Below, piece after piece: positions 1 to 64,000 of a stretch of DNA of 64,000 nucleotides. The stretch is from Moniliella sp. 'wahieum'. Lineage: Eukaryota. The stretch spans positions 124,001 through 188,000 of the forward strand of contig RSEE01000039.1 in the NCBI GenBank assembly GCA_003971905.1, read 5' to 3'. The position numbers and the translations under genes are program-made. How positions within the stretch are numbered: the stretch's first letter is position 1; each line of letters opens with the position of its first letter. A model generated the notes under the pieces. That model had not been told where the DNA came from. It saw only the letters and a program-made list of their open reading frames with translations, and did not search any database.

Positions 1-1347
1 CCGATTTCCTCTCCAGGCGTTTGACCGCACCGCGCGTGGCACTGCGGACCTCGATGATGAGGATCCAGTCGGCTGTGGGCTGCTCAGGCGCGAGGGAAGG
101 GTATGGATGAAACGCATCGGAGGGCGACGCGAGTGACTGCGTCCGGCAGGACAAGGCTCTGGTGCATGGAGTAGACCGAGCCCTCTCCCATCGTGGGCTC
201 GAGGACAGACGCGACCAAATGGGACGCGGGACCAGAGAGGAGCACGTCGTACAGATCCTCCAGCTGGCTGGGCAGAAGGAACTGTGCGGTATCATCCACT
301 CCCTCCCCCATGCCACTAAGGACGTTAGGCGGGGAATCTCGGGGTCCTGCACAGGGCCCCGCACGAAGGCCTCGTCCTCGAGCGCCGTCTCCTCTTCCAT
401 GAACCAGGGAATGTCCACACTCCCGGCCTGGCTGGCGCGCACAGGGGTGGTGTGCACGAGGCGGGCGGGCACGCGGGCGGCACGCGGCGGCAGCGGCGGG
501 ACGACGAGGCGGCGCGTGGGGCGGTGAGAGCGCGGGGCGTGCGACTGCCCTGGCGAGCATCCGGCGAGGCAGCATCGTAGGCACACTTGCTTGCTTGCTT
601 GGCTTAGGTGGTGGCGCACGAAAAAAGAACAGCAGGGTGCTTAAGCCCTCCATCCACCCGTCTCAAGAAGCCCGCTGTTCCGCCCCTTCCGCTCAACGCA
701 CGTGAGGCCCTGGTCACGTGAGTCTCTGGGCCGGCGTCGGTTTGCAGGTGCTCGTGGGGGCTCGAAGGGACGAGGAAGGCCAGGCTGAGGCCACGGACGA
801 TGAGATCGATGAGGAATCTACGCCAGCCGAATGCTGGGCCAAGGAGCTGCATCGGCTGCCCGAGCAGACCGAGTGCGACCAGCAGCAGGCATGCTGTCGG
901 CACGCCGTTTCTTTCCTTTGCCCAGAGGTTTCGGTATTCTCCGGCGGAAGGAACTTGGTTGCAGTGTTGTCGTGTGGGTGACGGCCTCGGCTTCATCGCC
1001 AACACGTCCGCCATGCTCATCCTCCACTCACGCTGCTTGGAAAAAACAAATGCCGGGAGGCAGAGGGTCTGGGCCTGCGGGCGACACCATTGACCTCCTG
1101 ATGAATGATTGGATGGGCACGAGCTGATATAGCAAACGCTCGAAAAGCGGGCCTAGTATAGGTGAAGCGTTTCTGATGTCCCTGCCACTCAAGGTGGCAA
1201 ATGCTATACTACGAACACGGAAGTGCAAGGTGCCATCATTACGAATTCCCCCCCCCATCATCGCGATGATCTACGACCCAGTCAAGAGCACCAAGAAAAA
1301 TCAATCATATTGACATCCAGCAGAACCAACACCTTCCACGTATCTCT

Positions 1348-3347
1348 TTACTTTGCACTCAGCAGCTGCGCCAGCTCGCGCTGGGCGAGGCGCTCCGACG
1401 CGTTCTTGCGCCGGCCCTGGGCCACCAGTTCCTGGTACCGCGCCCGCATCAGCTCCGTGTCAACCGTCAACGGACAGTCCGCAAGCGGATGGTGCGGCGT
1501 AGCGTGGCACACCGCACACTCGTGCACACTGGCCATCCCCCACTCTTGGCCAGGGCTCTTCTGCGTTTTCTTCGGCTGTGTCCCGAACGGCGTCGTCTCC
1601 AACTCATCGCTCTCTGCGGCACTCTGCTGTTCCTCATCGGACGCCATCACGTCATCCGTGTCCGCAGTCGCGCTAGTCTGGGTCCCCATCGCTAGCCCAG
1701 CCGCATGTCCAATAGCATCATCCTGCGGCGCATCCGGGGCGGCGGCAACAGGCATCTGATGCGAAGGCTGGGGGAAAATGAACTGGTACGAGTAGGATTC
1801 CGGCGGCTTGACGTAGATCACCACTTCCTCCGGGTCCAAGGCGGAAGAGCTTTGATCTTGCGTTCAAACGCAGCGAAATCGGTCTGGTTACGCAGCTCAA
1901 TCATCATGCCACGGAAAGCATAGGCCAACAACACCGTTTCCGTCGCGTCCAAGTCCAACCGATCCCGCACCAGCGATTGCATAGCAGCCAGAGTAGGAAT
2001 GTCTGTTCCAATGTCAGTGTCAACCCAAACCCAACGAGATCTTCGACAACACCAGAAAACAAGCGCGCAAAGGTCGGACCACCTAGCACGATAAAGTTGA
2101 CCGTCCCCGAAGCCGGACCGGTAGCAATATCGGCGGAAGGGGAATCGAATGAAGAGGCGGCGGTGGCACGCCCACACCGGCACTTGGGCTTGCGATGCTT
2201 TGCGTGCCTGGGGCAGAGACGACTCGCCAGCGTCTGTGGCGCCGTTGTTCTCAATCGCCATCGCAGCCGCAGCCGCAGCCGCTGCGCGTGCAGCAAGGTC
2301 CTTCTTACTCGGCCGACCACGCTTCCTGGGAATTGCGGGGGGCGAGACAGGCAACACCACGCCAGCTGCTTTGGCACGCTCCGCCAACTCCTTTTTGCTC
2401 GGCCGTCCGCGCTTTCTCGGCGACCGGGGCGGCGGGGGCGTCCAATGCAGCCCCGTCGTCCTCGTCGACCGCCTCCGGAGCGGCTGGCGCGGCCTCCTCT
2501 TCCGTAGGCACGGCTTCATGCTCCTGTGACGCATCGCCACCAGGGCTTTGGGGAGGCTCAAGCGCAGATTGCCCTTCATCCAAAGGTTCCTCTGAAGGGT
2601 GGTCAGCATCTTCATCCTCTAGTTGCTGTGCCGCCTTCCTGCTCGGCCGACCGCGCTTCCTAGGCGCGGTGGCAGGCACTACAGGCGTCGCCACACCAGC
2701 TGCTTTGGCACGCTCTGCCAACTCCTTGTTGCTCGGCCGTCCGCGCTTTCTCGCGACCGGGGCAGGCGGGGTGTCCAATACAGCCACGTCGTCGTCGTCA
2801 TCATCGGCCGCCTCCGGCGTGGCTGGCGCGGCCTCCTCTGGCGTGGGCACGGCTTCATGCTCCTGCAGCTCGTTGCTACTCGAACGTTGACGAAGCTCAG
2901 ACGCAGGTTCCCCTGCAGCGTACGAATCCTGCCATGAGGGCTCGGGCACCCCAGCATGTAGCTGTGAATCCGCCTGGCTTGATGGCTCGGGTTCAAGGTG
3001 TGGCTCCGCAGAATGGGGGAAAGGTGGGCCTCCGGCTGCTGCTGCGATGGATCGCCAACGCTCTCCTCAGCCAGCTGAAGTGACTCTCGTCATTTGCTGT
3101 GAAGGCCGTGTCGGTGGTCTTTTCGCCGGTTCGAAGCTCATGTCTGCCTCGGGCGCGTCGGAGTAGAAGCTGCGATTGGTGGTCTCCCTGTTGCTGTCCT
3201 TGCCATGGCGCTCCTTGCGCTCTTTATTCCGCCTCTTCTTCTCGCGGCGCTCCTTTTTGCGAGCATGATCTTTATCCTTGTGATCTCTGTGGCGACGCTT
3301 GTGGGGCGTTCCGTGTGGAGGCCGGGGGTCTGGGAGGTTTCAGGCAT
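1348..3347 (-). CDS. AT-hook chromatin-type protein with four RKRGRPS motifs, a PB1/ubiquitin-like segment and a C-terminal CxxC-H-C zinc knuckle (frameshifted in assembly; start uncertain)
   Basis: ORFs 2305..2949, 1818..2615 and 1348..1839 join up. They contain ARKRGRPSNK, PRKRGRPSRK, RKRGRPSKK twice, the segment VLLAYAFRGMMIELRNQTDFAAF, and CAVCHATPHHPLADCP. Confidence 0.65.
2305..2870. repeat. Internal tandem duplication of about 334 bp carrying the paired AT-hook module
   Basis: 2366-2526 aligns with 2700-2865 (ctgctttggcacgctc...ctcggccgtccgcgctttctc...ggcacggcttcatgctcctg). Confidence 0.85.
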
Positions 3348-4499
3348 CTCGTCGCAAGGGTTACTAGCAGAGATAGCGATACAGGTGGGTGATGCTTTGG
3401 TGGAATCTCACTGTGCGTAGCTTTGCGTAAGAAACTACTCTTTTGATGTTGTTTATGGCACTTACCGGATGCGAGTGGCGTGGTGGTGGGAGATGAATTG
3501 GATTGAACGTTGAACTTCAACATTGATTAGAATTGAGCGCTTGAGCCAGGCAATTGAATTGGAAATTGTGGCAAGAAATTCAAGGGGCGAAAAGGTCCAA
3601 GGCACTAGCCAGTCTTTCGGATTCCGCGAATTAAGTAAAAGAGAGAAAAAAAGAAAAAATACGCCATCAGATTTTATTGCGCCTCGCTATTTTGCTTTGA
3701 ATTACAAGCCGGACTGCATCACTCTCTGCAATGCCCTTTTTGAAGGCACGATCAACGGGTGGACAGTCCACTTCCATGGAGGAAGAGAGGAAGCAAATGG
3801 TGCGCTATTATAACCAACCCTACATCAACGCGACGCCGGGTGCTTCTGGACTTTGATGATTGATTAAATCTCAGTAGTGATTGATGATTAACCTAATCGA
3901 TGATTGATTGTCGGGCGCCACGCCGAACCAAGCGTGTGGACAGTGCTTCAACGTCTCAGCGATACGGCCTTTCCCGTCGGTCGTCAACAAAAGCTAACCA
4001 TATCAACAGCAACCTATATAGCCTCAGGATGAGAGAGGCCTTTTCCGAAGCGAGACTTGGGGTGGATGTGTGGGCAGTATGCGTGTGAGTGTGGCGTATG
4101 ACAGCCCCAGCCTCCTGCGCCACACACTCAGCAAACAAAACTGCCCTGACACAGGTCTGGACCCTGGCACCCTCCCTTCCATATATCCGCAACCCCGCCC
4201 GACACGCATCTTTATAGTGCTGTTCTTTTTTTGTCTGGTTAGGACGTTAGATCGTAGACATTGTCGCCTTGCTCGTCTGGCAGATCAGTCATTTTAACAC
4301 CCCCCCCTTCCCCTCTCCCTCTTTCGCCCTCCCTCCCCCTGCGACCAACAACCCCCATGCTACTGTTCAGCCAAGAGCTGGCCCGCGGCGCCCATCCTCC
4401 GTGACAGCAACCGCTATTGGCAGTGACGCGTGACGCGACAGCTTCCTGGCCTAGTGGGCCTCACATAGTTCGGATATTGTCTCCCTTGAGCTCCAAGGC

Positions 4500-6600
4500 C
4501 GAACCATCAAATCCATCACCACCGACACTACTGAGCGCGTGCGCCAATGCGCTCGCGATGCCATCCTTCTCGCCTTGTTGAGCGAGCCCATCCTAGAGCA
4601 CGCGCAGCACATCCGTCCCCTCTCTACCGGCTATACGTCATGCTCCAGGAGCTCGATAGCTTCTTCTGGCGCAAGCAGGACACTAAGGTCTGCCATGAGC
4701 TTACTGCTCTACAAAAATACCACTTGGCTCGGTATGTCCCGCTTTTTCCCACGGGGCTGGCGACGGCTGACACACGGTATTCTTTTGCACCTCAGTGTTG
4801 CAGGTACGAACCATTTGCTCATTATTTTCGCCCTCGTTTGCGCATCATTCTCGAATGGATGTGGAGAGAAAGACGGATACTCAGCGGGGGAAGACAAAAA
4901 GTTCCTTCTTCTCCACCGCCTGTTGTTACCATATATTACTCCTCGCTGTGTGACGCCTACCTTGCGCGCTTTGTGAATATCATCAGGCACCGCAAACGTC
5001 TCCAGTTTTGGGAGAGCGAAGGGGCCGCGGCTGAGTTGGAGCGGTAGAAGAGCACCGAGGGGTTACACATAACCCTTCTGGTTGACTTTTTTGTTGCCAG
5101 TGACGCTGAGGACGAGGGCATGCGTACCATCAGAGCCCCATGGAAACCAGGGTATACTGTGGAAACGGTAAAGGAGGAGCCTTCCCCGCCATCTGTCGCA
5201 TCACCTGAGGTGATGCCGGTAGTCCGCCAACTTTCTACCCCGCTCCTTACCATCACCTTGCCACTCCAATTGACCAGCACCGTACCCTCCGCGTCGCCCT
5301 CTTGTCTACTGCAGAAAAGGACGCTACTTCCGACCTCAACCGGCCTACCATTTGGCAGGCTATTACTGGCCCTGACGCCAAGCCTGACTCTCCATTCTCA
5401 AGGCTGAGATGCCCCACTTTGAGGCGATCCACAGCCGGGACTTGGTCGACTAGGCCAAGCCCGAGATGGCGCGGGCGCGCGAAACCAAGCAGCTGCTCGT
5501 GCCCCACTTTATCTGCAAGTCCAGCCCGGGCGAGGAGGGGGGCGGTAAGGCAAGTGCATCTATCTGCGCTTCAGCTCTCCCCGACTAGCCAGTGAGGGAT
5601 CATGTCTCTCCGCACCGTGCTGTCCGTGTACGCACAGCGCCCCTCGGACCTAGTCCTGCACCATTATGATTTTCTCAACCCTTACCTCCAAGAGGAGGTT
5701 GAGGAAGACATCTACATGCAGCCGCTGGGTCTGGCGGTGCACCCGATGGACATTCGAGCCTGTCTTCAAGCTGCGCATAGGGCGTTGTATGGGGTAGAGA
5801 TGACGTGCGCACCAGCTGGTCCCGCAAGCTCCAAGGTGCATTGGCACCCCTGGGCTTTCACCCGATCGAGAAGAATGAGGGCATGTACTTCCACCCCAGT
5901 TTGCACGTCGTTTTGTGGGAGCGTATGTGGATGAGTTGGTGTGTATCGGCTCAGCGGGGGATGTGAACATGGTGGAAGATTTGCTGAAAGATCTTCTTCA
6001 CCTCCGCAACTGTCGCCCGCTTCGCCGTCTCGGCACGTTAGAGGTACACGTTGACGATCGCCACATCTGCCTCAACCAACAGGGTGAGATCGCGCGCTTG
6101 CTCACCCGTCTTGGGGTGGAAGGTGTGGATATGCCAAGTCTATCGCTTCCCCTCACGCCGGTCAGCACACAAGAAACGAACGCGGATGATACCTTTGTGG
6201 GCACTGTCGCAGACAAGCAGCATTGATGGTACACCTACACCTACTCTAAGCTCAAAGCGCTTGCGCATGCGACTCGGCCTGGCATTTGCTACACTCTGCT
6301 CCGCCTCTCTCCGCGGGTGCATCCCATCCTCGGGCGGGAAGACTATGCGGCGCTCTGGCGCCTGCTGTTTTACATTAAGCGCACCGCCCATGCCTCGCTG
6401 ATCATTGGTGCGTACGGGGACAGGATCGAGGGTTTTTGCTTTCGGAAAGTATGCCGCCAACGACGGGGCTCGGGCGGCGGACGGTGCATGCGTCGGTCGC
6501 GCCGGCCCCAATGGTGCCCTTCAACAGCCCTCACCACATTGTCCGAGGCGCGGTGATCTTCCTGGGCTCGGCCCCGATCCATTGGTACTGGTCTTTCCTC
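4500..6600 (+). mobile_element. Heavily degenerate Ty1/Copia retrotransposon remnant (possible gag, RT, RNase H start); no LTR pair found
   Basis: Copia RT-like segments appear in the right order: RPTIWQAITGPDA, SLRTVLSVYA..LVLHHYDFLNPYLQEEVEEDIYMQPLG, HRALYG, AYVDELVCIGS (YVDD motif degraded), LWRLLFYIKRT, and GAVIFLGSAPIHW. Confidence 0.75.
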
Positions 6601-7387
6601 AAAGACGGCCCGCAGGACCCCCCACCGAAGCCTGCTTGATCAATCCCGCCCAAGCTGGCTACATGATTTGGCACCTCAGCTCCCTCCTGTCCGCGTTCAC
6701 GCCGGCTGTGCACCAGCGGTCACAAGCCCAGCTCTACCTCTCCAGTCGCGACGGCGTCGGCCAGCTGCTCTCCCCCGCGGGGCAGGGCCAGGTTCAGCTC
6801 GGACGCCAAGATTGGTAGGTGCTATCGTTACGTCCGCGCCTCGCATCTTTCCAATCTCCCACGATCGTTTCCTCGATCTGAACGATACGTCAGCCTGGGG
6901 CCCCCTCTCTGCCGCGCGGCCTGGTTACCCGCCTCGAGCGGGAAGAATACTTTGCGTGGCGCCACTCGGTCCGTGTCCAGCTGCACGAGCAACATCGTAT
7001 CAATTGCTTATTTATGAGATGGGATCGGTGAGATTGCTCGTTCACGTCTATACCTCCATGCCCCGCGGGAGCCTACTTCCTTCTTCTCTCTTGTCTCTCT
7101 CTTCACTTGCACTGTTGAGCCGGCTATGAATGTGTGGATACGCAAACCAACCCATAATTGAGACAGGGCATGGCCTGCGCCCCGTCCGCTCGGCAGGCCG
7201 GAGGGTCCTTTGGGGTAGACCAGTACAAGTACAGCGGTACAAAGAGACAAACCATAGGAGGCAAAGACAAGAGCAGTGAAACCAACGCGTCGTTGGCGAG
7301 GGGTGCTAGTAAACCACTCGGCAGCAGGGGGTCCCGGCAATACAATCAATGCAGCTCCCTCCCACCCCCTGAGAGCTGCTCAGATAA

Positions 7388-9590
7388 TCACCGGATTTTC
7401 CTTTCCTCACACCGCCAGCTCCAATCCACAACACGGTCAAGATGCGGTTCTGCTGGGCAATGCTCAGCCGGGCCGAGATGGTGGCACTCTGCGGATCCGT
7501 ATCCGAGTGCCATTGAATGTCCATCACCCCCCCAGCTGCCTTGAAGCGCTTGACAATCACGCCATCGCGTACGCGTTACCAGCACCATCCCGTCCATCCC
7601 CCCGGTCACCAAGAGACGTGCGCACGGGGACCACGCTAGTGCGACAACCGAGTCGGTGTGTTCCCGCACCACCCGAAGACACGTACCAGTATCGGCGTTC
7701 CAGATCCGCGCCGTGTGGTCAAACGATGCCGTGGCCAACATGCGAGGTTGAGTTTCGTTGGCAGTCTTAGGCCCTGTGGGCGCCCAAGAGAGCGCGTACA
7801 GTTCTTTTGTATGGCCAGCAAGAGTGAACTTGAGGCACTTGGCGCTCCGGAGGATTTGCTCGACGTGGGAGGATCGGGCAGGGGGGTTTCCTTCTCCTGC
7901 TCGGTCGAGTCCGAGGGAGGAGCGGTCGCGCCTCGTCGGTCGGGCGTGCGCCTGCGCGAAGCCGGGGACAGTCCCCTCCCCACCCCCAGCCCTTCAAGTG
8001 CAGCATCCACCATCCAGATCTTAGCCGTCATGTCGTCAGACGCAGAGGCCAACAGTGTGCTGGACGGGTCAAAAGAGATGGCGTTGACTTCATCCTCGTG
8101 GCTCTTGAGGACGCGAAGTGGTTTCCCCTCCCCGAGCTTGAGGAGATCAATGGTGTTGTCAGCACTGCAGGTGGCAAAGATATCGTCTTGCCACCCGCTG
8201 CCAGCCAGATCCCCGGGAGAGGAAAGCCAATCCACATCCAGGACGCTGTCCGAATGCACAGCAAACTGCTGCAACACCCCCCAGTCCCAAGATCCCAGAC
8301 AATGCCGTGCTGTCGGCTGAACCCGTCAAAAGACGTGTGCCCTGCCGGTTCCAGTGCACGCTAAAGATGGGCCCTTGGTGCATAGACATAACCAGATGGA
8401 GGTCCCCCTGGGTGTCCAGAGGCGCAAGATCCCATCGTATGAACCGGAAGCCAAAAGCGTTCCATCTGGGTTCCACTCCAATGCGGACACGTCTTTTGCG
8501 TGAGTCGCAGGAAGGTGTTTGCAAATCATCTTGGTCGTCTGGGAGCGGGCTGTGGGCCCAGTCGTAGGGTCAATGGGTTCCACCCCTTCTTTTCCCGGAA
8601 GACTCAAGTCCCAGATCCGAACCGTCGCGTCCCCAGCGCCCGAGGCAACCAAGTCGGGCACCGTAGGGTTCCACGCCGACACAAAGACTTCGCCCACATG
8701 CCCCGTTAGGACCTGTACCTCGTCCGACGTGAACTGGGTCCCATCCTCCACCTGGCGTGGGTAAGGATGAAGCCTGGGTCGGGAACCGAGCGGGCCTTCT
8801 TAGATTCCTTATATCCCTTGCGCTTCTTCTTCTTGCTCATTGCCGAGTCCGAATCGGGGGGTTCATCCTCATCGGAGCCTCTCCTGCCCTCGTTCCTTGT
8901 GGAGGCTCTGAAAGCTCCCTACGTGGCCTCTTATCGCTTCGGGGAAGTGAGCCTTGCTCCTCACTTGGCTTCCGCTTCGGGCCGCCGCCGTTGGTTGGGG
9001 CTGTGACGGCGGTGGCGCGGCGGCGGGAAGGTCTGTGTTGCGGCGTCAGCAAATTCTCGGCGCTCTTTCGGTCCGGATCAGGTGAGCCGCTGGGGGGGAG
9101 GAGGCGTTCCTTGCTGCGGTTCGGGCGGAGGGGAGCTGCGGCCGTCACAGACGTGGGGAGGGCCGATGAGCGGAAAGGCGCGCTGCAGGCCACCTCGGAT
9201 CCATCCTGTGCGCGTGTCGCGGCAGACGAAGTAAGCATGGGGACGCAGCAAGACGGATGGGGGGGGGGGGGGGGGAGCACACGCACAGGGTTGATGTGGG
9301 CCTCAACGGCAAGGTAGAGCAGGCCCTTGGGAGGGTGCGGATAAGGGCGCCGGGCTCGACGACGGCGTGCTGGCTGTTGGGGTCGTCGTCGAGGCGGGCC
9401 TCGTGGCGGAGGGCAAAGCATGTGGGTGAAGCCGCTCTCCTTGAGGTAGTGGTACACAAGCAGGTTGACGTCGGCGCTCTTGCACGCCGGAGCATGGTGG
9501 GGGCAGAGAGAGGCAGGCGAGCCCGTCGGCGGAGAAGGCGCGGGCGATGGTGGTGGATGCGCTGCGGGTGCTGGTGCTGGGCGGGGGCAT
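7388..9590 (-). CDS. SIF2: LisH plus WD40-repeat corepressor subunit (Sif2/TBL1X family); intron about 9206-9286; assembly frameshifts
   Basis: LisH motif ADVNLLVYHYLKESGFTH and LPRACS/KGLLYLAVEAHI region; WD repeats LTGHVGEVFVSAWNP..ASGAGDATVRIWD, DVSALEWNPDGTLLASGSYDG, HEDEVNAISFDPSSTLLASASDDMTAKIW, LATASFDHTARIWN. Confidence 0.85.
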
Positions 9591-10426
9591 GTACCGTGTC
9601 TGCCGGCGTCGGCTAGCCTCGGCACGGGTCAGCGGCAGCGGCCAGCTGCCTGCACGCGTCTGCCCTTCTCGCGCCCCGGCCCAGCCGCCGCTGAGGCCAT
9701 CACCCACACTGCCCCCGTGGTGCATAGCCCCTATTCCGCTCGTCTCACGGCGCCCGTCTCGTCCTTCCGCCCCGGCACGCCGGCACGGCACCATCGTATG
9801 GCCACCACTGGCCCCCTGCCCAGCTCGCCTTTTCATCACACCTGCCGCGCTGTGCTAGCGCTCCCCTTGCATCGCAGTTCCGCTCCGCTGCGATTCCGCC
9901 CTTGGCCAAGGCATGGCGGATATGGGCCACGTATTCATTCACGCCCTGCCCCCGCCTCATTCCCCCCCCCTCATTATGGCCATCCCTTCCTTCTGCTACC
10001 CCTCCCCTCAGCAGGCATGAATCTATCACGTTGCTTTTAGGCTGCTCTCTCACTAGGAAGCATACCGCTCGCAGTCCGCACGCCTCACACACCCTGCGCC
10101 TGCCGACCTGAGGCCCAGACCAGCCCGTCCGCGTCAGACTCCGTGGGCGATTGCACTGGAAACCAGACGCATATTCCGCCCAACCGCACACCCTGTCGTA
10201 GCCACGGCCCCCAGATCACCTCAATCACCGGCAGGGGGGGCGGCGGCCCTTGCGTAACCCTGACGCCAATTTTGCCCTTGCCGCAGCAATGCCAACAGTG
10301 CCCCCGTCCTGGGCTATGATTTTCAATTCCGGTTAGGGTTCCGCACCGCGTCCGCTCCTCGTGGCCACCTGGACCAGCGCTCTGCTTGGCTGACTCACCA
10401 CCACCGCCGCCGCCAAGTTCATCAAG

Positions 10427-11088
10427 ATGGGTCGTCGTCCTGCGCGCTGCTCTACCGCTACTGCAAGAACAAGCCCTACCCCAAGTCGCGCTACAACCGT
10501 GGTGTGCCCGAGCCCAAGATCCGCATCTTTGACCTGGGCCCAGCGTGCGTCGGTCGATGACTTCCCCTTCTGCGCCCACATGGTGTGCGACGAGCACCAG
10601 CAGATCACCTCGAGGCGCTTGAGGCTGCGCGTATTTGCGCCAACAAGTACATGGTCAAGACGGCCGGCAAGGACGCTTTCCACATGCGCATCCGTGTGCA
10701 CCCCTTCCACGTGATCCGTATCAACAAGATGCTCTCGTGCGCTGGCGCTGACCGTCTGCAGACGGGTATGCGTGGTGCCTGGGGCAAGCCCTACGACACG
10801 GTGGCCCGTGTCGACATTGGCCAGGTGCTCATCTCGATCCGCTGCAAGGACAGCAACAAGGCTGCTGTGCTCGAGGCTCTGCGTCGCTCCCGGTACAAGT
10901 TTGCCGGTCGCCAGAAGATCATCGTGTCGAAGAAGTGGGGCTTCACCCAGCTCGACCGCACCCAGTTCACCCAGGCCATGGCCGAGAACCGTATCATCAA
11001 GGACGGCTGCTACCTCCAGTTTGTCAACAACCACGGCCCTCTTGTCCAGAACCTCAAGCTCCACCAGCGTGCTGCTGCCCAGCAGTAA
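10427..11088 (+). CDS. RPL10: 60S ribosomal protein L10 (uL16), intronless, indel errors near the 5' end
   Basis: MGRRPARC start; [83 protein letters not shown]. Confidence 0.97.
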
Positions 11089-11107
11089 GTTGGATCTATG
11101 CCTCTTT

Positions 11108-11200
11108 TTTGTTAAGGAGTCTTGTCTCTTGAATATGTAAAGCAAGCTTGCTTTGCTCGCCTTGCTTCACCTGTTTGTTATGGAGTCTCGTCTCTTGAAT
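11108..11200 (+). repeat. 27-bp direct repeat just 3' of RPL10
   Basis: tttgttaaggagtcttgtctcttgaat (11108-11134) versus tttgttatggagtctcgtctcttgaat (11174-11200), two mismatches. Confidence 0.8.
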
Positions 11201-12638
11201 CTAAAAACGTTGAGCGGGGCTTGCGCCCCTGTCTCTATTCCCCCCCCCCCTCTCCGCCTGCAATGCTGCATCTATAGAGTGAATGTAGCAGCTGAGTCGG
11301 AGGTCGAGTCCCCAGAACAGATAGCGCTGGCCCTTGTGGAATTGATGCAGGGAAAGCACGGTAAGGACGGGTGGCGACGAGCTATACTGCCCAGTGCTAT
11401 ACTGGCCATAAACCTCTTCACTATATTGTGGGCCCTACAGGTTTTGCAGTCTGTTTCGCCCGGCCTGTAGGGCGCTCATCGTTTGTCGGAACGACGGGGG
11501 CCCGGCCGCTCATGACGCACGAGCTCTCAAGTAAAACTATACATGCACAAAGGTTGCGACGTAGTCCAGAGGCTGTTTGCCGCAACATGGAGCTCAGAAG
11601 ACCGCCAGCCACATATGCATCCGCACTCCCTCCCCAGCGTCGACCTCACTGTCGCGTTGGTTTGACAGCAGTTTCGAAACAGCTTCCGTCCAGGAGCCGG
11701 AGGAGGCTAAGATGCCCGCGCTTATGTCGGACGTTGGGAGAAGGCACTGTCTCGTTTACTGCAACAGGCGATTGTGAGAAAACAACATGTGCCAAGAGTC
11801 GATCTCATCATATGCGTAGTTGTTTCCATCACCATGCCGGCTTGCTCATCTGTCGTTTGCGGACACTTCGCTCTTCGCCCCTAAATCCAATTATAGGATG
11901 TCAATCGCGTCATCCGCGTCATCAGATATAACCCTCTGCTTCTCGGGCGATTCGTTTACAAAGCATATCATGTAGCGCCAATGGGTAAGCATTACCGTGG
12001 TGGACCTGTGCGCCATGACTAAAAACCCAGGAGCACCGTGACTTTTTCGCTACCAAACCGCAGTGATGAAACATCCATTTATGAGTCTTCTGGATGACAC
12101 CCCTTTCGTCGCGGCAAGGCCAGAGGGGAAGATTGGGGGCGACTCCCTGCCCTCGCCTTGCGATATAAATCTCCGGGAGGGAAGCATGTATGTACAGGAA
12201 AAGTCTTCTCGCCCACAATGGAAGCCTAAGTGTGTAAAGTATGAGTCCATTGAACCGTATCCAAGTGACCCCTCGTTTGGTTACATTCTACGGCGGGAAT
12301 TGGGACGGAGTGCCATCGATTCACTCTCCTAAAACAGAGAAGAGAGTGACGAGAACGAAGTTGAAAAAGTCCACAGAAGAGGTGAGGGAGGTAATGAGGA
12401 GTTGGGACGTTGAGCTTCATTCGAGATGATGGTCGCTATGACTATTGGATCCACACCATGCAATTGCGATGCAAGAGAAAAAGGTGATACCATAGGAACT
12501 GAGGAACGAGTGCAAGCTAGGGTAGCTTGATGGAGATGGATTTGGTCCATGCTCGGTATGAGCTACTAGACGATGGGTCGAACTACGGAAAAGGCAGGAC
12601 CTAAAACGGGTAAAGCTGTAGCAAAACAGGTTTCGTAC

Positions 12639-12733
12639 GCTTCAATGGGTTAGTGGTATACTACATCGTTGCCAGACTGGCCCCGTGCCTGTGAGACTTC
12701 GATGTGACAGGGGTTCGATTCCCCTTTGAAGCA
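12639..12733 (+). tRNA. tRNA-Gly(GCC) with a 24-nt canonical intron (12675-12698)
   Basis: Acceptor stem GCTTCAA/TTGAAGC; D loop AGTGGTA; anticodon stem CATCG/CGATG with TT-GCC-A; T arm AGGGG-TTCGATT-CCCCT; downstream T8 Pol III terminator. Confidence 0.95.
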
Positions 12734-13980
12734 ACTTTTTTTTATCCTGCGCACCACGAACCAACCGGGACCCCATCATCAAACGAATCAAGCCTTCTCC
12801 TGACGCTCCATTAGCTTCGGCCCGCTGACCCCCGTGGCTGAAGCACACTGACCCCCCGCCCCGGTCAAGGCCTCCATTCATCAACGCGAGGCACTTGCCA
12901 AGGGAGGGCATAGCAATCGTTGTACCCCTCCTCCCACCCGTGTATATTATCGGCAAGGTGGGCGTGCGCGGCCGAACCGGGGCTTTTGTCACGCGACTCA
13001 CAAGAGCCCCCTTGATAGGAGCGTGTGCACGCGTCGCACGCGTCGCACGGGGCCATGGGGGGTACGTGGGGTGCTGGACGAGCGACGGACGAAAACGCAG
13101 AGGCAAGGGTATCGCTCAATTGAGCGCTCAGGCTGAGCCCGCACCAAATCCATGCCAACCCTCTGCCGTGCTACTATACCGATTCAGGCGGTAACAGCTG
13201 AACCAAGGTCTACGTCTACAGCCTCACGCGCGCCATGCCTGCTCTGGCGTGTACGTCGTCCTACGCCCTGCGGGATACGGTTCCGTTTTCCGCTACTTTG
13301 CGCGCCGGCCAGGGCCCTGAACAAAGGGGGTTCCCTTTCCCTTTCCCTTTCCCTCCCATGTTGGCTGTGGCCTGCATGCATGGAGGCACGCCCCATGGCA
13401 GGGTACCGGGTACCTACCGACGCTCAGGCGAGGCGGAACAATGAGCCATCCGGTTAACCAGCACCGCCGGCAGCGCCCAAATCAAGCGGGAAACGGTCCA
13501 GGAGAGAGCCCGGGGGAAGAACAGGAATAATACGACAAGTCTTATCACAAGAAACGGGGGAGAGGAAGAGGAAGTAAGTAGGAGCACAACACCGAAGCCT
13601 CGTGCCCAAGAGGAGCCGAGATGAGAACGGGGGGGGGGGGGCGAGAACAAGGAGAAGGGGAAGGGGAGGGGGAGGGGATTCCACCATTCCACCATTCCAC
13701 CATTCCACATATTTGGTTACGGGATCAGATTTGCAGCCCCCAGGCGTAAGGTAAGATGGGGGGAGGGGACACTGGTCATCGATCATCCAGTGCGACGGAC
13801 AGCAGGCAACCTAGTCTTGCCATCAAGGGGGACTGGAGTACACCGTGGCGCCGGCGCGGTAGGCGCATCCGCGGCGGCGTCCATGCTACGCGTCGTGGCC
13901 TAGGGCGAGGCAGTGAAAGCAGGGGGAGGAACGGCGGGGGAAGTGGCCTTGCGCGCCGAGGGAGGGGTAGTGGTAGCTGA

Positions 13981-14844
13981 TCACGCGGACGCTGATGCTG
14001 GCGATGATGCTGCCGCTGGCGCTGGGGCCGTGGCAGCGGGCGGGGCTGAAGGTTTGGCCGGTGTGCCCGCAGGCACAGCCATGTCAAAGGGCAGCACGAC
14101 GTTTGTGTACCGGGCGAGGGAGGTCGCGTGTGGTGAGGTACGTTTTGCGGAGCGGGTCTGGGCAGCGGGAGTCGCGGCTGAGCGTGTCGAGGTAGGGCTT
14201 GGACGCGGCCAAAGGCTTGGCGGGTGAAGGAGCTCATGACGAAGCGCAAGCGTAAAAAGTGGGCAAAGACCAAAGGTGCAAAGAGCGAGTTGGCGCCCAG
14301 GGCCACACCGAAGAGCAGACGGACAAAGATGAGTACTTCGGCATAGGCCACAACGCACATGGCTAGGTCGTAGTAGTAGTTCTTGACCCAGTTCTGGATC
14401 AGCGTCTGTGCCTTCTTGGAGTACGAGGCGGCGGTGCCAGCAGGCGTGCCCTGGATCGGGGGTGGGAACGCGAGGGATGAGGGTGGTGCGGATAAAGGTG
14501 AGCCGTGGAAGAGGGAGAAGACGACAAAGGAAGAAGCGTGATGGGGACAGGGCGCGTCTGCCACAGCCAGTAGAGCGACAGGACGGGTACTGTACGTTCT
14601 CATCCAAAAGGATGCGGTGCAGGCTGGCCTTGGACATCTGCGGACGCCCAAAGGACTTGTACACCACAATCCCATAGCTAACCAGCGCGCCGAGGTAGGC
14701 GGCAGTGTACGAGTAGACCGGCACCGTGTGCGTCCAGAAGAAAACGGACGACTTGAGCGCCCAGACGCCGTAGAAGAGCGTCAGGACGTGGCCTGCGGCC
14801 CAGACGAGGTGCGGGGCGCTGGCAGTGGGGCGGGACTAGGGCAT
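13981..14844 (-). CDS. POM33: Pom33/TMEM33 (UPF0121) ER and nuclear-pore membrane protein
   Basis: VWAAGHVLTL; YTAAYLGALVSYGIVVYKSFG..RILLDENVQY; FVVFSLFH; IQNWVKNYYD..VAYAEV; FAHFLRLRF..SSFTRQAF. Ends are approximate. Confidence 0.85.
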
Positions 14845-15135
14845 GGGGGTCAGGGCCTGCGGAGAAGGCGTCTGGGGGGGGCACGCACCATCGCGACGGT
14901 TGGAGGCGCAGAGCGACCGACTGCGACGCTCGTCTGAGCGCAGCGTGTCCTGCGCCGCGCATGCCGTAATCCACGCTGCCCGGGGGTACGTCATGTGACC
15001 CAGGCAGGCAGTAGGGTCACCCATCCTGCACATCACGCCTCCTGCCTCCCGAGGAGGGCCACCTCGGCAGGATGCAATTTGAAACTTGCCATCCCCTCTT
15101 GTGCTTCCGGCCCACCACCCCCCCGCCACCGAGCC

Positions 15136-16523
15136 ATGGACGATCTCCCCGACGACGCGCCGGCCGGTCTCACCGCGGCAAGGAGCCCGAAACCAAGGAG
15201 CCGTTCTACGATGCCGAGCCCGACGAGGATCTGGATGTAAGTGGTGCGCAGAACCAGCTGTGGCTCGTCAAGGTGCCCAAGTTCCTGTTCGATGCCTGGT
15301 CCCAGGTCGAGCAGGCGGGCAGCCGTTGGGCACGGTGCGGCTGTACGACCCCGAGCCCGGGTCTACCAAGACGGAGATGGAGCTCATCTTGCCGCCTGCG
15401 CCAGGGCCTGCGGTACCGCTACCGCCATCGGCTTTTGCGCTGGACCCCACCCTGGCCCATTTGCCCCGCGCCTATAACCTTCGCCTCACCGACCAACACA
15501 AACCGGCAGCCGCAACATCTTTGCCTTCAAGGAGAAGCGGCCGGACGAGGATGTGGCGGCAGAGAAAGAACGAAGGGCGCGCAAGGCACGGCGCAAGGCG
15601 GATGGCAAGGAGGTGGACTCGGGGTCGAACTCGGACGAGTCGGGGAGGAGTCGGAGGATGAAGACGTGCTTCCTCTCCAAGGCGCAGACTCGGCAGCTGT
15701 GCCAGGCAAAAAGCGCAAGAAGAACTCCAAATTCAGGCGTATGTCCTATGTCCCCCCCTCTCACTGCGGGCCGAAGCTAACGATGCGCAGGCCATACGGC
15801 AATTGTCGGCAAGGTGGCGACGAAGGCGGTGGCACGCGGGTCCCATCGACTCTTGCGAGCACCCTGCCCGAGCGGGAGCAAGCTCTCGGGCCGACTCGCG
15901 GAAGAGAAGAGGTTGGATGAGTACCGACGCATGATGAAGCTGCGTCAGTCGCAAGCGATGCAGCCGAAGCGCAAGATGATTATGATGGACGATGTTGACT
16001 CGGGGCTGGAGAGCCGGATCACGTGGGGGCACACCAGCAAGCTGGCTTTTCGGTATGTGGACTTTTTCTTGTTTCGTTTATTGGTTTGCGGTTCGAGGCA
16101 GGCAGGGCGGGTTGCTGACGGGGATGAGCAGACGGGCAAGATCATCAAGCAGGGCAAGGGCGTGGAGAAGTTTGCTCGGATGCCGCGTACGGATCTGCTG
16201 CAGCAGCTGTTTGCGCTGTTTGAAAAGTACAAGTACTACCAGTTCCAGACGCTGCGGCAGCAGACGGAGCAGCCCGAGCCGTACTGCGCGAGGTGCTGTC
16301 GTCGATTGCGCAGATGGAGCGCAAGGGCACGTATGCGGGCTACTGGGCGCTGCGGCCCGAGTACAGTGCCAGCAAGGCGTCGCACCAGCAGGAGCGGGAC
16401 CGTGCGCTGGCGCTGCAGCGCGAGAAGCAGCTGCAGGACAAGGGCGGCGCGTCGGAGGAGGAGGAGGAGGAGGAGGAGGACGAGAACGGGGAGGAGGATG
16501 ACTCGGGGGAGGAGATCATGTAG
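15136..16523 (+). CDS. TFG2: TFIIF beta subunit (Tfg2/RAP30); introns about 15739-15790 and 16053-16130
   Basis: DEDLDVSGAQNQLWLVKVPKFLFDAW N-terminus; winged helix FARMPRTDLLQQLFALFEKYKYY..LRQQTEQPE..VLSSIAQMERKGTYAGYWALRPEY; GTATGT donors. Confidence 0.92.
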
Positions 16524-16803
16524 AAGCACCGACGAATGCGCAAGGTTATTGAGATGGAGCCACGTGATAGGAGCTACGCAGTGAGGTTAATCGGGGGCAC
16601 GTGGGAGTTGAATGTTGCAAGGGGGAGGGGATGTTGTTGGGGGGTCACGTGCCAGAACAAGCTGCACCTCGTCGGGCGAAGGCGGCTGGGATGGCGTTAG
16701 CAGGTAGTCCACGCGGCGCGTACCTCTTACTCTGCTCTCTCTGCTCTAACTACTCCCCCCCTGGCCCTCCTGCCCTGCCCTGCCCTGCCCGCTGTGGGCT
16801 GCG

Positions 16804-19450
16804 ATGCCTGCCCCGCCGCCGCCCAGCCCGCTGCCGCCGCCCTTCTCCCGCCCGGGCCTCGGCACCGTCCGCCGCCTGCCCATCGCCGACTCCTCCGCGC
16901 ACGCCCTCGGTCCTCGCCGCGCCCGCTCCCCGTCGCCCTCGCCTCTTAGCCCTCGCCCTCGCCCTCCCCGTCCCCATCCCATCCCCGCCCCCACGCTCCC
17001 CCGCCTCAGCGACATCGACGCCGACTCGGCCTCCAGCGGCGCCCCGCCCGCCCCCCCCGCCCCGCGCCCCACCCGCGCCCCCATCCCGCCCGCCTTCCGG
17101 CCCCACAGCCCCCATGTGCTCCTGCGCCCCGCCTGCTCGCGTCGCCCTCCCCGCGCCCTCCCCCTCCCCGCCGCCCTCCCCCTACCCATCCATCCCCTAG
17201 TCCCCCTCCAACGACGAACAAGGCTCCACCCTCAGCTGGGCAGCATGGCCAGCCGCCTCGGCCTTGGCCCCGACGGCGATCGGTCTGCGCTCGACCCCTT
17301 GCCGCCGACGTGTCCCGCGCTGATGTCTCCATCGCCGACATGTCTCCCCCGTTGGCATGCGCAACGGCTCGTTTGCCATCGCCACCTCCTCCCCGCGCCC
17401 ACGAACCAGGACATCGTCCTCGCACTTTTTCCCCGTGCAGGACCCCTCCTCCCGCCTACCCCAACGTCCCACCGCATGGGCAAGAGCCCCCGTCCGCCAC
17501 GCGAATTTGTCGACTTGATGTCCGACGCTCGGGGTCCGATGTGGACGACGAGGGCGGGAGTGTGTTGCGCGCTCCCTCATCCGATCTGGGCAGGGCGGGC
17601 GACGCCTTGTCTTTGTCCTCCGCTTCCATTCGACCTGCACTGCACGCGGGCGGAAAGCCACCCACCTAGCTCGCCCTATCGCCCTAGTACCTCGACCCGT
17701 TCGCCCTCGCAAGCCTCGCGCGTCAAATGGATCTTCGTACCGCGTCCCACCAGCCCACTCGCTCTCCCTTGCGCGACGGCGTGTCCCTTACCGCTCTTCC
17801 TCCGCGTACACGACCACGGGACGCTCCTCATGCACCCTACTCTTCCCCCCTCCCGCGCCACTCGGACGAAGGCGGTAGCCGTCTGCCTGAGCGGAGGAGG
17901 GAGGAGCCTCCTCCGCCCCGGCCCAGTGTCGCTGAAATTGCCACGCGTCTACCTCCGCTGCGGACCCACGATCGAACAGCCTCGCTCAGTACCCTGCCCC
18001 ATCGTCCGCTGCGAGCCAGTACGGCGATGAGCCACGCGACACATGCTTCCCTCGCCTCCTTCACCCACTCTCCCACTCGCACACGCACCTCTACCCATAC
18101 CAGCGGGTACGACTCGCTCGTGGACCGTACGCGACGCATTTCGTTTGTCGAGCCCCGCGAGAGGGGCTCCAGCGGGAACGAGAACGAGAACGCGAAGTGC
18201 GCACCGCGTCGCGCCTCAGCTCCAGTCTGCTTCGGCCGGACCGACGCAGTCTCCCCCTCGACTGGTACCCCCGCCCAGCCCGATGCACCACGACTGGCCT
18301 CGTATCCGCTCGCTTACCACGCCCACGCCCACCCCTTGCCTGCCTGCCTCTGCCTCTGCCTCGCAAAGGGCGGGCAAGGCAACGCATCTGCGCAACCTGG
18401 AGCAAGTGGCAGCACGGGTGCCCGAGCTGTATGCCGACGAGGTGGCTCAGCCGTTTGTGGACTTGGCGCAGAACGTGGCAGAGATGAACGTATCGTTGCA
18501 GATGCTGTTGCAGTTGGCGATCGAGGCGCAGGTCGATTCCTCCCTCCAAGTGGGCGAGGATGGGGGAGACGATGGTGGACCGGCTGGCGTCCGTCGTGCG
18601 TGGTAGCGATGACCAAGCGCGCACACTTACGTGCGCTTTGCATGCGCTTGTCGAGGACAAGGACAGGAACCTCAACCCGAACCCGAACCACACTATGGAC
18701 ATGGGCAAAGAACTCCCAAGGAACACCAGCACACCTCTGGTCTAGGCTTGGGCCTGGGCCTATCGCGCACGCCCAGTTCCATGTCCATATCGACCATTGG
18801 CGCTCACAGTGGCCGTTCCACCGCGCGGGCCAGTAGCAGTCTCTCGTTTGCCCCGCGCTGGCCCGCGTTTGAGCCAGCTCAGTACGCTCCCGCCTGCCCT
18901 GCGGCACGGGGAGTACGTGTCCTCCCCTGGCCCTGTGGAGCGGCACGTGCGCGCGGGCAGCGGGAGCCACACGGCCGTGCTGGACGCAGATCGGGCTTGG
19001 CACTACAAGAAAGGCATGTGCGCTCGGTTTCGGAGATGCCGCCCCCCGGGCAGAGGATACAGTTCAGCTTCCCTCTCCCTCCGCCCGCTGCGCCCATCCA
19101 CACCCGCCTCGCCCGACCCCGCCTCGCCCCGGTCCGAGTGGCGCATGCGCGTGCAAGCTCGCCGCGCCGCCGCGGCGGGGGGGGGGTCGCGAGGCCGAGC
19201 TCGGGGCTGGACCTGGGGCTGGGACGGAGGATGGGCGTGGGTACGGGTACGGGTATGGGCCTGGAACGAACGCAGCTCGGCCAGTGAGTGCGTCGCCGGT
19301 GGGATCGACGAGCTGGGACGCGGACTTGTCGGCGCACTCGGGCGACGGACGCGTGTCGCGGACGATGCTGCGGCGCGCGCGGGAGGCGACGGCCGGCACG
19401 GCGCTTGCCTTGCGCTGCGCGCACACGGCAGCAGCACGCCCCAGTAGCCG
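16804..19450 (+). CDS. Hypothetical Pro/Ser-rich protein with a central helical region (boundaries uncertain)
   Basis: Chain of overlapping long ORFs with a protein-like helical segment HLRNLEQVAARVPELYADEVAQPFVDLAQNVAEMNVSLQMLLQLAIEAQVD..LASVVRGSDDQARTLT. No family recognised. Confidence 0.45.
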
Positions 19451-19736
19451 CACGGGGGGCTCAGCTCGGCTAGGCACCATCTCTTGATCTCTTGGTCGGC
19501 GGCGTAGTATATGTTTTTGCACGTTAATCGATCATCGACATGTTCCTGTCGTAACAATAGCACGCACACAGATACCAGTCAGGTGACCCACACATGATGC
19601 ATGACATAAGCCAGCAGCCCCACATGCGCCGGTCCAAGCAGCCGCGCCGCACGCACCATCCCCGCTCTCTGCCCGCCCCATCGCCCCCATCCCCCCATCG
19701 CCCCCATCGCCCCACCACACACCACCGCCACCGCCC

Positions 19737-22700
19737 ATGGCGTCCCTGCGTAGCCGCGCCAGTGCCGAGAGCGACATGGACGCCGCTTGGGCGCCGCCGC
19801 GCCGCCGGGACCGCCCCCCTGTCCACCCTGCCGCCCCACGCCCACGCCCCCGCCCTCCCCCGCCTCGACCCGCCAGCGGCAGCGCACCCACCTCGCCGCC
19901 CTCGCGCTCCACCAGCACATCAGCCGTGCTCTCCGCCCCGGCGTGGGCATCTGCTGCGACGTGTCGGTGGCTGCGTTTGGGCGTGTGTACCGCGTGCACA
20001 AGCTCATCCTCGTCCAGGCCGCCTTCTTCCACGCGCGCTTTGCCCGTGCGCCGGGCGAGGCACACGGCAGCCTGTCTTGTCCGCTCCTCCTCCCCTTGCC
20101 CGACCCCAACATGTCGCGCCCGGCGTTCGAGTACTGTCTGGCCACGCTCTATAGCGCGCCTCCGCCACTGCAGCTGCCCGTGTGGGCCAATCCGCGCGCC
20201 GACGCGCCTCTCAGCCGGCCTTCCCTACCCGCCGGCGCCCGCGCGCATGCCCCCCCACACACAGGCTGCCACCCCGCGCTTCCTCCTCTCCCTCATCGCC
20301 ACCAGCACCTACCTTGGTCTGCCCAGCGTCACCTCCCTCGCCTTCACCCTGCTCTGCGCCAGCATTACCCCCTATACCGTCGCCACCTACCTCGCTTCGC
20401 TGCTGGCCTGGGCATCGTGCCTGCCACCTCGCTCCTGCCTGACGCCCCGCGGCCGCTGGATGAGCTCCTCGAGCCCCTGGTTGGTTGGAGCTCCCTCTCT
20501 ACCGCTTCCCCTCCCCCTCGGCCGCAGCAGATCCAACGCCCGCCACTCCGCCCTCGACGTCGGCCGGCGCCCACTCTGGCCCCCATCCCCTTCCCAATCG
20601 CCTCTCCCCTTCCTCCCCGCCCCCGCCACCGCCCCTGCCACAGCTACTGCTTCCACCGCCGTCCCCACCCCTAGTCCCTCGCCGCCGCCCGAGCCGACGC
20701 TCGACGATCCACCTTCCCGACCCCTTGTATTTTAGGGCTGTCGTGCCGCAAGATTGGCCAGGCAGCCGTGTGCTGGCTCTGTCGCTGGGGCAGTGAGGTG
20801 CTAGAATGGGAGATGCACTTACCGCCCGGCCGTGGCCGACACGACGACGGCGACGAGAGCGGCGGCTACGACGGTTACGACGGCTACCACGCAACTGGGA
20901 CGGCTACGACGCGGACCGCAACGCCCATGCCCAGTATGACTCCCATCCTGCCTTCGCCCTTGCCTTTGCCTTCGCCCTTGCACGCGCCGGCGCACTTACC
21001 GCCGTTGAGCACACCGCAGGGCCCCTTCCTCTCTCCCCGCGCTTCTTCGCCCGTCACGCTCGACGACCCAGGGTCTTCTGACGAGGAGGGGGCGACCCAG
21101 GCGTCGCTGCTGCGCCGCTCGCGGCCCGATTCCGGCGGGTCGGGATCGGGCGAGGGAGGGCTGGACTAGCGGGCCGTGCGACTCCGACGTTCATCTCCCC
21201 CGTGGCGTCTGTTACGTTGGAGCGTGAGCTTGAGCCGGACCCTGAGCCTGTGCGCGCGGCGTCCGATCCCCCCGGGGCGGTGGAACCCCCGCCGCCTGTC
21301 CCGGTTGTGTGGGCGTACGATCCCCAGTTGGGCTTGCCCTCCGCCACGGTTCGCACTCTCATCTCGTCCGACTCGTTCTTTACCTTGACCGAATGGACTC
21401 GGTACAAATTTGCCCGCCAGGTGGTCGAGTTTCGAAGGGCCAAGAAGGCTCACTGGCTCTCCACCGGCGGAAGGGATGCGCAGCCCAACCCCCCCGCCCA
21501 CCGGACCAGACGGGCAAAAGTACTGTAGGACAGGAGCAACTAAAGATCACAATCACGATCAAGACCCAGATCAAAGCCAAGATCAAGACCAAAGCCACGA
21601 CCAAGACCGAGACCAAACCCAAACCCAAACCCAAAACCAAGACCAAGACGAGATGAGAGGGAGTACCGTGACTTGTTTGCTACGGGGATCTACTATACCC
21701 ACATGAGCTTGACGAGCTGAGCAGTATGGCCGATGACGTATCGCCTACCTCGCGCGAGCTCTACACGCCCGGGGACGTGCTGCAGCGTGGGCTGTGGTCG
21801 GGATGGAGCTGCGAACGCGGATCGAGTCGTGTGCGCGACCAAGAGCGGGGACGGGGACGCAAAAGAATTGAACTTGGCAGTCACATTGGGTTCGTTCCGA
21901 CCCGCCCGCGCCAATTCAGAAGAAGCGTTTTGCCCCCTCTTTCACCCGCTTCGTCGTCGCGTGGCCTGCCCGCCTCGCCCAGCGCGCTCTCCCACCGCAC
22001 GCGCGCGCGCAAACGTTTCTTCCGCGTCCGGAGGACGAGACAGTCAAGTTGGGCGACAACTGAGCAGCTTGGTCAGCTCGTCCCAGACCATCCGGGACCA
22101 CCTGTCGCAGTCCAAAGTGGAGATGGAGGAGGTGGTGGCGGATGCGTATGCGGATGCAGAGGCGGATGCGGAGGCGGATGCGTCGTCGACGCGCCGCAAC
22201 GGCAACGGGCTTGGCAGCGTTACGCGACTTGCACGCTTTGCCGCTCCCCCAGGGCGCGCGGGGACGCGGCGTCGGTGCACAAGTCGTTTGGCGTTGCGGG
22301 CGCGCGCGGCGCGTGGGGAGGAGCTGGAGGCGTGGGCGGAGCAAGCGTGGGCCGGGGCTGGGGCTGGGGCCGGGGCTGGGCAGACGAGTGTGCCGCGGTC
22401 GTTGGACAGCTGTGGGTGCCATTTGAACCCATGCGGATCGGGGTGGACTTTTGGGGCGTGGACAAGCTACAAGATCGCAGTCGACTCTATTCGCCCACGT
22501 GGTTCTATGCTGGCAGTCGTGGAACTGTATGTGGTCACGACGCCAAACCGAAAGGACCCAGTTGGCATTTACCTCCAACGCCACAATCCCAGCGACAGTA
22601 TCCCGCCGGCGTCTGCGCCGCCCGAGCAGGGCGACAAGGACAAGCCGCGGCTGCGCGCGCCAGCGCTGGACCAACGTTGAGCGAAACTTTGCACCCTCGC

Positions 22701-23050
22701 ACCCTCGCTACCGCTGGGCGAAGGGCTGAACTGGACCACGCCCCCGCGCCCGCTATGCCCTTTACCGATTCACGCAAGGCCATCCGTGCCTTTTTCGCCA
22801 TCCACTGCCCGTCGCCCTTGGGCAACGCCTTGAGACCCGCTTCAGCTCGGGTCCGGACCTGTTTACCCTCTCCCAGTCTGGGGGTGGAAATCCTCCTCGT
22901 TGCTCGGCACACTCAACCTCCCCACCGGTCGCTTGGATGACGCGACACTCGAATGGGCCACCCGGTTCCGCTGTATCTGCACCCTTGGCCTCGTCTAGCG
23001 TGCCGCCCAGGTTCGCCTCGCGCTTCGCCCCGCATCATGTTTGTACATCT
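19737..23050 (+). CDS. Fungal BTB/POZ-domain protein with a C-terminal MATH-like region
   Basis: BTB motif CDVSVAAFGRVYRVHKLILVQAAFF..DPNMSRPAFEYCLATLY; VRTLISSDSFFTLTEWTRYKFARQVVEFRR; WVPFEPMRIGVDFWGV..RLYSPTWFYAGS; PFTDSRKAIRAFFAIHC. Confidence 0.75.
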
Positions 23051-23497
23051 ACCATTCATTCATCCTCATTCTGTCAACGTTCAACCCCGAGCCAAGGTAC
23101 CTGCCACATGGCGTCCTGTCGTGCTCCCTCGGGTGAGCCGAGCAGGGTGTACCCCCAGCTCCCGCCCGTACCCCGGGGAAGTACATGTAGGTAGGTGGAT
23201 AGGGCAGCCAATTGTGCTTAGGGGGACCCCGCTTGGGTCTATCAGTCCAAGGAATGTTGAACGTGTTTGACGAGGCAAAGGGAGTTAGCATGTAAAAGAC
23301 GATAGCTATTGCATGTCGCGTTCAAGGAACTAGCTATGTCAAGTGGGAATTCTACATCTCAACAGCATGTGGAGTCAAATCATGGGAATTTTTGTAGTAC
23401 AACGGCCTCGAGCGTCGCGAGCGCCGTAACGAAGGGGCATCATGGGATGAAGAAACAGAGAACAAAACAAGGCGAGCTAGTGAACAAGTCGACTTGT

Positions 23498-25503
<2,006 letters not shown>

Positions 25504-26476
25504 GGTAGGAGAGAGAGTGGGAGAGATGGAGGAGAGATGGTGGAGCACCGGCCAGGGGGCTCGTTAAATAAGTGGCCAGTGCGCGCCCCCAGAAGCCCCG
25601 AGGCGGGGAGCGCACACTGGGGCGGTGCGGACCCACCGCCGCCGGGAGGCGCAGGCACAGGGGCAGTGGTCTGTGGTTCTCCGCCGCCCCCCACGCGGGG
25701 GGAACAGAAGAGGAGGGAAGACCAACGAACCAGGCCGAACCAGCCACGGCCGCCCGTGTCGCCCCCCCCGGTGGGTCCACACTGCCCCTGTTCGGAGCGG
25801 ATAGGCAGATGCCACCTGTCAAAACAAACGTCATGCATGGATGGGTGACCGCCCGGCGTGGTCAGGAAGGCCCCGACGTCATTCCAGCCGACACGACAAT
25901 CTTCTATCTGCCTTGGCGAATCTACTCAGCAGCTGAGGCCCCCATCTCGGGCGTCCCAAGTCGCCCCACCTATTCTTCCATCCTGTCTCCGCCCATGGCT
26001 GTGGGGTGGAATGCCTGTTCCAGAACAACGCATTGGCGCGTGGCGGAGTAGATGACGTGGACGAGCAAGATGGTATCAAAGAGAGAGATAAGAGCATCAA
26101 AAGGAAAGGACAGCGAGGAGAGAGGGGAAGGGGATGTGAGACCTGAGGCCTGAGGCGCTAGCGGGGGACAAGCAAGTAGCGTGGCTAACACTGATATGAC
26201 ACGGACCGAGAGGAGCTTGTCCATAACAGCGTCAACGTGGGCATTGCCGACGACATGTTGCCATGCCATGTAAACGTTGCATCATCGAGCAACTGCGACA
26301 AACAATCAAAACCGATGTCACATGTCACAGCTGCTGCGCCGACGCCCGCTCAGCCTGAGCGCTCAGCCCCAGCAAACTTGATCGTCTGGTGCGATCCAGC
26401 GATCCAGCGCAGCAACAGAAACTCGGGCTGAGGCTGCACCTCAGGCTGAGGCCTCAGGTCTTGCCATCATCGTAAG

Positions 26477-29056
26477 TTAGAAGCGTTGACGCATCTCGTA
26501 TGTGTTGTTGGCGCCAGCGCCGTCGTTCGTATGGGTAGGCGGGGCGTCTTGGTGGGACCATGTCCCCACCAATCCCTCCGGCGTGCCCAGTGGGATGCGC
26601 GTCTCCCCCGAAGCCGAGTAGCTGTGCCCGGTATGCTTCTCCTCCAGCCCTGCGGAAGTGGACACGGTGGTTGGTGCTCCAGGTGGCCAGGTGGTCTCGC
26701 CCTGTGCCTGCAGCGGCGTGTCGGTCAAGAGAAAGGCAGGGTTGGTCCGGCGCAGATCGGGCTGTGCCCATCCGCGCCGATCCATCCAGGACAACGAGTA
26801 GGGACGGGATAGGGTCGCGAGTACGTTCTTCATTCCTTGGCCCGGACGGGCAAAGGGGTTGGGGTCAGCAGGCCGGGTACTGCGGCGCGACGAGGACGGG
26901 AAGAGGAAGGGAAGGTAGAGTCCTTATCTCCATCTCCTCCAGGGAGAAGGAGACGACAGGGGGCAGTCAGCCCACCCAGAAAAGTGGTGAGGAAAGAAGA
27001 ACGGGGTTCTGGCTCGGTGGTAGCCGATTGTGTCGGCCCTTCCACTTCTTCCAGACCTGCTGCATCTGCGCCCACCTTCCGCGCCGCCTGCATCCGGATC
27101 TCCTCCACCGTGGACCGGTTGAGCCAGAGGAGACGGACGTGGTACCCCATCAGCGTCGTCACAGGCGCCAGCAGGAACGCGGACATGAGGCCCACAACGG
27201 CAGAGGCCGGAGACCTGCGCAGAGCGCCGCCAAAGGAGAGACCGGGGCTACGGTGGCCCGAGCGGGGGTAAGAATGGTCCTTGTGCCAGGTGAGCATGAC
27301 GAGGTGTGCAACACTGAGTGACAGCATAAGCACGAGCGAGGTGAGGAGAACAAAGAGCAACCACAAAACGAGGGGTAATTTCTTCGCCCCACACAGTTGT
27401 TGAGAAAAGTACAGTGATGATCAATGTTTTCGACGCAATTGTCGCAGCTACGACAGTGCGAGCTCCTAGGAGGACGGTACGTGCGGCATGTCTCACACCA
27501 CTTGAGCTTCAAGATCCGGCCTTGAGGCCCCACCCGCACGCGACGTGCGATCGGCACCGCTTTGTCACTCGGACTAGCAAGGAACACCTCTCCGTCGCCT
27601 TGATCGTCAGGATTGAGGCAGGCAGGACGGAGAGGTCCAAGTTGCGCGGTAAAACTCCAGGGTCAGAGCAGGCGGTATGTATCATGGTAGCGATGCTCGC
27701 CATCCAAAAATAGGCCACAACGACAACAAGCCCAGGGGAGATATTGTGGATAACCCATCGGCCGTCCCAGGCCATCCATACGGCCGGCAAGGCGAGGACA
27801 AGGGCAAAGGATATGAGCGCCGCCCAGGGAGGAGCTTGGGAAGTAAGACCCAACCCACCCAAGAAGAAAGAAACGGTTCCCACCCAGCCACAGCCGATAC
27901 TTGCGCATCCTGCGCTCCGTAGCACCCTGGGTGACCGGCATGAGTCGTCCTTTCCACTCTGTTGCACCTAAGGAGCTCGCTGGGCGGGCAGGTGGATCCG
28001 AAGGACGCTTGACAAAGAGGTCGTAGGATTGGGCACTGACTTGGCGTGCAAGCGGGTCCAAGGATGCAACTGACTGCTGAGATGGAGTCCCAGCGGGCCA
28101 CTTTCCCCCGAAATGAGGGTTGATGTCTGAGACGGACAAGCCCTTGGGGCTGTCACCAATGGTGGAGTAGGTGGCGCCATGAGATAAGGTGGACTCGGCT
28201 CCAGTGTGGGATGCCTGCGTGAAGGAGGACAGAGGTTTAGTCCCACCCTCGGTCCGGAGCTTGTCGCCCAGCGTGGTGGTGGTTCCATCGCTTTCTGCGC
28301 GAGCACGCCACGGATCATCTTCCTGACTAGAAAAGGGAAGCGGGCTTGTACGGGAGGGATGCGAGGCTGTGGTGGGGAAGCGCAATTCCTCCTCTTTCCC
28401 CCTGGGTGTCTTCAGCCGGGACGACGCTAGGCACACCCACATCTGCAGCGGCTGGTGGTAGTGGAGTGCTGGAGAGGGTAAGGCTGCCCCTGGGACTAGC
28501 GAGGGAGCCGGCACTGCGCCTCCGCACATCCAGTGCAGAGCTAGTAGGGGCGGTGGGCGGGCCCTGGACCAAGGTGGGGCGTGGGATGGTGAAGCTAGGG
28601 CGAGAGGAGGTGCGGGACTCGGACTCGGAGCCAGAGCCACCAGAGTACGCCGACTCGTAGGCAGACGTGATGCTGGCTCGGGCAGAGCCATAGGCGGAGC
28701 CATAGGCAGAGGAATGAGCGGAGCGGTAGGTGCTCAGCCCTGTCGACGGGCGGCCAGTGACGGGCGTGCTGGCACGCGATCCATGCGCAAGCTGCTGTGG
28801 ACGCGGCTGCCGGGTGCGGTAGGCGGCTGCGGCGCCAGCGGGGCGCGTACGGCTGCCAAGGCGGCACGGGTGCGCACATCGGTGTCGGTGTCCGAGTCGT
28901 CGGTAGCCGACTGGGACCCGGGCACGCGCACATTGCGCATGGGGCGTGCCGAGCCCGTGGGGCCGGGCGGGGGCGGGGCGGGCGCGGCGGGGGCGGGGCG
29001 GGTGAAGAAGGCGGTGGGCGCGAGGATGCGCGGCGACAGGGGGCGGCGGGGTCCAT
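26477..29056 (-). CDS. ERF2: DHHC palmitoyltransferase, Erf2/ZDHHC9-like, with a long disordered N-terminus
   Basis: [85 protein letters not shown]. Confidence 0.88.
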
Positions 29057-30399
29057 GGCGGCCGAGGGAGTGGGGGCAGGCGAGGCGAAGAGGCGCCGGC
29101 GGGGCGCTGCGTGCTGCTCCGTGCTGGAGGGGGTGGGGTGCGGTGGGCGGGGCCAGAAGGCGGCCCAAGGCGCAGGGTTGGACGCAGCACCCGCTGCAGC
29201 TGCTGCACGGAGACACGGCCCCCCTGCCCCACCCCTGCCCCGCGCGGCGGCGCCCATCACACGCATCACACTACCCCGCGGGGCACAGGGCCGCACTCGG
29301 CGCGTCTCCCGGCATCCGCGCAGCCACGGCAGCTTTTCACAGCAGCCCCACGCACTGGAGCAGCCTCGGATCTCAGTCCATCCCCAGCTGTCCAACAAGA
29401 GCAGCACACCATTTGCCCCGTCTTCAACACATCCATTCATTCATCATCCATCCACCCATCCCTCCATCCATCCGACTGGGGTTATTTTGCAGATCACGCA
29501 CGTGTCGTGGCTAACAGCACCAAGTCCACTGTGGGGCTCGGGCAAACGTGGAGTGCAACTCAGCTTGCTTTTCTGCCGTCCATGGTCCTTTTCCCCCGAC
29601 CTTGGCACATCCTACTGGTGCAAGAATAGTATTGACAGAGCTTAAGGCTGGGAACAAAGAAATTAGCGCTGCGCCTAAACCGACCTGCTCATCCGGCTTG
29701 TGTTTGCTTGCTGGCGCCAAACGTTGAATAGGCTAGAGGACCATCTGGCGCATGCCATAACGGCAGGCTGGAGCCAAGGTTGGAAGCGCCTAGAAACAGA
29801 GCTGGGTCAGAAGGGAAGAGGGAAGAGACACGGCTTGATTGAAGGGGTTCGCCAGAGGCGTCCGTTGTTGGCCATGTGGGCGTCTCGAACACTTCGCTCA
29901 CGACATGTGCCATAGTGGACTTGAGGAGCGTGAGGGAAGCATCAAAAGGTGGACAGGTAACTGATGATGCTCTCGCTAGTGCAGGTGAGTGGTTGGAGCC
30001 GATGGCGGAGGGAGGCGTCGAAGGGGGGAGCCCACCAGGGCCCACCCTTACCGAACGCGAACCCTAGCCATCGCTGCCACCGCCCACTGTCCAACTTATC
30101 AACGACCCCTCCCGCACATGCCCAGTGTCATGTATGTCACGCGTCACATGTCATCACTCGTCGATCCTACATTGATCACGCGATCATCCTTGCCTCCGTG
30201 CTGACCGATGACCTGAGCAGCGGTCGGTGCGACCCCACCCCCGCCAGTGCTTGTTGCGAGGCGTAACGCGTAACACGTAACCCCCCCGCCTTCTACGCTG
30301 CCTCACCCGACGGCTCTTTGGGCGCAACCGACAGACAGCTGGAGGGGAAGGATACTGGCCGTCGCACTCCGTCTCGGTGTGCCTCGTGCCGTGCTGGGC

Positions 30400-31600
30400 G
30401 TCGCCCCCACGCCACTTTTGCTCTCGCTCACCTCGCCAATGTGCGCGCCAAGCACACCGACGCCCCGCTGCCCCCCCAGCCGGGCGACCAGTTCGCAGTC
30501 AAGTTGCGGAGAATGCGACGGCGGAGCAGGCGCAGAAGATGCGCGACATGCAATCCCAGTTCTTGTAGCGCTTCATCAAGAGCGGCCGCTATGCCTCGGG
30601 CAACTTCCTACCGCAAAACGTCAAGCTCGCACCTACTTCGCCCTTGCCACGCCTCGTGCTATTGCCCATCCGGAAGAACATCCACGTCCACCGCACGGGC
30701 AAGAGCCGGTGGAACAACTTTATGACCCCGCGACCCAATGGCGATTGTACCTCCACCGTTCCCATCCACAACTCGGCGCGGTCGAGTTCCGTGTCCCCAG
30801 CTAGGCACCAAACCTCTGGTTATAGCCATCAAACCCGCGGCGCATGCTTCGGCCCAGACCGAGACGCCGCACAATGTGGTGGAGCTTGTAAAACGGTACC
30901 CGCGTCACTCTCATTGATCCGGATGTCCGTGGTATTCTGCGGTATTCTGTGCCCCCGGTTTCGTATTCTCTGCTCAAGGTTTTCGACGTGATCCCTGTCA
31001 GCGAAGCGAAGCATTCGACCAATAACCGCGGCCCGGTGAACAAGGAGAACGACGAGGCGCACAAGGAAGAGTATGGTAACATTGTTGTTCCTGTCAGGCT
31101 CCACGAGGGAATGCTGGGCCGGGACCCGTCCTATCGCGCATGGGAGACGTCCGAGCTGCGTCTCAAGTCATCGTTTTTGTTGCACCAGTTGTGGTGTGCG
31201 CGTTTATGAACGCAACAAGCTCTCCTCTGTGTGGGCCGAAGTGCGGCGGTTAGAGATGCGGGAGATGATGGAACTGGGTCAGAACATCATCTACCACCTG
31301 TACAAGTTGCGCTGGACCCAACGGCGCATCAAGAGAACGCTTCTGGAACGGTCCGAGGCGTTGCAGGATGCACGGGCGATGGAAAAAGCTAAACGTCGCC
31401 ACTGGGAGCGCGAGACGATGAACGAAGCTGAGTCGAACGCACCCAGGCGTGGCCGTCAGTACCGCCGCCACGCTGACGATCCCCCACCGGGATGGCTCAA
31501 CCCCAGGCGTAGCCTCCATTTCTCTCCCTCACGACGCATCCCAATGACTCTTTATCGACGCGTGCGGGTGGGTGTTATGCCCAATCTATCACCTGTCTGG
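30400..31600 (+). pseudogene. Decayed or frameshifted coding-like region of unknown family
   Basis: Protein-like fragments such as CCTSCGVRVYERNKLSSVWAEVRRLEMREMMELGQNIIYHLYKLRW are broken by stops and frameshifts. No family recognised. Confidence 0.3.
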
Positions 31601-31984
31601 TTGATCTGGTTTTAGTTTGTATAGGGGTCTCATATCCTCCGTTCGTTTGCCTGGTAAACCCCAAGAGATGATTGAAGGGCAAAGAAGGTCACACGGAGGG
31701 GTCCATCTGAACTATGAATATTCGAACAATGAGTGGAGAGAAGGGAATGAGGGTTGTGAAAACATAGAGAAGCGCGTGCGTGTTTGTGTTGGTTGAATGC
31801 AGATTCGTGAGGCCCGACTTGACACACCCTTTTGAATAGTGTGCCTCAATACATGGACAGGGCCAAAAGAAAGAGAACGCGGAAGGAGGAAGAAAGAGTA
31901 TCTGCTGCTGATTGCTCTTTTCTTAACGGGGGGGGACAGCCAAAAAAGGAGAAAAAGAGAAAAGGTACACGATGATCCAGCTTT

Positions 31985-33418
31985 CTAATCAAACCCGACA
32001 CGCTTGTTGGCCACGTCAAACGAGACCACCTGCAACAGGAAAGGAGGTCAGTACTACCAGATATGTATGGAGTGTGGCATGGTTGGTCGGGGGGGGGGAG
32101 AACGTACGGTGTTGCGGAAGAGGGCGTCACCCGTGACCCAACTGTCAGTGCCCATGTCTTGGCCAACTACGGCAAACACACACTTGCCATCGTCATCCTT
32201 GCCATAAGATGTAGTAGCTTCATCAAGGGAGATGGTCTTGGAGCCAACGGTCATGCTCACCTTGGGCGGGGAGGCGCAGTCAAACGAAGCCGTGACCGAG
32301 CCTAGTAGGTCACGCTGAGCCTTAAGCCCCAGCGACTTGTAGAGCTGGGTGGCCTGGGCAGTGGGGGCTATAGTAGCAAGGAAAACATGGACAGAGACCT
32401 CTCGCGTCAGCTTATCATGATTTGTATCGTGTGTGAAGACAATGACCGCCATCATGAAACAGAGAGAGATGATGTGTACGTACCCACAATCAACGTCGTG
32501 CCCGAATCAATGATGGCCGAGATGGACAGCTGGTTAATCTTGGCATTGACGGTCCAGTATGCCGCCTCTGTCACTGGCACATACACGGCGGTAGAGCTAA
32601 GCGAGCCGAGAGTCAGAGTCGATTGCGAGTGGTTCCGCAGCTTGAACATGAACCCTTCCTGGTCCAGTCCACCAGCCTTGATGAGTGATTGGAAGAAGGG
32701 CTCTTTTTGCTTAAAGGTGCAAATTGAAGGAAAGGCCATCCCACTGATGCCCTGGCTGTTACCGTCACTGCGGAGGAACGACGTATTTGAGAGGCCAATG
32801 TAGGCTTTGTCGGCCGACAAACCGCCAATAGCCAGGGTGTCCGAGTACACCTCACCGGATGCGCGGGTACCGTCGCCATAGGAAGTGTTAAACGTGGTGC
32901 CTGTGTTCTTGGATGTGCTCGATTTGGAGGGAGAGTAAGCGTTTGGAACAACCAGGGTGTCCGCACTGCCCGTGTCAAAGTCGTTTCCAAAAGGCGAAGA
33001 TGAGCTATACTATATCCCACTTCCTGTCATCCGCATTCAGAGGAAAGGACGAACCTAGCTCGATCAGCTGGCCGCCCCACTTAGCCTGTCCGGTCCAAAG
33101 AGCACCGTCCTCCTGTACGCCGAGAGGGATGCTGCCCGTGCCACGGTGGACGAGGTGAGTGGCATCGTGCGCGTGCTTTTGCCAACGTTGCGCTCATAGT
33201 TGGTCAATCCAGTGGCATATTGGTACGCAAACGAAGAAGTTCTTTAGAGAGCTTGTCCTTGTCCACCACACCGTCACTCAAGATGTTACGTTCGCTGTTG
33301 CGCATCAGAGGCATCGTGCTGGAGCGCCGGCTGGTGGAGAGCAAGGGAGCAGCCAGGGCGCTTGTGGCATCAGCGCCAGCACGGCAAGAATAACCAGACT
33401 GTTACGAATGAGCTGCAT
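31985..33418 (-). CDS. Secreted pepsin-like aspartic protease (family A1), about four introns
   Basis: Signal peptide MQLIRNSLVILAVLAL; DGALWTG; catalytic FDTGSAD and IDSGTT motifs; flap YGDG; WVTGDALFRN; final VVSFDVANKRVGFD stop; GTAC/GTTC donors with CTRAC-YAG. Confidence 0.9.
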
Positions 33419-36400
33419 AATGAAAACGTTCGTGAGCAGCGTTGGATGCTAGGAAAGTGGAAAGAGAGGTGGGTGTGGGCGTGAGATGTGTTGAGGAACG
33501 GAAAATGGAAGGAGAGTGGATGCGGGAGAGGGTCTTATGAGATTGGCCTCAAGAGGGCATATACTCGTCTTTGGGAGCTGCTGTGTCAAGATTACCTTAC
33601 ATAACCCCGCACACTGTGCAGGAGAGTGTGTCGCGGAGAAGAGAATGCTGTGTGCCATGCATCGTGGGAGAGTAAGCGGATGTTTGTGGCCTAATGCTGT
33701 TTCGCTCTTCTCGGCCACCACACATATGCACATCCTATAGGCCGTGTAGCACACAAATGATCAATATGCATGAGTTGGGTGGTCCGAAAAGCCCTGAGAC
33801 ATGTTTTTGGAGTGCGGGGGCAAACGTGTGAGCTTAACTTAGTCACTGTGCCCTTGGATCTCCCTTTGAGTACCACACAGAATTGAACTGTGTCTATATA
33901 AAAGCGCTTTGCAGACTTATATTGTGTGTGTGTATGGTTTCGTCCTACCAGCAAGGATTGTGAGATAGGGAGTGGTCGAGATGCACGGGACTGCCAGGGG
34001 CGGTAGCAGAGTAGTCCCGATACCCGCACAGGTTTTATTTACAAAGTCCCTATAAGCACGTTTCCAGTGGTCTGGGGGTGGGCAAGCTATATATAACCCC
34101 CACAGCACTGGCACTACATATACTAAGTACCAACATATCAGTCCACAGTTTGATTGTGTGTTTTTGATGAACGTTATTGTGATCCCTGCACAATGACATC
34201 TCAAGCTAGAATATCCTCTCTCTGTTCGACAAGGCAAACAAGGTAATCTGCGCCGTTTGGGCACCCATTGAAGCCACAGCACGGCTAGGAGCGGTATGAG
34301 CAACAGTATATACCAGCACGGAGTGACCTGTGCATGTGAGATCGATGGCCAATGATGAATGTTCAGTCGATCATAGCCTCTCCATTGCCGCTACACGTCT
34401 CAATGGCGCTCCATACTGAACGTTTTTGCTATGGGGGCATGTGGGCAGCCAGAGTCAGTGCATACTATTAATGTGTGAGGGACGATGAAAGTGGTCGAGA
34501 AAGGGCATGCAAAACCGGAGGGAGAAGGCGGTGAGACTCGATCTGTGGCGGGGTATACGGGTGGGGCATTACCCACACGATTAGCGATTGAGACCCAGGA
34601 CGGCGAGAATACCCATATTTTGTGTCTTTGCCGGCAGCAACAGGCGGCAGGCTATGCAGAGGGGGGCGATGGGGTATAGCTCTCTGGGCGGAATGGCACA
34701 GCTGTCATGTTCATATCGCTGGGATTTCACTGGCATATGTGCCCACACAGGAGGAGGAGCCGCAGGCGCAGTGCCCGAGCTAGTGGGGTGCGGATGTCCC
34801 CCCCCTTTCATCGATCCCATACTATAGCCCCGGCCTGTGCTTCAATTGCTATATATCAGTAGGGCCTCAGATCTGATCTGAGTCATGGGCTGAGCGGTTC
34901 ATCGATCATTTTCGCCCCACCCTTGCTATTTTATAGTCTGTCACCCATCTTTCTCCGAGTTGAAGTTGAAAACCACAAGCATGCTGTCTTGACGCGTGTG
35001 ACGACGTAGCTGCAGCAAGCTACCACCACAGCCAAGCCACCGCGGCCAGTGCAGCGTCCGACGCCGTGGCGCAAGTCAAGGCGAAGCATGCGGCCCAACT
35101 GAGCGGGCTCGAAGCGCAGCGCAGTAAGCGCTGTGATCGAGCGGGCGTCTCGGGAAAGTGGCTGTGCTCGTGTGGGACTTCAGAGGAAGAAGGTAAACCA
35201 CCGAAGACAGGGAGAGAAGCGACGATGGCCACGCTCCAAGCGCGTATTACCGATTGGCAGCGCAACTGAAGACGGCTCAGGCTGCCATGACGGAACAGGA
35301 AGCTGAGTGCTGGTCGGTCCCAAGTGGCCGAGGCGGGAAGCAAGATCCAAGTGATGGAGGCCAAGTTGCACGCTCACCACGACCTAACTTTCGAGGCACA
35401 GCAGAGGAAAACAGTTTTGCTGTCGGATGGGTCGTTGAGTGTATGGCGGATGGCTTTCCGGGCGGCAAGCGTTCAGAGGCCGAAGCAGAGTTTGATGAGA
35501 TTTGCAAAGTTGGCAATGGATGCACCGCGCGCCGGTCTCGCCGTAATCGCAAAACCCTGGACCTATGCCCCCAACCCCGACTCGCGCCGCAGCCAGCGCA
35601 GGGCCGAGGCAGATAGGTTGCGCAAGTACCATTAAGACCGCTATGGCGGGTTTGGCTATGGCCAACCGGGCACCGGACACCCTCCTCCCCCTCCTCATCC
35701 CCCTCCTAGTAGTCGTTTATCTTCTTCATCTTCTTCCTCGTCCTTCTACCTCCTCGGCGTCGCGGTCCCATATACAGCGAGGACCGCAAGCTGCCATCGA
35801 CCGTGCCCTGCGAGTACCCGGATGGCTGATGCCAATCGTGCGCAACGCGAGGGCGGCGGGCACCCCCCACCTCTTCCTCGTCTGCGACGAAAACGAAAAA
35901 TGGTGCAGGTGGCCAACTCATCATCGCCCAAGCACGCCTTGCGCTACCGCCCCATATTCCCCTTTCCCAGCATCACCGAGCAGCTGGGCCGACGCATTTC
36001 CATCTTCCCCAGCCCGTCGTAGACGACGACGGCATAATCAGCCCTCGTCCCGTCATTTATCATCGTCCATCAGCACCAGCCCTTCGTCACCCTTCTTCTG
36101 ATCCGGGCCCGTTCTCCCCTCGACTGTATCCGAAAGACAACCCCACTTTGGTCACTGAGGTGTCTGAGGCCCATCCTTCCGATCAAGATGCTAGGGTACG
36201 GATCTAGACCTGTCACTGCGAGTGGACCACAGGAACGCTAATCCGGACTGTACAGCCTCTTTCGTCGGCAGACGATGAAGAGCAGCAAGCAAGGTGGTGA
36301 TTAGTGCGAGTGCCAACGACAAGGCCAGGCGCGCCGAGAGGTTGGAACCCGCCCAGAGTCTGCATGAAGTCGGCACCATGAACCGACGGACGTTATTGGT

Positions 36401-36869
36401 TGGGCACACGTGCATGAGGTGATTCTCTACAAGCGACATAACCCAGTTTACATTGTGTCTGACCGGAAAAAGGCCTGCTCAGTAGACCAACACTTTCTCA
36501 AGCGTCACCTCCATGGTCATCTGTCCACCTGGAATACATACAGTCCACAATGAAGGACTCCTTTTGGCTTTCTCGCCCCGATCCATATGACCACGGCTTG
36601 GTCCATGGCAACCTCACCGCCGGTATAATTTTCTGTTGTACAGCACTCTGTCGCTGCGCTCATCCCCGATCCTTTTATACACCTGGCCAGATGATTCCTT
36701 TCCTCTGTTCCTCGATGGTCCAACTGACCGATGCGAGCCACGTTTGCATGTCACGACCGCGGGATCCCCAAGATTGGTCTACTGGGATGGATTGGCCAGC
36801 TATCTCTCCCTCTCGTGGGTCGTACGCACGTAACAGTAGTGAGACGTTTCGCATGCGATCGCACAAGAT

Positions 36870-37390
36870 GCGACATACGACGCATCCCCATGGGGAAAGC
36901 GGAGTTGAAATGTGCAATGCGAGCCCGCAGCGCGGTCGTCGGTACGCCGACAAAAAAGCTCGGCTGGAGACGTGGCCCGATGCACACAGGGCACCGGGGC
37001 AGTGAGCTGCGGACCTTCCACGAGCTTCCCCTGGCCTCCACCCCAGGAGCCCATCCAGGCCCATAGCTCTCGCTCTCCTTGGCTCTTGGATTCCATCTCC
37101 ATCCCTCATCGCCGGCATGTGGCCGTCGGTACGCCACACGGACGCTCTTCAACGGCCAACCGACGATTCTCCTCATGTTGCGGTCAAGGTATGTTCCATC
37201 TCTCCTCTCCTCCTCTCCACTGATCTAACCCTTCCATTTCGGCCAGGTACCCATGTCCTTCACGGCACGGCCTACCCTTTGGTTGGACCTCTGGCGTAGC
37301 AGAATGGAGGAGACAACCTACCTCCCCAAGTGGAGCCGTGACGGAGCACGATCCGTCGGCCTGGGCCGGTTTGGCCACCGGGGAATTCAG
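36870..37390 (+). repeat. Diverged paralogous segment, copy A; matches 44152-44260 and 45195-45452, including a shared intron
   Basis: Shared catccccatgggga..gcggagttgaaatgtgcaatgcgagcccgcagcgcggtcgtcggtacgccgacaaa and tgttgcggtcaag|gtatgttccatctctcctctcct..ccactgatctaacc..cag. Confidence 0.85.
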
Positions 37391-37448
37391 GTCTTCGTCT
37401 GGCATTATCCACCGTGGGGCTGGGTTAAGGCCTGCGGGTTCGGCCTGG

Positions 37449-37672
37449 GGCCTGAGGGCAGTGTGCTACCCGGCCTGCTCCGATATACATGTCACACCGC
37501 ACGGCAGCAGTCGAGGTAGCACAGTGTGCTGAAGCCGAGGCAGCGGCCTGAGGCTTGAGGGCAGTGTGCTGCCCGGCCTGCTCCGAGGTACACGTCACGC
37601 CGCATGGGAGCAGTCGAGGTAGCACAGTGTGCTGAAGCCGAGGCGCGGCCTGAGGCCTGAGGGCAGTGTGCT
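37449..37672. repeat. Tandem repeat of about 103 bp, 2.2 copies, with internal AGCAC-agt-GTGCT palindrome
   Basis: Units start at 37449, 37552 and 37654 (ggcYtgagggcagtgtgct...); CAGTGTGCT occurs five times. Confidence 0.9.
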
Positions 37673-37718
37673 CCCCGCCGTTGGGGCAAAAATGCCTCAT
37701 ATTGCCCCAACGGCGGGG
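37673..37718. other. Perfect 17-bp GC-rich inverted repeat (hairpin) with a 12-nt loop
   Basis: ccccgccgttggggcaa-aaatgcctcata-ttgccccaacggcgggg. Confidence 0.95.
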
Positions 37719-37808
37719 GGGCGGGGGCATAAATAACCCCGGATGGGTGCAAAACTTCTTGTCTCCCTCCCACCACCTACCTTCTCGAACCGCTCACCCA
37801 GTACCGAA

Positions 37809-38226
37809 ATGCTGCCCCTCCCGCCTCTGACCGAGTTCCAGTTCACCTTCCGCCTCTCTCCTCTGACCACGAGCCCGGGTCTGCCATCTAACTACACCCC
37901 CCCCCGCTACTGGCTGGCGCCCATCATTCCCATCCGAGCATCCGAACTTCCAAGTTGGGCACGATCGCAACGCCCAGCCAGGCCCTTCGATTCTGCGCAA
38001 GAAGCCAAAGGCGGCTGAGGAGCGGGTGCTGGCGCCAGCGGTGCCCCGGGCCAGGTTCGATGTCAACACGGCCGAGCCTCGCGTGACCGTGCGCAAGCGT
38101 CGCCATGGGCCGGTGGTGGTGGAGGTGTATTGCCCAGAGGTGGAGATGCAGGACGCGTGGGACATGGTGGAGGAGGTGTATTGCCCTGAGGTGGAAATGG
38201 TGGACGCATGGGACCTGGACCAATGA
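37809..38226 (+). CDS. Small hypothetical protein (one frameshift) with a C-terminal 17-aa tandem repeat
   Basis: TAAATAA about 75 bp upstream; MLPLPPLTEF start; PSILRKKPK..PRARF; EVYCPEVEMxDAWD twice; T-rich 3' region. Confidence 0.4.
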
Positions 38227-38316
38227 CTGGCTTTGTTTTCGTTTTCGTTTTCGTCTTTGTTTCGTTGTTGTGTTGATCGTTGAAGAATGAGATTGGTTTA
38301 AAACTACAATGGTTGG

Positions 38317-38497
38317 TGTCACAGTCGGGGCTAAGGCGAGGGAGACCAGGATCGGACTAGGCCAAGGGGTGTAGCAATCGTTCGTGGGGAAGAAGCAAGA
38401 ACAGAGGACATGGTGCGAAGTGGAAGGAACAGGGAAGGAGCGAGACGCTCGAGACGAAGAAATTGGAAATGGGAGCGAGATCAGCCAAACTATGACA
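38317..38497 (-). repeat. 3' LTR (181 bp)
   Basis: tgtcacagtc...aactatgaca, adjacent to the polypurine tract. Confidence 0.96.
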
Positions 38498-38539
38498 TTG
38501 CCCCCTTTCAGACCTCATCTCCCGGGCGGCGACGGAGGC

Positions 38540-40484
38540 GAGAGAGGGCGAGTCGGCGGGCATGGGAGACAGGCTTATCGGGTGGGTAGAGGGCGTGGAA
38601 ACGGACCACTGGCTCGGCGTCATGAGACATGTCCGCAGCGGGTACCCACTCCCGCTCGTGGACAGGATAGCCCCGGAAGTGAACAAAGTACTCAATGCGG
38701 CCACCACGACCCTTGCGGCGAGAGTCGAGGACATGTTCAACCTCGTGATGAACCGCACCATCATCAGCATACTCGGGGAGAGGAGGGGGGGCTCAATCAA
38801 GCGGGCAGGGACCACGTCACCAGGGGTGTAGGCTCGCAAGCGGGACACATGGAACACGTCATGGAGGTGTAGGTAGTCGGGGAGGCGGACCTGGTATGCG
38901 GCGCGGCCCACGGCGCGGACAATGGGAAAGGGGCCGAGGTAGCGATAGTCGAGGCCGTCAGAAGGCCGCTGGCTGGCCACATAGCCGTCCCGACGGAACC
39001 AAGACAGGCTGGCCAGCAGTGAAGGAAGCCGCCTCGGTGCGCTGCTGATCGGCATAATTTGTAGCGGTCTTGGGCCGCGGCGAGCGTGCGGCGGGCCACC
39101 GCCTGGGCCGAGCGCAAGTCCTCCAAATATGACGCAGCATCGGGCACGGGCGAAGTGGAGGGCTCCAACTCCCCCGGGGAGAGTAACCATAGGTGAGGAC
39201 AAAGGGGGACTGGTGGGTGCTCGAGTGGGAGGACGAGTTGTAGGCGAATTCGGCCGTGGGGAGGAGGTCGAACCAGTTGGACTGCTGCTCGTCGAGGTAG
39301 CAGCGGAGGTGCTGTTCGAGGATCTGGTTGAGTCGCTCAGTCTGGCCGTCCGTCTGGGGGTGGGACGCGGTGCTGAGGCTCGACTTGATGCCCAAGTCGG
39401 CACACAAGGCTTGCCAGAAGTGGCTTGTGAAGGTCGGTCCCCGATCACTCACCAGATCCCGGGGAAGGCCATGGTAGCGAAAGACATGGTGTACAAACTG
39501 GCGTGCGAGCTGGGGCGCAGTGTCCGTCGTGTGGGCGGGAATGAAGTGACCCATTTTGGTACAACGATCCACCACCACCAGAATCGCGTCGTAACCATTG
39601 GATCGGGGAAGCTGGGTAATGTGGTCCATCGTCAAGTGGGTCCACGGGCCTTGGGGAGGGGAAAGGGGCTGAAGGGGTCCGGCGGGTTGGTGGCAAGGCG
39701 CTTTGGTCCGTTGGCAGCGGTCGCACGAGCGCACGTAGGCCCACACGTCGGCTGACAGGCGGGGCCACCAATATTGAGCGCGGACACGGGCCAACGTCTT
39801 GTCGCGCCCTTCATGGCCCGCCAATGCCGAGTCGTGGGCTTGGTGGAGAATGGCAGCGCGGATCGGCCGGTCGCCGGGGACGTAGACCTGGTTTCCGTGC
39901 CACAAAAGACCGTCGCGGACCGTCAAAGCATGGGGAGGTGGGCTTGGAGCCGTAGCAAGGGACCAACGAGGGTCACGAGGCACGAGTTGGCGGATGCGCT
40001 GTCGAATCTCGTCGGCAGACGCTCGCTCCACCACCGGTGTATCGGGGTCCGCCGCCATGAGCTTGAGGGCGGCGGCAGAACGTTCGGACATGGGCTCGGC
40101 CAGTACTTGAGGTGCCGCGCCAGCGGGCCGGGAGGGAACCGAGGAGGGAAAAGGAATCGAGTTGACAGAGGGGGGCGAGATGGGGTTAGATGAGGAGGTG
40201 GACTTGGGCCGGGGCCGGGCGAGTGCTGGTGCTGGTGCGTAGTCTTGGTCTTGGGCTGGTCTGGGTGCTGGGGCTGGTCTTGGGGCTGGGGCTGGTCTTG
40301 GTGCTTGGGCTGGTCTTGGGGCTGGGGCTGGTCTTGGGGCTGGGGCTGGGCTTGGGGCTTGGGCGGGAGTTGGGGCTTGGGCGGGAGTTGGGGCTGGGGC
40401 TGGGCTTGGGGCTTGGGCTGGGCTTGGGGCTTGGGCGGGAGTTGGGGCTGTGGCCGGGGTACAGTCGTGGAAGGCATATGGTGA
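38540..40484 (-). CDS. Pro/Ala linker, retroviral-type integrase (HHCC, DDE core, GPF/Y) and chromodomain; 3' part frameshifted
   Basis: AHDSALAGHEG..YWWP..SCDRCQR; TMDHITQLP, VSDRGPTFTSHFW, HPQTDGQTERLNQILEQHLR; YLGPFPI..LHDVFHVSRL; HEVEHVLDSRRKGRGGRIEYFVHFRGYPVHEREWVP. Confidence 0.93.
40225..40450. repeat. (GGGGCT/TGGGCT)n hexamer minisatellite inside the LTR element; G-quadruplex-prone on the plus strand
   Basis: Visible array gggctggggctggtcttggggct..., encoding APAPRP/AQAPSP in the integrase frame. Confidence 0.9.
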
Positions 40485-41660
40485 TCACGGCACTGCGCCT
40501 TGAGCGCGGCGCTCGGTGCGCCGGGGCCGCTTCAGCGGTGGCGGGTGACTGCGCTGAGGTCCATGGGCTCCGCTTCGGGCGACGAGGGCCGAAACCAATG
40601 ATTGCCGCCCGATCCCGGGGAGATGGCGGTACCATGAGCGCCCAGCGATTGCGATTGGTCGATGTCAATGGCCGCTGTGCGCAGTTGTTCGAAACTGATC
40701 CGTCCCAAGTGAGCCGACTCGCCGCGGGAGGCGATTGCGTCACGCACCCGCGGCTTCAAGCCGTACAGAAAGCAATAGTAGCGGTCCTCATCCGACGCGT
40801 TGGGGTTCCAGCGACGCAGCAGAACCGTGAACGTAGCGGAATAGTCCGCTGCAGATCCCGTCTGCCGAAGACGACGAAACTCCTCAAACGCCTTCAGCGC
40901 CGGGTTGCGCTCGCCCCACTGCTCCAGGAAAGCTGCGCGAAACGCAGGCCAAGACTGGAGGGCGGGTGTGGTGCGCGCCTCCAGGGGAAGGGCCACCTCC
41001 GAGCCGAACTGCTCGACCCAAGTGAGGCCTCTCCCTGCAGCAGGCCCATGAAGCGGTCGATCCATGCCGCCGCGCCCATATGCGTGAGGGCGACGCGCGC
41101 GTAAATCTCGAAGGAGGTGACGACGTGCTGGGCCTGGACCGGTCACGAGAGTTGGGATTCGCACCAGACGACGGGCGGAAACGAACGGGCTCGAACATCT
41201 TAGGCTCTTCCGACACCGTGTTCGGGATGGCAGTCAGATCACCATAAGGCCCAGGGGCGGGAGCGGGGGCGGGGGCCGAGGACACCACGCCAGTTTGAGC
41301 CTCCCGTACCGAGGCGGCCAACCGGGCCTCTTCCGCGGCAAGCGCCGCCTCCTCCCGCCGCTGACGGAGGCGGTGCTCACGGCGCTTCGCCTCTTGCTCA
41401 TCCTCGAAAGCGCGGCGCTTCGCCTCTTGCTCATCCTCGAAAGCGCGGCGCTGGTCCTCCTGGGCTGCAAGGTAGGCCTGATTTTCCCGGGCCTCCGTCA
41501 ACAGAAGCTGGCGCATTCTGCGGGCCTCATCGACCCGACGCTGAGCGGCCTCGAGGCCCAGCCCGGACAGGTCGGAGGCAGGCAATGTATACCCCGGGGC
41601 GCGGGCGCAACAGACGGAGCTGCATGGGGGGGTCCAGAGGGGCCAGCCGGGTGGAACCAC
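40470..41660 (-). CDS. Gag: coiled-coil N-terminus, Retrotrans_gag domain, EPMDL motif and degenerate zinc knuckle
   Basis: RRAFEDEQEAK twice; SWPAFRAAFLEQWG..AFEEFRRLRQTGSAADYSATF..FLYGLKPRVR; EPMDLSAV; ERRAQG..HDC. Confidence 0.88.
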
Positions 41661-41832
41661 TCCGGGCCATCGTCGTCGAACGGAGCGTCAGAGGGGGGGT
41701 CGGACGGGGGTCGGATTGGGCCGCGCCGCGCGATGGGTTGCGGCGCGCTAGGGTACTGGGGTCAGGGGGGGTTGTCGTGGATCGAGGACATCTCTGGTCG
41801 GGCTCGCCTGTTGACGGTTAGACGAACGATAA

Positions 41833-42017
41833 TGTCACAGTCGGGGCTAAGGCGAGGGAGACCAGGATCGGACTAGGCCAAGGGGTGTGTGTAGCAATCG
41901 TTCGTGGGGAAGAAGCAAGAACAGAGGACATGGTGCGAAGTGGAAGGAACAGGGAAGGAGCGAGACGCTCGAGACGAAGAAATTGGAAATGGGAGCGAGA
42001 TCAGCCAAACTATGACA
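41833..42017 (-). repeat. 5' LTR (185 bp) followed by a self-priming-type PBS at 41822-41830
   Basis: Matches the 3' LTR. The minus-strand PBS ATCGTTCGT is complementary to ACGAACGAT inside the LTR (41897-41905). Confidence 0.93.
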
Positions 42018-42219
42018 GTTGGTATATAGTATTGCATAGCACAATGTGAGGCCAAGGGTATGGAAAACGGGCGTCTGGGTAGATGAAGTGGATAGTAACG
42101 CTGGAGAGAAGGGATCTAGGAATGCCCGTGGGGATGAAGCTGCGTGGAGAGGAGGCATTGAATAATCCTCGACTGGACCTCTTGATGCGAGGGGGGGGAC
42201 GCACCCACTACTAGGAGTG

Positions 42220-42325
42220 CGACGTGACACGTGCGATCACATGTGAATGGCTGGTGACATGGGCTGTGACATGGGATGTGACATGGGCTGTGTGTGACTG
42301 AGCTGTGACATGCGATGTCACATCT
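42220..42325. repeat. Array of TGTGACATGGG-type 12-bp units
   Basis: ggtgacatgggctgtgacatgggatgtgacatgggctgtgtgtgactgagctgtgacatgcgatgtcacat. Confidence 0.8.
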
Positions 42326-44151
42326 TCATTACCATATTATTGCAGGACCCACCAAGAAGTTGCAACCCTACTGCCCCCCACCTGCACGTGACGGGGCTGG
42401 CTGCGCCGACTATCGGGCATATGGCAGAGTCGCGTCGAGCGTCCCTCACCCACTTAAAATGCCCCCTACCCGTACCACCGCCAATGCCCTCATTGCGGCA
42501 CCAACGACCACACTGGCAACGGTGCCCTCAATCCACTCCCACGTTTGTGCCCCCACGGCCGTCGACCTGGCTACAAGACTGCCGCGGAGCGGTGGTGGAG
42601 CAAGGAGGAGATGTGGAAAGCAATTGGGGTCTTTGCGACAAAAATAAGTGGGGGGGGGAAGGACAAGAAGAGGGGGGAGGACAAGAAGAGAGGGGAGGAC
42701 AAAGTGGATTGGTGGAAGGATGGGTAAGGATGATCGATGGTCCAGAGGTGGCGGGCTCGATCCATGTACCGTGAATTACGACGACCCTGTCGCAGGCGGG
42801 CCCTGCCAGAGGGCTCACTCAGGTTGGTGGGGTACAGTCCCTTACGTGAAAGACGGCTCACGGTAGTTCGAGCCTGGGCTATCCGAGCGAGGAGGAGATG
42901 CCTTTGGCGTGAAGCCGAGGCGGCTGCACGCGTGGCAAGGCTGCTGCGTATACGTAGATGTTGACAGAGCGAAGCAGACGAAGCTGCTATAGAGTCGACT
43001 TGGGAGCCACTCGAGATCCTATGGATGAGCTGCAAGCAGCCTTCAGACACTGCAGGAGTGAAGGCAAAGGGTGACCACAAGTCTACAAGCATCTGAAGGA
43101 AAGTGTCACGGGCTGCGGCGGACACGAGATGGCCCGACCGAAGCTGAGGCCCGTCTGCTCCGCACAGGCCCAGTAGAGCGTGCTCCGCAGGCCAACCGAG
43201 TGTGATGATGGTTGGCTAAATCAAGTACGTGGCCGAAGGGCCATGTTCAGCGCGACAACAGTCGCCTCCCGCCCAAGTCCACGTCGGCCGGCCTAAATAA
43301 GGCCACCGAGCTTCCAATGCCGTGGCGGCGTCTGCCGCCTCGTCCCCGTTTCCTTTTCCTTTCTCGGTCGCGCCTGCGGCGACCAACCCCGCTTTTGACA
43401 TGTCTTCCTTTCTACACCCCCTCTTGTATCCGTTTCCCTTTGATCCTGCCTGTACCCCTGGTTGATGGGGATCTTTTCCCCCACCTTCCATTCTCGTCCT
43501 TTCTCGTCATCCTCTCGCCTTCCCGTCTATCCTGTCCGGCTCCTGCCCGTTTCCAGCCAATTTATCCAGTACAGGCAGCTTCTCTTGTTAGCGTCCGACT
43601 TCTCCTCCGACCTCGTCCTCCAGCCCTTCGTCAGTCCAATCGCGCGAGCCCTCCTCTGGTCGCGGCGATTCCCAGTCTCTGTTGAGGCAGTGTTTGTCCC
43701 CCTCTGCCTCCTCCCGTCCCTAAGTCCCGGAGGCTTCAGACACGTTACTACGGCCCAAGCCGGTGCAGACGCAGCCTTGCCACACGTGCAGCCGCCCCAC
43801 CAAAGGCCTCTCCTCGTCCCTAGCTCCGCTCGGACGCACCAACCAGCCTAAGCCCGAAACTACCGTGAGTCGACCTACCGTCGCCTAAGGGATTGTACCC
43901 CAAAACCCCCAGGGCGGGCCCCCTGGTGGCGCCGCCCGTGACAGAAAGAAGGCAGGAGAGAGAGAAGAGAGATGGAGCGAGCAGGGCGCGCGCGCCCTGC
44001 GAGCGCAACTCTTTCGGAACTCTTCTCGACCGGCTAAGCAAGAGCGTCACCGATTCACTGAGGGGTGCAGGGGAGGCCTAACACTACCACCCCAACAGAT
44101 GCAAACGGAGGCTGCGAAGGGACAAAGAATATCATCCGATAGCACTTCCTC

Positions 44152-45452
44152 GTGTGACATGTGGCGCATCCCCATGGGGAACGCGGAGTTGAAATGTGCA
44201 ATGCGAGCCCGCAGCGCGGTCGTCGGTACGCCGACAAAGAGCGCGGCTGGAGAGACTGGCTCGCTTATGCCGTCATGCCCAACACTCGCGCCATTGCCCA
44301 CCACCATCGCCACCACGCGGATCGACTTGGGGATGGAATGTGCGAGCGGTGCGGATGAGAAGCCATGCGACGCTTTTGGCGGCCCCTGCATGACCGCCTC
44401 CATCTGCCTCGCCGATTCTCCTGGGCAGCGGCAACGGCGGATGTGAAAGCCCCAGGCCAGGTGCCGGCGAGTGACCCAGCCCCCGTTCGTGGTCCCACGA
44501 GGCCCAAGTCAAAAGGACCACCGGGCCACATGCCCACTTGTCCAACCCAGATTTCCAAAAGGTACGTCGAACCGCACAGGCCAAACCTTTCCGGTTGGTT
44601 GGCGATTGGAACGTGCTAGATCAAGGCTATGTGTGTCTGATCGAGAAAACGCGTTTGATTCTGTACGCGCAGACCGGAAGAAGATCGATCGCAGCCGGAA
44701 ACGGAGGAGAATGGAGCTTGTCCCTCCTTCGTCTGAGAAACGGGGGAGAGGATCAGGGTACTTGTGATGGTGGCGAGCAGCCCACACATGCAAAAGCCCA
44801 TTCATCAAGGGGAGACATTGTCCCGCAGCGGAGCTTGAAAAGGGTGCGCCCGACCTCTGGCCATCAGCCTTGAGTGCCCGATGGGAGGCCCGCCCCTAGC
44901 GTTTCTTGGGATGGGAACCCATGTGGTATTACGAGCACGCAACGACAGGACCCGACCGACCCGGTGACGATCGCATTGGGCATGGCAGAGGGGGTGAGGT
45001 GGCACGGACCACTTCGGTGGGGACGATCTGTTGGGGACGACGTAAGGTGCCAATGCGAGCCGCTTCAATGCTGGCGACCGCCGGAAGAGGGTGGCCGGAC
45101 CCAGTCGGTGCGAGCCGGCCCATTCAGTCTTGGTTGACGGCGGGGGCACGGAAAAAGTGAAGCTACTCCGGCGCATACATGCTCGTCGCAGAACATGGGC
45201 GCTCTTCGAAGGCCAACCCTCGCTCTCCTTATGTTGCGGTCAAGGTATGTTCCATCTCTCCTCTCCTCTGTCCACTGATCTAACCTTTCCATTGAACAGT
45301 GGTCTTCTCTTCTTGATTGCCAAGTATGTCCGTCGCTTTTGGGGCTATGGCGTTCATCAACAAGAGGCAGAACGGATCAGAAAACGTACCTCCACAATTG
45401 GAGCTGCGACGCCGCACGATCCGTCGATCTGGGCGGTTTGGCCACCATGGGA
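44152..45452 (+). pseudogene. Diverged paralogous segment, copy B (longer); intron-containing gene remnant of unknown family
   Basis: Homology to 36870-37390; intron GTATGT..CTAAC..AACAG at about 45246-45299. Confidence 0.55.
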
Positions 45453-45942
45453 ATGGCGGCATTGGCGCTCATCGAAATGCCAGCGGGCAAACGGATGATT
45501 CGCGTCCGGAAGTGTGACTTTAACTGGTCTTTTGTTGGTTCATGCATATCTTTTGAACGTGGGGAAGGATCATTCTCTTGCCTCCTCCTTTACGGATCAC
45601 ACTCCTGTCGTTTCGCTCCCGTTTGGCACATGCATTGACACGCCCGGACCGCCTTGCCTTACTGTTCTCTCCCCCCCCACCCTTTCCCGTGGTTCTCACC
45701 ATATGTGTTGGCAGGCCTGTGCCTGTTCCAAATTGCACACGGGCACGAAACCGATCATCATCAGGCACACATTGTCATATCGGGAGAGAACATTGATACT
45801 GACCTGAGGTCCCAAAGGCCGGGGCCCACCGACCGAAGCCACCGTAGCTGCCTTTCTTGCCTGGTTGGCCAGGGAGGTAATGTGCGGATCCGTCGGTCCT
45901 CTTGTGTGCTCTGCTTTAGCGTCCCGCTCGCCCATTGCACCC

Positions 45943-46300
45943 GGCATGATGGGCGGGTCGGAAGGCTTCCTATCTGACCCGGGCTGTATTTTGATCGTTC
46001 CAATAAAGACCGCAGGCACCGTTTACGATTTGGGCTACACGGGCAGCGGTGGCAGTTTCCTACTTGACCCGGGCGCGGGGTACCTTTTGATCGTTCTAAT
46101 ATTGGCGGCGCTGTTTCCCATGTGGGCTACATGGGTGGTTATGATTCCCTTCCTGGCCCAAATGAGGATTTCTTTGGCTGTCCCACGACTGGTGGCACTG
46201 TTTCTAGTGTACGCTACTGGGGCAGCCGTTGCAGTTTCCTCTCTGACCCGGGCCCGGAAGGCTTTGGTCGTTCCCTGGCCAGCCATTCTGCGTGCGAAGT
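45943..46300. repeat. Degenerate tandem repeat of about 90 bp, about four copies, probably coding
   Basis: ttcct..YtgacccgggC at about 45967, 46057 and 46236; Ytttgatcgttc recurs; plus-strand units read GYxGxxxSFLSDPG..F(D/G)RS. Confidence 0.7.
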
Positions 46301-46927
46301 GTACTGAGCACCTACAAGGTACTTTCGAATCATCGTTGAAGCTGGTGCGCATGGCGGTTGGACTAGTCGTCATCCCTTTTCTGTCCTGAATTTGGTTCTT
46401 TTCTCCTTTTGATGGCTGTGCCAAATGTGACTTGTTGGTTTCTTTTTCCAAGTTGAGTTGCCTTCTATGGCTCTTCTCGACCTCCAACTCTACATTTTTA
46501 CTGTTCGACTTTGGCTTCAGTTCAACTTGGCAACATATGTTGTCTATTCCTCCAAGTTGGATCGACCTCTACGACTTTCTAATCTTCCTTCTTACCTCCA
46601 CGCGTTGAATATTCTGTTTCTCTTCCCTTGGCTTGGAAATATCGCTTGCCAATTACATTTTCCTTTCACTTTTTGACGAGAGGCGCTGGAGACATCCTTT
46701 CTTCTTTCATCCATGCCTTGGGCCTTGGCCGAAGACCACCACCACCTGTGGTCTGGCGAGCTCACCGAGGGGAGCCGTTGTTAGAGGGATAATGCTAGGG
46801 TTCCCCTGCAGGGCCCTCAACGGATCGGTGACGTTCGATTACTGGGCGGAAGAGTTCCGCTCGCAGGCCGAGCACGCCCTGATCGCTCCGTCTCCCTTCA
46901 GTCTCTCTCCTTTCTCCTTGCCTTCAG

Positions 46928-47083
46928 ACGTTGCTTGAAGACTTGTGGCTCACCACTTTTCCTTCACGCCTTGTCTGAAGGTATACACCTCTGCTTCCTT
47001 TCTTGACCTGTTGCTCCTCACAATGAAACGTTGCTTAAAGACTTGTGGCTCACCACTTTGCCTTTACGCCTTTTGTCTGAAGG
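46928..47083. repeat. Direct repeat of about 55 bp with a 100-bp period
   Basis: acgttgcttRaagacttgtggctcaccacttt.ccttYacgcctt..gtctgaagg at 46928 and 47028. Confidence 0.85.
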
Positions 47084-48919
47084 CTGCTTTGGAGCTGATC
47101 CATAGGATCGCGAGTGCTCCCGAGTCGCACTCTGGCATACCGACGTAATTTGGTTTCCATGCGAAATGAACCCCAATTTCGTGTGTCTCCGGCTTGACTT
47201 ATGTCAACTTGACCAGCAGTGCCCCTCTCAGTTGATGGCTTTGCTTTGCTGGGAAGCGGCCCAGGCGAGCGCTGGGCGCTGGCTGCGGTCCGACCACCTT
47301 CGTCAGGCGGGCCATGGACGACCCTCTTTTGAACATCTGGAGGGCGCGTCGCACTACTCGCGTGCCTCCACCCAAAGCCAAAAGTACTGTCGCATCCCGT
47401 ATTCCTGGACCTACTCCGCCCGCGCCCCACGCCGCCAGGTCTCTCGACCTTGACCTGGACCTCAGTCTCAATCTCGACCTTGATCTTAATGATCTGAGCT
47501 TGAGTGGCCGTGACCTTCGTGGTCCCTCACCTCCTTTTGGCCACCCGGCTCCTAGTACCCTTCCTGGTCACCAACACCACGATGACCGCGTGATGACGAA
47601 CCCGGCGATGGCGATGATGCATTTACTTCCTCTACACCTTTGATTCCGTTCGCGGACCTGTTCCGCGCGCCCAGCCCGGCGTCGCCCTTGCCCGTGCGCC
47701 TTCTCCTCGCTCGACCAAACCAAAGACCCTTGACATGTCGCTGTGGACCAAAGAAATGGAGAAGTCTCTGCCTCCTCATGCCTGTGCCTACTGCGGTTTG
47801 TCCAACCCCGAGAGCGTGTTAAGTGTCTCGTGTGCAAAAAGTGGTTCTGCAATGGTCGCACCCCCCTTTCCGCGAGCCACATCGTTAATCATTTAGTCCG
47901 CTCTAAGCACAAGGAGGTGTGTCTCCATACCGAGTCTCCCTTGGGAGATATGACACCCGAATGTTACAACTGTGGCAACAAGAACGTCTTTATTCTCGGT
48001 TTCATCCCCGCCAAGAGCGAGACAGTGGTAGTCTTGCTTTGTCGACAGCCGTGTGCATCGTTGCCAAGCAGCCCACCAAGGATGTGATTTGGGACACATC
48101 TCGCTGGGCGCCGCTCATTGGGGACAATGCTTTCCTTACATGGCTCGTCAAGGCCCCTACCGACTATATACTGAGATGGTGCAGGCTCCCAATCAGGGAA
48201 TCACGTTTCACCAAATGAACCGTCTTGAAGAGCTATGGAAGGAAAATGCCAAGGCGACACTCGAGGACATTGATAAGCCTGGGTTGGATGAAGATCCGCC
48301 GTGGATTCTGCTGCGGTACGAGAATGCGTTCCAGTATCAAAACATCTTGGGCCCGCTCGTCAAAATCGAAGCTGATTACGACAAAAATTGAAGGAGTCGC
48401 AGACCCAAGAAAATGTGACGATTCGTTGGGACCAAGGACTCAACATGCGAAAGGTGGCATGGATGTCGCTTCCCAAACTTGAGTCGGGCGAGGTGCGCCT
48501 GGCCGTGGGTGATGAACTGAAGCTCATTTACCGTGGAGGCAATGCACCCAATTGGGAGGGCCTTGGCCACGTGATCAAGATCCCGCGTAGTGCGTATTCT
48601 CTCCATCTTTGCAGCAGTGGGGGGCGACTGGTGACTGACATATGAACCGGCTGCTAGACATCTCGGACGAAGTTGCGGTCGAGCTGCGCCGCTCCGATGG
48701 GGTACCCGATCACTGCCAATTGGGCTTCTCTGTCATATATTTGTCTGGAAATCCACTTCATTCGACCGCATGCAGACCGCTATGAGAACGTTCGCCGTGG
48801 ATGAACAGTCCGTCTCTGCCTTCATTTATCACAAGCTCCTTGGCCACGAAGTGGAGAATGTCTTTCTTCAAACCGCTCTTCCCAAACGTTTATCTGTACC
48901 TGGCCTGCCCGAGCTTAAC

Positions 48920-51900
48920 CACGGGCGGGTGTGAAAAATTAATATTTTGCTTAGATGACACATCACCCAAAAATGCGTGAAATTTGGTGCGGAACGTTTT
49001 TGGCATTGTGGCCACATGAGGTTAAGCGCTTTGGCCCAAGAGGTCAAGCGCTTTGGCCACATGCGCTCAATGGCCTTGGCCACATGTGCCCAAACGCTTA
49101 GCTGTTGATTGGATGCGTGCTTGTAGGCTCTCCAGCCGGCTGGCTGGCAACGATCCAGAACTACTAGATTTATAGGCAGGGTAGGTATTTTTTAGGTATA
49201 GAATGCATTCGAAGATCGCTGGGAAGCGATGACACGGCAACCACGGTTAATAGATGTGACGTCAGACGGAAGCACCACAACGTAGTAGAGCAGCGAGCGG
49301 TTCAGAAAGTGGCAGGTTAGTGTGAGGGGAGTGCGCACTAGGGAGACGCTGGCCAAGTCAGCAGCAGCATAGGGTTAGCGAGAGACACAGAAAATGTGCG
49401 ACGGACTCACAGGTCAGGCGATCAAGACGGCCAGTAGCGAAGTCGGAATGCACACTGGTAGGGCGAACAAGGTCAGGAACAGCGTTGGCATATAACAGAA
49501 GGGACGTACGACGGCGAAACAGGTCAGATGAGTCTCGAGGCGAACCAGACGAGACGAACCAACCGTGGGATTCCGTGCATGCAGCAGCTGGGTAGACAGT
49601 GTCAGTGGCAGGACAACTCCAAGCGCGAAGTACGGGGGACGTACGATGGCAAGGCAGACCAGCCAAGCGAGAGGACCTCAGGCGAGGCAAAATGGAACCA
49701 GACGGACAAGGCCGAAGGTGAGCGAAACGGTGCATGCACGTCATGCATGCGACCCACCAGGTCAGCAGAAGTGTGGGGAATGCGGAGGAAGCGGGCACGT
49801 ACGATGGCGCTGCGGATCAGGTGAAACGAGGGCAAGATGGCCCGCGAGGGGGAGTCTGTGTAGGCGGGGTCAGCAACAGAGAGCGCTGGTGGGCAAGAGA
49901 ACACATACGACAAAAGCAATGCAGACAGTGAGAGGGGACCGGGGCGAGAGGCAGAGGGGGCGTTCAACAGCGATACTGACGAGGCGAGGAGGACGGAGTG
50001 TGGGGGGAGGGGGAGTGGAGACGTACGGCAGCAATGCAGACCAGGCGAGGAGAACCGAGCGATGGGGGCGGGACTAGCAAAAGGCGGTCAGTAAGCAGGG
50101 CAGGCAGCAACGATGGTGATGTTGATGTCCAGGGGAAGAAGATGGTGCTGTTGCACCCGTGGTACAGAGCACTCTGCGTTGTGCTGGCTGCAGAGATGGG
50201 ATACGGGTTGCTATGGGCGCAATGAGAGAGGCGGTGGTGAGGAGACAGGATGCAACCACAGAGGAGCAGGAGGTTAAAAGGAGGCGCGTGTGGCGCAGCC
50301 AATCTGTGCGCACAGGCCAATCTGGGCCACGCCAGGGGCCTAGGCAATCCTGGGCCACACCAGGGGCCTATAGGTAAGCTATTATATCTGCCTAACGCAC
50401 TATAGCGGCCTCCTGCAGCAGAGTGTTCGAGGGTCTAATCATCTTAATCAAGAGCGCCATTTTTTGACTTTGCCTATTTGCGACTTGCTGTAGTACTACT
50501 TGTCTGTTGCGACGGTGACTGGCTTCACCGAACGCGGCGCACTTGCGGCCTCTCTAGCCCCGAGACTCCAAGGGCTCCCCGAAGATTGCCGATGCGCGCG
50601 TAAGTAAACGACTAGTAGCCTTGTCCAATATAGCCCTCTCGTCCTGCTTCCTACCACCAACGCCTATATCTCTCGCCCGCAATTGATCGCCTACGCTACT
50701 GTCCCAAACGCTTCAGCATCCATTGCGGTCTCCATAGCCGGGTGAATCGTTATACAGGTCATGATAATCCTCACTTGAGCTATACTAGTGACTAGTGAAG
50801 ACTAGTGTGACCTATACGGTGTTACATTAAAAGTCAAGGCGATAGCCCCTGGTCGAGGTCAAGGAGCTCCGATGTTGTAACCATTCCATTTAGCTTTTGT
50901 GTTGGCTTTGTCCATGATCTCCGCAGCCCTAAGGTATATAGCCTCTGTTGCTCTTTCATGCACCCTTGTATTAGGCGTGTCGTTGGCTGGCGTATTCGAC
51001 CACCACACTGCCAACACTATAGTGCTACCGCATCACCCATCAGGGTGGCCATCTGGACTGCGCCACTCTCATCTTCAGATAGGGGATCATCGATCACGAA
51101 TGTAATACGCCTTGGAAGAGCATCAAAGAAGCGGGAGAGCGTGCGTCTCTGAGGGAGGGGGCAAGTTTTAAGGTTAGAGGGGAGAATGTTTAAGGTTAGA
51201 GAGGGGGGCGTCGTCTGCCGGACCGGCGTCAAAAAAGCACCCACCCATGCATAGCATATGTCCAACCCACCTCGCCCGTCCTTACCAAGTCGCCACCGCC
51301 ATGTCGAAGGCCATTCACGCCATTGACGAGGTGGCCGAAGATGCGAGCATGCCCCACAGCCACCTGACGCATGCTCGCCTTCCCCTGCTTCCCGTGTCCT
51401 CGCCTGTAGACACTACTATGGCCGAGGACGAGTTATGCCAGACGTAGTCCAGTGTTTCCTTTGGACCACCTTCAAGAGCCCACGGGCGTCGTGTCCTTTG
51501 CCGCCCGCGGGCGCATGACAACCCGCTCGGCGCACCGAATGAGCGTGTCGAGCAAATCCGCAACCAAGAGACTGATATTCATCAGCGATCTCAACACGGA
51601 GGGTATCCCTGGCGCAGAGGGCACCAATATCCGAGCTAGGGGTTTGTTGGCTAACCTAAAGACTGGGGTTGGGAAGGATGTGTGCACTATGCTTGTGGCT
51701 CTCCCATTCGCGGCAGTCTCCATCCTCGAGACCGGAAAAGAGGCCAACGATGAGGAGTTCACGTTTCCGATTTCGCGGTTTATGACGCTATCGTCGCGGC
51801 AGCCGACCTGCATGGTTTGTGTTGAGTATCGGACCACATCATCTGGATTTGAGACTCAACAGTTGGTTCGGTACTGGTTTGGTTTGTCCTGCTTTGTGGG

Positions 51901-53152
51901 CTAATCGACTTGGTGGTCTGAGCTACAAGGTTGTCTTGGCTCGAGTTATCTTTTCTTTCTTTTCCCTACTTGGCGTATAAGTAGGACGACCCCTCGCGGG
52001 TATACAATGCTATTCTTTACCACACCCACTCCCTTTGGCTTGCCTGATAGACTCCGCTACTCTACAGTTTGCTTCCCAGGACATGGTACCCGGCTGCCTG
52101 GCAGGCCAGGGCGCAGTTCATGGTACGTCCCACAGCCTTGATTGATATACGGGTTTAGACGCTGACATACCTGTTATGGCTAGAACCGTACCGGGCGACC
52201 CAGACTGCATACCGATTTGTCGAATGCCTTTCGAGACTCGGCCCCGACAACGCCATGATCGCGACGCGACCGAAGCTCCATCTCCTCCTGACGCATACGT
52301 CTGATGTGCTCGAATTGTTCGGCCCTCTCCAGAACAAGGACGCTGCCAGATTCGAGGGTCGCGTGAAGCACATCTATGCGTCCGTTGCCCATTGCAACTT
52401 CTACAATAAGCTCTCCGGTGACACCTTTTTGTACAACGTCATGATCTCCGAGAAGATTCTGCACCACTCTTCACCGGGTACGATGTGTCTATTAGTGATG
52501 GCTCGGTGATGGCTCGGCCTGGGCTCCTGCCGGGGTGCTGGAGCAATAAGGAGAAGAGCCCACTACGACTCTGATGGCGTCGATATTCCACGAGTAATGC
52601 TCGCCCCCAGCCATACAGCAACGAACGGTGCCATGCACCTGTGGACAAGCGCGCCAAGAAGAAGACACCTGCCGTGGCCGCTGTCGGAGGAGGGGGCAAC
52701 AGCGACGACTCTTCGGACAGTGATAATGATTGATGCGAGAACCAATGGCATGCATTGCGCGATGAGGATGAGTATAGGTTTGGTGGCAGTCGTCAGTCAT
52801 CAGTAGCCAGGCCATAGGGTGGTGCGCATCCCGGACCCATCAGCCGGAACCTCTCCATGGGCTGCGCTTTGACATGATGCGCATGCGCACATAAAAGCTT
52901 CTTTTGCCGGCGAACGAGCCGGGTGACGGATGACTATCATGCGTCCCACGCGCAGGGGCATGCCCGAAGGGAAGGGGCGGTTATGGAGTAAGAGGCCAGA
53001 CGGTGAGGCGTGGGTTGCAGCCCCAAATGGATGTCGCCACAAGCGTCGGATCTCTGGTAGGTACCTCTTCAGCCCCACTCCGGTTATGCAGCCGATTTAC
53101 CCATTTTCCAATCCCGCCATGACCCATGTTTCAATTTTTCACACCCCCCGTG
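48920..53152 (+). mobile_element. CACTA/EnSpm (CMC)-like DNA transposon, 4233 bp, with transposase remnants
   Basis: TIRs cacgggcgggtgtgaaaaatt and aatttttcacaccccccgtg; 2-bp TSD AC (48918-48919, 53153-53154); removal restores CTT AAC CAC GGA CAG (LNHGQ); subterminal ggccacatg and aagcgctttggcc repeats at about 49005-49090. Confidence 0.9.
51452..52509 (+). pseudogene. Fragments of a fungal EnSpm/Plavaka-like transposase
   Basis: LLANLKTGVGKDVCTMLVALPFA resembles the SLxGRDF..Q.APF block; YLLWLEP..RPKLHLLLTHTSDVLELFGPL..RFEG resembles the KFHxLxH..I.RFGP..FE block. Confidence 0.7.
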
Positions 53153-56100
53153 ACCACGGACAGGTGTTTGCCGTCAAGTCGGTTCTCCAACGGCCCGTGG
53201 CCTTAATCCAAGGACCTCCTGGTACGTGGAAGACAGTGACGAGTGCGACCATCGTGTACCATTTGAGCCGGATGAACCCTCAACCAGTGCTCGTCGTAGC
53301 GCCTTAGAACGTGGCTGTGGACCAACTAACGGAGAAGATTCACAAGACCGGTCTCAAAAAGTGGTGCGCTTGGCGCGGCCAAGAGTCGTGAAGGACTGGA
53401 TAGTCCAATATCCTTTTCGAAACTTCATGAACAGGTTCGCACAATAAGGGTCATATGCCGAGCTGCAAAAGCTGATCAGCTCAAAAACGAACAAGGCGAG
53501 CTGTCGAGCTCCGACGAGCGCAAGTACAAATCGCTGACACGTGCCTGCGAACGGCAATTGCTCGATGCCGCTGATGTCATCTGTACTACTTGTGTTGGGA
53601 CGGGCGATCCTCGGTTGAGCCAGCTCAAGTTCCGCACCGTATTGGTAGACGAGGCGACCCAAGCAGCCGAACCCGAGTGCATGATCCCACTCGTGTTTGG
53701 TTGCAAGCAGGTTGTATTTGTTGGGGATCATCTCCAGTTAGGGCCGGTGATTATGAACAAAAAGGCTGCCCGGGCAGGGTTGGCCCAGTCGCTGTGTGAG
53801 CGTCTGATTATGCTGGGCAACAAGCCGACTCGGCTGCAAGTCCAGTACCGAATGCACCCTTGTGCTTGTCTGACTTTCCGTCCAAAACATGGTTTACAAG
53901 GGCACGTTACAAAACGGGGTGACTGCTCCAGAGGAGGTACGCAAGAACGTCAACTTTCCCTGGCCCAATCCTTCATTGCCTATGTTCTTCTTCTCCAATC
54001 TGGGACAGGAGGAGATCTCTTCATCTGGTACTTCGTTCCTGAACCGAACCGAGGCGAGCAACGTCGAAAAGATTATCACCCAGTTTTTCCGATCCGGCGT
54101 AACTAGTAACTCCAGACCAAATTGCGGTCGTGACGCCGTATGAGGGCCAGCGGTCGTACGTGGTCAACCATATGCAACTGCATGGTAAGCTCAAGAAGGA
54201 ACTCTACAAGGAAGTCGAGGTGGCGTCCGTCGATGCGTTTCAGGGGCGCGAGAAGGATTATATTATTCTGTCGTGCGTGAGGAGTAACGATCACCAGGGC
54301 ATTGGCTTCTTATCGGATCCGCGGCGTCTGAACGTAGCGCTGACACGAGCCAATTATGGGTTGGTGATCCTGGGGAATCCCAAGGTGCTCTCTAAGCATC
54401 CGCTGTGGTATCATCTCCTTCAACACTTTAAGGCGCAGGGACTCCTGGTCGAGGGAGTGTTGTCCAACCTGCAGCCAAGTATGATTCAATTTACTCGCCC
54501 GCGTCGGCGGCTGCAACAACCCGGCGACTTGATGGCGCGGTACCGTCATGAAGTGGCGTACGATCACTCGGCCCATCCTGCTATGCAGATTGCAGCAGCG
54601 TGGAGTTCCCTCTTCCTATGGGATGCCCAATGGAGCTCCTTCGTCATTTGCCGTGCCCAGCTACCCGCCGAGTTTTGCCATGGGCCCGCCCAGCACGGTG
54701 GGGAGTGAGTTTGACACGCAGTCGATCGCTTCGCTCAACACGCAGGGCTATCCGTCGGCGCATTTGCCCCCCTACGTATCGGCAGCAGGGTTGGGCACAT
54801 CCTCGCTTGCAGGCTCTTACGTCGAGCCAACGCATCATCAGACGCATGGGCCTGCCTATAGCGCCACTCATCGACGCAAATATGCGCCCTCGAGCTATGC
54901 CCCAGCCTGGCCGACACGGAGGACTAGACAGGTTCGTACAGTCAAGCGTATGCAGCCCCTAACCCTTAACCGATTGATCGCTTGGACACCGGTACGATGG
55001 GGCGGGACCGAGCATTTGAGGGCAGGGGGCTGGACTTGGAGGAGGATAGGCGGTCGACGTACTCGGTGAGTACGTCCCAGGCCCTCCTCACATGTTTTAA
55101 CCCGGACTCCGTAATGGTCGCTGCGAGACGCGAGAAAGAGCTGGCTAGATCCTCAGGCGGCGCTCTGTTGCCAGAGCAGAGTGAGGGCTGGGCTAGTCTT
55201 TGATGCGCCTTACCATATACCAATCTCTCGGCATTGGCCAGCTAACCCTTTCCCATCGATGAGATGCGAGTGGCGCTGGCGATTGGGCGCGCCAGTGGCC
55301 GATGCGTGTTGTGTGCTGCTGACTCGGCGCTCCAGCAGAGCGCATGCCCTGTGAGTTGGACTGCCCAGCTGACGCCATTGGGTGGCCTGACTGAGGCCAT
55401 CCGCGGCGCACGTGTGGCGACGGCTACAGATGTTGGCTGCTTGGCGGCATGGCTGCTGATGAGATGGGTCGGCCTGCAATGGGACATGGAGGGAAGAGCT
55501 GAAGTTAGAAGACCAATTGCGTTGGTGCAGCGGGTATCATAGGGGAAGCCAGGAATCAGTGACTAGTGAGGGGCGATGGATGCTCCCGTGGCGGGTGACC
55601 TGCTCTGAGCGAGTCGCGATGGATCATCACGTGATGGGAGGGCGATGGAACGCCTGAGAACGATCCCACGCCCGAAGGCCTCGTGGCGCGACTGGGGCTG
55701 GGCCTGTCTGGGCGGAATGGGGCAGATGCACCGGCTGGCGGAACGCCACCCAGGCTGGATGCCAGGCAGAGGGCGAGTGTTCGTGGCGGCCAGCCATGGC
55801 TTGCGATGCTCCAGCAGCCGTCATCGATTCATCGATTCATCGCCCATCGCCAGCCCCCGTGTCGGTGCGGTCGCCATCGCCATCGCCGCCGCCTCCACCT
55901 CACCCCCACCATCCGCGTCCCACCCACTGTCTGGCTGCCTTTCCCTCTGCCCATACACCACCACCACCACCACCGCCACTGCTTCTGCCCCCCCGCCTTC
56001 CGGCCCCACCTGCTACAGCCCCCGCCGCTGCCGCCCTCCCCCGCCCCCGCCCCTACCCCTTGGCTGGAGCGATGCCTGACTCGGCCCGCCGACCCAAGCT

Positions 56101-56194
56101 TGTTTTATCTTCTGTGTCTTTTGCTCCTCCGCCTTCGTCGCCTGCTTTCTCATCGCACTCCTTCTTGTGCTGAGCCCCCAATCTCTCCCCTCTC

Positions 56195-58558
56195 ATGTAC
56201 TCCTCCCCATCCGCAAGCCCCGCGCCCCAGGCTGCGTACCTCTCCTACCTCAACCAGCAGCACGGCTCGGCCGCGGCCGCTGCTGTTGCCAGCCAATTCC
56301 TTCCCCATTCTCATGGTCCTGCACCTGGAAATGCCTCGAGCACCATGGGTGCCAACGGACTCTATTCGCGCTATGTTGGTGCCAACAACTCGGGTAACGC
56401 TGCTGCCTGGCCTGCCCAGCGCACGTTAGCCGGTCAAAGCGGACATCAAACCTCCTCCGTCTTCCCTCGTTGGTTCTTCTACCAACGGCATCCCAGGATC
56501 TCCTGTCAACTATGCTGCAGTCCACACCTCTGCGGCCAACTCCAGCGCCCGTAACTTCCCTCCGCTCAACTCTCCCCGTCTCCTCACCACCCAATCACCC
56601 GCTCATTCCCACGTACCTAATGGCAACAGCGTCTTGTCCCCCGCGGTGATCAACTCGCCCCACTGGAAAGCTCAGAAGAAGGGTGCCGACGTATGTGCTT
56701 CCTCATCTGCATTTGTAAGGTCAACTTAATACTCACTCACCTTGGCCGTTTCAGATCTCTCGCCAATCCGGATCCCCGCATCACCATGCTCGTGCGGCTG
56801 CCACGGCAGCAAGGACCGCATCGAACGTGGTGGATGCGTCCAAGGCACTTCTCCCGCCAATGGACTTCGTCTTGAGGCAATCAAGCCATCCGGAACCACG
56901 CCGATGCCGAGTTCGGATGAACCCGCCAGTTCGCCAGCGAAGCGAGCCACGATTCCGGGCAAGATTCCTCCTCGAGAGGTGGACGAAGACCAGTCTTGGA
57001 CCCAACTCGATTTGGGTGGCATGCATCTTCGTGCCTTGGCCCCGGAGCTATTCCGCTACGATTTTTGACGTCCCTCTTCATTAATCACAACGACCTGACT
57101 GCGCTGACTCCCGAGATTGCCAAGCTCAAACACCTCGAGGTGCTTGACGCGTCGCAAAACCGATTGACACTCCTTCCCCCGAGCTGGGTCTCCTGCCGGG
57201 GCTGAGGGAGTTGTACTTGTTTGACAACGCCATCACTGTTCTGCCCCCTCAGTTGGGAATGCTGTACCAGCTTGAGATGTTGGGGATCGAGGGCAACCCG
57301 CTCGACTTGGAGCAGCTCGCAGAGATCCAGCAAGAATGGAACGGTTGCTCTCATCCATGCCCTTCGGGACAAGAGTCCCACCTTGCCTGAGCCGGCCAAA
57401 CGAAAGTGGATCAACTTGACGTCGGAGGCTGAGGGGAACGAGGACCAAGATGAGGAGGCCATTTCTCGTCTGGATGAGCCCGACGACCGAAGCGAGACGT
57501 TGAGTGTGATGGGCTACAATGTTTTGGCGGACAAGTTGGCGACGGAAGCTATCTTTGGCTACACACCCTCGTGGGCTCTCCAATGGGACTACCGCAAGGA
57601 GATCATTGCCAAGGAGATCCAACAGCTGGGGGCGGACATGGTGTGTCTCCAAGAGGTCGGGATGCAGCAATACGACGAGTTTTTCGCGCCGTTGTTGCAC
57701 ACGTATGGCTATGCTGGTGTGTACTATGCCAAGTCCCGAATCAAGACGATGCGTGACGAAGAGAAGCGTCGGGTGGATGGGTGCGCTGTCTTTTACAAAC
57801 GGGCCAAGTTCCATATGGTGGACAAGTTCGTGATTGAGTATGGCCAGGCGTGCCTCCAACGGGCTGACTTCCGTGCGAGTGAGGACGTCTATAACCGTGT
57901 TATGCCCCGCGACCAAGTTGGCGTCATCTGCTGTTTTGAGTACCGCGACACGGGGGCCAAGCTCATTGTGGCTAACACTCACTTGCACTGGGACCCGGCC
58001 TATTCCGACGTTAAGCTGGTTCAGGCTGCGATGCTGATGGATGAGCTGCAGAGAGCGGGCAAGGTGTTCTGTAAGCGCAAGACGGACGTCACTCTCCCTG
58101 CTGGTGCGGTTGCGCCGACGTATGCCGATGGCAATGCCGTACCCACCATCCTCTGTGGCGATTTCAACTCGGAGCCGAGCAGTGGGTGTTTGAGTTCCTC
58201 CAGTGGTCTGTTGTCCGGCCAGCATGAGGACTTTTTGGACAAAACCTATGGTGATGTGACGGGTAAAGGGCTGCAACATGGGCTTCCGCTCAAGAGCAGC
58301 TACGGCGCGGTTGGGGAGCTGCCGTTTACCAACTTCACCCCAGGCTTTGTGGGGGTGCTGGAATACCTGTTTTACAGCACCGACACGGTGGAGCCCACTG
58401 CGTTGCTAGGACCTGTGGACGAGGAGTATGCAACAAGGTGCGTCGGCTTCCCCGACGCACACTTCCCCTCGGACCACATCCCACTTGCGGCCAAGTACCG
58501 TATCGGGCTACCTTCGGACGCCAAGGTGGTCCGTCCGGCGCCGGCCTCCTCTGCGTAA
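56195..58558 (+). CDS. CCR4: CCR4 deadenylase (LRR plus EEP nuclease); intron about 56691-56753
   Basis: WTQLDLGGM..LAPELFRY..FLTSLFINHNDLT LRRs; MGYNVLADK..FGYTPSWALQWDYRK..CLQEV; ANTHLHWDP..DVKLVQ; CGDFNS; FTNFTPGF; FPSDHIPL. Confidence 0.96.
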
Positions 58559-59197
58559 CAGCCGGTGCGCCACTGCATTCCACCCCCCAGCACTGCACCG
58601 CTGCACCGCTGCACCACCACTCCCGCTTCTCCTTCTCGGCCTGCTGTTTGTCTATGTCCTGTCATGCCACCGTCCGTTGGCCGACCTAATCGCAGTCCAC
58701 CGCGTACTCGACCATCCACGACGATCATCTCATCGTCGACACTCTCTGTACTTTGTGGGTGGGCCTCTGGCGAGGCTGAATCAAGCTCGTGGCCATGGAT
58801 AGTCACTAGTCAGGGGCAGCCTGCAGACCATAGTTAGTTCGCTTGCACCCTCGGCAGGGCCACGATTGAATAGTGCTCACCGACTATCAATCAGCGCCTC
58901 TGCGCCGCCAGGGGGGCACAGTAGCCGGCCGGTAGGGTTGCTCGCGCTGCCTTCCCCCTCGTGCGGCGAGCTGCGGTGGGGGCACGGGGGCCGTGGCACG
59001 TGGCGGCACTTGGGCTGTGCGCTGAGGCTAAGGCTGTGTGACGAGGGCCTAGTTAGCGCTTAGCAGAGCAACGTACCCACGCTTTCGTTTGTGCTGTGTC
59101 GCATCGGCCGGGGGCTAGCGCCGCTTACCTACTCCTCCCCTGGCACCGCCCGCGTCAGATCTCAGAGGGCCTCCTGGCGGCCCAGTCCACTAGCGTA

Positions 59198-62015
59198 CAT
59201 GCACCCCCATCGTCCCCACCATCTCTCTTCTCTTCCCTGCCCTCTCTTGTCGCTCGTCCGCCTTGTTGCCGTGCTGCTCGTCGGAGCTTGGACAGCCGCG
59301 ATGCGCCGACCTTTGCTGTCTGCATTCAACCGTCTTCTCGTTCGCACCAACCCCAACCGCACTGTTGAGATCGCACTCCTTGTTGCTGCCGCCTTCGCTC
59401 TTGCCCTCGCCCTCTGCGCCACTGCCGTTCCCGCACTCCAGCGCCCCGCCTCCGCTCTCGTTAAGCAGACTCTCGTCGCCGTCGCCGCACCCCCCATTCT
59501 CGTCTGGATCAGTCGCCATTTGCCCTACCCCACAGAGGAGCCCAGACCAGCCTGCCCTTCCGCTCGCGCCCACTCACTCCCGTCTCACCTCTGGCTCACG
59601 TCCAGATCAGCCTGGCGCAGCCCCCGCTTCGGCCTCGTCCCCGCCCGCGTCTGCGCCAAAACAGGCAGATGCTTGTCTCTTGTGGGGCGTGCGCTCGGAG
59701 CGTTATCTGCGCCTCGTCCAGGACCAGGGCCTGACGCCTGGCTTGCTCTTTTGTCCGCTCGTCTCAGCAGCTTGTCTGCTCGATGCCTATCGGGCCGAGC
59801 AGGCAGAGGCCAGGGGAGAGGCACCCTCTGCGGTGGGGCATTGGCAACTCCCTCCCTGGCCTCTGGGTCAGGCTCCACTTCCGTCTGAACCACCACAGCT
59901 TTTTCCCGGACTCGGTCCTCTCAGTTCGGCCCGCTTGGCCATGTCGGCGGTCAACACGCTCATCTTCATCATCAACGTCACACATCTCTTTGCTGTACGC
60001 ATCGTCCCCCACTCATGGGTCTTTTCCCGCAATGGCCTCGTACGTGCCCGCAATGTGGCCCTCTTTTACCTCGCAGTCACTCTGATGCTCGTCCTTGCTG
60101 CGCCCGCGGGCTTGCTAGAGCACCTGGGAGTTTCTGTTGCCGGGCAGGGCAAGACGCCATCCACAGGTGTCTTGGCTGTGTGGGAGGTATTCGTGACATC
60201 GGTCGTGTATCAAGTGTCGCTGCTTGTGACGCTTCTCCTTGGCAGACGCAACTTTACATACGCCGAGCTCATCATCTCCGTCACCGGTGGAACCATGCTC
60301 GTGGTCGAGGCATTCAACCTGATGGTTGCCAAACTGATCCACAACCCCATCCCTCATACCATGCGTCCTCCCAATGCCTTGCTCATCTACCAACTTGCGC
60401 TCATTGTCGGTACATTCTCCCTCGGTTTCCTTACCGCACCTTCTTTGGCTCTCTCGCTCCCTGGCCCGACGTCCAATTCACCGACTGAGGTGGCCAGAAC
60501 TGCGTCACCAACACCGCAAGCTGCTTTCCATCTCGCTTTGCACACTCTCATTCATCTTTATCGGTGGTATTCTTGGGCCTTGGGTCCAATGGTTTTTGCA
60601 TGCCAATCCTTGGGTTTGGGCTATCCGTTTTGGGCTCAATCTGGAAACCCTTTCAACACCCCCCAACTCGATCCCTTGGAGCGATTGGTCCTCCAACCCC
60701 ATATCCGTTTGACGGCTTGGTGGGCAGTGTGCCTGTCCGCAGCAATCGCCTTTTGGGGGTGGGTGAACGGAGGATTCTCTTCTGAAGGCAATTCTTCATC
60801 CAGTGCATCCGCCTCTTCTTCTTTCCTGACACCCCCATCCTTTTCGGCCGCTAGGTGTTTTGGCCCATTGCGAGCACTGCAAAAACGTGCAATGTCACGT
60901 CTTGCGCCTAAGCCCAAACCGCGTCGCTCGTTCAACACGCGGCCTCGACTGGCTGGCTCCACTAGCGGAAGGGGTGGGGGCGTTAATTGGCCAAAGGGGA
61001 TTGACGCAAATTTATCGGCAGGATCAGGGCCTGTACCATTATCTCATGGTAACAGTTCTGATACAGAACCCGACTCATCAGCGCCGGAAACCCCGCGTCC
61101 AGCGGTGCACCGATTGCATCCGATCATGTTGAGTCAACCAGACGTTCCAGATCCGGCCATCACACCTAATGATGACTTGATCGTTGATGTCTCCCCTCAC
61201 ACACCTGCTGATATGTCTGGTGCTCTTAGGCCTTCTGGTTTGCCTAGCCCTCCTTCCCGGCCGAGGCTGGCGCCTGCGGGGCGTACCCCTTCCGTTCCCC
61301 CGTCCAGTTCCACACTTCCTTCTGGTGCTCTAACGACCAAACGATACCCGCCTGTGCTTTCCCTCAATACGAAGCGCAAGTTCTTCCACTTTCTCGCCAT
61401 CCTTCTCTTCGTGCCCGGCTTTGTTGTCGATGTACGTATTCCCATCATTCATTCAGCTTAGTTTGCGTCGTCTCTGTTCTGACACTTTGCAGCCTGTCTT
61501 TGTCCACCTGGCACTCGGACTGGCTTTTTCGCTTTATCTTGTGCGAGTACACGCGCTTTTTTGCTCTTTATCCGTTGGGGGCGCCGCTCCACGTCTTTCT
61601 CACCCGGTTCACCGATAATAAGGATACAGGGCCCGTCCTGCTTTCACCCTTTTATCTCTTGTTCGGATGCGCATTGCCGCTTTGGCTCGAAGCACGGCCC
61701 TCCGCCTTGGCTCGCTCGTCTGCCGCGCTTGCCCTTGGCGTGGCTGATGCAGCGGCTAGCGGGGTGGGAAAGCGGTGGGGCCGGACCCGTTGGCCGCAGT
61801 CGCGCAAAACTGTCGAAGGGACGGTAGCCTTTATTGTGAGCCTTGCACTTTCTGGCGGCCTGATCCACTCCCTTGCTCCCTCTACCCATTGGTCCTGGCT
61901 CTCTTGGGTGGCGACAGCTTCTGCTTTGGGCTTGCTCGAAGGAGTGTCGGAGCAAAACGACAACTTGACCTTACCCCTTTACTCGGTCGCTCTCACTTGC
62001 CTCTTTCAACTCTGA
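59198..62015 (+). CDS. SEC59: Dolichol kinase (Sec59); intron about 61432-61492; start uncertain
   Basis: LSLNTKRKFFHFLAILLFVPG; EYTRFFALYPLGAPLHVFLTRFTD.KD.GP.LLS..YLLFGCALPLWL; LGVADAAASGVGKRWGRTRW..KTVEGT; EGVSEQNDNLTLP. Confidence 0.92.
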
Positions 62016-62199
62016 GATCTGACCCATGTCAGCCTCCTGTTCCTGCAATGATTCCCGTCCTGCTGCATACTCTGTAGGGGGGCAAGATCCTGATATATAG
62101 TACTAGAAGATGGGTCGGAAGCAGAACTCGAAACCAGAACCATACATGATTTGTGGCGCTCACTACCTAGATCAGCGAAGGAGACTTCAGGGAGAAGGG

Positions 62200-63877
62200 T
62201 TACCAGTTACTGCCGCCGCGGTCGGGAGGGACGATCGCGCTCCTGGCGATCATGACGATCGAATCGCGCTGAATCGTAACAGAAGGCTGGTCAGGGCTTG
62301 CGGATCGGCGTCGGTCACGGCCCAAGGATCGGTCTTGATGAGACGCCACGGCAGACTGGTCGTCATGGGAGTAGGTAATCCAGTCCTGAGCCCGACTCGC
62401 CATCAAAGTGGTCCAGCTCGTGACGGTTTTTGCGACGGGAGGTACGAGACGGACGATGGGAAGGTGCGCCCCACCGCCCGCGGCGGTCGAACGCGCGCGT
62501 GGGTCTCGCGGCCGAGGTTGATTGCCTTCCTTGCCATCTTCTTCCTTACCGGCGGGAGCTCCATTGCCCTCACCTTCCTCATCGTAGGACGAAACAACAG
62601 GCGGAGCCGATCCGGGAGGGCCGCGACCAATGTGAATGGCAGGCATCGCGCCCGCATCAGGCCCGGGCGTGCCATGAGGACTGTTAGGGATACCGGTCGG
62701 GCCAGCGAGAGGGTAAGGTGCCGGTGGACGAGGTGGAGGAACCCCTGGCGCTGCCGCATTCGGATAGGCTGCCCCCATGCCCATCTGGGCATGGAGCATC
62801 TGTTGTTGCATGGCAGCCAATTGTTGATTGATCTGCGCCTGCAAGGGCGCCGGCATGGTGGCAATGATTTGGTCTGGGTTCATTCCTGGCATGCCCATGG
62901 CCGGATCAAAGTTGGCATACAGTCCCTCGTTGGCCGCTTGGCTCTCCATGTCCTCCTTCTCGGCCATGACTTGACGTTGATGAGTAGCCCAGCGAGCCCA
63001 GCTGTCCTCGTCAAAGCCATAGTTGAACCAATCGGTCAAGTCAGCCCCGGGGCGACGCCAGGGTTTAGACGCCATCGAGGCGGGATCCAAGTGGTACAAG
63101 TTGGTCCGGCCAAACTTGCCCCCCTTGGCACCAGGACCACCACCGGGCAAATCCATGTCGGACACTTGCAGATCCGCCATGGTGGGCGACATGCGCAGCG
63201 TCGGGGCTGTCGCTGGTGCATGAGGCGGTGGACCCTCGGCTCCTTCGGGCAAGGTGTGCACCAGACCATCGTCCGGTGCAGCTTGGGGGATGTACACCCC
63301 CGCGACGAGCGGGGCAGAGGCGTGTAATCCGACGTGAGACTGGCCGATTCAGCTGTGAGAAAGGCATGGGAGCCAAGCGAGCAAGGAAATGCATTGGTCA
63401 GCAGCCATGGCCATACAGGCCAGCAGCAGGAGAGATCACCCCCACCTCCTCCCAGGCACAGAGGGAAGAGCAAAAAAAAGGAAAACGAGCGATGGGCGGC
63501 AAGGGAAACGTATGACTTACTGGGCTGTTTGGGCGCGTGTGTGGCGGCGCCAGCGGGAGAGACGCACCAGGGATGTGAGCTCGGAGCAAATGGGTGAATT
63601 GGCTCATTGTTGGAGGGGACGAGTGTGCCGGAGGGCTTGTCGGAAGCGGCCACATCAGGTGCGTCCATCACAATCTCAAGATCCTCATCGCTCGACTCAT
63701 CGCTGCTCTCCTCCATCGCGCTACTGCCGCCATCCCCAGCGGGAGAAGGTGCTGTTCCGGACGCTGGGTCCGTGGCCGTTGCAGGTTGGGGCGGTCCCGC
63801 TGCCGCTACGGCAGGGGTAGATCCGTTGGCATCGGGCGCAGCGTCATCGCCGTAGAAATGCGTCGTCATCGTCCCAT
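62200..63877 (-). CDS. FIP1: Pre-mRNA polyadenylation factor Fip1 with at least one intron
   Basis: MDDDDAFLYGD-like start (one indel); ESSDEDLEIVMD; Fip1 motif KPWRRPGADLTDWFNYGFDEDSW; RD/RS-rich tail. Confidence 0.93.
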
Positions 63878-64000
63878 GGTTGATGGGTCGTTGCTGTGAG
63901 CGTTGGTGGTGTCTTCTGGCTTTGCGGTGACCTGGCCGGGTTTGGCATCGATGGGGTACACCGCGGCGGAATGGGCCAGGGGGTTCCGCCTCGGGGTACA

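Follow-up and report, generated by a model that had tools for sequence, protein, structure and literature searches.

The element and its termini

The minus strand of the window (the whole 64-kb stretch of DNA analysed here) carries a copy of a fungal LTR retrotransposon of 3.7 kb, between positions 38317 and 42017. Its terminal features, in order of transcription, are the following.

42018..42022, minus strand: target site duplication CCAAC, upstream copy (read from the sequence)
41833..42017, minus strand: 5' LTR, 185 bp, TG...CA (direct repeat families D2 and D3; BLAST)
41897..41905, minus strand: ACGAACGAT within the 5' LTR, presumably the transcript 5' end, which would fold back as a self-primer (9-nt complement; analogy with Tf1)
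41822..41830, minus strand: PBS-like site ATCGTTCGT, without a tRNA-type TGG start (9-nt exact complement to the LTR)
38498..38509, minus strand: polypurine tract GAAAGGGGGCAA, adjoining the 3' LTR (read from the sequence)
38317..38497, minus strand: 3' LTR, 181 bp (direct repeats; BLAST)
38312..38316, minus strand: target site duplication CCAAC, downstream copy (read from the sequence)

The two LTRs match in 181 of 185 aligned columns (BLAST), and all four differing columns belong to a single 4-nt ACAC/GTGT indel, with no substitutions. The LTR termini are TG...CA and the target duplication is 5 bp, within the 4-6 bp of complete Ty3/gypsy chromoviruses. An earlier note on this DNA had described a complete 3.7 kb element with intact target duplication and polypurine tract and with LTRs identical apart from one repeat indel, and every part of that description holds, with CCAAC on both sides and the purine tract abutting the 3' LTR. 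The insertion is recent, as that note also proposed, because no substitution is present in 181 nt of LTR. No second copy of the element lies in the 64-kb window, where BLAST matches are confined to the element itself, the LTR pair and a minisatellite. Gene conversion between LTRs could mask the age of an insertion.

The cis signals retained are the LTRs, the PBS-like site and the polypurine tract. The PBS-like site is an exact 9-nt complement of LTR nucleotides 113-121, and a complement of at least 9 nt was reached by only 4 of 2000 shuffled LTRs. By analogy with Tf1, the element would be a chromovirus of the self-priming type. Self-priming is described in the relevant portion of PMC2864245.

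Coding regions and reading frames

Between the LTRs the following coding features and repeats were found, and five Pfam families (Retrotrans_gag, Integrase_H2C2, rve, SH3_Tf2-1 and Chromo), with no others, score above their curated cut-offs.

40485..41791, minus strand: gag, ATG 41791-41789 to TGA 40487-40485 (one ORF only with the indels of run X1 applied)
41380..41452, minus strand: perfect 33-bp tandem duplication in gag, 2.2 copies (TRF, 100% matches)
40751..40987, minus strand: Retrotrans_gag domain PF03732 (E 3.8e-07; 30.7 bits, cut-off 24.1)
40450..40494, minus strand: remnant of a zinc knuckle, with QCRD and SPYAFHDCTP in different frames and no canonical CCHC (regular expression, three frames)
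40133..40484, minus strand: linker in place of protease, RT and RNase H, with no family match in any frame (Pfam, tblastn)
40242..40454, minus strand: 18-bp minisatellite, 11.9 copies, 86% matches, rich in Pro/Ala when read in the integrase frame (repeat search, TRF)
39699..39863, minus strand: integrase H2C2 zinc-binding domain PF17921 (E 1.9e-22)
39357..39647, minus strand: integrase catalytic core PF00665 (E 7.6e-11; D287, D347 and E383 of a 508-aa ORF)
38828..38968, minus strand: integrase C-terminal SH3 (Tf2-1 type) PF24626, in another raw frame (E 8.2e-14)
38613..38744, minus strand: chromodomain PF00385, in the third raw frame, with stop TGA at 38510-38508 (E 1.6e-08)

In the raw sequence Gag is spread over at least three frames, and integrase, SH3 and chromodomain lie in three different frames. 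Frame changes at this rate match the error rate of the assembly, as an HSP70 gene elsewhere in the window is broken into seven overlapping ORF pieces, spanning Pfam profile positions 1-587 in order, with at least six frame changes in about 1.8 kb. Three sequencing runs were listed with words matching the element, and one of them, the public run X1 (share of words 0.43), is the one carrier among the three; it holds a copy about 98% identical over LTR, PBS side, gag and integrase. The window differs from the X1 contigs by 11 indels, mostly beside short single-base runs. When the X1 indels are applied, Gag becomes one ORF in the same frame as the linker and integrase, a single TGA stands between them, and one frame break, near 39003, is left in the integrase-chromodomain region. 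Because HSP70 is broken in the same way and X1 differs by indels at those sites, the frameshifts of the element appear to be mostly assembly errors, and frameshifts in this Moniliella assembly should not be taken for gene decay. Runs X2 and X3 were rejected as carriers, their alignments being confined to the low-complexity minisatellite, apart from a short X3 piece in the flank (37023-37056). No RNA run carrying the element was present among the runs listed, and no joint of an empty insertion site occurred among the X1 alignments listed.

The Gag region ends irregularly. Retrotrans_gag is present, although the nucleocapsid knuckle of a complete chromovirus is not. The claim of a Gag knuckle in the earlier note could not be upheld, as a regular-expression search of the three sense frames gave no CX2CX4HX4C motif and only two half-motifs lie in different frames at about 40450-40494; by reading, a canonical knuckle is not restored by single-base shifts. 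The knuckles of six gag-pol relatives served as the comparison set. Gag can be matched to the usual ...ERxRR...LCxYCG ending only as far as ERRAQG, near 40498, and the TGA at 40487-40485 then divides Gag from the linker. Word-based searches of protein collections ('longer' and 'near') gave no relative of Gag at E <= 0.001.

The integrase region is more complete. The catalytic core has the spacing D-x59-D-x35-E, the catalytic D, D and E are preserved along with the H2C2 residues, and the H2C2 domain, DDE core and SH3 domain are followed by a chromodomain, the arrangement of a chromovirus integrase. Its relatives are at most 55% identical, both among the best 150 representatives and among the best 120 longer proteins. 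The protein and metagenome collections searched yielded no close relative of the element, and a scan of JGI metagenomes gave seven loci of 35-42% identity and no member of the family. The protein P0003 was considered as a precedent for an RT-less element and rejected, being a 543 aa integrase-only protein on a 1.8-kb contig and so uninformative on structure.

The region between Gag and integrase

A complete autonomous chromovirus has protease, RT and RNase H upstream of its integrase, and here these domains are missing. Pfam found none of them in seven ORFs, a set that covers the linker in all three minus-strand frames, and a motif search of the element found no DSG/DTG, RT-type YxDD or DALSR motif. 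Searches by tblastn with ten full-length pol relatives matched only 40133..38562 (integrase, SH3 and chromodomain); protease, RT and RNase H had no match within the element, and the rest of the window gave no hit with E below 0.1. The absence of these domains, which had been claimed from motifs, is thus borne out, also by the search for RVT_1 and RNase H profiles inside the element. With no protease, RT or RNase H of its own, the copy is unable to replicate or reverse-transcribe alone and is therefore non-autonomous.

The place of the missing domains is taken by 352 bp that are largely the 18-bp minisatellite. The RT-bearing relatives P0176 and P0178 become homologous to the element at window positions 40118 and 40133, respectively, a point that in both proteins lies about 12 residues past ADALSRR (their RNase H Pfam domains extend to 629 and 713). 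The frame from 40484 to 38958 is stop-free, as had been reported, but the further reading of the linker as an in-frame coding segment is undermined by the minisatellite, over which every sense frame is open: the stretch 40200-40480 is stop-free in all three minus-strand frames and in five of six frames overall. Since all three sense frames are stop-free there, the open linker is weak evidence of coding.

The linker could, in principle, have been made by the assembler, if a complete element stands at the locus and about 3 kb were lost at the minisatellite during long-read assembly. The indel errors in the 1.8 kb HSP70 gene (at least six) are compatible with this, as is the failure of the X1 contigs listed to bridge 40133-40497. 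However, the errors observed are indels of one to three bases with no kilobase losses, long reads should easily span a missing part that is unique and has unique flanks, and the junction falls at sensible domain borders. An artefact of this kind is consequently considered very unlikely.

The X1 alignments listed, beyond which the comparison had 64 further contig rows and 11 loose-end rows, end at the two borders of the linker, 40498 and 40132, where 100 and 37 letters run on unaligned, and leave 40133-40497 and parts of the flanks without cover. The complete form may therefore be represented by the ~98% identical X1 copy, whose stop at 40132 coincides with the start of P0178 homology at 40133. 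This lends some weight to the possibility that the window copy is a one-off: a deletion of about 3 kb from a complete autonomous element, by template switching in the same round of reverse transcription or by a deletion soon after insertion, with the deleted form never itself copied. The single copy in the 64-kb window is in keeping with such an event. Moreover, defective HIV-1 proviruses with large internal deletions are known from the literature consulted, and LTR elements that carry internal deletions, vary in size and are related to an active member of a family are routinely found, according to the portion of PMC3286476 that deals with them. A one-off deletion would leave the 352-bp linker unexplained, its minisatellite units being 14% diverged, unless the linker was native to the parent.

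The state of the integrase

The comparison with X1 also bears on how the deleted copy arose. Over 39268-39867 the window and X1 differ at seven positions, five of them nonsynonymous, and at all five X1 agrees with P0176 and P0003 (F, Y, Y, L, R) where the window has C, S, H, P and C. The direction of these five changes is judged from relatives that are just 53-54% identical. If the integrase changes had followed insertion, about 3.6 LTR differences would be expected at an LTR-to-LTR divergence of 2%, and the probability of seeing none is 0.027. As five conserved residues have been replaced and yet the LTRs are without substitution, the damage to the integrase would predate the insertion. A working master copy, by comparison, predicts a working integrase, and five conserved replacements in 200 codons alongside no LTR substitutions argue against a one-off deletion from such a master, which we regard as possible but doubtful. 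Some of the window substitutions could be assembly errors, yet the HSP70 pieces read normally apart from their frame breaks.

The integrase thus looks like a decaying passenger rather than a kept function. It is to be noted that, among the 14 listed window/X1 substitutions that can be assigned to a frame, with 58 differences beyond those listed, seven are synonymous, above the neutral expectation. Gag and integrase may still work, given the intact D, D, E and H2C2 residues and a Gag that can be restored to one ORF.

These last features would be expected of a semi-autonomous family that propagates with a working Gag and chromodomain integrase of its own, a flexible linker connecting the two, and depends on a helper chromovirus for protease and RT-RNase H alone. 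Further points in its favour are the intact target duplication, the LTRs identical bar the indel, the Gag frame that with X1 indels is in register with linker and integrase across one TGA, two listed differences in the chromodomain region that are both synonymous, and a 3-nt difference at 38581 that preserves the frame. Against it, five of seven integrase-core differences are nonsynonymous, all five with loss of the conserved residue in the window copy; the canonical knuckle is absent and a TGA follows Gag; and with all three sense frames open in the linker, a frame match has a one in three chance. In addition, the window has no second copy, the relatives reach at most 55% identity among the best listed, Gag has no detectable relative, and a Gag-linker-integrase product without its own protease would need the cleavage sites of the helper. 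Such a family is considered improbable. Were it real, a semi-autonomous lineage in a smut-related fungus would choose its own sites, and the TGA between Gag and linker-integrase would act as a read-through signal setting the ratio of Gag to integrase; this idea is held to be no more probable than the family itself.

Origin of the deleted copy

The earlier note had proposed a distinct parasitic class with its own working capsid and chromodomain-targeted integrase. This proposal is not supported, given one copy in the window, the loss of the conserved residue at five of five integrase amino-acid differences from X1, the non-canonical knuckle and the TGA between Gag and linker; moreover, families with GAG and INT/chromodomain remnants have already been published from sugar beet, in the sections of PMC13570524 on non-autonomous elements. 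The best reading is that a putatively self-priming chromovirus gave rise to this element as an ordinary, non-autonomous deletion derivative, a common fate that calls for no new class. The fuller identification, as a young, internally deleted, non-autonomous Ty3/gypsy chromovirus copy in a smut-related basidiomycete, we hold at about even confidence.

As an ordinary deletion derivative, the element would have lost the segment from the Gag zinc knuckle through a few codons past the end motif of RNase H, and with it protease, RT and RNase H. The 352-bp, mostly minisatellite stretch would have replaced this segment, leaving LTRs, PBS, polypurine tract, gag and integrase-SH3-chromodomain in place. 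The source RNA was probably defective already before insertion, and the RNA of the element would have been packaged, copied and integrated in trans by the proteins of a complete relative. This order of events, like mobilisation in trans and self-priming, is what we infer from the structure of the copy. The junction was seen once, in the window copy, a point against this account, so that mobilisation of the deleted form is putative.

As it stands, the locus holds another defective LTR retrotransposon copy, useful mainly for annotation, and it indicates that a putatively self-priming chromovirus family was very recently active in this lineage. If the same junction were present at several sites with a conserved integrase, it would clearly exemplify a non-autonomous retroelement controlling its own integration sites.

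Comparison with known systems

Near counterparts of the integrase region are chromoviruses of basidiomycetes and metagenomes (P0176, P0178, P0008 and P0012, with P0012 coming from Microbotryum silenes-dioicae), in which integrase, SH3 and chromodomain are collinear with those of the element and 50-55% identical. The element shares with all four an ...AAPQVL.EP... stretch between RNase H and integrase. RVT_1 and RNase H occur in all four, together with a protease in P0178 and a canonical knuckle in P0012, and the element has none of these.

The element resembles the Tf1/sushi type of Ty3/gypsy elements in that a site just 3' of the 5' LTR is complementary to the LTR interior rather than to a tRNA end, and in its 5-bp target duplication and integrase with a C-terminal chromodomain. 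The self-priming complementarity of Tf1 is 11 nt, whereas the complement here, with the putative 5' end of the transcript, is 9 nt. RT and RNase H, the enzymes of self-priming in the Tf1/sushi type, are absent from the window copy.

Among non-autonomous classes, LARD and TRIM elements have no coding between the LTRs, where this copy has five Pfam domains. TR-GAG elements, as cited in PMC13570524, and wheat RLG_Quinta, in the corresponding part of PMC11302176, are similar in being non-autonomous, encoding Gag and taking their enzymes from an autonomous partner. However, TR-GAG has a Gag ORF only, with no pol enzymes, and Quinta has only GAG plus a domain whose function is unknown (PMC11302176, same part), so that neither has an integrase, whereas the window copy retains integrase, SH3 and chromodomain. 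A literature search gave no paper, in the portions retrieved, naming an RT-less class with Gag, integrase and chromodomain, although PMC13570524 covers such remnants generally.

There is a close parallel with sugar beet, from which the relevant sections of PMC13570524 report 15 non-autonomous families with POL remnants including INT and chromodomains, eight of the 15 also with GAG/PROT; according to the same sections, no term exists for non-autonomous LTR elements of 1.5-4 kb, a range that includes the 3.7 kb of the present element. The second category of elements described there likewise keeps LTRs, target duplication, PBS and polypurine tract, has highly identical LTRs, and combines GAG with at least one POL domain in incomplete coding. 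The window copy has this make-up of a partial-pol non-autonomous LTR element: cis signals, GAG, and integrase and chromodomain as POL domains, with coding incomplete. The sugar beet elements, in those sections, are multicopy families of a plant with mostly decayed domain remnants, whereas the element described here is one fungal copy that has kept the catalytic residues of its integrase and shows a clean absence of protease, RT and RNase H.

Structure of the element

The Ty3/gypsy chromovirus-type element is present once in the window:

42017 to 38317, minus strand: LTR element, 3701 bp

Its LTRs (185 and 181 bp) have the termini TG...CA and are equal in 181 of 185 aligned columns; the remaining four columns are one ACAC indel, so that there are no substitutions between them. 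The five bases CCAAC occur on either side of the element and the purine run GAAAGGGGGCAA adjoins the 3' LTR. The LTRs alike except for a repeat indel, the flanking duplication and the purine tract reported in the earlier note, whose observation was largely right, are thus all visible in the sequence. No tRNA-type site was found two bases behind the 5' LTR; the sequence at this point, ATCGTTCGT, is the exact complement of LTR nucleotides 113-121, a 9-nt match that was reached by only 4 of 2000 shuffled LTRs. Both insertion flanks are repetitive (38114-38218 and 42249-42292): a 51-bp tandem repeat of 2.1 copies lies on one side together with AAAACG units in a run, and a 12-bp repeat (3.6 copies) on the other. 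A 42-nt pair lies at 37500 and 37603. At 36971-37118, a contig (depth 30.3) from X1, a public sequencing run with a near-identical copy of the element, matches at ~87% with a joint that goes back 148, suggesting that a distinct family of short repeats, or a duplication, lies close to the element.

Coding content

The Pfam domains Retrotrans_gag, Integrase_H2C2, rve, SH3_Tf2-1 and Chromo were found above curated cut-offs, and no others in the seven ORFs scanned, which included the linker between Gag and integrase in each of its three sense frames. Matches in tblastn to 10 full-length gag-pol or pol relatives were confined to 40133..38562 (integrase, SH3 and chromodomain): protease, RT and RNase H had no counterpart within the element, and the rest of the 64-kb window gave no hit with E below 0.1. 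Motif scans of the element revealed no DSG/DTG and no DALSR; two YxDD-type matches, YADD shortly before the chromodomain and FDDD close to the N-terminus of Gag, were rejected, as neither lies in an RT. Pfam, tblastn and motif scans therefore agree on the domain inventory first proposed, and the claim of non-autonomy is borne out. The integrase retains its H2C2 residues and the catalytic D287, D347 and E383, spaced D-x59-D-x35-E. Within gag, a perfect 33-bp tandem duplication (41380-41452, 2.2 copies, 100% matches) repeats the peptide EDEQEAKRRAF.

Edges of the gap and the linker

In the nearest relatives with an RT, the sequence behind RNase H is ...ADALSRRxDLxxGGxAxEAxPQ(V/I)LLEP..., and homology of the window to two such chromoviruses, P0176 and P0178, begins at AAPQVLAEP (40118) and SRPAG (40133), respectively, so that on its 3' side the gap ends a few codons past the RNase H end motif. 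On the 5' side, Gag reaches ...RRTERRAQG at ~40498, where six relatives go on with LCxYCG..GH....CP. The pattern CX2CX4HX4C is absent from the knuckle region of the window in every frame; in its place are just QCRD and, in a different frame, SPYAFHDCTP. The edge-to-edge span of 352 bp consists mostly of an 18-bp minisatellite (11.9 copies, 86% matches); it has no stop in any of the three sense frames and is open in five of six frames overall. The proposal of an in-frame linker holds in that the integrase frame is stop-free, but, since every sense frame is equally open, this openness is no evidence of a designed linker.

Frameshifts and the X1 copy

In the raw sequence, Gag is split over several frames, as is the integrase-chromodomain region. 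The HSP70 gene at 23355-25563 (minus strand) provides a background: it lies in seven overlapping ORF pieces of alternating frame, which match the Pfam profile in order at 1-120, 120-184, 200-237, 234-279, 293-419, 403-455 and 453-587. An essential gene thus changes frame at least six times in ~1.8 kb, the pieces leaving no space for introns, which corresponds to about one single-base indel error for every 300 bp of assembly. Every frameshift in this genome should be treated with distrust, and several host genes recognised by Pfam are likewise split over adjacent ORFs, as expected from indel errors.

Host genes recognised by Pfam
7388-8325: WD40 protein
13776-14835: POM33/TMEM33
15015-16584: TFIIF beta
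53330-54708: AAA_11/AAA_12 helicase
57206-58558: Exo_endo_phos nuclease
62200-63348: Fip1

The region 16000-22000 has 67-68% G+C and long ORFs (up to 426 aa) without a Pfam match.

Over 3.3 kb, the element needs about seven or eight frame changes, a rate not above the HSP70 background. Pieces of X1 (Logan contigs) are ~96-99.6% identical to the window at 38317-38677, 39016-39266, 39268-39867, 39945-40132, 40498-41339 and 41468-41832, with 17 indels, of which 12 are listed: 11 inside the element, most of these adjoining a short single-base run, and one in the flank. Applied by script, the 11 indels yield a single Gag ORF, with 463 codons between stops, and leave one frame break near 39003, ahead of SH3 and the chromodomain. 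The broken frames are therefore uninformative on decay, and an intact Gag is possible. The restored ORF shares its frame with the linker and integrase and terminates at a TGA (40487-40485) which, like the knuckle region, falls outside the listed X1 pieces.

Among the X1 alignments listed, the two contigs beside the gap stop at 40498 and 40132, exactly the linker borders and, at 40132, at the start of P0178 homology, with 100 and 37 letters running on. This suggests a different sequence there in the X1 copy and, from these alignments, gives a hint of a complete pol. A further X1 contig (724 nt, depth 8.85) runs from internal region through a single LTR to internal region, joining 41832 to 38317; it could be a tandem pair, a one-LTR circle or a path that the assembler took through a repeat of many copies. 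Word-based protein searches (E <= 0.001) detected no Gag relatives, and no integrase relative above 55% identity was present among the best 150 representatives or the best 120 longer proteins; a metagenome scan gave seven loci at 35-42% identity.

Integrase substitutions and the probable order of events

Across 39268-39867, window and X1 differ at seven positions, five of them nonsynonymous. At all five, X1 agrees with P0176 and with P0003, an integrase-only protein, in having F, Y, Y, L and R, where the window has C, S, H, P and C. Frame breaks aside, the sequence of the HSP70 pieces is that of a normal HSP70, so substitution errors seem rare and the five replacements are probably real. Had they arisen after insertion, about 3.6 LTR differences would be expected, and the probability of zero is 0.027; the replacements are thus most likely older than the insertion. 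The integrase of the element that supplied the source RNA of this copy would then already have been drifting, and the RNA would have been mobilised by proteins produced elsewhere. Counting against a drifting integrase, 7 of the 14 frame-assignable substitutions among the differences listed are synonymous; a further 58 differences fall outside this count.

Comparison with known non-autonomous elements

The earlier note suggested a distinct class, with its own Gag and chromodomain integrase and borrowed protease and RT. The claim of a new class that keeps its integrase is unsupported, as the window departs from the residue of X1, P0176 and P0003 at all five nonsynonymous differences. Literature searches found no paper naming a Gag, integrase and chromodomain class. 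By its content, the element is neither a TR-GAG, LARD or TRIM nor a complete chromovirus. Among LTR elements, relatives of an active family with internal deletions are described as routine finds (PMC3286476). The sugar beet account reports 43 non-autonomous families with domain remnants, 15 of which retain POL-associated domains such as RT, RNase H, integrase and chromodomain, eight of these 15 with GAG/PROT also, and argues for a continuum that spans TRIM, LARD, TR-GAG and derivatives in partial degradation (PMC13570524). The element fits this broad known kind, as a non-autonomous derivative with a partial pol.

Follow-up and report, generated by a model that had tools for sequence, protein, structure and literature searches.

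UPF1 is the core factor of nonsense-mediated mRNA decay (NMD), the disposal of faulty messages; the gene is non-essential, and several fungi can dispense with it. Functional Upf1/Nam7 proteins, such as those of U. maydis (UM00237, PMC4749658), S. cerevisiae (Nam7, 2xzl) and human (UPF1, 2xzo), have the same domain order as a gene copy that we analysed in Moniliella sp. 'wahieum', a smut-related basidiomycete. The copy lies in a 64-kb window of contig RSEE01000039.1 (the whole stretch of DNA analysed here), and its identity is 70–73% to named Ustilaginomycotina orthologues and 89% to the protein of a sister species. Unlike the functional genes, it is split by a transposon, has Trp in place of the P-loop Gly, carries a nonsense codon in motif Ia and contains about 15 frame breaks. 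Judged from its sequence, the locus is very probably a genuine, non-processed UPF1 pseudogene that was split by a CNEST-like transposon and decayed without selection.

The whole copy is on the forward strand and extends from an ATG at 47314 to a TAA at 55099–55101, so that the native start and the native stop are both present. The 5′ half (47314–48919), delimited by tblastn and frameshift-aware alignment to orthologues, carries the N-terminal low-complexity region and the CH zinc-knuckle domain and runs on to ...PELN. The CH domain, which binds UPF2, was found as Pfam UPF1_Zn_bind (PF09416, E = 2.6e-41, 47734–48084), and the frame-aware alignment places frame breaks in this half near 47816, 48073, 48165–48199, 48383 and 48735. 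The 3′ half (53155–55101) encodes the SF1 helicase core (Pfam AAA_11 and AAA_12) and the S/Q-rich tail and closes with the native stop. Identity of this half to the sister protein P0004 is 88.9% over 691 codons, reaching the last residue of P0004. The named entries among the 120 matches listed were all UPF1/Nam7-type helicases, the rest being unnamed or hypothetical proteins, and eight of eight PDB matches were UPF1/NAM7. With a CH domain, an SF1 core and UPF1 proteins as nearest relatives, the gene lineage of the copy is, on sequence grounds, UPF1/Nam7.

A phase-1 GT..AG intron is kept at 48590–48657 (forward strand), where the aligner placed it in all four of the full-length guides that cover the site. 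Its position is common to the relatives L001, L003/L004 and L007, with the break at residue 401/402 of P0030. Since this conserved intron is still there, the copy is not a retrocopy, and a processed pseudogene is ruled out.

The two halves are separated by a putative non-autonomous, CNEST/CMC-like TIR transposon of 4,233 bp (48920–53152, no strand assigned), with terminal inverted repeats at 48920–48940 and 53133–53152; the ends are CACGGGCGGGTGTGAAAAATT and a near-perfect reverse complement of the same sequence. A 2-bp target-site duplication, AC, is read from the sequence on the left (48918–48919) and on the right (53153–53154). The insertion falls directly between AAC (N, 48917–48919) and CAC (H, 53155–53157) of the motif LNHGQ, as in the original prediction, and when the insert and one AC are taken out, CTT AAC CAC GGA CAG (LNHGQ) is restored. 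A duplication of 5 bp (ACCAC), with the left end of the element truncated, is a less likely reading.

As described in PMC12810828, CNEST (Cryptococcus neoformans EnSpm-like, CMC supergroup) has TIRs that start with CACGG, makes a 2-bp target-site duplication and enters exons of a basidiomycete, all of which the insert in UPF1 does as well. By the same source, CNEST is longer (about 7.2 kb versus 4.2 kb), duplicates TA rather than AC and has longer matching ends (33 bp versus about 20 bp). The insert, unlike CNEST in that account (PMC12810828), has no detectable transposase. No Pfam family was found at E ≤ 0.001 in the insert frames of at least 110 aa; the 63 insert frames of at least 45 aa yielded three weak, sub-threshold Pfam matches at E ≤ 0.05 and nothing more; and the two insert frames tried in an Atlas search, both of them, had no match. 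With neither a transposase family in the open frames nor an Atlas match, the transposon is non-autonomous at best and is probably a non-autonomous derivative. Among sequencing runs, one was listed as sharing the window's words, a food metagenome with 7% of them, and no RNA run was listed. Contigs from this metagenome cover the transposon only, plus traces on conserved parts of UPF1; they hold transposon copies 90–95% alike, including a short form that skips 49050–52949, and have no bearing on the gene, on its expression or on an intact allele.

All the substitutions reported in the original prediction were found in their places on the forward strand, each at a residue that orthologues conserve. 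The Walker A motif reads GPPGTWKT, with TGG at 53227–53229 (GGT ACG TGG AAG ACA, GTWKT); the Gly it replaces is kept in 86 of 86 orthologues, in P0004 and in human UPF1 (2xzo, GPPGTGKT), and an intact GxxxxGK[ST] is no longer present in the copy. In motif Ia (APSN) an in-frame TAG (53305–53307) takes the place of a Ser invariant in the 86 orthologues and in P0004. The Phe of SLFERL, likewise present in all 86 and in P0004, is replaced by Cys (TGT, 53795–53797), which gives SLCERL. AAT at 54352, in LTRANYG, stands where orthologues have K (73) or R (13). None of the readable changes (GGG to TGG, TCG to TAG, TTY to TGT) is a C-to-T transition, and RIP-like mutation was set aside. A second in-frame TAG is probable in the C-terminal tail (54925–54927, forward strand; guides P0004 and P0013), where the frame is less certain.

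A frame-breaking insertion of 7 nt, GTAACT|AG|TAACT, is located at 54099–54105 (forward strand); it is read as +7 with all six guides, which put its boundaries between 54099 and 54111. By eye, it consists of two bases that mirror the CT just before them and then of a repeat of the five bases, TAACT, that come before. Near-tandem repeats of period 7 number 86 in the window versus 55 in simulation, and periods 5, 6, 8 and 9 are enriched as well, so there is no signal specific to 7. The reading frame of the copy is thus interrupted by the 4.2-kb exon insert, by the TAG at 53305 and by the numerous frame breaks, some of them possibly assembly noise.

How far frame breaks can be taken as decay was judged from neighbouring genes. 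About 15 frame-breaking indels were counted in UPF1, 10 in 1.9 kb of HSP70 and three in CCR4, the neighbour that serves as a local control (56880–58558, forward strand; frame breaks at 57066, 57182 and 57334, no stop). With such indels in HSP70 and CCR4 too, the assembly is indel-noisy, and frameshifts alone are no proof of decay. We rejected the frameshift count as evidence, since their density in UPF1 is the same as in HSP70, which has kept all its invariant residues; for that reason most of the UPF1 frameshifts may be technical, with no means of telling which. UPF1 is richer in insertions of +2, +7 and +13, which account for 10 of its 15 indels but for 3 of the 13 found in control genes (P = 0.03). 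The lesions had been described earlier as insertions and substitutions and not as indel noise of the kind seen in other genes; the lesions are present, but UPF1 also has frame-breaking indels, overlooked in that prediction, at HSP70-like density. The neighbours had been called apparently intact, which holds for CCR4 once assembly noise is allowed for, although three frame breaks are present; SEC59 and FIP1 were seen as Pfam matches on open frames only.

Substitutions gave a different picture of UPF1 and its neighbours. At columns invariant in 86 orthologues the UPF1 copy differs in 16 of 216; the orthologues themselves, each left out in turn, have a median of 0, and a single one of the 86 has more such changes than the copy. 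HSP70, in the same noisy stretch, shows no change at 234 invariant columns (Fisher's test versus UPF1, P = 6e-6). A relative-rate test against P0004 with seven outgroups (421 sites) counted 18 changes in the window copy only and one in the sister only (P = 8e-5); this polarisation covers the 3′ part, P0004 being without the N-terminal half, and six of the 18 changes fall in the poorly aligned tail. For the helicase core alone the counts were 12 versus 0 (384 sites, P = 5e-4). The corresponding counts for CCR4 were symmetric (4 versus 3 and 4 versus 4), and the local rate of substitution error is therefore low.

Not every unusual residue is a lesion: five of 12 in the 3′ half are common to the intact sister protein and are, as the two sequences read, lineage traits and not decay. 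Of the conserved core residues 3.1% have been replaced, for which we calculate roughly two stops, in agreement with the two observed. Since it parted from the sister, the copy shows no trace of purifying selection at conserved residues, and we infer a neutral nucleotide divergence of roughly 1–2% since inactivation. It is these substitutions that set UPF1 apart from its neighbours and so argue for a real pseudogene; the transposon together with substitution decay, which HSP70 and CCR4 lack, bears out the original prediction of a true pseudogene.

The history that we favour would have started with a cut-and-paste, CNEST-like transposon entering the exon that encodes the beginning of the helicase core. 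The copy would have drifted free of selection from then on, unless drift had already begun. In its present state it lacks the P-loop glycine on which ATP binding depends, carries at least one nonsense codon and at least one further insertion, and differs at about a dozen residues kept by all other UPF1 proteins. The copy is thus unable to yield a working Upf1.

Whether the fungus would thereby have lost NMD, as had been suggested, depends on other copies. This may have been the lineage's only UPF1, dead in place, leaving a fungus that lacks canonical NMD or has replaced it by some UPF1-independent mechanism. The copy would suit such a history in being complete, from ATG to native stop with its intron, in having as nearest relative the protein of the sister species, with derived residues in common, and in its native-like setting, about 0.5 kb upstream of proline-rich open frames that lead into the constrained CCR4; moreover, several fungi can live without UPF1. 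Against it are the repeat-rich upstream flank and the lack of UPF1–CCR4 adjacency in three metagenome relatives (L001, L002 and L003/L004): in the 3–9 kb downstream of their UPF1 there was no CCR4, 755-aa frame, SEC59-like or FIP1 match, in relatives too distant to decide, with a protein identity of only about 75–87%. No description of the U. maydis genes adjoining UM00237 was found in the literature, and PMC6173133 has no matching passage on UPF1 loss. According to PMC5709506, UPF1 is kept in almost all of 312 eukaryotic genomes surveyed, which also speaks against a loss. In view of this retention we think it likelier that the genome has a functional UPF1 elsewhere and a dead duplicate here, the alternative already named in the original prediction, than that NMD was lost. 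That the copy was the only one is, on balance, unlikely.

If the isolate were diploid or dikaryotic, one haplotype could carry the dead allele, perhaps within a non-recombining region, and the other an intact one, but we give this little credence. Transposons are plentiful in the stretch (an LTR element at 38317–42017, the TIR element, dispersed repeats), as is typical of low recombination, but a Pfam scan of 267 open frames of at least 110 aa across the window revealed no mating-type gene, and the neighbours CCR4 and HSP70 show no decay. An assembly artefact, with consensus errors or a chimeric join posing as lesions in a gene that the organism has intact, would agree with the dense frameshifts in otherwise perfectly conserved neighbour genes. 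Yet the control genes suffer from indel errors and not from substitutions (none of 234 columns in HSP70, symmetric counts in CCR4), the 12 versus 0 at conserved core sites is unlike random error at the control rate, and a chimeric join would produce neither inverted ends that match nor a 2-bp duplication with exact codon restoration. An artefact is thus most improbable.

The procedure offers a practical way to separate decay from noise in an error-prone genome, namely substitutions at invariant sites and relative rates compared with neighbouring genes, instead of frameshifts. The solid result is the more modest one: a core gene of RNA surveillance has here a pseudogene that is well documented. 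If the fungus had no UPF1 but this, then a basidiomycete that is free-living and related to smuts would have been without the central NMD helicase for long, about 1–2% of neutral divergence. It would then be a natural NMD-null fungus with a sister species that still has the gene, and would give a rare view of how a cell copes without NMD.

The UPF1 locus (47314-55101) is very probably a real, non-processed pseudogene disrupted by a transposon. Its DNA context is GC-rich and fungal, and the best named relatives of UPF1, HSP70 and CCR4 all belong to Ustilaginomycotina (Ustilago, Tilletia, Thecaphora, Testicularia and Violaceomyces), with a few unnamed proteins lying nearer to these three. When the window's 267 open frames of at least 110 aa were scanned against Pfam, the resulting map comprised a WD40 gene (7.4-8.8 kb, minus strand), RPL10 (10.6-11.1 kb), POM33 (13.8-14.8 kb), TFIIF-beta (15.0-16.6 kb), HSP70 (23501-25425, minus strand), a DHHC gene, an aspartyl protease, a Ty3-type LTR retrotransposon (38317-42017, minus strand, with gag, integrase and an SH3-like chromodomain region), UPF1, CCR4 (56.9-58.6 kb, plus strand), a 755-aa frame, a SEC59-like frame and FIP1. 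Matches to Pfam NAD-GH (PF10712) at 23619-25470 on the plus strand, opposite HSP70, are presumably the known antisense-of-HSP70 artefact and no gene. The LTRs of the Ty3-type element are 100% identical over 185 nt, save for a 4-nt difference within a GT run, and the element contains an 18-nt tandem array (40181-40486). It is flanked by two dispersed-repeat pairs (86 nt and 45 nt, 94-98% alike; 36869-37212 and 44153-45268), which may be two copies of another family or one element split by the LTR element.

The insert in UPF1 occupies 48920-53152 (4,233 bp) and carries CACGGGCGGGTGTGAAAAATT at one end and nearly its exact reverse complement at the other (17 nt, 94% complementary), a terminal motif that none of 100 shuffled versions of the window contained. 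The dinucleotide AC stands on either side, and excision of the insert with one AC restores CTT AAC CAC GGA CAG, i.e. LNHGQ; the element thus interrupts an exon precisely at the junction of the N and H codons, and relatives have no intron at this position. No Pfam family was matched at E<=0.001 by its frames of at least 110 aa, its 63 frames of at least 45 aa gave just three weak sub-threshold Pfam matches, and an Atlas search matched neither of two frames; the insert appears to carry no transposase. Contigs from a food-metagenome sequencing run (matching window 48866-53302) hold copies of the insert at 90-95% similarity, with a summed contig depth reaching ~31, and include a short form without 49050-52949. 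Beyond traces over conserved stretches, UPF1 itself is not represented in that run. The copies mark the insert as one of a mobile family that includes deletion derivatives and occurs in at least one further organism. It shares CACGG ends and a 2-bp duplication with CNEST of Cryptococcus neoformans, described in PMC12810828 as a CMC-supergroup element, ~7.2 kb long, whose repeats span 33 bp and whose duplications are TA, but differs from it in length and in duplicating AC. Another decayed element of the same genome is reported to have the ends CACGGGCG.

All the UPF1 features named in the original prediction (the insert, the Walker A change, the stop and the other substitutions) were found in the sequence. 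TGG at 53227 changes GPPGTGKT to GPPGTWKT, at a glycine that 86 of 86 orthologues share with human UPF1 (2xzo). A serine likewise found in all 86 has given way to TAG at 53305, an invariant Phe to TGT at 53795, and a Lys or Arg to AAT at 54352. The frameshift-aware aligner indicated a second, probable TAG at 54925, and the native stop, TAA, comes after the codon that pairs in the alignment with the final residue of the sister protein, P0004.

That UPF1 is a true pseudogene, as had been proposed, is borne out by an excess of substitutions absent from HSP70 and CCR4. With residues up to three positions from a frame break left out, UPF1 differs at 16 of the 216 assessable columns on which 86 full-length orthologues all agree (leave-one-out for the orthologues themselves: median 0, mean 1.55, one worse than the window copy), compared with none of 234 such columns (81 orthologues) for HSP70 (Fisher's test, p=6e-6). 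P0004, a C-terminal part of 698 aa, matches the window copy at 88.9% identity over 691 codons and at ~95% in the helicase core. It most likely comes from another species: the collection that contains it offers no CCR4 match above 78% identity, where an own-species protein would have matched the open 450-aa CCR4 frame at close to 100%. Twelve residues in the 3' half of UPF1 are odd; P0004 has the same state at five (e.g. the G of LNHGQ), which are thus lineage traits, and is ancestral at the remaining seven, among them the Walker A Gly, the Ser at the stop and the SLFERL Phe. A relative-rate test against seven outgroups, at sites where these are unanimous, counted 18 window-only changes versus 1 sister-only change over 421 sites (p=8e-5); the core alone gave 12 versus 0 over 384 sites (p=5e-4), and the tail, where the alignment is weaker, 6 versus 1. 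For CCR4, 1.8 kb away, the two closest proteins gave 4 versus 3 and 4 versus 4; substitution error is therefore low at this place and the UPF1 excess is real. The share of conserved core residues replaced on the window branch, 3.1%, corresponds roughly to 1.4% neutral nucleotide divergence, a level that predicts about two nonsense codons among 1,100 codons (two are seen, one of them probable) together with a few real indels.

Frameshifts are a different matter. The original prediction set the lesions apart from indel noise but missed that the conserved parts of UPF1 also contain ~15 frame-breaking indels. These were located, with the insert removed, by a purpose-written protein-to-DNA aligner permitting frameshifts and introns and run with six UPF1 guides. 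They include five single-base deletions (47816, 48383, 53438, 53475 and 54902), eight 2-nt insertions (48073, 48165, 48735, 53356, 53373, 53455, 53861 and 53884), all of which are adjacent-dinucleotide duplications or base-run extensions, a 13-nt insertion (54580-54592) and a 7-nt insertion (54099-54105) inside a former coding exon. The last reads GTAACT-AG-TAACT: AG mirrors the preceding CT, and the TAACT that comes next repeats the five bases before the insertion (starting T-A-A). Period-7 repeats show no specific enrichment in the window. Some of the indels are grouped 17-23 nt apart (53356-53374, 53438-53476 and 53861-53885), and between neighbours the correct frame can be read, a clustering marginally above chance (about p=0.06 by a rough calculation). 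The same aligner found eight single-base deletions and two two-base insertions in HSP70 (1.9 kb), and two single-base deletions and one single-base insertion in CCR4 (1.7 kb), with no stop in either; CCR4, called intact, is thus free of stops but has three frame breaks. The density in UPF1 (~4.5 per kb) is not above that in HSP70 (5.2 per kb), so frameshifts cannot serve as evidence of decay in this indel-noisy assembly. The noise is uneven along the window, since HSP70 and the start of CCR4 (56880-57340) are broken whereas long frames (450, 755 and 382 aa) run unbroken from ~57.35 kb onward. The indel spectrum of UPF1 does differ from that of the controls: insertions of at least 2 nt make up 10 of its 15 indels versus 3 of 13 (p=0.03).

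A processed origin is ruled out by a 68-nt phase-1 GT..AG intron (48590-48657), located at the residue where metagenome relatives (L001, L003/L004 and L007) also break; a copy that keeps a conserved intron is not a retrocopy. How the pseudogene bears on NMD depends on whether it was the only UPF1 gene. A native, unitary loss would agree with a copy that is complete and keeps its intron, that lies ~0.5 kb upstream of proline-rich open frames running into the constrained CCR4, and whose nearest relative is the protein of the sister species; we nevertheless consider it unlikely that this was the sole copy. UPF1-CCR4 adjacency was seen in none of the metagenome relatives with flanking sequence, but their distance is too great for them to reveal the ancestral order. 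A redundant dead copy would agree with the repeat-rich upstream flank of UPF1 and with the retention of UPF1 in nearly all of 312 eukaryotic genomes surveyed (PMC5709506). Loss of NMD in this Moniliella is the less likely outcome, and the presence of a live UPF1 copy elsewhere the more likely one.
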